Shown here: in pieces, positions 1 to 64,000 of the stretch | Position numbering within the stretch: the stretch's first letter is position 1 | Layout of the letters: each line of letters starts with the position of its first letter | Assembly (NCBI GenBank): GCA_963663405.2 | Contig: CAXXSM010000150.1 | Location: 32,001-96,000, forward strand | Origin: a bacterium | GTDB taxonomy: Bacteria; Hinthialibacterota; Hinthialibacteria; Hinthialibacterales; Hinthialibacteraceae | Length of the DNA: 64,000 nt | Direction: 5' to 3' | The notes under the pieces: generated by a model | The model's input: the letters and a program-made list of their open reading frames with translations, nothing else | What the model was told of the DNA's origin: nothing | Databases searched by the model: none | Program-made: the position numbers and the translations under genes

Positions 1-146
1 TTGCGGAAATGATCGTGGAACCGATTCATGTAAGCTGCGTCTTGTTCTTCAGTCCATTGCGTCCATCCTGCGCTGCACAGGCACACGAGCAACCCCACCG
101 CGATGATTGATCTGCGCTGAATTGAATAATCGTTTTCATTTCTCAT
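1..146 (-). CDS. 5' part of a probable secreted protein that runs off the window edge
   Basis: ATG at 146 behind a purine-rich RBS; reads MRNENDYSIQRRSIIAVGLLVCLCSAGWTQ..., a signal-peptide-like N-terminus; open to position 1. Confidence 0.55.
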   Translation of the reverse strand, partial: MRNENDYSIQRRSIIAVGLLVCLCSAGWTQWTEEQDAAYMNRFHDHFR

Positions 147-188
147 TAGTATTTTCCTTTTCCTATACGTAATCCTTGCTTGATTCTT

Positions 189-1997
189 TCAAAACGAATT
201 GATAAGCGTTCGGATGGCTTGAACTTGTTCGATCGCCTCCGCAAAATCACCGTTTGCATAGGCCGTGTCAAATTTGGAGATCAATACGGATAAATTCCAT
301 ACTTTTGTGGAATTTTCCATGATACCGGGAGTGGAGCGAGGTTCTTTATCAGGAATCGCGTCCATCAGTTCTCTTTCCAAGACTCGAATCTCTTTCCGGA
401 AGCCCTGATATTGAATCTCGCGAACAATGTCGAGTAGATAGCGCCGTTCGTCTGGGCTTATATCATCCTTAAACGCTTGCTTAATACGATCCGGAACCGG
501 CGCGGCGCAGATTGATTTCATTTCCTCAATCAGCTTTTTGTTTAAGCGGATCGATTCAGGCAGGGCTTCATAAGTATAGAACGCCTGCATGGCTTTCCAA
601 TCATCGCCGAAATCCCGGTTTTTCACATCGCTGACGTTCGCCGTTCGATAGGGTAAAGGAGAATCAGTAGAAAAATATTCCCAACGGTCAAAATAGCCGT
701 CATCGGTGGTATCGAACATCCGCACTTCCGCTAATGGTTCAAGATTTCCAATTCGGCCCACAAGCAGCCAGCCTTCCGAAGCGCCTTTGAGATGCAGCCG
801 GTGATCGACTGGACTGTAATAGATCTCACGCCGATCAGATGGAGAACCGAGAAACTCACGGCGGACATTCCAATCCTGCACGGGCCCGCCGGTATTATGA
901 AGGATACGCCGTTTCCAAGTCCAGAAGACACCCTCCCAGCGGCGGTCGTATTCAGGACGCGCGGGATGGCCGATTCGAAGCCCATAATCTTCAAATTCCC
1001 GCCACGTAAATCCTGTTTGTTCGGCGTGATAGGTGTCTGACACCTGGCGGGCTAAATCGTAAGGAATACAGACAGTCTTTTTCGGGGAGCGGCGGAGCGG
1101 CTGCTCGCGGATCATGCCGGGGAATTCATAGGGGCTAGCGCCGGTCATGGTGAATCCCATCTCATAGTGAAGAGGATTCTCTTTCGAACTCAGCCCATCG
1201 ATATCGAAACTATACCGGACATTCACCACACCCATGCGTTCCATCCCAGCGTCGTATTCTCCCTGATAGCGCCGTTGACTGTTGGCGTAATCGGGATCGG
1301 TCTCAGAGGAAAACGTGAGAGGCGCGGCGCTGAAACGGACAACGGCTTCCGATTCCCCATCGTTGTCAATGTCATAAAAAGAGAAAGGGCATTCTGAAAT
1401 AGGCAGCCATGTATTGTTGTGAGGATTGTATTTATTCATATAGATTTCGTTGGCGCCGTAGGGATCGCTGCGGAAAAAATTCGCGGTGTATTCATAGTCG
1501 GCGGTGTCCCACATCAATCCATCTCCATCAAGATCGTTTCCGAACCAGGACCGGCGCAATTCCCCATTAACGAAATAGCGGATATCCATCTCATCGGGAA
1601 CATTATCACCATCCGAATCGATATAATCAACCATCCGGTCAACAATTCCGTCGCATCCATAATCAGCGATGTAACAATCACTATCTCCATCACCTTGTGG
1701 ATGGTCGGCGTCCATATCTCCATCATCATCAAGAATCCAAACAATCATCTCTCCCTCTCCGCGCGTACGTTTTTCTTTGCGCACGATCATCATCCCGCCA
1801 CCGGCTAGTTTGGAGAGTCGCATCAATTGGGAACCGGTTTCCAGCTGGAGCGCCGTTTCCCACCAGTCTTTCTCATGTAGAACCAGGATTCCTCCCGGTT
1901 TCATACAAGTTTCTTCTTCCCACCACATCACCGCCGAATCGGTTGTTGGAGTCAATACACATAAAAGAGCAAAGATTAAAACTAGATTCCGAACCAT
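189..1997 (-). CDS. Secreted hypothetical protein with several DxDxDG-type Ca-binding motifs
   Basis: 602 aa ORF; hydrophobic signal peptide; DDDGD, DSDGD, DLDGDG and DIDNDG motifs. Confidence 0.75.
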   Translation of the reverse strand: MVRNLVLIFALLCVLTPTTDSAVMWWEEETCMKPGGILVLHEKDWWETALQLETGSQLMRLSKLAGGGMMIVRKEKRTRGEGEMIVWILDDDGDMDADHPQGDGDSDCYIADYGCDGIVDRMVDYIDSDGDNVPDEMDIRYFVNGELRRSWFGNDLDGDGLMWDTADYEYTANFFRSDPYGANEIYMNKYNPHNNTWLPISECPFSFYDIDNDGESEAVVRFSAAPLTFSSETDPDYANSQRRYQGEYDAGMERMGVVNVRYSFDIDGLSSKENPLHYEMGFTMTGASPYEFPGMIREQPLRRSPKKTVCIPYDLARQVSDTYHAEQTGFTWREFEDYGLRIGHPARPEYDRRWEGVFWTWKRRILHNTGGPVQDWNVRREFLGSPSDRREIYYSPVDHRLHLKGASEGWLLVGRIGNLEPLAEVRMFDTTDDGYFDRWEYFSTDSPLPYRTANVSDVKNRDFGDDWKAMQAFYTYEALPESIRLNKKLIEEMKSICAAPVPDRIKQAFKDDISPDERRYLLDIVREIQYQGFRKEIRVLERELMDAIPDKEPRSTPGIMENSTKVWNLSVLISKFDTAYANGDFAEAIEQVQAIRTLINSF

Positions 1998-2235
1998 TTT
2001 CTTTCCTCATCGATGAAAGTTGGATTTATCCATTTCAGTTATATAGGTAAATCCAACGAAATGGAGAAAGGTTGAAAATGAATTATATACGTCAAGCTAG
2101 AGGGGTTGATAGAGGAGTCCAGAAAAAAAAAGAGGGAATACCCAAGAACATTCGAATTAGTGGATCGATTTAAATTCTTATCATGCGTTGAAGAATAAGA
2201 ATATTGTTTACAGGGGAAGATGTTATTTGAAATAG

Positions 2236-2264
2236 TTGACATCGTACAACAAATGGCGTACATT
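2236..2264 (+). promoter_or_regulatory. Sigma70 promoter of the TA operon with a probable antitoxin operator
   Basis: TTGACA(2236)-17 bp-TACATT(2259); two GTAC half-sites (2244, 2258) overlap it; RBS AAGGAG at 2273. Confidence 0.65.
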
Positions 2265-2287
2265 AAAAATTAAAGGAGATTAAACTG

Positions 2288-2551
2288 ATGAGTATGGATG
2301 ATCGTATAAGTACACGAATTGATAGTAATTTGAAAGAAGCCGCAATAAAAATATTCCATCAACTTGGAATAACAGAAGGGGAGGCAATTCGTATGTTTTA
2401 TGCGCAAGTCAATCTTCATCAAGGTTTACCTTTTGATTTAAAAATCCCAAATAAAGAAACTATCGAAGCAATGAAAGAAGGCGAAAACGATTCAGGAAAT
2501 CTTCAGACATACGAGCGTTTTTCAGACGTGCGAAAAAAGTTGGGGATTTAA
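2288..2551 (+). CDS. dinJ: Type II antitoxin, RelB/DinJ family
   Basis: RIDxxLKxxA ribbon-helix-helix start and GLPFDLKIPNKETIEAM signature; directly upstream of the toxin. Confidence 0.9.
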   Translation: MSMDDRISTRIDSNLKEAAIKIFHQLGITEGEAIRMFYAQVNLHQGLPFDLKIPNKETIEAMKEGENDSGNLQTYERFSDVRKKLGI

Positions 2552-2821
2552 TTGCTCACTATTAAAACCACAAATATTTTTCTGAAGGATTTAAAACGTG
2601 TTTCAAAGCGTGGAAAGACTATCGATAAATTAGAGAAAATCGTCGATCTGCTACAAACCGAAGAATCCTTACCCCTGAATAATAAAGATCATACATTGAT
2701 AGGCGCCTGGTCTGGACATCGCGAATGTCACATTGATCCGGATTGGCTTTTAATTTACCGAATTGATGATAAAAACCTTATTCTTGAAAGAACAGGTTCG
2801 CATGCTGATTTATTTGGATAA
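2552..2821 (+). CDS. yafQ: Type II toxin, YafQ/RelE-family mRNA interferase
   Basis: DHxLxGxWxGHRECHIxPDWLLIY and C-terminal RTGSHADLF motifs. Confidence 0.92.
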   Translation: MLTIKTTNIFLKDLKRVSKRGKTIDKLEKIVDLLQTEESLPLNNKDHTLIGAWSGHRECHIDPDWLLIYRIDDKNLILERTGSHADLFG

Positions 2822-2982
2822 AACATAATGATGGCGGATTTGTTTTTTTCAAAGTTTTTATACAGTCTCACGATCGTATATATAAGACCATACTTTTTTA
2901 GACAGTACTCGACGCTCAAATAGTCTTTTAAAAAATGATTTTTCTGCCTCTTTTTGATACGTTTTACTTTTAGCAAAAGGCT

Positions 2983-3246
2983 CTACCGTAAAAGCGAACG
3001 GAGTTTAAATTTTCCCGTCCGGTCGCGGCGGATCTCGTCGATTTTCTCATCGATCTCATTCTCAACAGGATCTTTTTTTTCAGTCGTTACCGCCTCTTGT
3101 TTTTCTTCTTTTGTAGACGGCGCTGGAACCGGCGCTTTAGTTGAATAGGAGGGAGCCAGAGACGGAGCCTCCCGGCGATCGGCGCTCCCGCAGCCGATCA
3201 TTCCTATGATTGCGATGGTAAAAAATAGTAGGTGGTGTCGTTTCAT
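2983..3246 (-). CDS. Small putative lipoprotein
   Basis: Basic N-terminus, hydrophobic stretch, lipobox-like MIGC, low-complexity P/A/E/K body. Confidence 0.6.
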   Translation of the reverse strand: MKRHHLLFFTIAIIGMIGCGSADRREAPSLAPSYSTKAPVPAPSTKEEKQEAVTTEKKDPVENEIDEKIDEIRRDRTGKFKLRSLLR

Positions 3247-3410
3247 GATGATTTATTATAGAAAGAGCGTGAGAACTTGTATAGCCTTCATTCCACATGA
3301 TCGATGCAAAGAATGATGTGTTGAGGATTTATTGAACCTGCCACAGACGTTCCTGATTGAGTGACGATCCAATACACTTCCTATTCTAGAGTATAGAAAG
3401 GAAGGAATTG

Positions 3411-3788
3411 ATGATTCAAAAATTTGTATTGCTCGCAGCCGCGGGTGGATTGGGATCGTTGGCCCGGTATGGTCTATCCGGCGCGGTTCAGAAGATCGCA
3501 GGCGCGGAATTTCCGTGGGGAACCGCCGCCGTGAATGTAATCGGCTGTTTGGGATTTGGATTGATCTGGTCGCTGACGGAAGAGCGGTTTCTGATTAGTG
3601 GCGAGACACGCGCGATTGTGCTGACCGGCTTTATGGGAGCGTTTACAACGTTCTCCACCTACATTTTCGAAACAGGTCAGCTGATGCGGGATTCAGAATG
3701 GCTTCTCGCGGGCGTGAATGTGACGGGACAGATCGCGGCAGGTGTGTTCTTTTTGTTTCTGGGGATATTTATTGGCCGTATCTTATAA
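3411..3788 (+). CDS. crcB: Fluoride efflux channel CrcB/Fluc
   Basis: GGLGSLARY, FPWGTxxVNVIGC and TGFMGAFTTFST signatures. Confidence 0.95.
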   Translation: MIQKFVLLAAAGGLGSLARYGLSGAVQKIAGAEFPWGTAAVNVIGCLGFGLIWSLTEERFLISGETRAIVLTGFMGAFTTFSTYIFETGQLMRDSEWLLAGVNVTGQIAAGVFFLFLGIFIGRIL

Positions 3789-3803
3789 ATCTGGAGGCGG
3801 ATT

Positions 3804-4166
3804 ATGGGTTTGCGAAGCGAAGCGGAATTATTAAGAATCTTCATCGGGGAGAGCGACAAATTCGGCGGGCGGCCACTATATGAAGCGATCGTGCGGGAAG
3901 CGCGTGACCGAGGGCTCGCTGGCGCGACGGTCCTGCGGGGGCGGTTGGGCTATGGCGCGCATACGGTTTTGCATACCGCGAAGATCCTGCGCATCTCCGA
4001 AGACCTTCCGTTTATTGTTGAGATCGTAGACACACCACAAAAAATCGCCGATTTTCTGCCCCGTTTGGATGAAATGATGGAAGAAGGTCTAGTCACTCTC
4101 GAAAAAATCCGCGTAATCACTTACCGCCCCAAGAAAGTTGACGCCGATTCTTCATCGAAACAGTGA
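3804..4166 (+). CDS. DUF190 (PII-like) protein
   Basis: LLRIFIGESD...GLAGATVLRG..GYG...LPFIVEIVD; usual crcB neighbour. Confidence 0.9.
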   Translation: MGLRSEAELLRIFIGESDKFGGRPLYEAIVREARDRGLAGATVLRGRLGYGAHTVLHTAKILRISEDLPFIVEIVDTPQKIADFLPRLDEMMEEGLVTLEKIRVITYRPKKVDADSSSKQ

Positions 4167-4170
4167 TTTG

Positions 4171-5289
4171 TCACACAAGTAAATCACGAATCACACGCTC
4201 CGCTCGGGCTTTCCATGTATAGTTCGCCAGAAATGCGGCATGAGCGGCGTTCCCTAATTGAAGGCGAAGAGTTATATCCTCTTTCAATGTAAGCAAGTTT
4301 TGTATCCAACTATCCGGATCTTCTGGATCGCATAAAATCGCCGTTTCCCGATCGGTCAATACTTCCTTTAAAACGGCAATGCGCGAACAGAGAATCGCTT
4401 TTCCCGCCGCCATGTATTCAAACAATTTCAACGGTGACATCCATTGACTCGTATCCCCTCCCCCTGACACGCTGACCGATCGCTGATAGGGCGCGAGCAA
4501 CACATCAAAGGCGTTTCGATAATCGGCGGCTTTGGAGGGAGGCAGGAAACCATGGAAAACCATGTTCTCAAATGATTGACATTTCTCTTTACAGCGTTGA
4601 ATATCCGTTTCATTTCCACCGATAAAATGAAAATCCGCCCAGGGACAACGCGCCGCCATCTCTGCGATGATATGTATTCCTCTCCCTTCATATAAGTGGC
4701 CGATATAACCAACTTGGAGGCGGGATCGATCGAGTAGGAGAGAAGATTTAGCGGTTGCGCATGGATCGGCGGCGTCGTGAGATACGAGAATATCCGTTGT
4801 GTTTTGAAACGTATAATTCGTTTCGAAATAATCGCGCAGTGCGCTGGAGATGACAACGAACCGCTTGAACGAAGGTTTTCGGATCATGTTCCGAAACATC
4901 CATTCACAAATCCGCCCATGATTGGAGACAGGAAAATGCGCCTCGTAAACAACGGGAATCGTTCCCCTCGCGCAGAAAAAACATCCAGGCAGATACCGTC
5001 CATATATCAGATCCGGTTTTTGCTTACGCGCAGCTATCGCGGTTCGATACGCGTAATAATATCCACGTCCCGTCCATCGAATCCAGGGAAATTTTTGAAT
5101 GGCAAAGCGATTCTTTACTCCATAATAATCAAAGACATCATTCACACCCCGTTCTATAGCTGGATCATCCGGAGCGAAGAGAGTCACATCATGTCCCAAT
5201 GCAGCGAACGCGTTGCACATTTTCATGACATGAATGCTATTCGCCTCGCGGGAAGGGATGACTGAACTAGATAGATAGATAATACGCAT
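4171..5289 (-). CDS. Glycosyltransferase family 4
   Basis: GT-B fold motifs ANSIHVMKMCNAF and SPLKLFEYMAAGK (ExxxxG). Confidence 0.9.
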   Translation of the reverse strand: MRIIYLSSSVIPSREANSIHVMKMCNAFAALGHDVTLFAPDDPAIERGVNDVFDYYGVKNRFAIQKFPWIRWTGRGYYYAYRTAIAARKQKPDLIYGRYLPGCFFCARGTIPVVYEAHFPVSNHGRICEWMFRNMIRKPSFKRFVVISSALRDYFETNYTFQNTTDILVSHDAADPCATAKSSLLLDRSRLQVGYIGHLYEGRGIHIIAEMAARCPWADFHFIGGNETDIQRCKEKCQSFENMVFHGFLPPSKAADYRNAFDVLLAPYQRSVSVSGGGDTSQWMSPLKLFEYMAAGKAILCSRIAVLKEVLTDRETAILCDPEDPDSWIQNLLTLKEDITLRLQLGNAAHAAFLANYTWKARAERVIRDLLV

Positions 5290-5422
5290 AAAAGGTCAAT
5301 GATTGTGAATGTTAGTCCGTATAGGATCTGAGCCGCAACTCAATTTAAATGGACTCGTATTTCTCTTTCCCTATTTATATCGTTTTAGGGTAGGCATCCA
5401 AAACTTATGAATTATATTGACG

Positions 5423-6193
5423 TTATTGACTTTCCCCTAGTTGTTGGGACATATCAAAATCGGAAAAATACTTTTTTGGAATAACATTAGACGCCAACAC
5501 GCCAATCGAGAAATAAATTTGCATAAATTTCTCTAATTCCATCTCAACCGTGGTAATGATCTTTTGTGGAACAAAAATAATTCCTCCAGACATCGGCACG
5601 GGAGACGTTGGCACATAGACGAGACAGCACTCTTTATCATTAAATTGATAAACCTGATCGGAAACCAGCAATCCTAAAAAGCCAACTCCATTTTCTTGGC
5701 CAAAATCACAGTAGACAACATTCATGCCTTTCATTTCTTTTTGGGTATCTTTATCAAACATTTCAACAACTTTGGAAACCGATCCATAAAGGTTATTGAT
5801 GAATGGAATACGTAATAATATTTGGTTGAAACTATTTTGTATTTTTTTCTTTCCTACGATTCTGACAAAGATACCAAATCCAAAAATACCTCCAAAAAGG
5901 ATAATCCAACCGAGCGCGGTTGTGATGATCTGATTGGCCGTCCCAGCGATACCGATTTTCTCGATGAATTCGCCAAGTAAACTCTCAGGTCCGACAATCG
6001 CATGGATATAACCGCCTATCCAATTCAATATGGCAATGGTTAACGCCAATGGAAGAAGAACAAAGAGTCCTGTCATGAATGTCGACGTAATCCCGCGGTA
6101 TAGTATAGTACCCGCTTTCTTTTCTTTGCGTTCCTCGCCCGTTTGGTTGTTTGACTTTGTTTTAGTCACAGTATAGCCTCTTACTATCGCCAA
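5423..6193 (-). CDS. DUF502 membrane protein
   Basis: F.TGLFVLLPL.LT, RIPF...LY and VYVPTSPVPMSG motifs. Confidence 0.85.
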   Translation of the reverse strand: MAIVRGYTVTKTKSNNQTGEERKEKKAGTILYRGITSTFMTGLFVLLPLALTIAILNWIGGYIHAIVGPESLLGEFIEKIGIAGTANQIITTALGWIILFGGIFGFGIFVRIVGKKKIQNSFNQILLRIPFINNLYGSVSKVVEMFDKDTQKEMKGMNVVYCDFGQENGVGFLGLLVSDQVYQFNDKECCLVYVPTSPVPMSGGIIFVPQKIITTVEMELEKFMQIYFSIGVLASNVIPKKYFSDFDMSQQLGESQ

Positions 6194-6238
6194 TCCGAAA
6201 TGGATTCTATTAAGAATACGGATTTTGTAACGATCATG

Positions 6239-6949
6239 TTACTTACCTTGAGTAATGATTCTCTTTACAGATCGCAGTTTCGATTTTCCCCAACCAAACA
6301 TTCGCATCCCCACGCTCATACGTCCTGGAGAATCAGGGAAACAAACAGTTTCCGGCCATCCTTCACCTTTCGACCAGGGAGGGGCAACGAAGGGATGAGG
6401 GCTATCTTCTATCCGAAGGATGGTTAAACCTTGGCAATAGGGTATATGTATATAAGAAACAGAAAATTGTTTGGCGGCCTCTTTTAACGCGGCGGTCATT
6501 TCCCGGCCGCAGTGTTCCCCATGCGTGTCATGGATACAAACAAGACTGAATTGCCGCATCATGGGGAAAATTTTTTCTAAATCCAGTTTCGTTTGTTCAT
6601 AATCATGAGCCGCGTCGTGTACGGCGAAATCAAAAGGCGCTTCCATCTGTTTGAGAAATTCATCCGAACCGGATAAATGCAGTTCCCAATCGACTTCCTT
6701 CAATGTCAATAAATCGGCGAATCGATCCCGGTCAATATCACAGGAATACACTTTCCCACCGGTTGTTTTCATCGCCGCCCGCAACGCGCGCGTCGTTGTC
6801 CCAATCCCAAGATCCAGGACACGTTGAGCGTTCAAACCAACCGCGAATGAATAGATCGTCAATAGATGCTTGTTGACAGATCCGTTTGATTTATGAAATT
6901 CGTTCCATAGTTCTTCTTGTGTATAGGGCGCAAGATTGATTTGAGTCAT
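6239..6949 (-). CDS. Class I SAM-dependent methyltransferase (Methyltransf_24-like)
   Basis: VLDLGIG motif I, DFAVHDAAHDYE, IHD. Confidence 0.8.
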   Translation of the reverse strand: MTQINLAPYTQEELWNEFHKSNGSVNKHLLTIYSFAVGLNAQRVLDLGIGTTTRALRAAMKTTGGKVYSCDIDRDRFADLLTLKEVDWELHLSGSDEFLKQMEAPFDFAVHDAAHDYEQTKLDLEKIFPMMRQFSLVCIHDTHGEHCGREMTAALKEAAKQFSVSYIHIPYCQGLTILRIEDSPHPFVAPPWSKGEGWPETVCFPDSPGRMSVGMRMFGWGKSKLRSVKRIITQGK

Positions 6950-8115
6950 TATTCTTTTGTCTCCGTGACATACGGGGTATTATAAGACGGCTTGTCTGGA
7001 TTCGTTATAGCATCATCCACAATCGAATAGAGACGCTTACAAAACTCTTCCCGGCCTTCGAGGGACCATATTTTCTTATAGAGAGATTGTCCATTTTCCG
7101 CTAGTTCCCGCCGTTTCTCTTCATCTCTCAACAAGGTATGAAAGGATTCAATTAAATCGGACACATCCCATTTCATCGGCCAATATGTAATGTATGGAAT
7201 ATGTAAGTCAGGCCATGTCCGCAAGTGAGTCACATCCGGAGCCAGAAGCGCGGCGCCGGCGAGAAACGTCTCAAAATCTCGATAACAGATCTCACCCCAG
7301 CCAAATAAACTGAGGACAATCTTCGAACGTCGCATGGCTTGCCGGTATTCGGTTGGAGATATCTTTTTCCCAAATAAAATACCTGTATCATCGAGTGAGG
7401 TTAGTATTTCTCTCGCTCGTTTACGCTGAAAGGATATGGTTTCCCTTTCATATTCATAATGAAAGAGCGCCAGCATGTTGATATCCCTTTTATTTTCAGG
7501 AAAGTGGCAGCGAAGTGAATGCTCTAGTGTAAAATTTCTTTTAATAGAATCTCTACATAGTTCAGCGATTCGATTCCATTTTCCACCCAGCCGATTGTCA
7601 TATAAACCAAGATTCCACGAGAGGCCGATTTTCGTTTTGTCCCTATCATCTAAGGGAATATAGTCTTCCTCATACGAATCTTGTACTGCATAATACTCAT
7701 GAAAATAATGGGTATACAACCGATTTCCATATAACTGTTTTTGATACAGAGTCCAATCATTTAAAATCTGCTTTTTCAAATAGCGTGAGACATAGGGCGT
7801 CACTTCAAATTGTGTGTTTCCGGAACTATCTCTTTGATCGAACCAAATGATACGCTCATTTTTTTCCCGCAGCCTTTCGATAATTTCTAATATAGGTTTT
7901 TTATTCTCCACACGATGTTTTTCAAGATGAAAAAACCGTGATGACAAAAAAAGCAGATCACATTCATACAGTGATGGTTTGATTTCTGAAAAATATCGAA
8001 ATCTCAACCCCATTTTATCCAAAATTGATTTGTTGATGTAGATTGGATACCAATGCGGGGGCACAGGGCTGATATAAAACCGTGTTGGAACATCTAATAT
8101 ATGAACGCGTATCAC
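6949..8115 (-). CDS. Putative glycosyltransferase (GT-B C-terminal domain)
   Basis: SKIVLSLFGWGEICYRDFE...LAENGQ; translationally coupled within the glycan cluster. Confidence 0.65.
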   Translation of the reverse strand: MIRVHILDVPTRFYISPVPPHWYPIYINKSILDKMGLRFRYFSEIKPSLYECDLLFLSSRFFHLEKHRVENKKPILEIIERLREKNERIIWFDQRDSSGNTQFEVTPYVSRYLKKQILNDWTLYQKQLYGNRLYTHYFHEYYAVQDSYEEDYIPLDDRDKTKIGLSWNLGLYDNRLGGKWNRIAELCRDSIKRNFTLEHSLRCHFPENKRDINMLALFHYEYERETISFQRKRAREILTSLDDTGILFGKKISPTEYRQAMRRSKIVLSLFGWGEICYRDFETFLAGAALLAPDVTHLRTWPDLHIPYITYWPMKWDVSDLIESFHTLLRDEEKRRELAENGQSLYKKIWSLEGREEFCKRLYSIVDDAITNPDKPSYNTPYVTETKE

Positions 8116-8153
8116 AATATTTAAATAAAATAATTTCTGAATGTGGCAAACAA

Positions 8154-9437
8154 TTAGAGTAATTTCTGAATATCGATGATAACCATCGCTCGTTTATTAT
8201 TGCACGCTGTGTCGATACAAACAAAGCGTCCACTTGGACTCCACCGAGGATGCAAATCGCATTTAATCTCACCACGATATTCATCCGGATTGTAAAACGA
8301 ACCGATCTGCGTCATTGAGTCTTTTTTGATAGTATAAAGAAAAACATTTTGTTCACTGTACCTATCCGGGTATGTGTCCACCAATAAGAAGCGGCCATCA
8401 GGAGAAAACGTAGGATGTCCATCGGACGTCAAATGAGTTTCTCCCACAATCGATCGTTCATTTGTTTTATCCAGATATTGATAGTAGTGAGTTCCTGAAT
8501 TTTTATGTGTAGCGTATACAATTAATTCGTGGTCATTTTTCCATGTATAATGAGACGCGTGCCCCTCGTTCGCAATTGGAAACCAATCACTCCCATCGAG
8601 ACCGCAAGTAATCAACCTAGAATAACGCCGCTCATCCTTCATCCAAAAGTGCATAAATAAAAAACGTGACGCCGATGGATTGAAGAGAAGATGATTAAAA
8701 TAATGCGCCGCGCCTTTCATACTTTCATGTGGTTGAAAGGCGGCGGCGTCTGCAAGTGTAAAAAGCAATTCCCTTTTTTTTGAGTGAAGGTCAATCCGCC
8801 AAATTCCATTCCGATCCGGCGCCAATTGATCCTTTGTTTCATCAGGCGCGTTTACAAATCCATACCCTGGACGCAGCCTCTGCAACCTGGAAAAATTCAA
8901 CGAGAGAGCCCAGCGCCCATCATGGCTGACTGTAAAGACTGGAAACGAATACGCCTCTATGATTTTTTTAGTTCCGATATCCTGCGCTACACAACCATAT
9001 TGCTTGTCAACCATCTTGTTATACAAAACAGATGATTGTGAATCATAGGGATACCATTGCAACCGGCAGCCCAATTGCCATCCCCACGTTTCTGTGTGTC
9101 CGATTTCTGTAAAACCTTTACCTAGATCGAATCGATCGAAATAACCGATGCTTAATTGTGTATTGGGATCCGGCCGTTTATTCTCTTCCGGACCGAGATT
9201 CGCCAGCGCATACCGGTCATCTATACTGAAAGGAGAAACATCATAATACCCAAAAAAGAGATGCCTTTCCGGGTGCGAAAGAACTTGTGTTTTAACATCT
9301 GGAAAACGGGATCTTTGCGCTATTTTGTAAATCCAATTGCGGGATGGCCGGATGCAGCGCGCGCGGATATGAGATACGATTTTGATTAGCCGGGATACGG
9401 TTGAATCATCAAGTAAGGATATTAGTTTTTTTTTCAC
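8154..9437 (-). CDS. TolB-like beta-propeller protein (oligogalacturonate-lyase-like)
   Basis: FFGYYD.SPF, GHPTFSPDGR and CDLHPRWSPSG propeller blades. Confidence 0.7.
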   Translation of the reverse strand: MKKKLISLLDDSTVSRLIKIVSHIRARCIRPSRNWIYKIAQRSRFPDVKTQVLSHPERHLFFGYYDVSPFSIDDRYALANLGPEENKRPDPNTQLSIGYFDRFDLGKGFTEIGHTETWGWQLGCRLQWYPYDSQSSVLYNKMVDKQYGCVAQDIGTKKIIEAYSFPVFTVSHDGRWALSLNFSRLQRLRPGYGFVNAPDETKDQLAPDRNGIWRIDLHSKKRELLFTLADAAAFQPHESMKGAAHYFNHLLFNPSASRFLFMHFWMKDERRYSRLITCGLDGSDWFPIANEGHASHYTWKNDHELIVYATHKNSGTHYYQYLDKTNERSIVGETHLTSDGHPTFSPDGRFLLVDTYPDRYSEQNVFLYTIKKDSMTQIGSFYNPDEYRGEIKCDLHPRWSPSGRFVCIDTACNNKRAMVIIDIQKLL

Positions 9438-9479
9438 AGCGGAATCAACACAATAGTACTACACTTCACAAAAACTTAT

Positions 9480-10628
9480 CTATTTCCAAGAGACGCGCGG
9501 AAGAATTTTTGATGGATCGATATTGTCTTTATAACGAATAACGGTCTCAAGCATCTGAGCGATCACGTCATCTGTCATATAATGGGGTTCCAAACCCAGA
9601 TCCAGTAAACCTTGATGAACCGGGTTGTAATAATGCTCTTCCGGTTCCTTCCGTGGATTTTCGATCGATTTTGCTGTTACATTCAAACCGAGTTGGTTGC
9701 CCACGCGCTGTACTTTTTCAGCAATTTCGTTGACAGACATTGTTTCGATAAATTGATTCAAAATGCGCAATTCGCCTTTTGGTACCGGATTATTAACCGC
9801 CAAGTCTACGCACTGCAATGTGTCATTAAGATTTAGATACCCTCGCGTTTGCCCGCCTTTTCCAAATATTGTAAGCGGGATACCAGCTACGGCTTGCACA
9901 ATAAAACGATTGACAACAGTGCCGAAGATATCATCATAATGAAAATTCGGAGCGAGCCGTTCATCCCGATCTACCTCCGGCGTAGAGATCCCATAGACAG
10001 GTCCCTGCATTAAGTCGGTGACTCGAATTCCATAGGTTCGTACGTAAAACCAAAGGAGGTCGGTATCAAGAACTTTTGTTGTATGGTAAAGACTTCCCGC
10101 TTGCCGGGGATATAAGAATTTATGGGAACGACCTTTATGATGAATATCAATCCATCCTTCTTCGATGTCAATATTCGGTGTTCCATACTCACCCATTGTT
10201 CCCAGTTTGACGATTTGACATTCCGGACAATTCTGCATAACCGCCCATATCACATTTAAAGTCGCCGTCAAGTTATTTGTCATCGTAAGCCGGGCTTCAT
10301 CATAATTCTTCATACCATACGGCGCCGCAGGCTGTTCGGCGTAATGAACGACGGCGTCAGGGATAAAATCAGAGAAGATACGATCCATAAATCGGAAATC
10401 ACAGCAATCTCCAATTTCCACTTGGATCGTTTTCCCAGAGGTGTCCTTATAGATACGCGCGCGTTGGATTAAGTTCGGATTCTCGATTAACGCCTCGGAA
10501 TCGGTTTGTTTGGCTATTGTCCTTCGTAAATAATTGTCGACAACCATTACATCATGTTCCCGTTCGGCAAAATACATGGCTGTCGGCCAACCCAGATACC
10601 CATCACCGCCTAAGACTAAAATACGCAT
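9480..10628 (-). CDS. sqdB: UDP-sulfoquinovose synthase (SqdB/SQD1/Agl3 family)
   Basis: GGDGYLGWPTA, LGTMGEYGTPNIDIEEG, SLYHTTKV.D and ENPRKE.EEHYY all intact. Confidence 0.92.
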   Translation of the reverse strand: MRILVLGGDGYLGWPTAMYFAEREHDVMVVDNYLRRTIAKQTDSEALIENPNLIQRARIYKDTSGKTIQVEIGDCCDFRFMDRIFSDFIPDAVVHYAEQPAAPYGMKNYDEARLTMTNNLTATLNVIWAVMQNCPECQIVKLGTMGEYGTPNIDIEEGWIDIHHKGRSHKFLYPRQAGSLYHTTKVLDTDLLWFYVRTYGIRVTDLMQGPVYGISTPEVDRDERLAPNFHYDDIFGTVVNRFIVQAVAGIPLTIFGKGGQTRGYLNLNDTLQCVDLAVNNPVPKGELRILNQFIETMSVNEIAEKVQRVGNQLGLNVTAKSIENPRKEPEEHYYNPVHQGLLDLGLEPHYMTDDVIAQMLETVIRYKDNIDPSKILPRVSWK

Positions 10629-10692
10629 GATCTACACTCCTTCTTGCCATGGATGATTCATCCTGTTCTCTCCAACGCAATGATTAAGGCAT

Positions 10693-11763
10693 TCAACGCG
10701 AGCTATCCATTTCTGAAGACAATAAATTATGTAAATGCAAATATTTTCTTAATTCCTCTTTTGGCATCGCCTGGCCGGCTTTTGAATTGTATGGATGCTT
10801 CACTTGACCGGTGATGAATCCGGGATAGTGGTAATCGATCGAATCATATATTGATTTAAACGCGGGAGTGACTACATAGTAATTCTTTAATTCAATCGTT
10901 CTTCGCGTTTCTTCTTCGTTGATTAATTCTTCATACATTTTTTCGCCGGATTTAACGCCGATGATTTCGATGGGCACATCGCTGGGATCCAAACCGTAAG
11001 CAGGGGCCAGTTCTTCAATCATCACTGCGGCCAGATCCTGTATTTTTACAATCGGCATTTTTGTAACAAAGACTTCTCCCCCACGCGCTAAAAATACACT
11101 TTCCATAACGAGCCGGACGGCTTCTTCTAATGTCATAATGAATCGCGTCATACCGGTGTCAGTCAGTGTAACCGGCCCTTTGGAGGCGATTTGACGCTTA
11201 AACAACGGTATAACCGATCCGCGCGAGCCTAATACATTGCCAAAACGTGTTGAGGAAAAGATCGGACGTTCTCCTCGGCGGAGTGAATGCGCCGCAGTAA
11301 AAAGCCGCTCACCCATCAGTTTGGATGTGCCCATGACATTCGTTGGATTGACAGCCTTGTCTGATGAAGTGAATACAACACGATGAACATGATTCACAAT
11401 AGCGGCGTCAATAATATTCTGGACACCTAGAATGTTAGTCTGCACGGCGTCACGAGGCGATTCCTCGCACAAGATGACATGCTTTAACGCGGCGGTATGC
11501 AGGACAATATCAATTCCATTCATCTTGTGGATTAATTTCCCCCGATCCCTGACATCGCCTAAATAAAAATGAACCGCTGGATTTGTCCGATAGGTCTCGT
11601 TTAGGAAAAATAAATCACTTTCATTATTGTCAATCCCGATAATCTCAGCCGGTTGATATGGTATCAATTGCCGAAGTAATTCATGGCCAACAGTGCCACA
11701 AACGCCTGTGATTAAAACATGTTGTTCTTGCCAAGGATTCATCGGTTTTCCACAATCTTTCAT
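10693..11763 (-). CDS. Polysaccharide biosynthesis protein, UDP-GlcNAc 4,6-dehydratase-like (CapD/PseB family)
   Basis: HTAALKHV, SSDKAVNPTNVMGTSK, RFGNVLGSRGSVIP and GEKMYEEL. Confidence 0.9.
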   Translation of the reverse strand: MKDCGKPMNPWQEQHVLITGVCGTVGHELLRQLIPYQPAEIIGIDNNESDLFFLNETYRTNPAVHFYLGDVRDRGKLIHKMNGIDIVLHTAALKHVILCEESPRDAVQTNILGVQNIIDAAIVNHVHRVVFTSSDKAVNPTNVMGTSKLMGERLFTAAHSLRRGERPIFSSTRFGNVLGSRGSVIPLFKRQIASKGPVTLTDTGMTRFIMTLEEAVRLVMESVFLARGGEVFVTKMPIVKIQDLAAVMIEELAPAYGLDPSDVPIEIIGVKSGEKMYEELINEEETRRTIELKNYYVVTPAFKSIYDSIDYHYPGFITGQVKHPYNSKAGQAMPKEELRKYLHLHNLLSSEMDSSR

Positions 11764-11771
11764 GAGATACG

Positions 11772-14005
11772 TTAGCCGTCCGTTTCATCCACAATTCCCG
11801 ATGGCTCTTTTCGATCGCTGACTTTTTCATGCTCGCAGCTATGTTTATCAAGCATACTTTCTAATTTCCAAAAGAGACCTTCATTCTTTTTTAGATCCTT
11901 AAAACTGCCGGCTTCTACGATCTGGCCATTGTCCAGCACATAGATCCAATCCGCAATGTACAATGTTTTCAAATGGTGCGTCACCATTAATATAGTTGTA
12001 CAATCACGCAACGAATCGAGTAATGCTAAAATCTGTCTTTCACTCTCGCTATCCAGCGCGCTGGTCGCCTCATCGACAATCAGCAGTTCTGGATTACGCA
12101 CAATCGCGCGTGCAATGGCTAATCGCTGCCGCTGCCCAACCGAAAGAGAAACGCCGCTTTCTCCAACGAGTGTATCGTATTGGTCAGGCAATCGCATAAC
12201 AAACTCATGCGCGCCGGCCTGCTGAACTGCGTGTACAATATCCTCCATTGAAGCCGAAGGATTGGCGCATTGAATATTTTCACTTACGGAAAGGTTGAAT
12301 AAGAATGTGTCTTGTGAAACGTATCCAATACGTTTCCGCCATTCGCGTATGTTAAGATCGTTCATTGATTTGTTGTCGATGCGAATAGAACCTTCATTCG
12401 ATTTTTGCAGGCCAATTAACAAATCGCAAATGGTTGATTTGCCCGATCCCGAAGGCCCTGCGATGGCGGTAATCCCATGCCGTGGGATTTCTAGATTTAG
12501 ATTTGTGAATAAAGTAGATTGTTCATCAAACGAAAAACCAACATTTTGAAATGAGATATTTTTCTCAATCTTGTTAAACCCTATACCACTATCCAATGAT
12601 TCCCGCTCAATATTTTGATTCACGAGATCATTCGCCAAGTGAATGGAAGGTAAATACGATATCAGCGTAATCCTCTTTGATAACATCTCAGAGAGATTTA
12701 AAAACAATCGTTGAGACGCAATAACAAAGAAAGCGATTGTAGGAATAATCGTATCGATAGGGCCGATTTGCGCATAAATATAATAAAGAAGTGATCCGAG
12801 TAATATGGATACGATTAACAATTCAACGATGACTCGCGGTAATTCAGCAGCCACACCGATCCGTACAATCAAACGCATCAATCGATCGATCTTCTTTTTA
12901 AATAGCGATAATACTCGATTCTCCAGCGAAAAGGATTTCACTTGCCGGATCCCCGAAAGACTTTCCGCGCAGAGTCCGCTAACTTGCTGGTTTAAAAAAA
13001 TTTTTCCTGACCGATCCCATAGGAATAACGCTGACTGATCCCCCATTGGAGAAGGACAACAATGAAACCTGCGGCAAACGAGATCAGCGTAATAAACCAA
13101 TTTTCAATAAACAATGCGATCGTAATACATACAACAAAGGCAAAACGGCCTAAGAAATCGATCGCATCCGTCAAACCTTTGGACGCAAAGATAGGTTCTG
13201 TGATTACATTATTCAACAAGACGCCATGTTGTTGCCTGCTTAGAATTCGATAGGACGAAAAAATATAATTTTGTAAAACATTGCACGACCAATATCCACG
13301 TAAATTGGTTAGAAAAATCTTGGAAAGATACGTTCGAGTTAGGATCAAAAGATTTTTGATAAAGATCAGTAAAAACGCGATCACGCAGACAATCACCAAG
13401 TGATATTCTTTCTGAAAATAGTAAGACAAATAGGAAAGCAAGATCGAATGCCCGCGTTCATACATGATCAGATCAGGAAAAATGTCTCTAAAAAGATACC
13501 GATTGAATAGTTCGATTTGTTCTTGACTTAAATTTGAGAAATCTTTATCTATATAGTTCCTTGTTTCAGAAGATAGTTTTAGATTGCGGAATGAATCTTC
13601 TTGATAGAAATCGGGTTGTTTCAGTAGTAAATTTAATTCACTAATTATACGTTCCTGATCTTCTTCATTTAGAGGTTTTTGATTGGAGATATCCTCGACG
13701 GCCTTTTGAGACTCTTCTGTTAAGCGAATATAGATTTGTTTTCCTGGATTGGGTAGTTCCTGGCTTTTTGCGTTTAACAATTCTACACAAAACTCTTTCC
13801 AATCGTCAATCGATTCAACGGTTAATTGAAGATCGCTGTCATTCTCTCCAGGCGTTAATATCGCCTTAAGTAAAGGCAGGATCATCCCCAAACTTAACGT
13901 TTCCGCCACCGCCGTAAGCATGATGACCGCGAAAAGGATCATGGCGAAGTATTTATACGGACCGAAGATCGACAAAGAAAAAAGATATTTTGATTGTTTA
14001 GACAT
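11772..14005 (-). pseudogene. ABC exporter (MsbA/PglK-like, TM+ATPase), frameshifted at ~12994-13005, probably a sequence error
   Basis: N-terminal TM half from ATG 14005 (coupled to upstream TAA); C-terminal half has GPSGSGKST, LSVGQRQR and DEATSALD; adding one base to the A5/T7 run joins the halves (..QEKIFLNQQV..). Confidence 0.85.
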
Positions 14006-14976
14006 TATTTCTGAAATAGTTCGATTAGTTTTTTGATCGTGTATTGTTCCGTTTTCGCCCACGCGTCATAGGTGGAACCGCCAATGTGCGGTGTCAGCAG
14101 TAAGTTATCGTGTTCCCGCGCATAGCGCAGAAGTGGATGATCGGAAAATTCAGAGGAACCGGAAAAGCCTTTTTTAAATTCTCCTGGAAAAACATCCATC
14201 GCCGCCCCTGCGATCCGTCCGTTTCGCAATTGTTCGAGAAGCGCGGTTGGATCAATAATCTCCGCTCGCGCTGTGTTGATAAACACGGAGCCGGATTTAA
14301 ACGCTGCAAATACATCCGCGTTAAGTAAATTCTCTGTCTTTTCATTGTGCGGAACATGCAGGCTGATCACATCATTTTCTGAAACTAATTGCATCAAATC
14401 GCCCACGCGGTTGACGCCTTCGATCCCTGAATCGTCGACATATGGATCGTAATACTGCACACGCATTCCAAAACACAATCCATACCGCGCGACGATACTT
14501 CCTAAACGCCCTAAACCGATGATCCCCAAAGACATGGATGAAAGCATAGCCTGACCTGGAAACAAGCGCCGGTTCCAAATTCCATTCTTCACAGAATCAA
14601 AGGACCAGGGAGTACGCCGAATCAAAGCTAGAAGCAATCCCCATGTATGTTCAGCTGTGGGAGTAATTGTCTGCAGGAATTCCTGCTCATTCGCGAGAGA
14701 AATGACAGCGATCTTTTTTTCCTGCGCGTAGCGGACATCGATGTGAGGCACACCCGTCGTATTGGAAGCGATGGCTTTTAATCGCAGGCATTGATCGATT
14801 TTCTCATTTCCACAGAAAAAACCCAACGGCGCGAACGTGCAGTCAATTTCCTTTAACACTTCAGGTGTGTCTTCTTCAGGATCTTCCAATTCAATGACAT
14901 GAAAGCGATCGTGAAGTAAAGATAAAGAACCAGACTGAAACTGCAGCATGGAATAGTATAAAACGGTTGGCTTCAT
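14005..14976 (-). CDS. D-isomer-specific 2-hydroxyacid dehydrogenase (phosphoglycerate dehydrogenase-like)
   Basis: GIIGLGRLG, INTARAEIID, DVFPGE and LTPHIGG. Confidence 0.88.
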   Translation of the reverse strand: MKPTVLYYSMLQFQSGSLSLLHDRFHVIELEDPEEDTPEVLKEIDCTFAPLGFFCGNEKIDQCLRLKAIASNTTGVPHIDVRYAQEKKIAVISLANEQEFLQTITPTAEHTWGLLLALIRRTPWSFDSVKNGIWNRRLFPGQAMLSSMSLGIIGLGRLGSIVARYGLCFGMRVQYYDPYVDDSGIEGVNRVGDLMQLVSENDVISLHVPHNEKTENLLNADVFAAFKSGSVFINTARAEIIDPTALLEQLRNGRIAGAAMDVFPGEFKKGFSGSSEFSDHPLLRYAREHDNLLLTPHIGGSTYDAWAKTEQYTIKKLIELFQK

Positions 14977-15013
14977 TATTGAAATAATCTTTATTGTAGT
15001 AACAAAATCATCA

Positions 15014-15109
15014 TCTGAATCAGGATAGACTGGATTATTATGATTAACAGGATATGTAGTAAAAAAATCTTCCTGAAAAATCCTTCCATTCTGGACATCC
15101 TGATTCAGA
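15014..15109. repeat. Intergenic palindromic REP/MITE-like element
   Basis: Perfect 13-bp inverted repeat TCTGAATCAGGAT / ATCCTGATTCAGA with nested GGATT/AATCC and CAGGA/TCCTG. Confidence 0.65.
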
Positions 15110-15165
15110 CAAAGAAAAATATTCTATCTTTCTATACTCTGGTAATTTAGGAAATTCGAATTATC

Positions 15166-16323
15166 TTAATACGTCATCCGCTTATTAAACAACGAAGGGC
15201 CAATATCAACTGTCGACAATACATCCGCAATCTTGTAGCAGGAAGGTTTATCCCCATAAGGGGAAACACAATTCTGAATTTTCGCTTTAAAATTTTCATC
15301 ATAAAGGCATGTCTTCAAAGCTTGGAGTATCGCCTCTGTATCCGTTTCTACATGAATGCAGTTTTCCGCCCGCTGGCGGTCGGATTGCCGTGGCCCCACC
15401 GTGATGGATGGAAGTTTGAACGTTGGCGTTTCAATGATACCTGCGCTGGAATTGCCAACAAACACACTCGCCACGTTTTGCAATCCCCAAAAATCCTGAC
15501 ATTCAATATTGGGATAGATCTGCACTCCATCGCTTCCCCGCGTTTCTTCGATTGCCTCTACAATTCCAGCGTAATCCGAATCCGTGCAGGGATAGACAAA
15601 AATCTTTTGCGCATCGACTTGCATTACCGCATCGACAATGGATTTCATTTCTTTGTAAGAAGCGCCATCGGCGCAGGTATCGGAATGCTGCAAGATCAGC
15701 AGTAATGGCCGGTCTGGATCAAGGTTGAATTTTTTTTGGATCTCTTCCCGTGACGTGTATTCGCCCATATGAATCATATCGAGATGCGAATCCCCAACGA
15801 CATGCACGCGCCAAGGTTCTTCGCCCATTTGGATAATCCGTTGCGCGCTGGCTTCGGTCGATGGAAAATGGATATGAGACATTTTCGTAATCGCATGCCG
15901 GATAAATTCATCAATATTTCCTGAGATGTCACCGCCTTGGATATGAGCGATGGGGATACGAAAATGAATCGCGGTTACAACGGTCGACAGAATTTCACCT
16001 CGGTCACCTAACACTAATAAGATATCCGGATTCTCTTGATGAAACACCGACGACATCCAATCCATACATCGTGAAAGCGCTTTCGTACGATCGATTGAAC
16101 GGTCGCCCTCCTGATCCATAGGAACCAAGTGCCGTATATCAAACCACTGCTGCACTTCGTGATACGTATTACCGAAATCTTCATAGAGATGTTGATCGGT
16201 CGCAACAATGACAATTTCCACACCGGGGCGCCGGTGCAGTTCTTTCAATGTCGGGATGATCGCGCCGAAACCACCACGTTTTCCAGTGACGACTAATATT
16301 TTTCTCGATCGACTTGCTTTCAT
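15166..16323 (-). CDS. neuC: UDP-N-acetylglucosamine 2-epimerase (hydrolysing), variant copy
   Basis: LGDRGE, HIQGGD.SG.IDE.IRHAITK.SH.HF and GNSSAGIIE; atypical N-terminal GKRGGFG. Confidence 0.9.
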   Translation of the reverse strand: MKASRSRKILVVTGKRGGFGAIIPTLKELHRRPGVEIVIVATDQHLYEDFGNTYHEVQQWFDIRHLVPMDQEGDRSIDRTKALSRCMDWMSSVFHQENPDILLVLGDRGEILSTVVTAIHFRIPIAHIQGGDISGNIDEFIRHAITKMSHIHFPSTEASAQRIIQMGEEPWRVHVVGDSHLDMIHMGEYTSREEIQKKFNLDPDRPLLLILQHSDTCADGASYKEMKSIVDAVMQVDAQKIFVYPCTDSDYAGIVEAIEETRGSDGVQIYPNIECQDFWGLQNVASVFVGNSSAGIIETPTFKLPSITVGPRQSDRQRAENCIHVETDTEAILQALKTCLYDENFKAKIQNCVSPYGDKPSCYKIADVLSTVDIGPSLFNKRMTY

Positions 16324-16326
16324 TTA

Positions 16327-17382
16327 TTATTCCTGTGGAGTGACTGTATGACCTATCATTTCCAATGTAATCAATGTGTCTGCGCTTACATTTACATTCA
16401 GCGAAGCGCCTAGGATTTCGTTCAGTCGTTCAGGAGAAATCCCATTGCCTGGACGCTTAAACGTAAGATCTTCACGGCGCAGGATTGTCCCCGCTGAAAG
16501 ATCATGTTTTGCTACAATACTTTTTCTCGCCCACAACAGGCTTTTTTCCTCATTTAGAGTGCGGAGCATTTCCTTCGAACCGAGGGCCGCTTCCAAGCGG
16601 CGCACGCTACTGACAAATTCCACTAATTCTTCTGGATCACAAGCCACCTTCCAATCCTGCGCGTTGGGGATGTTTTTCTCAAGCGTAATATGTTTTTCAA
16701 TAATCGAAGCGCCTAACATGACCGAAGCGGCGGCGATATCGTGTGTCGCGCAGTGATCCGAATATCCAACAGGTCCTAGAAATAATTCTCTTAGTGTTGA
16801 AATAACTTTTAAATTAACATCTTCCGGGGGCGTGGGATAACTGGTCACGCAGTGCATCACCGCGACTTGACGGGCCCCTTCTTGCTGAAGCGCACTAAGA
16901 CTCTGTTCCAATTCTTTTTGTGTATACATTCCAGTCGAGAATACAATCGGTTTCCCCTTCTTTGCGACAGCGCGGAAAAACTCTGGATTACTGACTTCTC
17001 CAGAACCGATTTTGTACAACGGTGGATTCAGAGTCGAAAGAGCGTCTAGACTTTCCAGATCGTGCGCCGTAGCAAAAAAGAGAATCCCCGCGTCATTCGC
17101 GTATTCTTGAATGGATTGAAATTGGTCAATCGTCAGTTCTTTACATTGCATCCTCTCCGTCCATTCACTGTTCTGTGAACTGATTAGCGAAGAGGTGCGA
17201 AAGATTTGAAACTTAACCGCATCCGCTTTGGCTTGAACCGCCATGTCAACTAATTGATACGCTTTTTGGACATCACCGAAATGACTAACTCCCGCTTCCG
17301 CAATGATAAAGCATGGAGCGTTCCCACCGATTTTCCTCTCACCAGCGTAAAAGAAAGGAACAAAGAATTCTCGTTCAATCAT
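16327..17382 (-). CDS. neuB: N-acetylneuraminate (nonulosonate) synthase family, copy 1
   Basis: IIAEAG, KFQ, KIGSGE, HCVTSYP, GYSDH, IEKH; C-terminal SAF domain (KRPGNGI). Confidence 0.92.
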   Translation of the reverse strand: MIEREFFVPFFYAGERKIGGNAPCFIIAEAGVSHFGDVQKAYQLVDMAVQAKADAVKFQIFRTSSLISSQNSEWTERMQCKELTIDQFQSIQEYANDAGILFFATAHDLESLDALSTLNPPLYKIGSGEVSNPEFFRAVAKKGKPIVFSTGMYTQKELEQSLSALQQEGARQVAVMHCVTSYPTPPEDVNLKVISTLRELFLGPVGYSDHCATHDIAAASVMLGASIIEKHITLEKNIPNAQDWKVACDPEELVEFVSSVRRLEAALGSKEMLRTLNEEKSLLWARKSIVAKHDLSAGTILRREDLTFKRPGNGISPERLNEILGASLNVNVSADTLITLEMIGHTVTPQE

Positions 17383-17426
17383 ACGAAGATACCAAAAATA
17401 AGTTTTTAATTACATATGATGAATGG

Positions 17427-18539
17427 TTAAGGATGCTCGTGTCGGTTCCATAGCACATTTTGCTGAATAACTGATGTGTCAATTCGATCTTTGGCTTGCA
17501 GAATTTGGTGAAAGCAATCCCGCGTCAATGCGTCTTTAACAGTGATTCTATCCTTTGAAAGATTTCCGGAAGAATCTGTTGTCTGTGGAAACGTTCCATC
17601 CGCGGTTTCTTTCCTCGGATTCGAAACGGATTTAATTTCTACGGAATAACCTGCGTTTTTGGCTTGCTGTTGAACAATTTCCGCTAATTGATTGATGGTG
17701 AGTGTTTCTAAATATTGAATTGCAGTGCGAATGGAACCGGGGATTGGAGATTCCTGTATCGACCTCTCAACACAAGAAATAGCGTTATCGATATGCAATA
17801 ACGCGCAGGTTCGGTTCCCTTCCCCATAAACAGTCAAGGGATAGCCGATTGCTGCTTGCACAGTAAAGCGGTTTACAACCGATCCAAACACTTCATCGTA
17901 ATGAAAGGCGATATGTAAGTATGGATGCAGTTTTGATTCATCCGTTTCGAAACCGTAGACAATACCTTGCTGTAAGACAGTCGCCTTCATTCCCCAATTT
18001 TGACAGGCGAATTGTATATTCTGCACACACTGAACATCCGCCACATGATAGAAAGACGCAAAACTGGATGAAGACGTATTATCTTCACCTTCGCATTTGT
18101 GTAATCCCTGTATCGAGATTAGATGAATGTCCCGCTCCGCCCGTTGGACAGCGAAGAGAACGTTCAAGATTCCCGTGACGTTGTTTTGATGGGTCAACAC
18201 CGCGTTCGCGCGGTTTTTCATGGAGAAGGGAGCCGAGGGCTGACCAGCGCAGTGTATGACCACATCCGGCTGCGCTCTGTCAAAGACGTGATAGATAGCC
18301 CCTACATTTGTCATATCACTAATGTAGTACTGGATCTCTTTTCCTGTCATCTCACGGAATTTCGCGACACGCCGGTGAATGGGAAATACTTCAAACAGCG
18401 GTTCGGCCCCCATTTCCATTTCCCATTTCCGCTTGATCAGGTTATCCATAATAGTGACATCATAACCCAGCGACGCCAGGCGCATAGAAAGAGGCCATCC
18501 AATGTATCCATCCCCACCGATTACAAGTACTTTCGTCAT
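17427..18539 (-). CDS. SqdB-like NAD-dependent epimerase/dehydratase, degenerate active site
   Basis: GGDGYIGWP, QPSAPFSM, YDEVFGSVVNRF and NPRKE match SqdB; TMGEYG lost and YxxxK reads YHVAD. Confidence 0.8.
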   Translation of the reverse strand: MTKVLVIGGDGYIGWPLSMRLASLGYDVTIMDNLIKRKWEMEMGAEPLFEVFPIHRRVAKFREMTGKEIQYYISDMTNVGAIYHVFDRAQPDVVIHCAGQPSAPFSMKNRANAVLTHQNNVTGILNVLFAVQRAERDIHLISIQGLHKCEGEDNTSSSSFASFYHVADVQCVQNIQFACQNWGMKATVLQQGIVYGFETDESKLHPYLHIAFHYDEVFGSVVNRFTVQAAIGYPLTVYGEGNRTCALLHIDNAISCVERSIQESPIPGSIRTAIQYLETLTINQLAEIVQQQAKNAGYSVEIKSVSNPRKETADGTFPQTTDSSGNLSKDRITVKDALTRDCFHQILQAKDRIDTSVIQQNVLWNRHEHP

Positions 18540-18542
18540 GAA

Positions 18543-20084
18543 TCAATTCCTATTCGTTTTTTCTTCCAACACCCGGCGGATAGTATAGGTTGCGATATCA
18601 TCAAACTGCTCTTCTACCGTTCGATCGTGTTCAACGATGGTTCGCCCGCCTTTGGCTAACAACTGAGTGAACAAATTAGCGCGCACACTGCCTTTGATAT
18701 GCGCGGCGATATACGCGATAATACTGGATTCGTCAAATTGATAGTTCTCAAGCAAACAACGGATCGACGCGCTTAAATCATATATACTTCTCACATGATG
18801 TACCATGCTTTCCGGAAACACATAATAGGGGCTGATTCCCAACGTGATTAATGGGATCTTCCGCATCACCGCTTCCAAGCCGATCGTGCCATTGATGACA
18901 AGAACCATTTTGGCGTGTTCTAAAATATTCTGCGAACTGACTGACGATTCAATCAATAAAACATTGGGTATCGCGAGAATTTTCTTATAATAATCAACAG
19001 TGCGAAATCCCCATGCGTTGGGATGATCTTTCACGACAAGTTTCCACGTCACCGGCAGGTTCATGGCGATGTTGCGTATCGTTTCAATTTGATTCTGATA
19101 TGGCCGGCCAAACACCGACAACGCCACTTCGGGTTCGGTATGCATGGGATAAAACGCGTAGGTATGATTGGCTAATTCCTTTGGAGAAGTATATAAGGAA
19201 CGCAATCCCCGCTGAATCCGCCGCGCCCGTAAAGGCTTAATCAATCGATTGTGTATCTCCGAAGTTAACACACCTGGAAAATGATTGTCGTTGTATGCGG
19301 GTGAACGCCAATACTGAATACAATTTGTCAGAAAACCAAGCGCATTTTTAGCAGGGAGAACTTTTTCCTTTGTCTCTTTTTTTAACTTGATCGCGCCTTC
19401 GTAGGTCAGCAGTTTATTTCTCGTTCGTTGATAGAATTCAGCCGCTTCCTGGTAAGCGGCGTCATCGTTCACGCTCCCATTCCGGTAATCCTTGAAGGCG
19501 TTGTAAATATGAGGAGACAGTTCAAACGGATCAGTAAAGAGAGATATGTAGTTCTCAATCCGCGTCAGTTTCAATTGTAAATAGGGAACGCCGCGCCGCT
19601 TCGCGAAAAGGTAATAGAGATAATCGCAAAACGTTACCGCGTTCAGCGCCAAAACCGCGTCCGGTTGAATTTCATCAAACTGCTTTTCAATCGAGTGAAG
19701 CGCTTCCTGAAGAATTTGCAGCATCCGATCGTGGCGGAACCGGGGAACGTAATCCTGCTGAAACTTACATTTATTCCCATGATAGATTCTTCGGTCAGCA
19801 ATCAAGGCGTTCCATAGCGTCGCGTCGCCGATCTGCTTTTCATACCTAGACAGCAGATCGAGATCGAGATCGGTCTGCGGAGCCTTCTGCGTAATTTCCC
19901 ATTCTTTGACAAGAGAGAAATGGCCCGATTCAAATTCAGGGAATTCTTCTGCGATTTTTAAATATTGATAGTGATCGGCAACGGAAAAACCCGCGTGGTC
20001 CAATGCGCCTTGCCGCCGGATCGCCTCCATCATACGCCAAAAAATACGCAGCCCTGTGGATTGTGTGACAAAGATTAAATTCAC
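18543..20084 (-). CDS. Capsule polysaccharide biosynthesis protein (KpsS/Capsule_synth-like, possible ulosonate transferase)
   Basis: FYPMHTEPE, LVVKDHP and GTIGLEA motifs. Confidence 0.7.
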   Translation of the reverse strand: MNLIFVTQSTGLRIFWRMMEAIRRQGALDHAGFSVADHYQYLKIAEEFPEFESGHFSLVKEWEITQKAPQTDLDLDLLSRYEKQIGDATLWNALIADRRIYHGNKCKFQQDYVPRFRHDRMLQILQEALHSIEKQFDEIQPDAVLALNAVTFCDYLYYLFAKRRGVPYLQLKLTRIENYISLFTDPFELSPHIYNAFKDYRNGSVNDDAAYQEAAEFYQRTRNKLLTYEGAIKLKKETKEKVLPAKNALGFLTNCIQYWRSPAYNDNHFPGVLTSEIHNRLIKPLRARRIQRGLRSLYTSPKELANHTYAFYPMHTEPEVALSVFGRPYQNQIETIRNIAMNLPVTWKLVVKDHPNAWGFRTVDYYKKILAIPNVLLIESSVSSQNILEHAKMVLVINGTIGLEAVMRKIPLITLGISPYYVFPESMVHHVRSIYDLSASIRCLLENYQFDESSIIAYIAAHIKGSVRANLFTQLLAKGGRTIVEHDRTVEEQFDDIATYTIRRVLEEKTNRN

Positions 20085-20125
20085 GGATTTATTTTCAAAT
20101 TAGAGAACAAAAAAGGCAGAATGAA

Positions 20126-21172
20126 TTATGAATCGCTGATATCTTCAAGTTTAAGTAAAACATCGGCGGGCAGATCGCGCGCGGCTTTTTTCCCAACGAC
20201 CGTATTGAGTTTGTAACTCGGAATACCGGAACCAGGACGTTTCACCCATACATTCACACGCTCTTGAAACACTTCATTGGCTTTAACCGGCGCAATAGTG
20301 ACAACGCTTTCCGAAAAACCATGCCGCACTTTTTGCGCTTCATCGTTGAGAGATTTCTCACTCCCCAAGGCGGATGAAATCGCGCGGACGCCTTCCACCA
20401 GTTCCTTCAGTTCGTCCGGTTCAATGGAGGATTGTTGATCGATGCCAGGCAGCGCGCGGGAGAGTGTAAAATGTTTTTCTACTAGACATGCGCCTTTGGC
20501 CGCCGCGCCGAAACAGGCGTAATTACCTTGACAGTGATCCGATAGCCCCACCAGGACACTGCACTCGTCCCGCAGGCGGTCCATCACTCCCAAATTGACA
20601 TTCTCATAGGCTGTTGGATAGTTGGATGTGCATTGCATCACAATCAGATCCGGCGTTTTCCCGCGAATGACATTGACGGCGTTTTTCACTTCATCCCAAT
20701 CGGCGGTGCCAGTTGAGAGAATGACGGGCTTCCCTTTTTCGGCGATGTACGTCAGAAAAGGAATATTCGTCACTTCGCCCGATCCAATTTTGTACGCGGG
20801 GACCCCCACCTTTTCAAGCAGATCCACCGCTTCCACAGAAAACGGCGTGGACAAAAAAAGAATGCCCTGTTTTTCCGCCTCCTCTTTGAGCGCCATGTGA
20901 TCGTCAAAAGATAGTCCACAATCCGTCATGATATCAAATAACGATCGTGTAACGTGTGAACCGGCGTCGCTGCCGATCGACCGGTCAGGCAGCATTTCGG
21001 CTTCAGCGATATGGGTTTGAAATTTAATAATATCCGCGCCCGCCGCTTTCGCTGACCGCACCATCTCCAAGGCGATTTCACGGTCGCCGTTATGGTTGAT
21101 CCCCGCCTCGGCGATCACCAGCGTCCGGTTACCCGGTCCCACGTTATAAGGTCCAATGGTTATCGCATCCAC
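20126..21172 (-). CDS. neuB: N-acetylneuraminate (nonulosonate) synthase family, copy 2
   Basis: IAEAGINHNGD, KFQ, KIGSGE, SDH, EKHFTL; SAF domain. Confidence 0.92.
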   Translation of the reverse strand: MDAITIGPYNVGPGNRTLVIAEAGINHNGDREIALEMVRSAKAAGADIIKFQTHIAEAEMLPDRSIGSDAGSHVTRSLFDIMTDCGLSFDDHMALKEEAEKQGILFLSTPFSVEAVDLLEKVGVPAYKIGSGEVTNIPFLTYIAEKGKPVILSTGTADWDEVKNAVNVIRGKTPDLIVMQCTSNYPTAYENVNLGVMDRLRDECSVLVGLSDHCQGNYACFGAAAKGACLVEKHFTLSRALPGIDQQSSIEPDELKELVEGVRAISSALGSEKSLNDEAQKVRHGFSESVVTIAPVKANEVFQERVNVWVKRPGSGIPSYKLNTVVGKKAARDLPADVLLKLEDISDS

Positions 21173-21199
21173 AATTTCTCTCCTCCCATGACCCGGTAT

Positions 21200-22210
21200 T
21201 TATAGCCATTCGTCGATGGTATAGTCCACATCGGACGTAGCCCATTTCGGATAAATAATACCATGTTCGATGACGTGTTTCACGCCTTCTTCTGTGCTGA
21301 TCCTTGGCTCAAATCCCAATATCTCACGCGCTTTCGCCGTATCACAAAAGCGCTCAAATATTTCGCGTTCTTTCGTCCGGTCCGTATTGGCAAATTGATT
21401 CTGTATCTTCGGTTCGAGTTTATCTTCTTTACCACACAGCCGGATGATCATCTGGGCAAGTTCCAATAATGTAAGTGGATCACCGCTGTTCCCGATGTTA
21501 AACACTTCACCATCCGCCTTGGGATTAAAGAGCGCATCCAGCAGCCCGCGCGCCGAATCCTGCGAATAGCAGTAAGACCGGACCTGCTTTCCATCACCAT
21601 ACACGACAGGTGGCTTGCCTTCCAGGCAATTGCGAATGAACTTTGGAATGACAAACTGCGCGATCTGGAACGGGCCATACGTATTAAAGAAACGCATAAT
21701 CGTATAATTGAATTCCGGATAGCGCTGCGCGTACGCCTGACAAAGTTCCTCTCCGGTCATTTTCGTCACGGCGTAGACGGTCTTGCCATGTGTACGGGTT
21801 TTTTCCGTTACTGGATTCTCCAACGGTTCACCGTACACTTCAGACGAGGAAGCGAAAATAATTTTCTTTACACGGTGTTGAATGGCGATATCCAAGACAT
21901 TCTGCGTTCCATTGACGTTGATCTCCAGGCAACGGAGTTTGTTGGTTTCCGTGCGCCGTACCCCTAAATACGCGGCGAGATGAACGACGGCGTCGCAGCC
22001 GGCCAATGCGTCCCGCAGTGACGAACAGTCTAGAATCGAACCATAGTAAATATCAATCTTCGGATCGATCGACGACTCGACACGCGCGATCTGTCCACGC
22101 AAATCAAACAACACAACGGAAACGCCCCGCCGGACCAGTTCTTTGCAGACTTGCATTCCAATGCAGCCCGCCCCTCCTGTGACTAACACTTTTTTTAATT
22201 CGTACGGCAT
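21200..22210 (-). CDS. NAD-dependent sugar epimerase/dehydratase (extended SDR)
   Basis: TGGAGCIG, ASSSEVYG, YAVTK and RFFNTYGP. Confidence 0.9.
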   Translation of the reverse strand: MPYELKKVLVTGGAGCIGMQVCKELVRRGVSVVLFDLRGQIARVESSIDPKIDIYYGSILDCSSLRDALAGCDAVVHLAAYLGVRRTETNKLRCLEINVNGTQNVLDIAIQHRVKKIIFASSSEVYGEPLENPVTEKTRTHGKTVYAVTKMTGEELCQAYAQRYPEFNYTIMRFFNTYGPFQIAQFVIPKFIRNCLEGKPPVVYGDGKQVRSYCYSQDSARGLLDALFNPKADGEVFNIGNSGDPLTLLELAQMIIRLCGKEDKLEPKIQNQFANTDRTKEREIFERFCDTAKAREILGFEPRISTEEGVKHVIEHGIIYPKWATSDVDYTIDEWL

Positions 22211-22266
22211 ATTCCATCCGTCCTTTACAAAGGAGATTCATTTCTATATTGTTGAGTTTACACAAT

Positions 22267-23527
22267 TCAACAATTTCCAGCGCACATACATTGACGTTTT
22301 AAAGGCTGAAACTTCAGATAGGTCAACGAACGCCAAAGCCACTCGAAGGGACCAAACTGAAAATAACACAGCCAGATCACAGAATACATTAATTGTATAA
22401 TCCAGATTGTGAAGACAAAAAGAAACTGTTGATAACGTTCCAAATAACCATACCACCCCAATCCATGCCCATAAAAGAATAATGTGCCCAGAATGGATTG
22501 CATCAGATAATTGGTCAACGCCAGCTGACCCGCCGCGGAAAATCCCCGCGTCAAACACCCTGCCTTTCCACTCTTAATCCACAGAACCATTATGCTGATC
22601 CACATTAATGCGATCAATGGAGCGGAAAATAAATAAAGAGGCCTGCAGAACATACTATACGCCTGGTAATCCCAGCTTGTTTGACACAAAATGATGATAT
22701 CCAACAAGGTTAATGGTATCCCCACGAACAGACCGATTCCGATTAGGTATCGATACAAGCGCTTGCTTCCTTCTCCGCTCAACACTCCCCATTTGAACAG
22801 CGCCATACCTAACAGCATCATTGCGCCAACCTGAAAGATACGCCCATGAAAGAAAAAACTTCTTACCTCAAGATGATACGCGATGAAAAAACGCAATGAC
22901 ATTTGGTCTTTATAACCACCGCGGAAAGTGTCGAGAAAATGCTGGATAGTACGATTTGACACTTCCCAGTTTCCATGAATCCGGCTTTCCAGCGCCGCGC
23001 CTTCCAACTGATAGATTTGCCAACCATGTTCTAACGTAATCCCTGCATAAATCAGATGAAAGACAATCGCCAGGAGAAGTAGCCATTTGGGTGAGAGTTT
23101 TCTGAACAAACAAAGAACGGCCGCGCACATCGTATACCGCGTTAAGACATCGCCGGACCAAATTAAATAGGCGTGCGCCAATCCCATAAGCCCCATCACA
23201 ATGATCCGCCGGTAATAGACAAAACAACGGATTGCGGCCCCGCGCTTCCACCCGTGACATCATTAGAACAATACCCGCGCCGAACAGCATCGAGAAGATG
23301 CTAATGAATTTCGAATCAAACAAGAGATGGCTAATGAACCAGACGCCGAAATTGATCCCGCTGAAATCTCCATACGTATTCGGATTGTCATACGCGAACG
23401 CGGGCATCGCCATCACTTGGATATTCATCATCAGAATCCCCAACACCGCCATACCACGCACAGCGTCCAATGTTTGGATACGATAAGGTTGGCTTATGGG
23501 GCCAATCTGGGAATTCTGCATTGGCAA
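22267..23527 (-). pseudogene. DUF418 (YeiB-like) membrane protein, +1 frameshift at ~23221-23224, probably a sequence error
   Basis: N-part RIQTLDAVRG.AVLGIL..FS.LFG; C-part LALTNYLMQS..GPFEWLWR.LTY; removing one base of the A4 run (+ strand) restores ..NPLFVYYRRIIV.. Confidence 0.85.
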
Positions 23528-23539
23528 ACAACCAAGTGA

Positions 23540-24691
23540 TCAGTATGCGATGATCTTTTGGATGAGGTTATTGTTGATTTCAACCGATTCGAGAACGTCT
23601 ACGATCTTCTGAGCGGCATCTCCATTTCCATATGGATTGACGACATTCTTCACTTTTTCTTTAAACGTCTCGTCATAAAGGGCGGTTTGAATCGCGTTGA
23701 TAATTTCATCGACATCATGGGATACATCGATCACATTCTCCGCCCGCAGACGGCCGTTCTGCCGCGTGCCGATATTCACTGTAGGCAGTTGAAAACTCGG
23801 CGCTTCGCGAATCCCCGCCGACGAATTGCCGACCATAACCGAAGCATGGCGCATCAAACTGAGAAAATCCTGGTTCTCAATATTCGGAAAAATATGAAAG
23901 CGCGAGAGTCCCTTCATCTCATCGATGATCTCCCGCCCCCCCGCGTCGGCGTTCGAGTAGATCGTGACAACCTCCGCTTCGGGGAAATTCATCAACGCTT
24001 GAATGGCGATCCGGGCCTGCGCGACTCCCTGCCCGTATTCCGTCGTTACGGGATGGTACGTAAAGAGAAAGAGCGGACGCTCCAGATCAAAGCCGAATTG
24101 AGCGGCCAGTTCTTCTTTCCCCTTCAATTCAACCGAGTTGATAATATCAAGATAAGGACAACCGGTTTGAAACACCATCTCCGGATTCTCGCCCATTTTG
24201 ATGATACGCTCAGCGGCGTCGGGCGTGGCGGGAAAATGGATGTGCGACAGTTTGGTGACGGCGTGGCGGATGCTTTCATCAATCGTGCCCGTCACCTCAC
24301 CGCCTTGGATGTGCGCAATGGGAAGATTTAACAACGCCGCCGACTGTGCGGCGGCCAAGGTTTCAACGCGGTCTACCGTCAATAGAAAAATATCAGGTTG
24401 AATCTCATGGAGCGCGTCCGCGATCCCATCCGAGCAGCGCGCGGCCGCTTTCGCCATCCCATAAGGACTGTCGTCGTCCGTATACATATTCACCCGCGCG
24501 GCGATATCAAAACCGTCCTGCTCAATCTGTTCAACGGTATATCCAAATTCTTTCAACAAATGAATACCCGTGACAATCAGTTTTAATTCCAGATTCGGGC
24601 GTCTCGCGATTTCATGCAAAACGGATTTCACACGAGGATAATCAGCCCGTGTCCCAGTCATGCACGCGATCCGTCGTTTGTTCTTTTTCAT
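23540..24691 (-). CDS. neuC: UDP-N-acetylglucosamine 2-epimerase (hydrolysing), canonical copy
   Basis: TGTRADY, HIQGGE.TG.IDESIRHAVTK, GNSSAGIREAP and NPYGNGDA. Confidence 0.92.
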   Translation of the reverse strand: MKKNKRRIACMTGTRADYPRVKSVLHEIARRPNLELKLIVTGIHLLKEFGYTVEQIEQDGFDIAARVNMYTDDDSPYGMAKAAARCSDGIADALHEIQPDIFLLTVDRVETLAAAQSAALLNLPIAHIQGGEVTGTIDESIRHAVTKLSHIHFPATPDAAERIIKMGENPEMVFQTGCPYLDIINSVELKGKEELAAQFGFDLERPLFLFTYHPVTTEYGQGVAQARIAIQALMNFPEAEVVTIYSNADAGGREIIDEMKGLSRFHIFPNIENQDFLSLMRHASVMVGNSSAGIREAPSFQLPTVNIGTRQNGRLRAENVIDVSHDVDEIINAIQTALYDETFKEKVKNVVNPYGNGDAAQKIVDVLESVEINNNLIQKIIAY

Positions 24692-24723
24692 CGATTTTCT
24701 ATCCAGTACATTCAATTATGGAA

Positions 24724-25434
24724 TTACTCTTCAAAAAAATAGCGGTACGTCTCTTTTCGCCGGTTCAAATAAAATTCCGCCAAAAGAAAATCATCTGGGT
24801 AGTCGATGTCAATGTCAACCCAGCCGTCATCCAATACAAAAGGTTTGATGTTCGAACCGAGAAAACAATCGTTCTTCAATGTCCGCGCCGTGCGGAACAT
24901 GAAGAGATGCCCAGTGAGCACATGCAGTATTTTTGAATTGGAGAGCCGGTGGGGAAGTTGTTTCTCGTAGGGCGTCCAAAATTCCTCCCCCAATTCGCCA
25001 AAAATCTCTCTGGATTTCCGAACCGACACCATCGAATCCGCTTCGGGCGATCCACGCATTTCCTCAATGGCCTTATTGATCATCTGGGGCGTACGGAACG
25101 GATTGGTCGGTTGCAGCAAGATCAGAATATCCACCGAATAGCCTTGTTGATCCTCAATCCATTCAACCGCATGCTGAATGACACGAAAATTGGGCACGCT
25201 GTCATCACACAATTCCTGCGGCCGCCGGATAATTTCCGCGCCGTAAGAGGCGCCTAAATTCGCGATCTCATCACTTTCCGTACTGACATATACGCCTGTC
25301 AACGAAGACGCCAGTTTGGCGGCTTTCACCGAGTAATAAAAAAGAGGATAACCGCAGAGTGGTTTAACGTTTTTATTTGGCAATCGGTTGGAATGGCCTT
25401 TCGCTGGAATAATGGCGGCAACGTTTTCTTTCAC
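24724..25434 (-). CDS. neuA: Acylneuraminate cytidylyltransferase (CMP-nonulosonate synthetase)
   Basis: IIPAKGHSNRLPNKN, LQPTNPFR and DIDYPDDF. Confidence 0.9.
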   Translation of the reverse strand: MKENVAAIIPAKGHSNRLPNKNVKPLCGYPLFYYSVKAAKLASSLTGVYVSTESDEIANLGASYGAEIIRRPQELCDDSVPNFRVIQHAVEWIEDQQGYSVDILILLQPTNPFRTPQMINKAIEEMRGSPEADSMVSVRKSREIFGELGEEFWTPYEKQLPHRLSNSKILHVLTGHLFMFRTARTLKNDCFLGSNIKPFVLDDGWVDIDIDYPDDFLLAEFYLNRRKETYRYFFEE

Positions 25435-25449
25435 GAAATTACTCTCTCC

Positions 25450-26106
25450 CTATTTCTCCCGTGTTAGTTCCACGTCCATTGCCGCATCCCCCCAAATAGC
25501 GCGAAGCGAACGGCTGTCCTCCATCAGTGGGAATCCACAAAGGGCGCCCAACGCGTAGGTGTCTCCCGCATAAAGAGTCATAAAACGCGAGAGGAAAGCC
25601 ACAACGAGCGCCGGTGAATGCGCGTAATCATTCGGAGCCTGTTCATCCGATAACGCCGGCGAAGATTCCACTCGCAAAGGAGTGTCACGCTCCCGTTCAA
25701 TCCGCTCTAAGGGCATCAAATCCCCCAGCGTATGAAATCCCTCGATCCACTGCCCATAATAAACCGCGATTCCATGATCCCGAAGCCGAATCTGATGTTC
25801 CAGCCGCGTCAATTCATCAATCACGTAAGGGCTGTACAATCCGATCCACAACCGGCATCCAGCAATATATCGCCCCGCGTCTTCGATGGACACGCCTTGG
25901 CAATCTGCCTTGAGTTCAATCGCCAAACCGGCGAATCCCATCACTTTTCCCGCAAACTTGGGAATACAGATCGACCCGGCGTTGTACGACGCGACATGCG
26001 GAGGACATAAATACGCCAGAGGAAAGCGGCTTTTCTTAATATCCCACGTTCGTATGGAAAAATCCGAATTTCCGACGACAAACCAAAATTCACCATTCAG
26101 GGCCAT
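25450..26106 (-). CDS. Highly divergent fumarylacetoacetate-hydrolase-fold protein
   Basis: DAGRYIAG and VVAFLSRFMTLYAGD resemble the FAH C-terminal domain; overlaps the upstream FAH gene. Confidence 0.55.
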   Translation of the reverse strand: MALNGEFWFVVGNSDFSIRTWDIKKSRFPLAYLCPPHVASYNAGSICIPKFAGKVMGFAGLAIELKADCQGVSIEDAGRYIAGCRLWIGLYSPYVIDELTRLEHQIRLRDHGIAVYYGQWIEGFHTLGDLMPLERIERERDTPLRVESSPALSDEQAPNDYAHSPALVVAFLSRFMTLYAGDTYALGALCGFPLMEDSRSLRAIWGDAAMDVELTREK

Positions 26107-27134
26107 ATCTCTTCCTCACTTTCCCGCAGGTCGTTTACTGGATTTCGGAGCACTCCGATCTTCTCGTATTCAATCTCGAAGTAATCCTCATCTGTCAGAC
26201 GCATATCCTGCTCAACCGTATACCCATCGATACTCATCGTTCCCATGTGGATTATCATCCCTGGCTTCAACGTGAACATGCGGGAAAGATATTCAATCGT
26301 ATGCTCAATGTCATTGACCAGGGCTTGGCTGTACGAACGCTCCCTCTGTATGCCAGATAGGCGGTTATAAATCATCAGGTTATATGGATCAGGAACCTCA
26401 TCTCTCGATACCAGATAAGGACCGACCGGCGCAAATGTGTCAATGCTGCGCGAATAGAACGAGGTAGTATGCCGCGCGGCGAACACACTACTGTCGGTTT
26501 CGACCAGCGCTTCATCAATCCCCCGTAGAGCGTACTGCTTCCAAGTGTCCGAACACATATCGTTGACCAGCGTATACCCAGCGACATACTCCATCGCCTC
26601 TTTCGCGGGTACGTACCTCCCGGTTTTTCCAATAATGACGCCCAACTCCGCCGCAGAACGAAAATTGCGTAAATAGGGTGGAATCGTTACGGTCTCTTTA
26701 TGACCGATCAAAGCCGTACGGGAACGGGGGCGCAGGAATCCCTGGGGATAGCCGGGAATCTGATAAGGCTTGTCCCGGAAAAAGAACGGTGAATTGCCGC
26801 CAATCCCAAACATCAACGGTGGATTGGGAATCGGGGGCAGCCAACGTATCGCTTCGCAATCAAACCGCGCGTTCCGTAAAAGAAAAGAATCCCCCTCTTC
26901 CATCACCCAAATAATAAAATCATTCATCCGTCGAAGACCGTCGGAGCCTTCCATTCCTAATTCCAGCAGGTCAATCAAACGAAAACCGGTGATATCGGTT
27001 TGGAAAAATCGGGGCTTGCTAAAGGTTTTCATATTGGGAACCGCCTTCACTACTTCATGAATATCAAAGACGGTGTCTCCAACCACCAAACCGGTCCGCT
27101 CTTTTTCATTGGCAATAAATGACGCGAGCTTCAT
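26097..27134 (-). CDS. Fumarylacetoacetate hydrolase family protein
   Basis: MKLASF, ELGVIIGK, GYTLVND, DTFAPVGP, TLKPG and IGVLRNPV. Confidence 0.85.
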   Translation of the reverse strand: MKLASFIANEKERTGLVVGDTVFDIHEVVKAVPNMKTFSKPRFFQTDITGFRLIDLLELGMEGSDGLRRMNDFIIWVMEEGDSFLLRNARFDCEAIRWLPPIPNPPLMFGIGGNSPFFFRDKPYQIPGYPQGFLRPRSRTALIGHKETVTIPPYLRNFRSAAELGVIIGKTGRYVPAKEAMEYVAGYTLVNDMCSDTWKQYALRGIDEALVETDSSVFAARHTTSFYSRSIDTFAPVGPYLVSRDEVPDPYNLMIYNRLSGIQRERSYSQALVNDIEHTIEYLSRMFTLKPGMIIHMGTMSIDGYTVEQDMRLTDEDYFEIEYEKIGVLRNPVNDLRESEEEIWP

Positions 27135-27212
27135 TGTTTCGATTCCTTATATGTTTAGGCTGGTAAAATGGAAACGTTGTATTTTTGGATTTCTTGATCG
27201 CATGAGATATAT

Positions 27213-27449
27213 TTACTGCATTATTCCAAATGGCTTAGAAATATCGGGGGGCAACGGATCATCAAAATTGTCCATCATCTTAATCTTTCCTTTCATCGCC
27301 CCTGGAACACGAGATTCTTTGGGAGTTCTGGCTATAGGAACGATTTTCGCAATAGGTTTTCCATTTTGTTCCAATATCACTTCGTGCCCCGCTTTTACAC
27401 GCTCGAGCAATTCCAACAAATTTGCTTTTTGAATATCGGTTGTAAGCAT
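27213..27449 (-). CDS. Phd/YefM-family antitoxin with no adjacent toxin
   Basis: L.ELLERVKAGHEVIL...GKPIAKIVP...RVPG..KGKI....FDDPLP. Confidence 0.8.
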   Translation of the reverse strand: MLTTDIQKANLLELLERVKAGHEVILEQNGKPIAKIVPIARTPKESRVPGAMKGKIKMMDNFDDPLPPDISKPFGIMQ

Positions 27450-27499
27450 TGAATTGAGCAATTCCAAATCCATTCTTTTGAAGCGCACCTTATCAAGTA

Positions 27500-28129
27500 T
27501 CAAAAACAGGACACAAAGGATATCTGTTTCTCTTTCGCGATTTCTTCCACTTGCGCGAGTTCATCATTCTTGTCGGTATGAGAGGCTAACGAGAGGAGTA
27601 AATCCGCCGAACCGTTTTTCCGCAGCCAATCCAGATTGTAAATCGAATGATCCACACAGCGTTTTCCCTCATTTTTAGGATCGACAATGCCTACTAACTC
27701 CATCCGCAGTTCCCGCACGGCGAGATAGGCCAGTTCCGCGACTTCCCCGCTCCCATAAAAAATGACTCGCTTCTTGTTTTGCGCGGCGAAAGGACGCATG
27801 GCCTCATTGGCTTTCCGGCGCACTTCGCGGATGTATTGAAACGAATACTCTAAAAATTCATACGTCAGCCGGGCTTTTTCTTTAATTCCGCTTGGTGTCA
27901 ACAAATAGCGCAGCCGTCTTCTTTCCAGCTGTTTCGTCTTGACATATCCTTTATAAATTACCCGCTTCAGATATGAATTCACCAAACCCACCGCCACGCC
28001 AAGGCGGGTCGCCAAGTCTTTTTGGGTGGTGTCCGGCTCATCAGAGATCGCTTTGAGAAGATTGAGGATCATCTCCTCATCGCGGTCCATAACGCCGTTT
28101 TCGTCTCTGGTTTGGGAAGGATTTTTCAT
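27500..28129 (-). CDS. Winged-helix (MarR-type) EPS-associated transcriptional regulator with a Rossmann-like C-terminal domain
   Basis: TQKDLATRLGVAVGLVNSYLKR...YLLTPSGIKEKARLT; first gene of the glycan cluster. Confidence 0.88.
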   Translation of the reverse strand: MKNPSQTRDENGVMDRDEEMILNLLKAISDEPDTTQKDLATRLGVAVGLVNSYLKRVIYKGYVKTKQLERRRLRYLLTPSGIKEKARLTYEFLEYSFQYIREVRRKANEAMRPFAAQNKKRVIFYGSGEVAELAYLAVRELRMELVGIVDPKNEGKRCVDHSIYNLDWLRKNGSADLLLSLASHTDKNDELAQVEEIAKEKQISFVSCF

Positions 28130-28315
28130 AATAATGAAGTATTCAGGCAGGCTTCGCCCCCGTCAGCGGTCCTTTTTCAAGGCGCGGAAAGGGAAAATTT
28201 AGATCTATTCGATCAGAATCAAGGATCTATATTGACTCCTAAATCCTTATATATCAAATCATTAAATCATGAAACTAGCATAATTTCAAAATTTAAAATT
28301 CAATATATGATTTTT

Positions 28316-28344
28316 ATCATATAAAGAATCCAATCCCCTGTCAA
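28316..28344 (-). promoter_or_regulatory. Sigma70 promoter of the glycan cluster
   Basis: Minus strand TTGACA-17 bp-TATGAT with an AT-rich upstream tract; gives a ~180-nt leader. Confidence 0.7.
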
Positions 28345-28599
28345 GTAAAAAAAGAAAGAAAATTAAAATAAATTTTAAAAACGAAGCCGGATAAAAAACT
28401 GGAACTAGATTATCCCCAATGGAGGATAAAATATCGTCATTGGGAGATGATTCCACCTGTACGCTGGTATCGTTCAGTCCATTCTGGGGATAGAACACCG
28501 CTGAAATTCGTGTATATTTGGCCTTGCCTTCTCTCTTGAATCAAAAAGTAAATACGCTGAATAAAACGGTCTAAAATCGAATGTGTATTGGAGGTATGA

Positions 28600-28989
28600 A
28601 TGATGGAGAACCGGCTCCCGCCACCGGACGAGATCGACAAGGACGAACGGGTATGGGCGGCGTTTTGTCATCTATCCGCGTTTAGCGTTTTTCTCCTATT
28701 TGGCTTTGGTCATATTGTCGGACCGCTCGCATTTTGGCTTCTAAAACGGCAGGAATCGACGTTTCTTGATGAACAAGGGAAAGAGGCGGTCAATTTTCAA
28801 ATCAGTATATCCATCTATTTCCTCGTCAGCGCAATGGCCGCTTTTCTTATTTTCTCTTCCGGATTTGTGGTGATTTTATTGCTGGGAGTGATGTGGGCCT
28901 TATTCTGGTTTATTTCGGTTATTTTCGCCGCGGTTAAAGCCAACGATGGGGGGCTTTACCGCTATTATCTCTGCATTCGTTTTTTATAA
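28600..28989 (+). CDS. DUF4870 (Tic20-like) membrane protein
   Basis: ERVWAAFCHLS, GPL..WL, GKEAVNFQIS and YRY. Confidence 0.88.
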   Translation: MMENRLPPPDEIDKDERVWAAFCHLSAFSVFLLFGFGHIVGPLAFWLLKRQESTFLDEQGKEAVNFQISISIYFLVSAMAAFLIFSSGFVVILLLGVMWALFWFISVIFAAVKANDGGLYRYYLCIRFL

Positions 28990-29018
28990 CTTTTAATTCG
29001 CTAATATTACAATGGAGG

Positions 29019-29035
29019 GCGGGCGTCCCGCCCGC
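29019..29035. repeat. GC-rich REP-like palindrome between convergent genes
   Basis: GCGGGCG-TCC-CGCCCGC. Confidence 0.45.
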
Positions 29036-29051
29036 AAAAAATCCCCCCCTC

Positions 29052-30251
29052 TCACTCTTCCCCCCTTCGGTGACGAATCACTAAGTCTAACAAAAAATTG
29101 ATAGCGGCGACAGCCAAGGTTTGTAATCCCGCCAGAACAAGAAGCGCCCCCACAGCGATGTATGTCCAAGGATAACCCGTGATTTCTCCACTCGTTAGAT
29201 ATTCCCGAAGAGGATTGATATTGATAGCGATCCCAGCGAATAGACTCAGAAATCCAACAGGAGCCAGCCATTTTAAAAGACGCTGGTACAACGGTGTGCG
29301 GGTAGAAACACAATTATGGAAAATATACACGATTCGATGGGCCAACACACCAGCGCCGGTGAGCGTCAATCCTCCAATAAAGAACGCGGTGAGCGCCAAC
29401 ATGCGGTAGATACGATCATCGGGAACTTTCCCTGGCCGGAACGCGTCGGCGATTAAACCAGGCGCGTACACTGCGCAGGCTAAAAACAAGAGACACGACA
29501 CTGAACCGAAAAAGAGCAACGGACGGTAGATTAACGCCATTTCCAGAATAACCAGCAAAAACCGGATGCCATCCTGGAGAACGCTCAGCTTGGATTCTCC
29601 GATTCTCTCCGCATACGGCATGGGAGCTTCGCAAAGCGTCAATTCGGGATGAAACAACACGCGGGATGACATCGCCGGGGTGAAGTGAAGACCGTCGGGT
29701 AGAGGGTAGAGTTTCGGCAGCGATTCCGTTTTCATCACCCGCATACCACTGGCGGTATCGATAATTTTTTGCCCGGATAGAGTTCCAAGTAGAAACGCAT
29801 AAATGTTATTCCCCAACCGCCGCACAAAGGGTATTTCACTTTGTGGACCGAGCCGCGAACCGAGAACCACATCGGCGTCCGCCTCTTTCTGCTTGTTGCA
29901 AAGGGTAGAGAAAAAGAGGGGATCACACGTGCCATCCGCGTCAAGAAAACCAACAAGAGTTGTGTTGCTTACCCGGAATCCATACTTGATTGCGGCCCCG
30001 TAACCTTTGTTCTTTTCATGCTGAAGCAGTGTAATCTCTGGAACGTATTTCGAAGCGAGTTCATAGGTCCGGTCGCGGGAACCATCATCAACGACGATGA
30101 CACGAATCTGTTCCAGTTGTGTTTCTTGGGCGATCGTTTCCCGCGCGTCAAGACAACGCTGAATGATCGATTCAATCGCCTGCTCTTCGTTATAAGCGGG
30201 AATCACAATCGTGAGTCCGTTTTCCAATGAACTATGAGTTGTATTCTCCAT
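29052..30251 (-). CDS. Glycosyltransferase family 2 (polyprenyl-phosphate glycosyltransferase-like) with C-terminal TM helices
   Basis: IVIPAYNEE, VVDDGSRD, FLDADG and R.GESKL; likely start at ATG 30251. Confidence 0.88.
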   Translation of the reverse strand: MENTTHSSLENGLTIVIPAYNEEQAIESIIQRCLDARETIAQETQLEQIRVIVVDDGSRDRTYELASKYVPEITLLQHEKNKGYGAAIKYGFRVSNTTLVGFLDADGTCDPLFFSTLCNKQKEADADVVLGSRLGPQSEIPFVRRLGNNIYAFLLGTLSGQKIIDTASGMRVMKTESLPKLYPLPDGLHFTPAMSSRVLFHPELTLCEAPMPYAERIGESKLSVLQDGIRFLLVILEMALIYRPLLFFGSVSCLLFLACAVYAPGLIADAFRPGKVPDDRIYRMLALTAFFIGGLTLTGAGVLAHRIVYIFHNCVSTRTPLYQRLLKWLAPVGFLSLFAGIAININPLREYLTSGEITGYPWTYIAVGALLVLAGLQTLAVAAINFLLDLVIRHRRGEE

Positions 30252-30521
30252 ACTCCATCCAAATCCAATCAACTTTTCATCCCATGGGGATTCTCTTGTT
30301 TGTATACAGAACGATACCCATACCAATAGGTTACGAATATATGGAGGGAGTATAGCTCGAATCGTGGTTTGGGGGAATGTGGAGTGGAACATGCGGTAGG
30401 ATGTTTTATAAAGAGCGCTGTTTGAATCGAGAAAGAAAACGTTTACAAAAAAACTCGAGATATGATAAAATTGAACGTGTGAGGGGAAATCCAGAATAAA
30501 ATAATCAAAAGGAAATGTAAA

Positions 30522-31064
30522 ATGAAACAAAGCGCGTTCACTCTGATCGAGCTTCTCATCGTGGTAGCGATCATCGGAATCTTAGCGGCGATCGCCGTTC
30601 CGAATTTCCTTGGCGCCCGCCTCCGCGCGCAAGTCGCCAAAGCGCATGCGGAAATGAATACATTCGTCACAGCGACGGAGATGTATCGTATGGATAATGG
30701 GGAGTATTTTCCTCATAACCACACCCCTTGGCAGAATAAATATCTGACAACACCTATCGCCTACGTTACCTCGGTACCTACCGATCCCTTTCAGAAAGGC
30801 CCGGGCCGAACGGAAGAACAATACTCATTTAATGAATACCATAGAGATCCCATCTGGTATCCCGACGGTACTCTCTGGTTGAATTATCACGAAAGACACC
30901 GTCAAAGCGAAGAAAATATGTCCCGCGCAGAACGGGGACGGCCTTGGGCATACGAACTATGGAGCGTCGGTCCCAATGGAATTGTAGACCAACCGGCTTT
31001 TATCTATTATGAAATGACCAATGGACTTTCCAGCGATGGTATGATTGTCTGGGTTCGCCCCTGA
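30522..31064 (+). CDS. Prepilin-type N-terminal cleavage/methylation protein (pseudopilin-like)
   Basis: AFTLIELLIVVAIIGILAAIAVPNF class III signal. Confidence 0.9.
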   Translation: MKQSAFTLIELLIVVAIIGILAAIAVPNFLGARLRAQVAKAHAEMNTFVTATEMYRMDNGEYFPHNHTPWQNKYLTTPIAYVTSVPTDPFQKGPGRTEEQYSFNEYHRDPIWYPDGTLWLNYHERHRQSEENMSRAERGRPWAYELWSVGPNGIVDQPAFIYYEMTNGLSSDGMIVWVRP

Positions 31065-31121
31065 TTTGTTAAGAGCAAGTATTTCACAGGATTACTGGGT
31101 AAGAAAAAGGAAAAGAAGTAG

Positions 31122-31766
31122 ATGAAACACCGTGGATTTACTCTAATTGAACTCCTGATTGTAGTGGCGATCATAGGCATCTTGGCGGCGATCGCTGTGC
31201 CCAATTTTTTAAACGCCCAAGTCCGAGCGAAAGTGGCGCGGGCGCGGAGCGATCTGCGCAATCTCTGCGTAGCGCTCGATAGTTATCAACTCGATCGAAA
31301 TCAATTCCCCTGGCCTCTCCTCGGCGGAAATACAATCAACGTAGTCTACGAACTCACTACGCCCGTATCCTATATCTCCAGCGTCGATTTGGAAGATCCT
31401 TTCGCCCCGAAAGAAATGATTGAATACATGCGGGATCAAGGCCAGAATGTCTTTGACAGCTATGTCTATGTGAATTATCGCGGGCGGTGGGGACAAAGCG
31501 AATGCGCTGGACGGTATGGCGTACCCCTCTCCGATTGCCCACGAGGCTATGGGATGAAATCACTCGGTCCCGACGGAGAAAACACGGGGGGCGTCCACTG
31601 GCCACTCGAGATGAAACTCAAAGGGGGAGAAGTCACCCCCGGCAACGCCTTCGTCACCCCCGGTATGCACGCCAATGACCGGCTTTACAATCCCTCCAAC
31701 GGCCTAAACAGCATCGGAGACATCATCCGCTTTGGTGGAGAATTGGCAGGATCACAGGGGGGGTGA
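31122..31766 (+). CDS. Prepilin-type N-terminal cleavage/methylation protein (pseudopilin-like)
   Basis: GFTLIELLIVVAIIGILAAIAVPNF; LTTPVSY, SLGPDG and YNPSNGL.S.GD shared with its neighbour. Confidence 0.9.
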   Translation: MKHRGFTLIELLIVVAIIGILAAIAVPNFLNAQVRAKVARARSDLRNLCVALDSYQLDRNQFPWPLLGGNTINVVYELTTPVSYISSVDLEDPFAPKEMIEYMRDQGQNVFDSYVYVNYRGRWGQSECAGRYGVPLSDCPRGYGMKSLGPDGENTGGVHWPLEMKLKGGEVTPGNAFVTPGMHANDRLYNPSNGLNSIGDIIRFGGELAGSQGG

Positions 31767-31781
31767 AGTTGGAAATTCTTA

Positions 31782-34700
31782 TCAATTTTTTGAAAGCAAC
31801 AGTTTTAAAACATTATTACTCTCATTAATCTCTTTCACTTCATCACCCGGATCAACATCAATCCGAAAAAACTGCCCTAAAAGTTCTTCCGGGATTTCAA
31901 TCTCAGCAGCAATCGATTTTGGGATTAAATCAAGTGGCGCTTTTAAATCCTTCATCTCGATCGTTTTTTCCCAACCGTTTTGAGTCGCAATCCGGATTGA
32001 GAATTCCGGTACGTTTTCGGTTCCTATGTTATGAACCGTCAATTTGAGATTCTGAGGAGAAGTTCTTTCGATATCTTGCAAACCAATAGCCAGATCAGGA
32101 AGAAATTCCGGAGCAGGAGAAGAATCAATCTGCCGGACCGAAAGGATTGTCAATTGATGGGGAGGCAATGTCAATTGAAGCGGAATCCCTCTTTCTGTCA
32201 CCCTCAGTTTTCGTAAAAAGAAAGGGGAACTGGCCGGATTTTTAAGCGAGACTTCATAGGTTCCATTCTCCAAACGCCAGAAGCGCGCTCCCACCTCCGC
32301 TGGAGAGTCCGAAAACACATACAACTGCGCTTCCAGTTTTTTTGTATCAGACGCAGTCACAAAGGCCTCCGCTTCATCCCCCACCCCGTTCCATGTGACA
32401 GCGTGAACAGGATAGTAAGTAGGATTCCCAAACGATCCAGTCAACATAGAGGTTAATACCGCGTTCCCTGGAATGGAGACACGGTCCGTGAAGAGAACCT
32501 CAGTCGTGATCATTGGAAGATTGTGACTCAATCCGCTGATGATCCCCTCCAATTCATGTTCTAATTTCAAAGAATCTCCCGTCAACCGATAGCGCATGGC
32601 GCCGGACGCCCGTTTGAGAAGCAGATCGTCATAGCGATCGTCTCCCGAAAGAACGCGCCATTTTTCCAGCACATCATAAAAAGCGTCCGTATCGTGAAGT
32701 TTCCCCACCCATTCGAGACTGCCTTCTTTTGGATTCTCCTGTCCGGATCGCTGATACACCCGGATCGCATCCAGCGCGGCTAAGATCGGTTCAAGGATTT
32801 CATCATTTCCTGTTTCCGCCCAAGCGGCGAGCATGATGTGATAGAGTGTGCGCGTATAGGATATGGCCGTGAAATCGTTATACCCTTTCGTCTGCCACCA
32901 ATGATCCGCATAACCGCCGATCCGCCCATCGGGAAAGGAGACGGAACCGGGAAGGATTCCCACCGGCTTGCCCCGGTCCTCGCTACGCCCCGCATTCACC
33001 CAGGCCATCGACCAGTTTGAAAGAAGATCGCGCACAACAGGATGACCACTGTACCACATCACCCAAGCGCCGGGTTTCGCGGCGCGTCCGTTCAGGGGCG
33101 TATCGGCCGACCGGGGAATGGTGTCAACCGTCTCTGAAGCGGAGAAGTAATGAGACTTGAAATGCAGGTCACCGTTATCATTGAGAGCGGTCCAGACAGT
33201 TTTCATACACCGCATAGTTTCGAGACAGGTTTCAAAATATTTCGGATCACCATAATGAGCGGCCATCATGAGGGGTTGTGTATCCGAAACCGGTTCAGCG
33301 GCGTGTTCGACATCCCCGATTTCTTTGCTATACCCATGCTCCACCACCCCCGACGCGAGAACGCCATCCGCGATCCGCTGGGCGCCAAGACGCGTAATCG
33401 GATCATTTACGGCAAGAACGAGGGGAATCCAGCTGCGCAGAATTTCAACGTCATCCCCCCAGCCACCACCGAGCTCTCCATTTTCACTTTGTCTGCGTTT
33501 TACCCAATAATAAATCACCTCTCGCAGCCTGCCCAGCGCTTCCCGCTGGAGAACCGCCCATCGGGGAGCGGTTTCCGGGGCGGTTTGCTCTCCATACACA
33601 TGGCGGATCGATTCACCAAGATACATGCGCGGAAGTTCATGGCCGGGATAGAGTTCACACAAGGCGCGTGCGTGTTTCTTTCCCAAGTCATAACAATGTT
33701 TCCAGCCCCCTTCGCGTCCATTCCAATACGAGACGCGCATCTGAATCAAAAGCGCAAGCGAGTAAAGGGGATCGGTCACTGGCACAGAATTACATAATTC
33801 ATAAGCGGACCAGTACCGGTGATAGCAGTTTAAATCCGTCTCCTCACGCGCCCATTGAAAATTCCACATCCGCAGCGTTTCCAGCGCCAAGAGAACGCGT
33901 TCGTCCACTTCGAGACGCTCCCGGACAGCGGGGGATGGGGATTTTATTCCACACAACTTTTGAATAGAAGATTTCAACAAGTGGATACGCATCTCATCAG
34001 ATGTATCGATATGGCTTGCGATAGTATCCGCCATTAGAATCCAATCGAGTTCATTTTCATCCTGGGGATATTCGTCCAGCAGATCAAGAGCCCGATTCAC
34101 ATTGTTATCATTCAGGGCGTCGAGGATATTCTGAAACGATTCATTTGGTGTTTGGACGATCAGTTTAGGGCCTTGCCGTTTGATCGACCATTGAGGAGCC
34201 GTGCGCAGATGAACTCCCAATATAGAACTTTTATTCTCCCCCAAATACCAGAGACGCCCATCCTCTGGTTCTCTCGTTGTATATTCCTTCCACGAATCCG
34301 GACGGGATGGGGCGTAATCAACTTCAATAAGAATAATTCCATCTTTGGGAGCCACCGGGACTTTTACACTTTTAACAGGAGTCCCCCCCTGCGACCCCCA
34401 AACCTTTCCCCAGGCGTCAACATTCTCCGCCACAAGCGTTCCATTGATCCGCACACGCAGATCGTGCCGGCGTTTCTGATAACGGCCTACAAAAACCGTC
34501 ACGAGATATTCGCCGGAAGGAACATCAACGCGAAATCGGATAGGCCCATCATCTTCAAATCCATCTCGATAGAGAGCCTTCCCCGGTTCCACGAGATGAA
34601 GCGGATAATGCGCGTCCCCCTTCTCCGACAGTCCGGATTCATCATCAAAACCCGTTTTTGGAACCGATACCCAGCCGTAACCCGTTGTTTTTGAATAGAT

Positions 34701-34859
34701 TGTATTTTCCGTTACCGGAAGAGAGCCCAACGCGGCGGGAGAACCATCCGGCCCCATATCAAACAGAATTTCAACATCTTCAGCCAAGGCCGCCGGGATC
34801 ACAGCGAAAATCAAAATGAAGGTCAAAATAGTACTTTTTTTATACGTATGGAATCTCAT
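31782..34859 (-). CDS. Large secreted protein: galactose-binding-like N-domain, helical core, C-terminal CARDB domain
   Basis: Signal peptide after GGAGG RBS (ATG 34859); FDMG..GYGW..FRVDVPSGEY; PDLAI...VDPGDEVKEINESNN. Confidence 0.7.
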   Translation of the reverse strand: MRFHTYKKSTILTFILIFAVIPAALAEDVEILFDMGPDGSPAALGSLPVTENTIYSKTTGYGWVSVPKTGFDDESGLSEKGDAHYPLHLVEPGKALYRDGFEDDGPIRFRVDVPSGEYLVTVFVGRYQKRRHDLRVRINGTLVAENVDAWGKVWGSQGGTPVKSVKVPVAPKDGIILIEVDYAPSRPDSWKEYTTREPEDGRLWYLGENKSSILGVHLRTAPQWSIKRQGPKLIVQTPNESFQNILDALNDNNVNRALDLLDEYPQDENELDWILMADTIASHIDTSDEMRIHLLKSSIQKLCGIKSPSPAVRERLEVDERVLLALETLRMWNFQWAREETDLNCYHRYWSAYELCNSVPVTDPLYSLALLIQMRVSYWNGREGGWKHCYDLGKKHARALCELYPGHELPRMYLGESIRHVYGEQTAPETAPRWAVLQREALGRLREVIYYWVKRRQSENGELGGGWGDDVEILRSWIPLVLAVNDPITRLGAQRIADGVLASGVVEHGYSKEIGDVEHAAEPVSDTQPLMMAAHYGDPKYFETCLETMRCMKTVWTALNDNGDLHFKSHYFSASETVDTIPRSADTPLNGRAAKPGAWVMWYSGHPVVRDLLSNWSMAWVNAGRSEDRGKPVGILPGSVSFPDGRIGGYADHWWQTKGYNDFTAISYTRTLYHIMLAAWAETGNDEILEPILAALDAIRVYQRSGQENPKEGSLEWVGKLHDTDAFYDVLEKWRVLSGDDRYDDLLLKRASGAMRYRLTGDSLKLEHELEGIISGLSHNLPMITTEVLFTDRVSIPGNAVLTSMLTGSFGNPTYYPVHAVTWNGVGDEAEAFVTASDTKKLEAQLYVFSDSPAEVGARFWRLENGTYEVSLKNPASSPFFLRKLRVTERGIPLQLTLPPHQLTILSVRQIDSSPAPEFLPDLAIGLQDIERTSPQNLKLTVHNIGTENVPEFSIRIATQNGWEKTIEMKDLKAPLDLIPKSIAAEIEIPEELLGQFFRIDVDPGDEVKEINESNNVLKLLLSKN

Positions 34860-35209
34860 TCGATACACCTCCGTAGGTGGATTATACACGCAACACCACA
34901 CCCGTATATCTCTTCTGATGTCTCCATCTCCTCCCTATCAAGTCCATTGTGCTTGATTGTGATACACTTACACCGACCAACAGCGAAAAGACAACTAGAC
35001 GCAAAAACAAATTATCCACAAAAAATATTGATGTTTACAGATGCTTCATATATAGTAAATAACAGATATCTATCTTTCCGGGACCTTCTACCCCCAGATC
35101 CAACAATAAATGAAGATTGGGGGAACCTGCGCAAACCAACCTTTGGCTATATCACCGGATCGTCACACAATATGGAAAAGATATTGTCTTAATTCGCAAG
35201 GGGGGAATC

Positions 35210-36214
35210 ATGAAATTCACAAACATTCTCAAATCCATAATTCTATCGATCCTGTTCACATATAGTTCCATAAATATATGTGCGCAGAATATCAACACAC
35301 CTGAAAACTTTCCCGGCCGGCTGTTTCGCGGTGCCATTGAAAAAATCATTGGCGTCGAACCCGGCGGATCATTCACCGCCGGACAGGCGGCGGAAGTCAC
35401 ACGAATCGATATTCCTTCTCTCTTTGATGAGACTGGATCTGTGACGGATTTAACTGGGCTGCAGTTTTTCCCTGCATTACGAAATTTCAACTGCTCGTCC
35501 AATCAAATCACGAGTATCGATCTCTCTCATAACACGGCGTTGGAAGTTCTACGCTGCAGTGGGAATCCATTAACGAATTTGGATCTCTCCCACAACACAG
35601 CGTTAAAACGTCTTAACTGCAATGCGTGTCAATTAACCAATTTGGACGTCTCCCACAATACAGCATTAGATACTCTCCACTGTAAAATAAATCATTTATC
35701 CAGCCTGGATGTTTCTAACAATGTCGCATTGGAGCGGTTTGACTGCAGTGAAAATCAATTAATCCATTTGAATGTAACTGGAGCCACTCCGTTGAGATTC
35801 CTCTTATGCTCCGAAAATCAATTATCCAGTTTGGATCTCTCTCAGAATACAGCCTTAAAAAGTCTGACGTGCGATACAAATCACTTAACCGTTTTGGATC
35901 TTTCGAACAATACGATCATGGCTGGAGTCTGGTGTTCATACAATCGGCTGACAAACATTGTAATCTCTGAAAGTGGCGCAATATCATTTTTAGACTGTTC
36001 GAACAATCATCTAACCAGCCTTTCCAGTTTCGTCTCCAATCCAAGTCTTGGACAAGATGACACGTTGATTGTCACAAATAACTACATTGGCTGCGCCGAT
36101 CCAAACACTGCTCTCCATGATATCGAAGTTCTTAAAGAACGAATGGGAACCGGTTTTCGCTACGATCCCCAAAAAGAATGTGAAACCGGCGTAGAGGATT
36201 GGTCATTGCATTGA
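35210..36214 (+). CDS. Secreted single-module LRR protein (9 IRREKO-type 21-aa repeats)
   Basis: Signal peptide, NINTPENFP N-cap, LxxLxCxxNxLxxLDxSxN repeats, NNYIGC C-cap; ends ETGVEDWSLH. Confidence 0.9.
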   Translation: MKFTNILKSIILSILFTYSSINICAQNINTPENFPGRLFRGAIEKIIGVEPGGSFTAGQAAEVTRIDIPSLFDETGSVTDLTGLQFFPALRNFNCSSNQITSIDLSHNTALEVLRCSGNPLTNLDLSHNTALKRLNCNACQLTNLDVSHNTALDTLHCKINHLSSLDVSNNVALERFDCSENQLIHLNVTGATPLRFLLCSENQLSSLDLSQNTALKSLTCDTNHLTVLDLSNNTIMAGVWCSYNRLTNIVISESGAISFLDCSNNHLTSLSSFVSNPSLGQDDTLIVTNNYIGCADPNTALHDIEVLKERMGTGFRYDPQKECETGVEDWSLH

Positions 36215-36497
36215 AAATAATAATTTCCTTTTTAGAAAAGAATTGTAAATAAACTGATAACAGAGGGAAATCATGTATCTCACAAGCATCTCTAAATTCA
36301 CCGTCTCAGTCTTGTTTATTACAAGCCTATCGATCCCCACCTGGGCGCAGAATATCAACACACGGGAAAACTTTCCTGATCCAGAATTCCGCGCAGCTGT
36401 TGAAACGTTCATGAACGTCTCCGCGGGAGGTGAGTTTACCGCCGTGGAGGCGTCTTCGAAAACTAAAACGATGAAATGTTCTGGACAATATAAAAAA

Positions 36498-38480
36498 GCC
36501 TCTTCGCTATTTCATGTGGGTAGAGGGTAGAACCTCGAGAAGATTACATTCCAATTTTCCTCTGCCAAACAGATGGTTACGATCAACTTGTAGACGTTTC
36601 GATATCTGTTAAGCGACAAGTATTTTGCAGTAGGATTGCCCTCCATCGATCCGTTTGCGGGTCTGGATTTTATCGAAGAAAAAAGAACCATATCTTTATG
36701 TGCCGCATGCTTGTGGAGTCTGTGGTCAGGCGCCTCAATAATCTTTCTCATTCCCCCTAATCTTTCGCAGGTGGCTGTCCAAATCTTGTGGGCAAACCGG
36801 CAGGAACTTTCTCTTCTCACCCAGAGTATCGGCGGTTTGTCCATAAGATGGCAGAATCCACAAGCCCTCACTCGTTCGGATTACTGATCATGAATCGCAG
36901 ACCGGAGAGACTCAGCCGGTTTCATCCGGTGTCTTTTGCTTAGTTTGGCGGCTTGCCTGCAGAAACGGGAACGATTCAAGCCGTATTACTATTTCGTGTG
37001 GGGCGAGGGAAGAACCTTGGGAAGATTGAATTCCAACTTGCTTCCAATCAAATAGATGGTAGTGATTAAATTGTTGACGTTGCGATAGCCTCTCGCACGG
37101 GCCTTGGCGGCTTGGATCAGGCTATTCATCCCCTCCAACAGACCATTGTTGATTCGCGAAGTAAACCAACGCACCACACCAGCCCAGTGCTCCTTGATCG
37201 TTTTCGCGGCCTTGATCATAGGCTCAATCCGGCTGTGAGTCGCCCAATAATACCACTTTTTAAGAAACGATTCCCCCTCCTCCGGATCGTCGAACGAAAA
37301 CACGTCTTGGAACACGGATCGCAGATGGTAGGCTTTCACCGTCTTCAATTTGCTCCCTCGTACATCTTGAAAAATTTCGTTCCGTTTCTTCTCTTGCTTG
37401 TCCGTGAGATTCCATTCATTCTTCAGCCAAATATACTTCGTCCCCTTCAATAATTCGGGATAAATCGCTTGGTCTTGTTTGCGCACTTCGTCCACAGCTT
37501 GATTGATAATCCTCATCAGGTGGTATTCATCAAATGTCATTTCGGCGGCCGGGAAATTGGCTTCAATCCCGGATTGAAACGCCTGGGACATATCCAAACA
37601 AAATTCCTCCACCTGCTCCGCCTTTCCGTTATGCGTCTCTAAATCCTCTTTGAACGCCCCCACCGTTTGAGCGTCCTTTCCATCGGTGGCAAACATCACG
37701 CTGCGCTCGTCCAAATCCATGAATACGCTGACATAATTGTGCCCTTTGGCCTTTGAGGTCTCATCCACCCCCACCGCCTTCACTCCCGAAAAATCCTCCC
37801 TCTCTCGCGCGTCCATCACATAATGAGTCAGCACTCGCCAAATCAGCGTGTCATATTCTCCGACCACTCGGCTGATCGCATTGGCCGTCATCCCATTCTC
37901 CGCCAGTGCCATGACCAACGCTTCAAATAACAACGTAAATCCCGCCCCCGGACGGGCCCAGGGAAGATTCACTGTCTTGACTTTATGATTGGGACATTTC
38001 ACACGAGGTTGCCGGGCGTGTAAATACGTCTCATACTGAAAGAAATTCAGATGCCTCCAAGTGCGTCGTTTCGTATCATGCACTCCACACAGGTTCCCGC
38101 ATTCGGGACAGGGAAACAGACTCCCCTCGGGAAAGTCCAGCGTGAGGTGCAAGGTTTTTTCTTCCTCAGGAAACTCGGCCTGGACGACCTGCCATGGCTC
38201 ACTCAAACCTAACGCTAACCGGAATAATTCTTGGTTCTTCATTCTCTTCCTTCTCTCTCTCTCTCTCTCTTGGGATTGGGATCTTTGCCTTTAGCCTGGG
38301 CGGAGGATCGGACCTTGCGGGGACGCGAACTGAGTGCTGACCAAGAAGACTGTCGAAGGACGGTCTAGCACCGCCCTTCTTGTTAGTTTATCTCGTCGGG
38401 ATTGGTACGTAAGCGATATATCTTCGGGAGGATGGAGGAAAGCCTTCCCCAAATCTACCCACTCGATTCAGCGAAGAGCC
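36498..38480 (-). mobile_element. ISL3-family insertion sequence, 1983 bp
   Basis: Imperfect terminal IRs GCCTCTTCGCTATTTCATGTGGGTAGA / GGCTCTTCGCTGAATCGAGTGGGTAGA; 8-bp TSD ATAAAAAA at 36490-36497 and 38481-38488. Confidence 0.93.
36989..38242 (-). CDS. ISL3-family transposase
   Basis: CPECG zinc finger, WRHL, GVDE, DMS, FDxYH and NNGLLEGMNSLIQAAKARARGYRN. Confidence 0.95.
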   Translation of the reverse strand: MKNQELFRLALGLSEPWQVVQAEFPEEEKTLHLTLDFPEGSLFPCPECGNLCGVHDTKRRTWRHLNFFQYETYLHARQPRVKCPNHKVKTVNLPWARPGAGFTLLFEALVMALAENGMTANAISRVVGEYDTLIWRVLTHYVMDAREREDFSGVKAVGVDETSKAKGHNYVSVFMDLDERSVMFATDGKDAQTVGAFKEDLETHNGKAEQVEEFCLDMSQAFQSGIEANFPAAEMTFDEYHLMRIINQAVDEVRKQDQAIYPELLKGTKYIWLKNEWNLTDKQEKKRNEIFQDVRGSKLKTVKAYHLRSVFQDVFSFDDPEEGESFLKKWYYWATHSRIEPMIKAAKTIKEHWAGVVRWFTSRINNGLLEGMNSLIQAAKARARGYRNVNNLITTIYLIGSKLEFNLPKVLPSPHTK

Positions 38481-41400
38481 ATAAAAAACAGAAAATCAAA
38501 GAGACAACAGGATTGCATTTCTTCCCAAATATCACATCGCTCGATTGCTCGTGGAATCAGTTAAAAAAACTGGATCTCTCCCACAATACGGCGTTGCACT
38601 CACTCAAGTGTAACTGCAATCAATTGATCGAACTGAATCTCTCTCACAATACAGATCTAGAGGAACTTGACAGTTCGGGCAATACTTTAAAAAACCTGGA
38701 TGTCTCCAACCTTACCAAATTATCCTCACTCACTTGCAGTAACAATCAAATCACCGTTCTGGATGTTTCTCAAAACACAGCCTTGAAACGGCTCTACTGC
38801 TGGGGAAATCAATTGACCCACCTGGACGTCACCCACAACACCGCGTTGGAATCGCTCTACTGTTTGAGCAATCAATTGACCAGCCTGGATGTCTCCAACG
38901 CCATCGAGCTGCAATCTCTCGACTGTCGGGAAAACCTATTGACAAGCCTTTCCACGCTCACCGCCAATGAAGGACTTAGTCAAGGAGACTATGTCAACGT
39001 GCAAAATAACTATATCGGATGCGCCGATCCAGACACCACCGCGGCTGACATCCAAATTCTACTCGCGCGAATCGGCCAATACGATAAAAACAGCCGGCCA
39101 CGCACAGGCTTCATTTTCGCGCCACAGAAAGCATGCGCAACAGAGACCCCGGATTCACAGAATATAAATACACCAATCTTTTTCCCCGATCCAAATTTCC
39201 GCGAGGCGGTCGAGGAATTCATGGATGTGGAACATAATAGAACATTCACGGCGGCGGAAGCCTCAATTAAAGATGGAACGCTGGATTGTTTGTTACTTGA
39301 CATAAAAGATACAACCGGTCTAGAGTTTTTTCATGCTTTAACCGGGCTTAATTGCGCAGCCAACCAATTGACGCGCCTGGATGTTTCTAATAATACAGCA
39401 CTAACCGGCTTGATTTGCACTCAAAATCAATTAACAAGCCTCGATGTTAGTAACAATCCCAAGTTGGGACTGCTCCTTTGCTATGAAAACGAATTAACAA
39501 GTTTGGATGTCACTCACAATCCCATGTTGGAATCACTTCGCTGTGATTTTAATCAACTCACCAGTCTAGATGTTTCTAATAATCTTGTATTGACCACCCT
39601 CTGGTGCAGAGGCAATCAAATAGCGGATCTAGATGTCACTAACAACACTGCATTGTACTCTTTCTACTGCAGTGGAAATGAATTGACCAGCCTTTCAAGT
39701 TTTGTCGCCAACGAAGGGCTTGACGCCGGAGATTTTGTTAATGTCAGAGACAATTATATTGGCTGCATAGACCCTGACGCAGCCGCAAGAGATATAGAAA
39801 TATTAAAAGAACGTATTGGACAATTGTTTTTTTACGAATCCCAAAAAGACTGCGCAACCGCTCCCCCGGATTTACGGAACATCAACACATCGGAAAACTT
39901 CCCCGATCCAAACTTCCGCGCGGCGGTCGAAGAATTCATGGGTGTAGAATCCGGCGGTGGATTTACAGCGGCGGACGCTTCGATCAAAGAAGGAACACTG
40001 GATTGTTCCAACCGTGGAATCGAAGACTTGACCGGTATCAAACTCTTCCCACAATTAACTGGACTTATCTGCAAAGCCAATCAACTGCGAGACCTAGATC
40101 TTTCCTACAACATCGCTTTAGAGTATCTCAACTGCTCCGCGAATCAACTCACCAGTTTGGATCTTTCCAATAACACGATGTTGAAGCGCTTCGATTGCAG
40201 CGCCAATCAACTCACCAATCTAGATATTCACAACAATACTGCCTTGGAATGGTTGGATTGCCATCAAAACCAATTAAACAGCCTCTCTAGTTTTACCGCC
40301 AACGAAGGACTTGGAACGGGCGACTATGTCAACGTACAAAACAATAGCATTGGTTGCGTGTACCCAGAGTCCACTGAGGCAAATATACAAATTTTAAAAG
40401 AACGCATTGGTGAATCATTTTTCTATGAATCACAGAATGTGTGTGAAACGGATCCAAATAAAATACTAAACATTAATACTCCAGAAAACTTTCCCGATCC
40501 AAATTTCCGCGCGGCTGTCGAAGACTTCATGGGTGTGGGATCCGGTGGAGAATTTACAGCGGCGGACGCCTCGATCAAAGAAGGAACACTGGATTGCGAG
40601 AATCGCGGCATTCAAGACATGACGGGTTTAGAACGTTTCCCTGCTATTCCCGGACTCGTTTGTGGAAGGAATTCTATTTCCAACCTTGATGTCTCTTATA
40701 ATACCTCTTTAACTATTCTGATATGTGATTCACTTGATAATCTGACAAATATCGATCTCTCGCAGAACACCGCATTAGAGTCTCTCAACTGCGGTTTCAA
40801 TGATTTAACCAGCCTTGACGTTTCACATAATACCGCTTTGGTCAATCTTGAATGCTATTATAATCAAATATCCAGTCTGGATGTCTCGCGCAACGCCACA
40901 TTGGAATCTCTCGTTTGTTATAACAACAAATTAACCAGCCTGGATGTTTCTAACAATCCCGGTTTGCATGAACTCGGTTGTGATCATAATCGATTATCCA
41001 GCCTTGATGTCACACACAACACCGTACTGACTAAACTCACTTGTGGAGACAATGAAATACCAGATTTAGATATCTCCAAGAATCCTATGTTAGAATATCT
41101 CTCCTGCTCGTATAACCGGCTGACCAGTCTTTCCAGTTTTGTCGAAAACGAAGGTCTTGGCCCAAAAGATTGGGTAACTGTAAGCAACAATTACATCGGT
41201 TGCATTGATCCAGAAACCGCACAGCAACACATTCAAATTCTCAAAGAACGAATCGGAGAAAGATTTTCATACGAACCGCAGAAAGACTGTAACACAATGG
41301 ACTTAGATTCTTTCAATATCAACACTCCGGAGAACTTCCCCGATCCAAAATTCCGAATAATCGTAGAGACTTTTATGGGTGTGAATCACGAAGGGGAATT

Positions 41401-43407
41401 CACAGCGGAGGAAGCCGCTAGTAAAGATGGTAAACTGGATTTTTCTCTTCGTGGTATCTATGATATAACCGGAATTGAATATTTCACTGGACTGACAAGA
41501 CTCGATTGCGGCGACAATCCATTGACTCGTTTGGATATCTCAAACAATACTGCTTTGATTCATCTAAGATGCGCCAGGACTCAATTAATCAACCTGGATG
41601 TCTCCAACAATCTTGCTCTAGAGTCACTCTATTGCGATGGCAATCAATTAACCAGCCTGGACATCTCCAACAACACCGCTTTGACTACTCTTTTATGCAA
41701 CAGTAATCTATTAACTACTCTGGATATCTCCAATAATCCGGCCTTAGAGACTCTCCATTGTGATGACAATCAATTAACAATTCTGGACATTTCAAAGAAT
41801 TCCGCGGTAAAAACTCTCTACTGCGGTGATAATGCATTGACAGTCATTGATCTCTCAAACAATCCCGCGTTGGTGTATCTTCACTGTGAAGACAGCCAGT
41901 TAACCGCCTTGGATCTCTCGAACAATCCCGAGTTGGAATCTCTCTACTGCGCTGGCAATCTATTATCCAGCCTGGATACCTCCAGCAATCCAGCGTTGAT
42001 GTATCTACACTGTAACCGCAATCAAATATCCAAACTGGATGTATCTCAGAACACCGCGTTGGTATCTCTTAACTGTTATTGGAATCGATTAACCAACGTT
42101 TCCAGTTTCACCACTAACGAAGGCCTTGGAACAGAAGATTTTGTCGATATTCGAAACAACTATATTGGTTGCGTGGATCCAAACGTATCGAATAATGATA
42201 TGCAAATTCTTATCGATAGAATTGGAGACAGTTTTAAATATGAACCACAATTCGATTGCAACACAGCAGAACCTGACTTAGCGAATATCAACACGCCGGA
42301 TAACTTTCCCGATCCGAATTTTCGAAGCGTGGTAGAGGACATTATTGACGTACAACATGGTGAGCCATTTACTGCGGCACAGGCGGCTCAAGTAAAAAGT
42401 ATGGAAATTGCCAGTAGTGAATATTATAGGCTTAATATCAATGATTTTTCTGGAATTCACTTTTTCACTGGCTTGGAGTATCTCAACTGCGCAAATAATA
42501 ACTTAACTAGCCTGGATCTCTCATCTAACACTGCTTTAGTAATACTTCACTGCGTTTCGAATCAATTAACCAGTTTGGATCTTTCTCACAACACCGCGCT
42601 AAAGTCACTCGACTGCGATCACAATCAGCAATTAACCAATCTGGATATCTCTCAGAACACGGCTTTGGAATTCCTTGATTGCGATATGAACTTATTGACT
42701 AGTCTTGATCTTTCTCAAAATACTGCTTTGAAACATCTCCAATGTGAGTTCAATCAATTAAAAAACTTAAATCTTACGAATAATACTGCTTTACAATATA
42801 TCAAATGCGGGGGCAATCAATTAACTAGCCTGGACGTCTCTAACACAACTGCTCTAGAGCACCTTTCTTGCAGCAACAATCAATTGACAACTTTGAATGT
42901 TTCCAATTGTCCTGGTTTAATTGAACTATGGTGCCAAAGTAATCTATTAACCAGCCTGGATATCACTAAGAATCCTGCTTTAATTGAACTCGCGTGCAGG
43001 TACAATCAATTGACAAGCTTGAATGTCTCTCACAATATCGCTTTATCTGAATTCTCTTGCTCGAACAATCAATTAATCAATTTGGATATTTCTCAAAACA
43101 CTGCGCTAGTTAGGCTCTACTGCGCTTGGAATCAATTAACCAATCTTGATGTTTCCAATAACACCGCATTGGAATATATTAACTGTTCAGACAATCAATT
43201 GACAAGCCTTTCCAGTTTTGTCGCCAACGAAGGTCTTGGATCAGGAGACGCAGTGGAAGTGTACAACAATTACATTGGTTGCATAGATCCAGACGCAGCC
43301 ACAAGAGATATAGAAATTCTTAAAGAGCGAATAGGAAGAAGATTTTATTATGAATTCCAGAAGGATTGTGAAACGATGCCAACGAATTAATTTCCCATCA
43401 AGAAGAA

Positions 43408-43440
43408 AGAACCGCATAAAAAATGCGCGGTTTCTAGTTT
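43408..43440. terminator. Possible terminator between the convergent LRR and lptD genes
   Basis: Imperfect hairpin AACCGC...GCGGTT with A-rich left and T-rich right flanks. Confidence 0.35.
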
Positions 43441-43453
43441 TATAAAACGTCAA

Positions 43454-45862
43454 TTACCGAAACACATTAACCGGCTGATTCCGCATCCCCTTTTTGTTCC
43501 CGAATCCTGTAAAACTGAAGCCGATGTTTATGGATAGATCGTCATCCAGGGTTGGGTGATCGCGGTAGACGATGTGGAATGTGGTGAAGAAATCGTACAT
43601 GTCGCGGGATACACCGAGGGTGGTGCGGCGGATCTTCTCATCATCCAGATCGAACCAGATGCCGGAAAAAACCTGCCATTTATTGGAGACGTCGTACAAC
43701 ATCTGAATCGCCGCATCCTCTTGTTCGTCCCGTTCGGTCAGTGGATTCAGGTTGGGGAATAGATACGTATTGTATCCCATCGTGAAATGCAGGCGGGAAA
43801 GCGGGCTGATCTGCGCGTAATAGTACGAAGAACGAACCTCGCTGTCGTCCACATCGTATCGCAAAGTATTCCCTACAGAGAACCACGGAAACGGGTAAAT
43901 ATCAAATTCTTCGATCCAGTCGGAATAGCGGTAATCAGTATGGTTGGCGAAATCATCCGAGAACTCAAAATTATCGTACAACAGATTATCGTCCGGCATA
44001 TAGTCATACGCGAGACCCGTCGTAAACCGGAAAAAATCACTCGAAACGCCACCCTGGTCTTTCCCTTGGATGCGCGTCCGCAACAGCGCCGATACGCGGT
44101 GCATCTGATACCGCACCTCATCCGTAGGATCGATATACGGAAATCGGATATCCCGCGCGCCGGGGATCACTGAATTCATGACTTCTTCTTCCAGCGCGTT
44201 GTCCGGATGGTAGTACTCATAGCCAAACACAGGCTCCACGACGATACGCATCCGATCGTACCGGTCTAAAAACGGCTCAAATTCAGCCGTCGAGCGGTTT
44301 GAGATTTCCAGCCCCCCCTGGGGCATGGAGCGGGTGACCGAATCAAAGTTGTATGTGTTTTGCCGGTCATCCAAAGTACGCTCAGGATCGCTGTATTCCG
44401 TGCCCCGATACCCCACCCAGGGTTTAAACGTCCAGCGGGCGGGTAAAAGAATCGGGTAGGCGAACTTCAGATTCGCATCGTACCGGTCAACCTCATCGAT
44501 AAAGAGCGTATTCTGGATAATCTGATCCTGAATCCCATTCTTGATGGGAATCGTGTATCCTTCTTCCCGGCGATAGCGTCCGAAATCCAGCTGCAGGTTT
44601 GTGTATACATTCGAATCGAAAAGATTGGTCGGATAATGTTCAAAATGAACCTGCGGACGCCGTTCCACATAGGGCAGCCCGTTGTAGTAAAACGAATCGA
44701 ACCGCTGCGCGGCGGTCAGGCGCATGCTCTGATCGTCCCAACGTTTCACCAAATCGATATGCGAGACGGAATCACGCTGGATCGCGTCCGGATCACTTTC
44801 CCGCACCCGTTCGGGGCCGTGATAATCCCACAGATATTCCGAATCGGATAGTTTATGCGCCCGGCCGGATATACGCATATCGTAGGGCAGATCCTGCGCG
44901 TATTCACCAGATACAATGTATCGGTCTTCATCTTCATAAATGTTATCGTTGTCCGCCCCATCCTGCGCGATATGCCACCCATAGATCTCCCCTTTCGGGC
45001 TGTACTCTCCCCCCTTCACATCGAACTGAAATTTTCCGCCGGCGCCGACTCCTACATCCGTAAAATAGTCTCCATAGAAATCAAATTCATATTCACCCGG
45101 TTCACCCGGCACGATATTCAACCGGTTGAACGCCGCGTACCCAAGGCGGGAATAATGGGCGAAATCGAAATAGTACGCGACTTTGCTCTGTCCCAAGGAT
45201 TGTGTAAAAAATGGAAGATAAAACATCGGGTACGATTGGACGTTCATAACAATGTTATTCGCCCAAAACCGGACATTCGGAACTACCACGACTTTATCAA
45301 AACCGAAGTAATACGTAGGAACCGGCCAATCAGAACCGGTCAATTGTCCTTTCCGGACCGTATATTCAGGAATCATTTCCGCTTCGGTGGCGCCGGCGGG
45401 TCGCTTAGCGGGACGCCGTTTGTACGTAACCGAATCTCCTTTGAAGAAAACGCCCTCCGCGAGTTCGGCTTCCTTTACCTCTTCGAGTATCCCTTGGTTC
45501 TTTTCGATGTAAAAGACTAGATGTTCGCCCCGCAAAATCGATCCCTGATCCCACAACCGGACATCGCCGGAAGCGTGAATTGTCTGTTCGATCTGGTTAT
45601 AAATAATTGTGTCAGCGGTGATAGATCGATCCCCAATGATGACGGATGGGCGTTCTTCTCCTTTAGGACGAAGCATAATCGTTTCTGTGGGGATATCGTA
45701 TTCATAATCCCCACGCAGGATTTCAAAAGGAGTGGAACTCTTTTCCTGGGAAAAGCCGTTCCCCACGATACCAAAAAAGAGAAGGGATAGAAAACAGATA
45801 ACCTTGATATTCATAACGTAGACGAAACGGAAATTAACCGGATATTTCATAGTCAACCCCAT
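43454..45862 (-). CDS. lptD: LPS-assembly protein LptD-like outer-membrane beta-barrel
   Basis: N-terminal OstA-like region (ITADTIIY..ASGDV.L), P.FYLPF, long amphipathic beta-strand region. Confidence 0.75.
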   Translation of the reverse strand: MGLTMKYPVNFRFVYVMNIKVICFLSLLFFGIVGNGFSQEKSSTPFEILRGDYEYDIPTETIMLRPKGEERPSVIIGDRSITADTIIYNQIEQTIHASGDVRLWDQGSILRGEHLVFYIEKNQGILEEVKEAELAEGVFFKGDSVTYKRRPAKRPAGATEAEMIPEYTVRKGQLTGSDWPVPTYYFGFDKVVVVPNVRFWANNIVMNVQSYPMFYLPFFTQSLGQSKVAYYFDFAHYSRLGYAAFNRLNIVPGEPGEYEFDFYGDYFTDVGVGAGGKFQFDVKGGEYSPKGEIYGWHIAQDGADNDNIYEDEDRYIVSGEYAQDLPYDMRISGRAHKLSDSEYLWDYHGPERVRESDPDAIQRDSVSHIDLVKRWDDQSMRLTAAQRFDSFYYNGLPYVERRPQVHFEHYPTNLFDSNVYTNLQLDFGRYRREEGYTIPIKNGIQDQIIQNTLFIDEVDRYDANLKFAYPILLPARWTFKPWVGYRGTEYSDPERTLDDRQNTYNFDSVTRSMPQGGLEISNRSTAEFEPFLDRYDRMRIVVEPVFGYEYYHPDNALEEEVMNSVIPGARDIRFPYIDPTDEVRYQMHRVSALLRTRIQGKDQGGVSSDFFRFTTGLAYDYMPDDNLLYDNFEFSDDFANHTDYRYSDWIEEFDIYPFPWFSVGNTLRYDVDDSEVRSSYYYAQISPLSRLHFTMGYNTYLFPNLNPLTERDEQEDAAIQMLYDVSNKWQVFSGIWFDLDDEKIRRTTLGVSRDMYDFFTTFHIVYRDHPTLDDDLSINIGFSFTGFGNKKGMRNQPVNVFR

Positions 45863-46015
45863 GTTTAAACATATAAACCATCATGATCGAGATCCCAACG
45901 TGCAAATGAAAATGAGTTGTGGGAGCAATCACTAATGAGAAAACATTAGAAACTCATTTTCATATGAATCCACATTTTATGTCAAATTAATAGCGGCGCC
46001 TATGTGATGAGTCCA

Positions 46016-46486
46016 TTATTTCTGATTTTTTGGTCCAGCGGCGAACCGTTCCAACACCCATTCAGGAATCCGGCACGGAGCGACTCGTCCATTGTTCTCT
46101 TTGCAACAAGCCATTTTCGTCACTCCACTCGCGATGCGTAATGGCTGGTTCTCATCATCCCGGCGGTTTTCACATAGAATCTCATAGTAAAAAGTCAAAT
46201 ACGATCGGCCCTTCTCCGGAATCCAAGTTTTGATCTGCAACGCATCCCCCAGCCGCGCGGGAGAGAGATAATCCAATTCGGCCCGGCGGCAGACAAAAAG
46301 GCAATTCTTTTCAAGCATATCCACTAGAGTAAGATCGAATTCTTCCACATAGAATCCTCGCGCCCGTTCAAACATTTCGAGATAACGCGCATAATAAACC
46401 ACACCTCCCGCGTCGGTGTCACCATAACAAACTCGGTAAGGATACGCGCAAACAGGAAAATCGATGTCTTCAATCCGGACGCTCAT
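46016..46486 (-). CDS. Acyl-CoA thioesterase, YbgC/FadM hotdog family
   Basis: RV.YGDTDAGGVVYYARYLEMFERAR and Y.SPARLGD. Confidence 0.9.
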   Translation of the reverse strand: MSVRIEDIDFPVCAYPYRVCYGDTDAGGVVYYARYLEMFERARGFYVEEFDLTLVDMLEKNCLFVCRRAELDYLSPARLGDALQIKTWIPEKGRSYLTFYYEILCENRRDDENQPLRIASGVTKMACCKENNGRVAPCRIPEWVLERFAAGPKNQK

Positions 46487-46505
46487 AAAATGCCCTTCTC
46501 AATTG

Positions 46506-48347
46506 ATGGCTTTATTGCAGGCCGGGATTCTAATCCGCTGCCTATTCCTTCCTTTAATCGGTTTTGAACAGGACTTTCACTTCTTCGCCTCCTGGGCGAC
46601 CCATCTTGCAGAGAATAGCGTCATAACGATTTACGACAAGCCGGAAGAACTGAGCGTGGGATTCATCAATTACCCGCCCTTCTACCTCTACATCCTATCC
46701 GGCCTCGCCCGCACATACCGGTGGTTTTTTACCGGCCCTTTGGAGACACGCGTCTTTCTCTGCATGATAAAATCCGTCACAATCCTTTTCGAAATATTGA
46801 CCGCGTTTCTCCTTTACCGCTTTCTTCTGCGCAAGACGGATGAACGAACCGCACTATACGGATTCGGTTTCTATTTTCTTAATCCAGCCATTTTCTACGT
46901 CAGCGTCTATTATGGCCAAGTAGACGCGATATTCAGCGCCTTTCTCTTATTAACCACTATTTCTCTGATCGATGAAAAGTACTTTTGGGGCGGATTTTGG
47001 GCCGCTTGCTCGTTGTTGATGAAAATACAATCGATCCCATTCATGCCCCTCTTTTTCTTCTGGCCGATCGCGCGGGGACAATACAAGAAGATTATTCCAT
47101 TCGTTTGTGGATTCGCGATCGCCTCCTTTGTGATTCTAGCGCCGTTTCTGTTCAGCGGACGGCTGGAGAAAGTGTATCATTATAGCGTCGAAGCGAGTGT
47201 AGAATGGGGAAAATACCTATCTGTCGGAGCCTTCAATCTTTGGTATCTACACGCCGATCCATACACACTCGATAAGCGGATTTGGGGATGGCTTTTCGGA
47301 GCCGATGGGATACTAACCGCCTATCCGTTCATACACTATTTAACATACAGAAACCTAGGCGTAGGGCTATTCGGCATCGCGTTTCTCGGGATGCTGACCG
47401 CGGTATGGAAGCGTCCAGATCGAGAGGGACTCTTGAAAGCCGCCGCATTTATCGCGTTGGCGTTTTATATGCTTCCGACGAAAGTCCACGAGCGCTATTT
47501 ATTCCCCTTCTTCGTTTTCTATGCGCCCCTGGCTTTGACCTGCCTGACGAGGCGGTTCCTGTTCATCGGATTCAGCGCCTCTTATTTACTGAATCTCATA
47601 GTAATTTGCCCCCTCATTGGCGAAGTACATTACGTTGAAGAGATCGATTCTACCCTCGGAGCCGCCGCAGCCGCTTGGAATGTGGTTTTATTCACGGCGT
47701 TTATCGTGTATGAATATGTAATCCCATTTCGATCTCAGGAAAAATCATTCCCCTTGCTCGCGAAAACAATCGGATTGTCGATCGCCTGCGTCTCGATCGT
47801 TCTATATCTCCGGGCCGATGCGAGAACCGATGATCCATATACCCTCTATCTCAGCCGGATAACGCCTATTTCGTGTATACAAGATTGGCCGCCAATTCCA
47901 CCGGAATTAAGCGATCCACCCCCGGATTATCAACTTCGCATGGATCTATCCACGGACGAGAATCAATTACGGATCGGCGATCATCTCTACCGGTATGGGA
48001 TCGGCGCGCACGCCAATTCACGCATCGAATACGACATTCCCCGGTATTACACCATTTTCGAAACTTGGGTGGGAGTAGATTACGAAACAATGGAGAATTT
48101 CAAACTGTACCCGGACCGGGCGACTGTTTCCTTTGAAGTCTGGGTGAATGGAGTCAAACTGGCGGAAACACCCTTAATGATCCCCACATCACCTCCTAGG
48201 AAAATCTCAGTGCGTCTTCCCCGGAGCCAAGAAACCAACCGGTTGACGTTAATTGTGAGAAATGGAGAAGATGGTTCCGCATCTGATCATGCGGACTGGG
48301 CGCTGGCGCGAGTAATACGAACTTTTCTACCCCCGGCGGAGAGATGA
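46506..48347 (+). CDS. Multi-TM GT-C-type glycosyltransferase with a C-terminal NPCBM/NEW2 domain (start uncertain)
   Basis: NYPP, NPA..Y.S..YGQVD, K.Q and HERY; C-terminal GIGAHA.S.IEY...VGVD...DHADW. Confidence 0.75.
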   Translation: MALLQAGILIRCLFLPLIGFEQDFHFFASWATHLAENSVITIYDKPEELSVGFINYPPFYLYILSGLARTYRWFFTGPLETRVFLCMIKSVTILFEILTAFLLYRFLLRKTDERTALYGFGFYFLNPAIFYVSVYYGQVDAIFSAFLLLTTISLIDEKYFWGGFWAACSLLMKIQSIPFMPLFFFWPIARGQYKKIIPFVCGFAIASFVILAPFLFSGRLEKVYHYSVEASVEWGKYLSVGAFNLWYLHADPYTLDKRIWGWLFGADGILTAYPFIHYLTYRNLGVGLFGIAFLGMLTAVWKRPDREGLLKAAAFIALAFYMLPTKVHERYLFPFFVFYAPLALTCLTRRFLFIGFSASYLLNLIVICPLIGEVHYVEEIDSTLGAAAAAWNVVLFTAFIVYEYVIPFRSQEKSFPLLAKTIGLSIACVSIVLYLRADARTDDPYTLYLSRITPISCIQDWPPIPPELSDPPPDYQLRMDLSTDENQLRIGDHLYRYGIGAHANSRIEYDIPRYYTIFETWVGVDYETMENFKLYPDRATVSFEVWVNGVKLAETPLMIPTSPPRKISVRLPRSQETNRLTLIVRNGEDGSASDHADWALARVIRTFLPPAER

Positions 48348-48526
48348 TCAATAACTGATAATACAGCGCTTTCTGATTCATTGCCACGAATCCAACGTCG
48401 ATCCAGCGGAGATGATTTCTTTTTCCGTGCAAGCCGGAATCAAGGAATTGATTCGCTTAAAATAAAACATTCAGAGGTTAGTTAGCGGGAAACGCTGTTC
48501 CTATCAATTCAAAATCGACCTTTTTC

Positions 48527-49270
48527 TCAATGCAAGGACCAATTCGATACTGCCGTTTCACATTCATTCTGTGGTTCGTATATAAACCCGAAGAATCCTA
48601 GGGGAACAGCTTTTCCTAATCGCTCTGTAAGAATTTGAAAATCACTCATCGCGGCATTTGGATCAACACAACCAATGAAATTGTTTCGAACATCAACATA
48701 GTCTCCTTGTCCAAGACCTTCGTTGGCTACAAAACTTGAAAGGCTGGTTAATTGATTTGCTTGACACAAAATACGCACTAAAGCGGGATTCTTGGAGACA
48801 TCTAAGCTGGTTAATTGATTTTCACTGCAAACGAGATTTTCCAAAGCGGGATTGTTAGAGATATCTAAACTAGTTAAAGAATTGGCATTGCAGGCGAGTA
48901 TAGTTAAAGCGGGATTGTTGGAGGCATCTAGGCTGGTTAATTGATTGATACCACAAAAGAGTACAGTTAAAGCAGTGTTTTTGGAGACATCCAGATTGGT
49001 TAATTGATTGCCTTCGCAGTAGAGTTCTGTTAAAGCGGGGAAAAGTGCAATCCCGGTCATCTTTCCGATACCGCGCCTAGAACAATCCAATGTTCCATCT
49101 TTTATCGCTGCTTCAGCCGCCGTGAATTCCCCCCCTGGCTCCACGCCCATAAATTCCGCAACCGCCGCTCGGAAGTTCGGATCAGGAAAGTTCTCCGGTG
49201 TGTTGATATTCTGGGAAAATGTGTTTGAGGAAATAAAAACGATGATGAATGCAGAGATGAAGTATTTCAT
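48527..49270 (-). CDS. Secreted single-module LRR protein (5 repeats)
   Basis: Signal peptide and the same N-cap and C-cap as the 35-43 kb genes; ends ETAVSNWSLH. Confidence 0.9.
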   Translation of the reverse strand: MKYFISAFIIVFISSNTFSQNINTPENFPDPNFRAAVAEFMGVEPGGEFTAAEAAIKDGTLDCSRRGIGKMTGIALFPALTELYCEGNQLTNLDVSKNTALTVLFCGINQLTSLDASNNPALTILACNANSLTSLDISNNPALENLVCSENQLTSLDVSKNPALVRILCQANQLTSLSSFVANEGLGQGDYVDVRNNFIGCVDPNAAMSDFQILTERLGKAVPLGFFGFIYEPQNECETAVSNWSLH

Positions 49271-49536
49271 GATTTTTCTCCGATCAATCGATAGATAATT
49301 CATGTATCATACAACGATTCCTATTTAGCGTGAATCTCTATTCCCATTAAATAGGATTAAATCTCTCAAAAACCTAACTAGTCATTCGACCTTTGGATCT
49401 CAAGAAAAACGCTGATAAACTGATAATGCCATACAGAATCGCGAAGAAATCACTATTGAACGGGATTGTAAGAAAGTGAAATGAGCAATGAAAGGTAATG
49501 CAAGGTTGATCGAATCCGTTTAACATCAATCAGTAA

Positions 49537-51930
49537 TTACTCTTTCTGCAAAGCAAGATCGAGAACTTGATCCATCTCCGAAACAAACTCGATTTTCATT
49601 TTACTGACCACATGCTTTGGGATATCCGGTAAATCTTTGCGGTTTTCTTCCGGCAGGATCACACGGGGGAAATCAGCGCGATGAGCGGCAAGCACTTTTT
49701 CTTTGATCCCGCCAACGGGGAAGACTTTCCCCCGCAGGGTGATCTCACCCGTCATGGCCACACCCGGCGCAACCGGTCTTCCCGTCAACGCGGAGATCAA
49801 AGCCGTTGCGATTGTGATTCCAGCGGAGGGGCCGTCTTTCGGAATCGCGCCTTCCGGAACATGGATATGAATATCGAAGCGTTGATGAAAATCCCGTGAA
49901 AGATTCAATGCGCGGGAGCGGGACCGGGCGAAACTCAAGGCGGCCTTGGCGGATTCCTGCATGACTTCACCCAATTTACCCGTGAGAGTCAGTTTCCCGG
50001 ATCCTTCCATAATGGTCACTTCGGTGGAAAGGATTTCCCCTCCGGCGCTGGTAACCGCCAAACCAGTCGCGCAGCCGATTCCATTCGCTTTACTGTCTTT
50101 CGACTCGCGGAAACGGGGAATCCCCAAAAGGTCGTTGACCATTTTTGGAGTGACCTTCACACTTTTCTTGAGTTCTTTATTGACTGACTTCCGGGCCAGT
50201 TTCCGGCAAACCGAAGCCAGTTCCCGTTCAAGATTACGAACGCCCGCTTCCCGTGTGTAATCCCGGATGACTTGTAAAACCGCCGGACTCGAAAAATCGG
50301 GTTTGATCGTTGTCAATCCATGATTCGTGATCTGTTTCGGGATCAAGAAATCCGTAGCGATATGCACTTTTTCTTCTTCCGCGTAACTGGGAATCTCGAT
50401 CACCTCCATCCGGTCCTGCAACGCCGGCGGCACTGGATGAATCACGTTCGCGGTGGCGATAAACATGACATTGGATAGATCGAATTCCACTTCAAGGAAA
50501 TGATCGCTGAACGAGCAATTCTGCTCCGGATCAAGCGCTTCCAACAAAGCGGAAGAAGGATCGCCGCGAAAATCGGCGCTCATTTTATCGATCTCATCCA
50601 ATAAAAACACAGGATTATTCGATTTCACCTTTTTGAGCGATTGAATGATCCGGCCCGGCATCGAACCAATATACGTGCGCCGATGTCCCCGGATTTCCGC
50701 TTCATCCCGCACACCACCGAGTGAAATACGCACAAAATTACGCCCTAAAGCGCGGGCGATCGACCGCCCAAGAGAGGTTTTCCCTACACCGGGAGGGCCG
50801 ACAAAACAGATAATAGGGCCTTTAAGATCCTTCTTTAACTTCCGCACTGCTAAAAATTCGAGGATTCGTTCTTTGGGTTTCTCAAGCCCATAATGATCCT
50901 CATTTAGAATCGCTTCCGCTTTTTTATTGTCGAGCCGGTCTTTGGTGGATTTCGACCAGGGTAGATCACAGAGCCAATCCAGATAATTCCGCACAACCGT
51001 GGCTTCCGGTGAAAGCGGAGGCATGGATGATAGGCGTTCCAACTCCTCTTTCGCCTTTTCTTCCGCCTCTTTGCTCATTTTCGCTTGCTTGATCCGCTCG
51101 CGGTACTTATTCCATTCTTCCGCGCCATCATTCTCTTTCCCCAATTCCCGCTGAATGGCTTTGATTTGCTCGTGCAGATAGTATTCCTTTTGGGATTGTT
51201 CCATCTGCTTTCGCACTTCACCTTTGATCTTCTGTTCCAATTCGAGAATTTCCACCTCGCCCGTGAGGAGTTTGGAAAGATATTTAAGCCGTGAAGAAGG
51301 AGACACACTGGCTAGAAGACGCTGCTTATCCGCGACTTTCACCGATAAATGCGCCGCGATACTGTCCGACAAGCGGGACGGATCGTCCTGATTCATAATC
51401 GAGAGAAGAGTCTCTTGCGGTACTTTACGGTTCAATTTGACGTAGGATTCAAATGACTCATTGACATGCCGCATAAGAGCCTGGAGTTCAGGTCCTTTTT
51501 CTTTCCGCTCGCGGAATGTAGTAATTTTAGCGATATAATACTCATCGGGCTTAATTTCAGAGATCCGAACCCGGTCCATCCCTTCGACCAACACTTTGAT
51601 CGATCCATCCGGCAGTTTGAGCAATTGAAGGATATTGACTAACGCGCCGACCGCATAAAGATCCTTTTGTGAAGGATCATCAACCTCTATCTTTTTTTGA
51701 GCGACTAGAACGATGCGTTTGTTCGCTTGCATTCCCGCTTCCAGCGCAGCGACCGATTTCGGACGTCCTACAAACAAAGGGATAATCATTCCCGGAAAAA
51801 TCACTACATCCCGAAGCGGAAGAAGCGGATACTCATTCTTACCCAAAGCCACTTCTTTTTTCTCTTCTTTCAAGGCTTTATCCACTTGCTCAATACTATC
51901 GATAGTTAAATCCGGTTCCGTTTTCTTCAT
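49537..51930 (-). CDS. lon: ATP-dependent Lon protease
   Basis: LPLRD N-domain, [16 protein letters not shown] and GGIKEK. Confidence 0.97.
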
Positions 51931-52142
51931 GTTTATCTAGTTCATTCTGTTGGGATTCGATTTTTTCAAGGCAAATCGGTGAATTCAGATTTCAGAGTTT
52001 CAATGCCATTCAAGCATGCAAAGGGGATAGTGAAGACTCCAATCGGCTACAGCGATAAAAAAAAGAAGACAATTGATGATCGTATCCTTGACTTAGAGGA
52101 GTCCACTTAAATGATTGTTTTGCCTAAGTCCGCAAATTTGAT

Positions 52143-53150
52143 TTAAGATTCCGACTTTTCATTCGAATTATCAGCGGCGATCGCAATACCGCTATGAGGC
52201 GCTTCGTAGAAGACTCCCATTTTACGAAAGCGATCGTACCGGTCTTGGATCAATTCTTCCGGGCTAAGACCACTCAATTCGCCTAAATGCTTTAAAATTG
52301 CCTCTTTCACCAACTTGGCTGTCTCTTCGGGACCCCGATGCGCCCCACCAAGCGGTTCGGGAATGATCTCATCAATCAGCCCCAGATTCTTTAAATCGGA
52401 AGAAACGATCCGCATCGTCCCCGCCACACTGGAGGCTTTTGTCCGATCTTTCAAAATAATCGCCGCGCAGGCCTCCGGTGTGCAAACCGCATAATAGGCG
52501 TTTTCCAAGATTAACACTCGGTTCCCTACACCGATTGCCAGAGCCCCGCCGCTTCCCCCTTCCCCCAGCACTACACAAATAATAGGGACGCCAAGCTGCG
52601 ACATAACCTCTAAATTCTTCGCGATCGCTTCATGCTGCCCCCGTTCTTCGGCGCCGATTCCTGGAAACGCCCCTGGAGAATCAATGAACGTAATGATCGG
52701 TGTACGAAATCGGGCGGCGGTTTCCATGATCCGGCGCGCTTTCCGGAAACCTTCCGGATGAGGCATACCAAAATTTCTCCGGATGTTCTCATCGGTATCC
52801 CGGCCCTTTTGATGACCGATCACAGCGACAGAGATCCCCTCGATCGTACAAAAACCGGACACGATCGCTTCATCGTCCCGGAACGCCCGGTCTCCATGCA
52901 ATTCCACAAAATCTTCTGTAATCCGGTGGATATAATCCAAGGTGTAGGGACGATCCGGATGACGCGCCAATTGAACGCGCTGCCAGGGGGTTAAGTTCGA
53001 AAAAATCTCGCCAAGCAGCCCATCTAATTTTTCCCGGAGAGGATGAATTTCGTGAGAGAGATTCACATCCCTGGAGTGCGCGTACACTTCTAATTGTTCG
53101 ATCTTTGATTCAACTTCCCGTAACGGTTTTTCAAATTCCAGATAGCGCAT
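52143..53150 (-). CDS. accA: Acetyl-CoA carboxylase carboxyltransferase alpha subunit
   Basis: YLEFEKP, ARHPDRP, ELHGDR and GEGGSGGAL. Confidence 0.97.
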   Translation of the reverse strand: MRYLEFEKPLREVESKIEQLEVYAHSRDVNLSHEIHPLREKLDGLLGEIFSNLTPWQRVQLARHPDRPYTLDYIHRITEDFVELHGDRAFRDDEAIVSGFCTIEGISVAVIGHQKGRDTDENIRRNFGMPHPEGFRKARRIMETAARFRTPIITFIDSPGAFPGIGAEERGQHEAIAKNLEVMSQLGVPIICVVLGEGGSGGALAIGVGNRVLILENAYYAVCTPEACAAIILKDRTKASSVAGTMRIVSSDLKNLGLIDEIIPEPLGGAHRGPEETAKLVKEAILKHLGELSGLSPEELIQDRYDRFRKMGVFYEAPHSGIAIAADNSNEKSES

Positions 53151-53320
53151 TCTTTTACACTTTCACTTTATTCATTCAGACAATGATAAAACGGCAAAAC
53201 GCCGGGTTGGTTTTCAATTTTTGTTATATTCGAGCAATACGAATCATTTTTGTATAAGGTCAGGCACATGAAGTGATATACTAACAATCACCAATAAACA
53301 AGACATTAAGACGCTTATTC

Positions 53321-53340
53321 TCCCCCCAGGACTGGGGGGA
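53321..53340. repeat. Intergenic REP-like palindrome
   Basis: TCCCCCCAG-GA-CTGGGGGGA. Confidence 0.45.
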
Positions 53341-53631
53341 CGAATCCTATTACTTCAGATGACTGACCAATTACTCATTTTTATAATAAAATGATTATAC
53401 TCGAATCAATAAAAAATTTATCCCTTGGAGTCCCCCTAGACACAAACCATTGCAAATCTTTCACCCCAGCGCAGCATTGAGAGTCGAGATGGTTCCACTA
53501 GAATGGAATCCATTGTATACGTCCAATCTCAGTTGAACAATATACGCCAGTACGACGTAGAAAAAAGAGATCCATTAATCTTCTCTCTCCCGCTTAGGAA
53601 TTCGGGAATTTTGTGGTACTGTTCTTGCGCT

Positions 53632-54645
53632 ATGAATATCAATCGAAAATATATCATTCTCGCGATCACGGCTCTAATCTTAGGGATACTGCTCTGGCAC
53701 ATGGATATTCCATTAGCCATCGAGAAAATCCAGAACGCCGATTTTGGATGTATCGTATTAGCGACATGCCTCTCCTTTTTTTTCCCGCTTTTGTGCGCTA
53801 TTCGGTGGAACATTATTTGTAACTGCCTCGGCGCCCATCTCGGATTATGGGAAAGCATAAAAATCATCATGGCCGCCTGGCCGCTCGCTTCGATCACGCC
53901 AGCGAAATCGGGCGATCTCATTAAGATATTGTTCCTGAAAAACATTCTCACCTATTCGCATACGACCGGTGTCATCCTCGCCGAACGGATTATGGATTTC
54001 GTCGCCCTCTGTCTCTATGCGTTCGTTTGGAGCGCGGTTTTCGGCCTTTGGGATAAAGTCATCATTGCGGCGGGTTTATTAGGGGGCGTCCTGGCTTTCT
54101 TTCTCGTCGCCGCTTCCCCCTTGGTTCAATTCGTTCCAGGTAAATGGCGGTCATTCTGCGAGCAGATTCTGGAAGCGTCCCAAAAAATGTGTATGGACTG
54201 GCGGCCGTTCTTCTGGATCGTTGTAGTGAGTTTATTGAATTGGTTTCTTTCTTTTTTGCAAACGTGGCTCTGCTACCGGGCCTTTGGCGTTGATCTTTCT
54301 CTCTATCACATCATGGCTGTCATGCCGTTCGCCATTTTCATCGGCCTCATTCCAATCACACTTTCCGGCATGGGGACGCGGGACACCGCGATTTATCTTC
54401 TCTTCCGCAATCTCGTCGACGCAAGCGTGACAAAAGAGATTCATTTGATGGTGGGATTTTTATACTCAATTTTCGGCTACTGGCTTCTCTCCTTGTTGGG
54501 ATTACCCTTTCTCAAAGCGGCCCTGCAAGGAGCGATCGGTGGCGTCAAAGGAGAAGACCTTCGCAAAATCGCTTACAACACTCTCTCCAATCCAACCCCT
54601 GTGGATTCACCGGAGCCTTCTTCCGGTGTGGATCAGGTAAAATAA
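53632..54645 (+). CDS. Lysylphosphatidylglycerol synthase TM / flippase-like (UPF0104) protein
   Basis: RW, TPAKSGDLIK, ERIMD and PITLSGMGTRD. Confidence 0.85.
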   Translation: MNINRKYIILAITALILGILLWHMDIPLAIEKIQNADFGCIVLATCLSFFFPLLCAIRWNIICNCLGAHLGLWESIKIIMAAWPLASITPAKSGDLIKILFLKNILTYSHTTGVILAERIMDFVALCLYAFVWSAVFGLWDKVIIAAGLLGGVLAFFLVAASPLVQFVPGKWRSFCEQILEASQKMCMDWRPFFWIVVVSLLNWFLSFLQTWLCYRAFGVDLSLYHIMAVMPFAIFIGLIPITLSGMGTRDTAIYLLFRNLVDASVTKEIHLMVGFLYSIFGYWLLSLLGLPFLKAALQGAIGGVKGEDLRKIAYNTLSNPTPVDSPEPSSGVDQVK

Positions 54646-54801
54646 GGGAACAGTTATTCAGAAAGGATGGATATTTCATTAACCTTGTTCGATCGTTGAT
54701 TCTATTGTACACTTTCGTCTCATTCATTCGAGGAGCATGAATATGGGATAATAATAATCGACAATTTAGCTTCTTTCTCATGTTCGCGGATGAACGATAA
54801 C

Positions 54802-54825
54802 AGGGTTCCTAGAAACCCTTTTTTT
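54802..54825 (+). terminator. Rho-independent terminator
   Basis: AGGGTT-CCTAGA-AACCCT followed by a T run. Confidence 0.5.
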
Positions 54826-55003
54826 AATATATTGTTGTTGGATTATTTAGCTAAATGGACGCGCTCATCAAGAACTGGTTTCCATGCTTGAACTCATGAA
54901 AACAGATTGTAAGACCTATTTTGGAGAACTAGGATACGTCAGGACATCCATATTTTATGAGCGTGGCTGCGATAAGGTATTATATAATCAAAGGAGACGT
55001 TAC

Positions 55004-56815
55004 ATGAAAACGCCTACGAACAACAAGAAACTGATCGAGTGGGTCGAAGAAGTCGCTCAGCTGACTCAACCCGACAGCATAGAATGGTGTGATGGATCTA
55101 AAGAAGAATACGATCGAATGATCAAAATCACGGTTGATAGTGGTGTAGCCATCCAATTAAATCCTCAAAAACGTCCGAATTCTGTCCTGTTCCGTTCCGA
55201 TCCTTCTGATGTGGCCCGCGTGGAAAACCGTACTTATATCGCGTCAAAAACCAAGGAAGCGGCCGGTCCAACCAACAATTGGATCGATCCTGATGAACTC
55301 AAAAAAACCATGAAAGGACTTTATCAGGGCTGCATGAAAGGGCGGACCTTGTATGTAATTCCTTTCTCAATGGGACCGGTCGGTTCAGACGCCGCTAAAA
55401 TCGGTATTGAAATCACTGATTCCCCCTATGTCGTGGCGAATATGCACATGATGACCCGCGTCGGAACAAAAGTTCTCGAAGTATTGGGAGAGGATGGAGA
55501 ATTCATTCCCTGTCTTCACTCCGTCGGTAAACCCCTGGCCGAAGGCGAAACCGACGAGGGCAAATGGCCATGCGCTCCCATCGAAGAAAAATACATTTCC
55601 CACTTCCCCGAAGAACGCACAATCTGGTCGTACGGTTCCGGCTATGGTGGAAACGCTCTTCTCGGGAAGAAATGTTTGGCGTTGCGTATCGCTTCCGTTA
55701 TTGCGCGTGACGAAGGCTGGATGGCCGAACATATGTTGATTCTTGGAATCACGAATCCCAAAGGCGAAAAAAAATATATTGTCGCCGCGTTCCCTTCCGC
55801 CTGTGGCAAGACCAATTTGACCATGCTGATTCCGACAATTCCCGGTTGGAAAATTGAAACCGTGGGGGATGATATCGCCTGGATGAGATTCGGCCAGGAT
55901 GGACGTCTCTATGCGAGTAATCCCGAATCGGGATTTTTCGGCGTGGCGCCAGGGACATCCATGGATTCCAACCCAAACGCCTTGCTATCAATCGAGAAAA
56001 ACGCCATCTTCACCAACGTCGCTCTCACGGAAGACAAGGATGTCTGGTGGGAAGGAATCGGATATCCACCTCCCGGCAAATTGATCGACTGGCATGGAAA
56101 TGAATGGGAAGAAGCCACTGCGGAAAAACCCGCCGCCCATCCCAATTCCCGCTTTACCGCCTGGGCGTCGCAATGCCCGGTGATCTCACCGGATTGGGAA
56201 AATCCCGCCGGTGTGCCGATTAGCGCCATCTTATTTGGCGGCCGCCGCCCAAGTACGGTTCCTCTCGTCTACCAGGCGCGAAATTGGAATCACGGCGTAT
56301 TTATGGGCTCCATTGTCGGATCTGAAATCACGGCGGCCGCGCTCGATCTCAAAGCCGGAACCATTCGCCGCGATCCATTCGCCATGCTCCCATTCTGTGG
56401 GTACAACATGGGCGACTATTTCCAACATTGGATCAATCTGGGCGCAAAAGCGGAAGCGGATAAATTACCCGAAATTTTCTTTGTCAACTGGTTCCGTAAA
56501 AATGAAAACGGTGATTGGCTATGGCCCGGATACGGCGAAAACAGCCGTGTTCTAAAATGGATCTTTGAACAATGCAGCGGTGAAGGAAAATCCACCGAAA
56601 CCGCCATTGGTATCGTTCCCACAGCCGACGCCATCGACCGCCCCGATGGGGTATCTAATGAAGACATGTCCGAATTGCTTGCTCTGGACAAAGAAGGTTG
56701 GCTGAAAGAAGTCAATTCCATCCGGAACGAACATTACCCCAAATTCGGCGATAAACTCCCTAACGAACTCATTGTCGAACTCGATAAACTGGAAGAACGA
56801 TTGAAAAACACTTAA
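55004..56815 (+). CDS. pckG: Phosphoenolpyruvate carboxykinase (GTP)
   Basis: [33 protein letters not shown] and VGDDIAW; RBS AAGGAG before ATG 55004. Confidence 0.97.
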
Positions 56816-56924
56816 TCAAGTCGATGTAAAGAACAAATGCGTCACGTAGAGCGATAGAATTATTAATCCGGCTCCATCTCAATTTGTACCTTTTGAAAAT
56901 AGTTGCAGAAAAGAAAAAACGAAT

Positions 56925-56958
56925 CCACCCTCCCTCAGCCGGGGAGGGTGGTTTTTTT
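56925..56958 (+). terminator. Rho-independent terminator of pckG
   Basis: CCACCCTCCCT-CAGCC-GGGGAGGGTGG followed by T7. Confidence 0.85.
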
Positions 56959-57146
56959 ATATGAAAATGAATTTCAGAGACTGGCTCATTCAAGGTTTCT
57001 ACCGCAACTCATTTTCATTTGCAATTGTGATCTCAATCATGATGGTTTATATGAATAACGCTGGTCCAATTGAATCAAAAAGCGATCGGCGTATACTTCT
57101 AGCATTCCCGAATCGGCGCGGTCACTCTTACGCAGGAACGTTTATT

Positions 57147-59925
57147 ATGAAAAAAATTATTCTCCGGGGCGCGAAAGAACATAATTTAAAATCAATCGAT
57201 CTAGAGATCCCACGAGATCAACTGGTCGTATTCACCGGAGTCAGTGGATCGGGGAAATCGTCCTTGGCGTTCGATACGATCTACGCCGAGGGACAGCGCC
57301 GCTATGTTGAATCACTGTCAGCCTACGCCCGCCAGTTTTTAGGCCAGATGGAAAAACCCAAGGTGGATTTTATCGCGGGCCTTTCACCGGCTATCTCCAT
57401 CGAGCAGAAAAGCACAAGCAAGAATCCCCGCTCCACCGTCGGCACGGTGACAGAAATATACGATTATCTCCGGCTGCTCTTTTCCCGCTGCGGTGTTCCC
57501 TATTGTCCCGATTGCAGAATACCTGTTGGATCTCAAACCTTGGATCAGATCGTAGATCGAATCATGAACCTGCCCGAATCGACGCGCTTCATGCTCCTCG
57601 CCCCCAAAGCGAGGGAACGGAAGGGGGGAATACAAAGATCTATTCGACCGCGCTCGGAAAGACGGCTTTGTCCGTGTCCGCGTCGACGGCCACATCATGG
57701 ATCTCGATCAAAAAATCGCCCTGGATAAAAAACTCGCGCATACCGTCGAAATCGTCATCGACCGATTGGTGATGAAACCCGATATTCAATCCCGCCTGTC
57801 GGATTCGGTCGAAATGGCTCTCAACCAGGGAGACGGCGTATTAATCGTCAACGTCCCCGGCGAAGAAGATACCCTTTACAGCGCGAAAAACGCCTGCCTG
57901 CAATGCGGTCGCTCATTCGATGATCTAACACCCCAGCATTTTTCGTTTAACCATCCTATCGGCATGTGTTCAGAATGCGATGGGTTGGGACGAAAGTTGG
58001 AACTCGATCCAGAATTGATCGTTCCCGATCCGAACCGCTCGGTCGTGGATGGCGCGATTGTGCTTTTGAAAAATCTATTTGATGAAGACAACAAAGCGCA
58101 ATACGCCTTCCACGCGAGAAGACGCATCGAAACCTTCGCCCGCAAGCATAAAATCTCCCTAACACAACCATGGAAAAAACTTACCAAAAAAGCGGTGAAC
58201 TTGCTGCTCTACGGAGACAAGAAAAGCACAAAGGATTATCCAGGCGTCATCCCAGAAATTGAGCGCTGGTTCGCCAATACATCATCGGAAGGATTCCGCA
58301 CGTACCTCCTGGAAACATTCATGCGCCGGATTCCCTGCGAATCCTGTCAGGGCGGCCGATTGAAACCCGAAGCGCTGGTGGTCCAATTCTGCGGGAAGCA
58401 GATTAAAGAAGTGACGGATTTGAATGTCTCCTCCGCCCTGCGTTTTTTCAAAGAAGTGGAACTCGATTCCCGGCAGGAACAGATCACCGGTGACGTTCTT
58501 AAGGAAATCCGTGGGCGGCTCAAATTCCTAGACGACGTAGGACTTGGTTACCTGACCTTGAGCCGCGCCGCCCCAAGCCTGTCCGGGGGGGAAGCGCAGC
58601 GCATCCGGCTCGCCAGCCAGATCGGCAGCGCGCTGGTTGGTGTTTTGTATGTCCTGGACGAACCCAGCATCGGCCTGCATCAGCGAGACAACCAGCGATT
58701 GATCGACACTCTCTGCCACCTGCGCGATATAGGCAATACGGTTCTCGTTGTAGAACACGATATGGAGATGATGGAATCCGCCGATTACATCGTGGATTTT
58801 GGACCCGGCGCAGGCCGGGATGGCGGAGAAATCATCGCTGCGGGAAATCCCAATACAATTCGAAACCATCCAGATTCGCTCACTGGCGCATATCTCGCGG
58901 ATCGCGACCGAATCGAAATTCCTCAACAACGCCGCCAAGGAAACGGAAAAACGATCTCCATCCTCGGCGCGCGGGAGAATAATCTTCAAAACATCGATGT
59001 CGACTTGCCCCTTGGTGTATTTACCTGTGTGACCGGTGTATCCGGTTCAGGGAAAAGCAGTCTGATCACCGAGATTCTCTTCAAAGCGATGAGCCGGAAA
59101 CTGCACCGCGCCCAGATTCTTCCCGGTGAACATAAAGATATTAAAGGCGCCGAATATGTCGATAAGATCATTGAAATCGATCAAAAACCCATCGGCCGGA
59201 CACCCCGTTCCAATCCCGCGACCTACGTAAAGGCCTTCGATCCGATCCGTCAGCTATTCGCGGAACTTCCCGACGCGAAATTAAGAGGGTACAAAGCGGG
59301 CCGCTTTTCATTCAATGTCCGGGGAGGACGCTGTGAAGCCTGCAATGGAGACGGTTCAAAAAAAATTGAGATGCACTTTCTTCCCGATGTCTACGTCACC
59401 TGCGAAGTCTGCAAGGGTAAACGTTTCAACCGGGAAACATTGCAGGTCCGCTATAAAGGACACTCGATCGCCGATGTCCTTAATCTAACCATCAAAGAAG
59501 CGCTGGAATTATTTGACACAATTCCTCGAATCACCCGGATTCTGAATACACTCTGCCGGGTGGGACTCGATTATGTTCCTCTTGGCCAACCGGCGCCGAC
59601 CCTCTCCGGAGGAGAAGCCCAACGGGTGAAACTCGCCAAAGAACTCGCGCGCCGGGACACAGGCAAAACACTCTACATTCTCGATGAGCCGACAACCGGC
59701 CTACATTTTGAAGATATCAAAAAATTACTTCATGTCTTAGATGAATTGGTCGAACGAGGGAATACGGTAATTGTAATCGAACATAACCTGGATGTCATTA
59801 AATCCGCTGATTACATAGTCGACTTAGGACCCGAAGGTGGAGATGGAGGCGGAAGAGTGGTTGCGGCGGGAACTCCAGAAGAAATCGCGCAACATGAAAA
59901 ATCTTTATACCGGCCAGTTTTTTAA
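57147..59925 (+). CDS. uvrA: Excinuclease ABC subunit A; apparent +1 frameshifts at ~57623-57628 and near the 3' end, probably sequence errors
   Basis: [17 protein letters not shown] twice, LSGGEAQR twice, zinc fingers; removing one G from the G6 run restores RKGEYK. Confidence 0.95.
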
Positions 59926-60026
59926 AACCAATTCTAAACGAGCGCCTTCCCCAGAGAAAACCAGCATGATTAAGATATAATATTATTGTGTATGGGATGG
60001 AGGCAACATAAAAAGGAGTTGTTTGA

Positions 60027-60769
60027 ATGGGGAATCCCACCCTGCAGCGAACGCACGGACGCGCTCTCGATGAATTGAGAGAATTCACTTTTCAACGCCG
60101 GTATCTCGAATTCGCGGAAGGATCCTGCCTGGTCCAATTCGGGCGAACGAAAGTGATCTGCGCCGCTTCGATTGAGGACAAAGCGCCTCCCTTTCTAGTT
60201 GGCTCTGGGCAGGGATGGGTAACGGCGGAATATGCGATGCTGCCGAAATCAACCCAAAAACGCTCTCCCCGCTCAAAAATCAAGAGCGGCCGCAATCAGG
60301 AGATCCAACGGCTGATCGGACGATCGCTGCGCAGCGTCATGGATTTGGTAAAAATCGGTGAGCGCACGATCTACATCGATTGCGACGTTATCCAGGCGGA
60401 TGGAGGCACACGCACGGCGTCCATTTCCGGCGCGGGCGGTCGCTCTGCACGACGCGTTGTCGTTTATGATGAAAAATCATTTAATCAAAGAATGGCCTAT
60501 GCGGGAACTCGTCGCCGCAACGAGCGCCGGGATTGTGGACGGGGGTGACGTGTCTTGATCTGGATTACAGCGAAGACAGTGTCGCCGACGTCGATTTCAA
60601 CGTCGTTCAAACCGAATCCGGGCATTTCGTCGAGATTCAGGGAACCGCCGAACAAATCCCTTTCGACAGAAACCAACTCAATGAAATCCTTCTACTCGCC
60701 GATAAAGGGATTAAATCAATCCTCAAAGCGCAGCGCGCCATTCTCGCTTTAGAGGAATCCAGTCCTTAA
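60027..60769 (+). CDS. rph: Ribonuclease PH; two apparent +1 G frameshifts (~60434, ~60541), probably sequence errors
   Basis: [36 protein letters not shown], then LDLDYSEDS and EIQGTAE in shifted frames. Confidence 0.93.
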
Positions 60770-60786
60770 AAATAGCGGAACACATT

Positions 60787-61320
60787 ATGATTGAGTGGCT
60801 TGATTCTTTTATCTATCATACTGTCTTCTATGTTCCCACGTTTCTGATCCAGGAAGGTGAGAAAATTCCGTTTGAGCCCTGGACCAATCCGGCGGAACAA
60901 CAACAGCATCTGGCGACGACTCTGATCATGCTGGGTGTGTTGTCGGTTATTATCCTCATCATTCTTGCGATCAACTTTCAATATCTGCGTTGGAGACGAC
61001 ATAGTGAATTTGTGTCTGAAATCAGGTCCCTTAAACTTGATTCGGATACAGAAAGCGCGCTCTCGAAAGTCGTTAAACGATTTTCTTTGGACGATCCTAA
61101 AGAAGTGTTAGCTTCCTGCGAACTTTTCGATGAAATGGCGGTCGAGGAAATGAAACGCATTCTCTCTACGCCAGGAACCGTTCAATCCAAAACAGAAACC
61201 ATTGACGCTCTGTATAAAATCCGCGCAAAAGCGTATCAATCCAATCGGATCGATTCAGAAGTAATAAACGAAGAAATAGAACGAAAAGAATTCAATGAAA
61301 AATGGCAGGAACCGAAGTAA
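60787..61320 (+). CDS. Hypothetical single-pass membrane protein
   Basis: 177 aa ORF with one strong TM segment and a charged C-terminal domain. Confidence 0.6.
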   Translation: MIEWLDSFIYHTVFYVPTFLIQEGEKIPFEPWTNPAEQQQHLATTLIMLGVLSVIILIILAINFQYLRWRRHSEFVSEIRSLKLDSDTESALSKVVKRFSLDDPKEVLASCELFDEMAVEEMKRILSTPGTVQSKTETIDALYKIRAKAYQSNRIDSEVINEEIERKEFNEKWQEPK

Positions 61321-62274
61321 TGGATGTTTGATGCGCAACGTGAGATAAGTAGTCTTCTCCCCTCCGAAAATCTCCTTGAACCTCTCCACTCCTTGCAGAC
61401 CGCCACTAGCGCCGAAATTGAAGACCGAAATGTTTCTTTCCGAGGCGTCTTGGATCATATCCGCCATTAGAAGTTTGCTGCCATTCAGTTCAGAATACGA
61501 ATCATTTCGAGCGCCGGAATGATACAGCGCTTCCCCTTTTCCATAAAACATGACATCAATCGCGATTATTTCACCTTCATACTCCGCCCGCCAGATCCGG
61601 ACCTCATCCCCCGGCAAATCTACCAATGCGTCAAAAAAAGAAAGCGGCAGCGTTTCCACCCCTTGCCAGCGTTTGCAGGCTTTCTGATACAACGTCTTAA
61701 TCGTATCAATCGATCGCGCGTCATTCGACCAGCGCGTTTGAACGCCATCTCTTTTCGCCCGGCGGATGGTGGTCCGATTGCGGCTTTTAATCCGTTCCTT
61801 CCAGATCGTCTCAAATGGCTCGTCTAGATGGAGAATATGCGTCGTTCGTTCAATGACTTGAAAAAGACGAGTATTAGAAAATTCGCGTGTGGTTTCGAGA
61901 TCAGCGGGATTCAGCGTTACATCACAAATTGGCGTTTTCCAATCCAGATCATACCGCGCGGCGGCTAGGTAATGCCTAGGTGTAAGCGGTGAAGAACTAA
62001 TCAATCCACCATAGGATCCCCAATACATAGAATCCAGTTTCCGGATTCCAAAGCGCACAGGAACAGCAAATGCGGGAAAAACCGCTTCGCTTCCATCCGA
62101 AAACGAAAACCAGCGATGACATGGACGCGCGTGCGGCAAAACCTTACTGAGTATCTCCGCCCAGCGGGGAGTCTGGAAAAATGAATACCGATTCACGTCT
62201 CGCAGAATATCACGCCAGACCGATACGGGACATTCATCGGGAATCCGGGCGGTTTCTACTACCGCTAGGCTCAT
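61255..62274 (-). CDS. GNAT/FemAB-like acyltransferase
   Basis: FFQTP.W, YGG, R..IRRA...GV and FNFGAS...GVERFKE.FGG; ATGA-coupled to the upstream gene. Confidence 0.85.
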   Translation of the reverse strand: MSLAVVETARIPDECPVSVWRDILRDVNRYSFFQTPRWAEILSKVLPHARPCHRWFSFSDGSEAVFPAFAVPVRFGIRKLDSMYWGSYGGLISSSPLTPRHYLAAARYDLDWKTPICDVTLNPADLETTREFSNTRLFQVIERTTHILHLDEPFETIWKERIKSRNRTTIRRAKRDGVQTRWSNDARSIDTIKTLYQKACKRWQGVETLPLSFFDALVDLPGDEVRIWRAEYEGEIIAIDVMFYGKGEALYHSGARNDSYSELNGSKLLMADMIQDASERNISVFNFGASGGLQGVERFKEIFGGEKTTYLTLRIKHPLLRFLPFFIEFFSFYFFVYYF

Positions 62275-63917
62275 GAATGATTCTCCTCGCTGGGCTCGAT
62301 CCAATCATCCACCCGGCGGTCCGGATTCACCGTTATCACCCGGAAATCCCCAATCCGCTTTATTTCGGATGACACTCCCAATAGTTCATGCAAAGTCGGC
62401 ACAATGCTAAGCGTTACCCGGTTCCTTTGACAGACGCGCACAATCGATAATAGATCCGGCATCGAAAGTGTGGGGTCCGCAACCAACACTTCATCCACTT
62501 TCCGCGCCGGCAGCAACCGTTCCAAATCGGCGATCTCCCCCAAGCGGTCTCCATCTTCATGAGTGGACCGGACATTGGAATGCGTAACGAGATACCCCAG
62601 GGGAAGATTCCCCAATTCCGGATATTGTTTCATCGCGGATACAATCTCCATCGCCGTTGGATTGGTTCCCACGACAATGATACGGTCCATATTCATCCCG
62701 CGACGATGCAAGTACCGGTCAAGAACGAGGAATCCCCATCGCCAAGCAAAAAGCGCCGCCGTAAACGATAGTCCGAAAAAACCAAAGACGACTCGCGAAT
62801 ATCCATGAAATTGGTGTTCCCGGAAAATATCCTTAAAAAATAGAAACTGAAAAACAATCGATAGAAAAAGTACAGAGAACGCCGACTTGACCAATTGGAT
62901 CAGCAGCGTTTTCAAATCCATATATTTATCTCGCACGTAAAGCCGGTTGACCCAAAGCGCAAAAACACTTAGAAAGGAAACAACAACCAGCAGGTCACTA
63001 TAGGCGGGCATATCCAACAAATTGTCATATTCGGGAAATGGGTCCGCTGTATTGGAAAAAATTCCGCTGCGAAAATAAAGCCAGTATGAGCCAAGAAAAG
63101 TAAGAGGCGCCAAAACAGCGTCTCCCAATCCTAAAACCATTGGACGAATCCACCGGGCGATACGCTTCTGCCGCCGGTAAGACAATCGGTCGAATAATAG
63201 AAAGAAAAAATAGGGTACACTGATCAACGCTCGCTTCCAAATATCACGAGGCCGCTTAATAAATCGATAGAGTCCCTCCAATCCCAGATTCTGCAACCAA
63301 ACCGGCGCGCGCTTTTCTCTTCCAATTATAAAATTAAATGCGCCACCGATGCCGATCATGACGGATACGCCCAAATCCTCTTTGCGCCGGTGAATCCAAT
63401 TCTCCTGCCTGGGAGCGCCCAAAGCCACAAAGAGGATGTCGGGATTCGCTTCACGCACGATCCCGATGGTTTTCGCTTCTTCCTCTGGATCTTCTTCAAA
63501 CCGGTAGGGAGGACAGTAACTTCCCGCCACAATTAATCCAGGATATTCGTTCTCGAGTTTTCGGGCGGCCGCTTCGGCCACACCTTCCTCGGCGCCTAAA
63601 AAGAAAACACGATACCCTTCCCGCGCCGCCAATGCACACATCTTTGGGACCAAATCGACGCCGGTAATTCGTTCTTTAAGAGGCGTGCGATGAAGATGCG
63701 ACGCGAAAACCACTTGCATCCCATCCGGCACTACCAACTCGGCGTCACGGAGCGTTTGTCTGAATTCCAGATTCCGCCGGGCGCAGATCACCTGCTCAAT
63801 CGCGGGAGTGACAATCTGATGCGGACGCCCGCTTCGAACCATGTCATTGACGCGGGAAATCGCCTCTTCCATGGTCACATTATCGATTTCAACACCAAGA
63901 ATCTCAACACGTTTCAT
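62271..63917 (-). CDS. WecB/TagA/CpsF (GT26) glycosyltransferase fused to a WcaJ-like TM and CoA-binding region
   Basis: PDG, ERITGVDL, VALGAPRQE and RAPVWLQNLGLE; then 4 TM helices, SR, IVVGT, VDEVLVA and IVP. Confidence 0.88.
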   Translation of the reverse strand: MKRVEILGVEIDNVTMEEAISRVNDMVRSGRPHQIVTPAIEQVICARRNLEFRQTLRDAELVVPDGMQVVFASHLHRTPLKERITGVDLVPKMCALAAREGYRVFFLGAEEGVAEAAARKLENEYPGLIVAGSYCPPYRFEEDPEEEAKTIGIVREANPDILFVALGAPRQENWIHRRKEDLGVSVMIGIGGAFNFIIGREKRAPVWLQNLGLEGLYRFIKRPRDIWKRALISVPYFFFLLFDRLSYRRQKRIARWIRPMVLGLGDAVLAPLTFLGSYWLYFRSGIFSNTADPFPEYDNLLDMPAYSDLLVVVSFLSVFALWVNRLYVRDKYMDLKTLLIQLVKSAFSVLFLSIVFQFLFFKDIFREHQFHGYSRVVFGFFGLSFTAALFAWRWGFLVLDRYLHRRGMNMDRIIVVGTNPTAMEIVSAMKQYPELGNLPLGYLVTHSNVRSTHEDGDRLGEIADLERLLPARKVDEVLVADPTLSMPDLLSIVRVCQRNRVTLSIVPTLHELLGVSSEIKRIGDFRVITVNPDRRVDDWIEPSEENHS

Positions 63918-64000
63918 GATGGTACTATTCTAAAAGAGAACCAGTAAATCTGAAAGTAATCCTATCCACCTTTAACCACTAAGCCCTTCAAATCCAACGC

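What the first reader, a model, noticed from the sequence alone, without database searches (positions are those of the whole stretch)
35210..49270. VLR-like repertoire of capped, variable-length LRR modules
Seen: eight copies of one module in three genes. Each has a conserved N-cap (NINTPENFPDPNFRAAVE.FMGV..GGEFTA), a run of 21-aa repeats (L..L.C..NQL..LD.S.NTA) and a conserved C-cap (LSSFVANEGLG.GD.V.V.NNYIGC.DP...I.ILKERIG..F.YE.QK.C). My repeat counts are 9; 7,6,4,8,10,12; and 5. The scaffold is near constant while the residues flanking LxC and the two after Cys differ in almost every repeat (CSW, CWG, CYE, CDF, CYY, CAW...). Known: these positions line the concave ligand-binding face; the repeat class is IRREKO/internalin-J-like. 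Inference: a secreted, recombination-diversified binder library, architecturally like lamprey VLRs, with monovalent and hexavalent formats.
Basis: partly seen in the sequence, partly recalled or inferred. Interest (0 to 1): 0.72.

Follow-up and report, generated by a model that had tools for sequence, protein, structure and literature searches.

The report
Expanded family of capped LRR binders
An uncultured bacterium carries about fifty genes for exported internalin-J-like leucine-rich-repeat binding modules whose binding faces differ in every copy and between near-identical strains, but they are ordinary inherited genes, not an antibody-like assembly system.

Summary
Eight modules lie in three genes, each with an N-cap, 21-residue Cys-ladder repeats and a C-cap. 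Repeat counts are 9; 7, 6, 4, 8, 10, 12; 5.

New points:
- The six-module gene is split by a 1,983-bp ISL3 element. Its signal peptide and first N-cap lie upstream, at 36273-36497.
- The family has 49 ORFs genome-wide.
- N-cap plus repeats match internalin J (3bz5, E 5e-60).
- The C-cap matches no Pfam family and is rare (143 of 1.84 billion representatives).

Repeat positions 2, 3, 5, 7 and 8 are hypervariable. In recently duplicated units they change at least as fast as synonymous sites. In one young gene pair they are frozen.

A sibling strain has a neighbouring gene 98% identical, but its LRR proteins at or near these loci are only 48-54% identical and have other repeat counts.

I found no partial cassettes, no long identical tracts and no nearby reverse transcriptase.

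Verdict: a germline, birth-and-death binder family with strain-level allele turnover. It is VLR-like only in domain layout. The scan noted similar InlJ-class LRR arrays before, in giant phages.

The parts
35210..36214 (+). G1: single-module gene. Signal peptide, N-cap, 9 Cys-ladder LRRs, C-cap, and a C-terminal tail ending ...VEDWSLH.
   Evidence: ORF and translation; repeat parse; cap HMM hits; Pfam LRR_4; NCBIfam internalin_J local hit.
36273..36497 (+). 5' fragment of G2: start codon, signal peptide and first N-cap (NINTRENFPDPEF...), cut off by the IS insertion.
   Evidence: Sequence and translation; N-cap HMM hit on ORF C150_68261_68527; same codon phase as the 3' part across the 8-bp target duplication (read).
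36498..38480 (-). ISL3-family insertion sequence, 1,983 bp. Transposase at 36989-38242 (minus strand). Terminal inverted repeats at 36500-36524 and 38454-38478. 8-bp target duplication ATAAAAAA at 36490-36497 and 38481-38488.
   Evidence: Pfam DDE_Tnp_ISL3, HTH_Tnp_ISL3 and Zn_ribbon_ISL3; inverted repeat; 14 full-length copies in the genome, 7 of them 100% identical; a separate contig of about 11-fold higher depth in an independent assembly of the source sample.
38481..43390 (+). 3' part of G2: the rest of module 1 and modules 2-6, with 7, 6, 4, 8, 10 and 12 repeats. Module starts at 39152, 39869, 40460, 41306 and 42275. Ends ...CETMPTN, without the tryptophan tail. The listed ORF (38402-43390) begins inside the IS.
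   Evidence: six C-cap and five N-cap HMM hits; Pfam LRR_4 and LRR_EndoS.
48527..49270 (-). G3: single-module gene. Signal peptide, N-cap, 5 LRRs, C-cap, and a tail ending ...VSNWSLH.
   Evidence: AlphaFold2 model with mean pLDDT 93.1; InlJ 3bz5 E 5e-60; VIA-align Z 24 to the InlB LRR domain.

Best explanation
These are germline genes of a lineage-specific, expanded family of exported internalin-J-class (IRREKO, Cys-ladder) LRR binding modules.

Each module is a self-contained solenoid closed by a helical N-cap and a 65-residue C-cap. Its ligand surface is the concave sheet formed by repeat positions 2, 3, 5, 7 and 8, and it differs in every repeat. The ligands are unknown. By analogy with InlJ they are probably proteins or glycans on other cells or particles (inferred).

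Single modules end in a short tryptophan tail that many exported proteins of this genome share. That tail is probably a sorting or docking tag (inferred). Other members string up to six modules together, or fuse a module to lectin, dockerin, sulfatase-maturase-like or other domains.

Diversity arises by ordinary birth-and-death evolution: duplication of 63-nt units, of modules and of genes; fast amino-acid change on the concave face after duplication; then conservation. Genes are lost through IS insertion and frameshifts. Between strains, whole alleles are replaced. There is no programmed or somatic assembly.
For: Fold and class:
- InlJ 3bz5 E 5e-60 over N-cap plus repeats.
- Model pLDDT 93.
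- Z 24, rmsd 2.1 A over 201 residues to InlB.

Family size:
- 49 ORFs in this genome.
- 128 matches in G000 against at most 68 in each of 30 relatives.

Fusions: Lectin_C plus dockerin, FGE-sulfatase plus dockerin, SnoaL, Laminin_G_3.

C-terminal tail: 20 of 49 family ORFs end in the W-tail, and 135 of 28,595 ORFs genome-wide fit the tail pattern.

Unit duplication: identical or 98% identical neighbouring units in C149, C138 and C55.

Rates after unit duplication: in 51 links between units of at least 85% nt identity, concave codons show dN 0.37. Synonymous divergence is 0.14 in scaffold codons and 0.36 in the concave codons themselves, so omega is 1.0-2.6. Scaffold omega is 0.15 and convex omega 0.47.

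Conservation afterwards: the C47/C99 pair (97.5% nt identity) has 0 changes at 170 non-synonymous concave sites, against 12 non-synonymous changes at convex positions and pS about 0.11.

Decay: the IS in G2 is one of 14 copies, 7 of them identical. Three family members are split across overlapping ORFs in different frames.

Strain turnover:
- P0121, the neighbouring glycosyltransferase-like gene, is 98% identical.
- P0019 is 48% identical, although it shares the text upstream of G1.
- P0005 is 54% identical, with 8 repeats against 5.
- Neither has a match above 64% anywhere in G000.
- A contig of a second study runs from the conserved flank (1.4-2.5% different) into the 3' end of G3 with 65 differences and 17 gaps in 863 nt.

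No machinery: no long identical tracts. RT genes lie only on contigs without family members. The window's other genes that matched a Pfam family are polysaccharide-synthesis and housekeeping genes.
Against: - No ligand, no expression data and no test of export. Signal peptides and the role of the tail are read from sequence only.
- The omega estimate rests on unit pairs picked by similarity and on Nei-Gojobori counts. With the concave codons' own dS it is 1.0, which is neutral as well as positive. Half of the changed concave codons carry 2-3 differences. Simple point mutation at the synonymous rate does not predict that, so short exchanges between units could be hidden in it.
- That P0005, P0019 and P0121 lie on one contig is inferred from the same recorded contig length (31,572). 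For P0019 it is also inferred from the shared upstream text. I could not read that DNA.
- Depth in the source sample is only about 3-fold, so variation within the population could not be seen.
Confidence: 0.75

Rival explanations
1. Population-level cassette exchange. The conserved caps, signal peptides and flanks act as homology arms, and homologous recombination with other strains or paralogues swaps the LRR body of a locus. The family would then be an actively recombining repertoire kept diverse by frequency-dependent selection, for example from phages or changing targets. This adds a mechanism to the best explanation and is compatible with it.
For: At the G1 locus, identity to the sibling allele P0019 falls along the gene. 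It is identical in 25 residues of upstream text, about 76% in the signal peptide, about 66% in the N-cap and about 45% in the repeats (percentages counted by eye from those outputs).

Concave positions of the two alleles agree no better than random unit pairs: 0-3 of 5, against a random rate of 0.10.

Repeat numbers differ: 9 against 10 and 5 against 8.

P0019 runs on past its C-cap into text that looks like a next N-cap read one frame off (my reading of the P0019 sequence), so module and gene boundaries differ between strains.

The cap tree is an unresolved star, with 1 of 13 inner branches supported.

Concave codons have an excess of multi-hit changes.
Against: Within G000 there is no trace of recent exchange. 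Only 2 of 4,462 non-self HSPs reach 90% identity over 60 nt or more, and neither involves the window genes, whose best is 82%. The longest identical runs in the caps are 20 nt or less, with smallest uncorrected p of 0.02 among 28 pairs and 0.028 among 21 pairs. Only one sibling strain was seen, and only as proteins.
Confidence: 0.3
2. VLR-like programmed assembly. An incomplete expressed gene would be completed or rewritten in individual cells by copying from donor LRR cassettes.
For: Only the domain layout fits: N-cap, a variable number of LRRs with variable concave residues, then a C-cap. Repebody and VLR-derived scaffolds appear among the fold matches, at Z 20-22.
Against: All eight modules are complete and lie inside ORFs. 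The one separated N-cap is explained by an IS with a target duplication. I found no partial cassettes and no long identical tracts. The repeats have 21 residues; VLR repeats have 24 (recalled). An independent assembly of the source sample reproduces the three genes without a difference over what it covers. It left 42498-43257 of G2 without a listed piece.
Confidence: 0.03
3. Relaxed constraint only. The modules are spacers or generic sticky surface proteins, the concave residues are simply unconstrained, and the variability has no adaptive meaning.
For: Omega at concave positions is 1.0-1.2 when measured on single-hit codons or against the concave codons' own synonymous changes. Any LRR has variable x positions by definition.
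Against: In the young C47/C99 pair the concave positions show 0 changes at 170 non-synonymous sites. At the pair's synonymous rate about 19 would be expected. Convex positions changed 12 times. That is purifying selection on the concave face. In addition, concave codons differ at 0.29 per site against about 0.12 per synonymous site in the same recently duplicated units.
Confidence: 0.1

Closest known systems
Internalin J of Listeria monocytogenes (PDB 3bz5) and the IRREKO@LRR class, subtype LxxLxCxxNxLxxLDLxx(N/L/x)xx (PMC2946307)
   Same: A 21-residue unit with Cys at position 6 and Asn at 9. The N-cap motif FPDxNF is followed directly by the repeats. phmmer gives E 5e-60 over residues 37-184 of G3, and NCBIfam internalin_J gives local hits. 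InlJ-family proteins act as adhesins: MUC2 for Listeria and Als3 of Candida for the Porphyromonas protein (PMC5915736, passages read).
   Different: No LPXTG anchor and no Ig-like inter-repeat region. Instead there is a 65-residue C-cap with two invariant cysteines that Pfam and NCBIfam do not recognise, and a short tryptophan tail. Up to six capped modules sit in one chain. The organism is a non-pathogenic, uncultured environmental bacterium.
T9SS-sorted LRR proteins of Bacteroidota (LRR_4/LRR_EndoS plus the PF18962 C-terminal domain), including giant multi-LRR proteins
   Same: They share the repeat class and a looser form of the N-cap, at 40-60% identity over the LRR part of G3. Chains of 1,500-2,900 residues with many LRR stretches are common.
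   Different: Their C-terminus is the T9SS sorting domain. In the two I read (P0013, P0016) no C-cap is visible. The NNYIGC-type C-cap is strong only in G000: 22 hits there at E 2e-16 or better, against a best E of 3e-11 in 34 other genomes of the phylum.
Lamprey and hagfish variable lymphocyte receptors (recalled knowledge; repebody structures 3rfs and 4uip are among the fold matches)
   Same: The layout is N-cap, a variable number of LRRs with variable concave residues, then a C-cap. Fold match Z 21-22.
   Different: VLRs are assembled somatically from partial cassettes into an incomplete germline gene. Here every module is complete and inherited, with no cassettes and no identical tracts. 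The repeat class also differs: 21 residues with a Cys ladder here, 24-residue typical LRRs in VLRs.
Slit proteins of animals (four tandem LRR domains, each with its own N- and C-cap; recalled knowledge, not tested)
   Same: Several complete, individually capped LRR domains follow each other in one secreted chain, joined by short linkers (8-10 residues here).
   Different: The caps and repeat class are unrelated, and no homology is implied. The likeness is in architecture only.
InlJ-class LRR gene arrays in giant phages, noted earlier in this scan (e1-5827246, e1-5408099)
   Same: Many small InlJ-like LRR binder genes. By those notes, the binding face evolves fast and copy and repeat numbers differ between near-identical strains.
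   Different: Those arrays are tandem, lie in phages, and are reported to share letter-perfect tracts, which indicates active recombination. Here the genes are scattered over a bacterial chromosome and share no such tracts. I did not re-test those notes.

Membership tests
IRREKO@LRR / InlJ-class LRR | Repeat unit of 21 residues | tested here: met
   59 of 61 units in the window genes are 21 residues long and two are 22. Genome-wide, 368 internal units lie in 21-residue register.
IRREKO@LRR / InlJ-class LRR | Consensus LxxLxCxxNxLxxLDLxx(N/L/x)xx, with Cys at position 6 (the cysteine ladder) | tested here: met
   Frequencies in the window units: L1 0.94, L4 0.88, C6 0.98, N9 0.94, L11 0.88, L14 0.94, D15 0.88, position 16 V/L/I, N19 0.88. 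The consensus is quoted from PMC2946307.
IRREKO@LRR / InlJ-class LRR | Significant sequence similarity to a solved member | tested here: met
   3bz5_A E 5.3e-60, five stretches. Foldseek rank 1, 29% identity.
Listeria internalin family in the strict sense | Helical N-terminal cap in front of the LRRs | tested here: met
   The model has helices at 42-52 and 62-67 before the first strand. VIA alignments begin at model residue 28 against InlB residue 38.
Listeria internalin family in the strict sense | Ig-like inter-repeat domain after the LRRs | tested here: not met
   After the last repeat come only about 65 residues: a strand, a helix at 215-229 and a strand. No Pfam hit lies beyond the LRR.
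Listeria internalin family in the strict sense | LPXTG, GW or similar wall anchor | tested here: not met
   G1 and G3 end in ...WSLH and G2 in ...CETMPTN.
VLR-type assembling receptor | An incomplete expressed gene plus arrays of partial donor cassettes | tested here: not met
   All modules carry both caps inside ORFs. The one split module is due to an IS with a target duplication.
VLR-type assembling receptor | Mosaic copies that share identical tracts with donors | tested here: not met
   The best identity of the window genes to any family member is 82% over 108 nt. The longest identical run in the caps is 20 nt.
VLR-type assembling receptor | AID/APOBEC-type deaminase that drives assembly | not tested
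   I made no search for deaminase families.
Diversity-generating retroelement target | Reverse transcriptase and template repeat near the variable gene | tested here: not met
   PF00078 hits lie only on contigs C77 and C100. Neither contig holds a family ORF (list). I did not search for a template repeat.
T9SS cargo | C-terminal sorting domain PF18962 | tested here: not met
   No such hit in G1-G3 or in the 21 other family ORFs scanned.

The most novel reading that the evidence does not exclude
The capped LRR genes would be a strain-specific, population-level binder repertoire of a candidate phylum. Alleles at fixed loci would be replaced wholesale by recombination anchored in the conserved caps. 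New specificities would be minted by unit duplication followed by positive selection on five concave residues per repeat. The proteins would be delivered through the undescribed tryptophan-tail route. This would be a germline, bacterial counterpart of a variable receptor library, with one-module and six-module formats.
Probability: 0.3. Interest if true: 0.6.

Novelty: new variant of a known kind. Interest (0 to 1): 0.42.

Why it matters
It shows how a free-living, uncultured bacterium with a large genome builds a wide set of binding surfaces from one small scaffold. It also shows that this set turns over between strains that are otherwise nearly identical.

The compact capped module (about 200 residues, predicted with high confidence) and its unrecognised C-cap could be of use as a natural binder scaffold. 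Its link to the tryptophan tail gives that candidate sorting signal a large and uniform set of cargo proteins to test.

It does not reveal a new diversification mechanism.

Tried and rejected
- DNA of the sibling strain:
  - A wobble-degenerate pattern from the neighbouring gene, scanned over JGI metagenome contigs, hit one unrelated high-GC contig (L041) with an NPCBM domain.
  - Two scans of genome contigs found no relatives, one with the C-cap profile and one with the neighbouring protein.
  - The allele comparison therefore rests on proteins.
- Cover in run X3: at 80% likeness no contig lay on G1, and cover of G2 was sparse.
- Within-population variation: depth in the source runs is about 3-fold and they are held as contigs only, so nothing can be said.
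- Cap tree: a tree of 16 cap pairs was an unresolved star. It does not tell whether G2's modules arose by internal duplication.
- Codon 'clock':
  - Leu codons are strongly position-specific in G000 (chi-square 1,061, 15 d.f.), and small samples from relatives do not show this.
  - I first read this as proof that concave codons outran synonymous sites.
  - Third positions, however, imply about 0.9 substitutions per site since the ancestral unit, enough to randomise neutral codons too. The argument does not separate omega = 1 from omega > 1, and I dropped it.
- Pairs chosen on scaffold codons only: concave codons come out almost randomised. But the share of different-ORF pairs at 92% or more (0.47%) equals the normal tail of the background distribution, so chance look-alikes contaminate this set. 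I rely on the whole-unit selection and on same-ORF pairs, and I state the caveat.
- ESM Atlas look-up of the C-cap: only generic LRR clusters, at scores of 0.91 or less.
- Phylum name:
  - Named homologues of the neighbouring gene are labelled Candidatus Omnitrophica or Omnitrophota.
  - The phylum holds only 35 species genomes in the held set.
  - OLB16/Hinthialibacterota was formerly placed in Omnitrophota (PMC9324843, passages read).
  - That this genome belongs there is a guess, not a result.


Full report
**Observation**

The region holds three genes built from one module.
- G1 lies at 35210-36214 on the plus strand.
- G2 is listed as ORF 38402-43390, plus strand, 1,662 aa.
- G3 lies at 48527-49270 on the minus strand.

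Each module has three parts. It starts with NINTPENFPDPNFRAAVE.FMGV..GGEFTA. A run of 21-residue units of the form L..L.C..NQLTSLDVS.NTA follows. It ends with LSSFVANEGLG.GD.V.V.NNYIGC.DP...I.ILKERIG..F.YE.QK.C.

My parse gives 9 repeats for G1, 7, 6, 4, 8, 10 and 12 for G2, and 5 for G3. Over the 49 internal units of these genes, entropy is 3.0-3.8 bits at positions 2, 3, 5, 7 and 8. It is below 1 bit at the Leu/Cys/Asn/Asp scaffold positions and 1.6-2.6 bits at the remaining x positions.

**G2 is a broken gene**

Upstream, at 36273-36497, lies a start codon, a signal peptide and an N-cap (NINTRENFPDPEF...) that stops abruptly. Between it and the rest of G2 sits a 1,983-bp ISL3 element at 36498-38480.
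- The transposase lies at 36989-38242 on the minus strand (Pfam).
- The terminal inverted repeats are 25 nt long.
- The 8-bp target duplication ATAAAAAA lies in the same codon phase on both sides (read).
- The element has 14 full-length copies in the assembly, seven of them 100% identical.
- In an independent assembly of the source sample it forms its own contig at about 11-fold higher depth.

So the insertion is recent. Before it, G2 encoded a signal peptide and six complete modules. The first 26 residues of the listed ORF are IS sequence.

**Family**

Cap HMMs built from the genome's own copies find 58 N-caps in 44 ORFs and 41 C-caps in 30 ORFs, 49 ORFs in all, in the 8.44-Mb, 170-contig assembly. 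Another six-module ORF lies on contig C111. Members fuse modules to Lectin_C plus dockerin, FGE-sulfatase plus dockerin, SnoaL and Laminin_G_3; an ORF that holds only a C-cap carries FG-GAP repeats.

Twenty of the 49 ORFs, G1 and G3 among them, end in a V..W.L[HY]-type tail. This tail is the candidate sorting tag that earlier notes of this scan described on this genome (e1-6630436, e1-6630765). I counted 135 of 28,595 ORFs that fit a tail pattern. G2 lacks the tail.

With G3 as query, 25 of 31 genomes of the same class have matches. G000 has 128, and the next two have 68 and 54. The C-cap profile is strong only in G000. It gives weak hits in 11 of the 34 other genomes of the phylum and finds 143 of 1.84 billion representative proteins, many of them over the LRR-like first third only. 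Pfam and NCBIfam do not recognise the C-cap.

**Class and fold**

G3 matches internalin J (3bz5) at E 5e-60, from the N-cap motif through the repeats. NCBIfam internalin_J gives local hits far below its cut-off. The consensus is the Cys subtype of IRREKO LRRs (PMC2946307, abstract and passages).

The AlphaFold2 model has a mean pLDDT of 93. It aligns with internalin LRR domains at Z 24 (rmsd 2.1 A, 201 residues) and with VLR-derived repebodies at Z 20-22. There is no Ig-like inter-repeat domain and no LPXTG. The proteins therefore work like internalins but are not members of that family in the strict sense.

**Is diversity being generated actively?**

At the DNA level, units and modules of the window genes are 60-82% identical.
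- Of 4,462 non-self HSPs among all family ORFs, only two reach 90% over 60 nt or more. One is a 2.9-kb duplicate gene pair (C47/C99, 97.5%). The other is internal to C149.
- Runs of identity in the caps are 20 nt or less. None is significant after correction. The test covered 7 of the 8 N-caps and all 8 C-caps.
- For window units, the share of identical codons at identical residues is 0.42 in neighbouring units, against 0.36-0.37 elsewhere. These arrays are old.
- The two reverse transcriptase genes lie on contigs without family members.
- The window's other genes that matched a Pfam family are polysaccharide-synthesis and housekeeping genes.

Elsewhere in the genome, fresh unit duplications exist: identical or 98% identical neighbours in C149, C138 and C55.

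**Selection**

I linked units of at least 85% nt identity into 51 minimum-spanning-tree links.
- Concave codons give dN 0.37.
- dS is 0.14 in scaffold codons and 0.36 in the concave codons themselves.
- Scaffold omega is 0.15 and convex omega 0.47.

Single-hit codons give omega 1.09 for the concave class. Total change there is 0.29 per site, against about 0.12 per synonymous site. The concave face therefore changes at least as fast as silent sites after duplication. Whether it changes faster is not settled.

In contrast, the young C47/C99 pair has no change at 170 non-synonymous concave sites, 12 non-synonymous changes at convex positions and pS about 0.11. Established binding faces are therefore conserved.

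**Strains**

The neighbouring 627-aa glycosyltransferase-like/NPCBM protein has a 98% identical homologue, P0121. It is recorded on a 31,572-bp contig.
- P0019 begins with the same 25 residues as the ORF upstream of G1. It then drifts through a related signal peptide into an LRR protein 48% identical to G1, with 10 repeats against 9.
- P0005 has a signal peptide like G3's but is 54% identical, with 8 repeats against 5.
- Neither has a match above 64% anywhere in G000.
- Their concave residues agree with those of G1 and G3 no better than random pairs.

In a run from another study, contigs cover the flanks at 1.4-5% difference. One contig runs from the flank into the 3' end of G3 with 65 differences and 17 gaps in 863 nt. 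The loci turn over between near-identical strains. How they do so remains open: replacement by recombination anchored in the caps is the obvious candidate.

**Conclusion**

This is a germline, birth-and-death family of exported InlJ-class LRR binders, with a distinctive C-cap, tandem capped modules and strain-level allele turnover. The VLR comparison holds for layout only. Similar InlJ-class arrays were noted earlier in this scan in giant phages (e1-5827246, e1-5408099; not re-tested).

I made no search for papers on LRR families in this phylum. The one paper on Hinthialibacterota that I opened (PMC9324843, passages read) does not contain 'leucine-rich' or 'adhesin'. That the genome belongs to that phylum is only a guess.

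Noticed in passing
window 36498-38480, and 13 other contigs of G000: The 1,983-bp ISL3 element has 14 full-length copies, seven of them 100% identical. The element has therefore expanded recently and is probably still active. Earlier notes on this genome also report IS-broken operons.
   Followed up: partly
G000 contigs C27, C55 (two ORFs), C111 (two ORFs), C149: Six family ORFs, the other six-module protein among them, end in a second shared tail, ...Y.E[FL].[DG]LGIV[GE]DC[QS]. It differs from the tryptophan tail and may be a second C-terminal tag or domain end.
   Followed up: no
G000 C47:39514-42408 and C99:35155-38055: Two 2.9-kb genes are 97.5% identical (two LRR modules, dockerin, FGE-sulfatase domain). 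Their amino-acid differences avoid the concave LRR positions and fall on convex positions and the signal peptide. They may be a recent duplicate, or two strains in one bin.
   Followed up: partly
G000 C82:16382-17342, C21:2953-3827, C95:23524-24652: In three family members the N-cap half and the C-cap half lie in overlapping ORFs of different frames. These are frameshifted pseudogenes or assembly errors in repeats.
   Followed up: no
window 56961-57728 and 57697-59925: UvrA domains are split over two overlapping ORFs, which points to a frameshift or a sequencing error in a housekeeping gene.
   Followed up: no
368 LRR units across G000: Leu codons are position-specific within the repeat: position 1 TTR 85%, position 4 CTY 75%, position 11 TTA 62%, position 14 CTG 46% (chi-square 1,061, p about 1e-216). 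Genome-wide Leu usage is even, and small samples from relatives lack the pattern. This fits a lineage-specific expansion from one ancestral unit, or homogenisation.
   Followed up: partly
protein P0019 (sibling strain), C-terminus: After its C-cap the sibling's G1-like protein reads on into text that looks like the next N-cap translated one frame off. In that strain the module appears to be followed directly by another module, not by a stop and a separate gene.
   Followed up: no
window 31122-31766 and 31782-34901: A pilin-like protein with an N-terminal methylation motif lies next to a 1,039-aa exported protein. That protein has only a C-terminal CARDB hit and no other Pfam or NCBIfam match.
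   Followed up: no
G000 C150:28610-29737 (2.3 kb before the window's first base): A further single-module family gene (376 aa, 10 repeats, W-tail) lies just outside the window, so the local cluster holds four genes.
   Followed up: no
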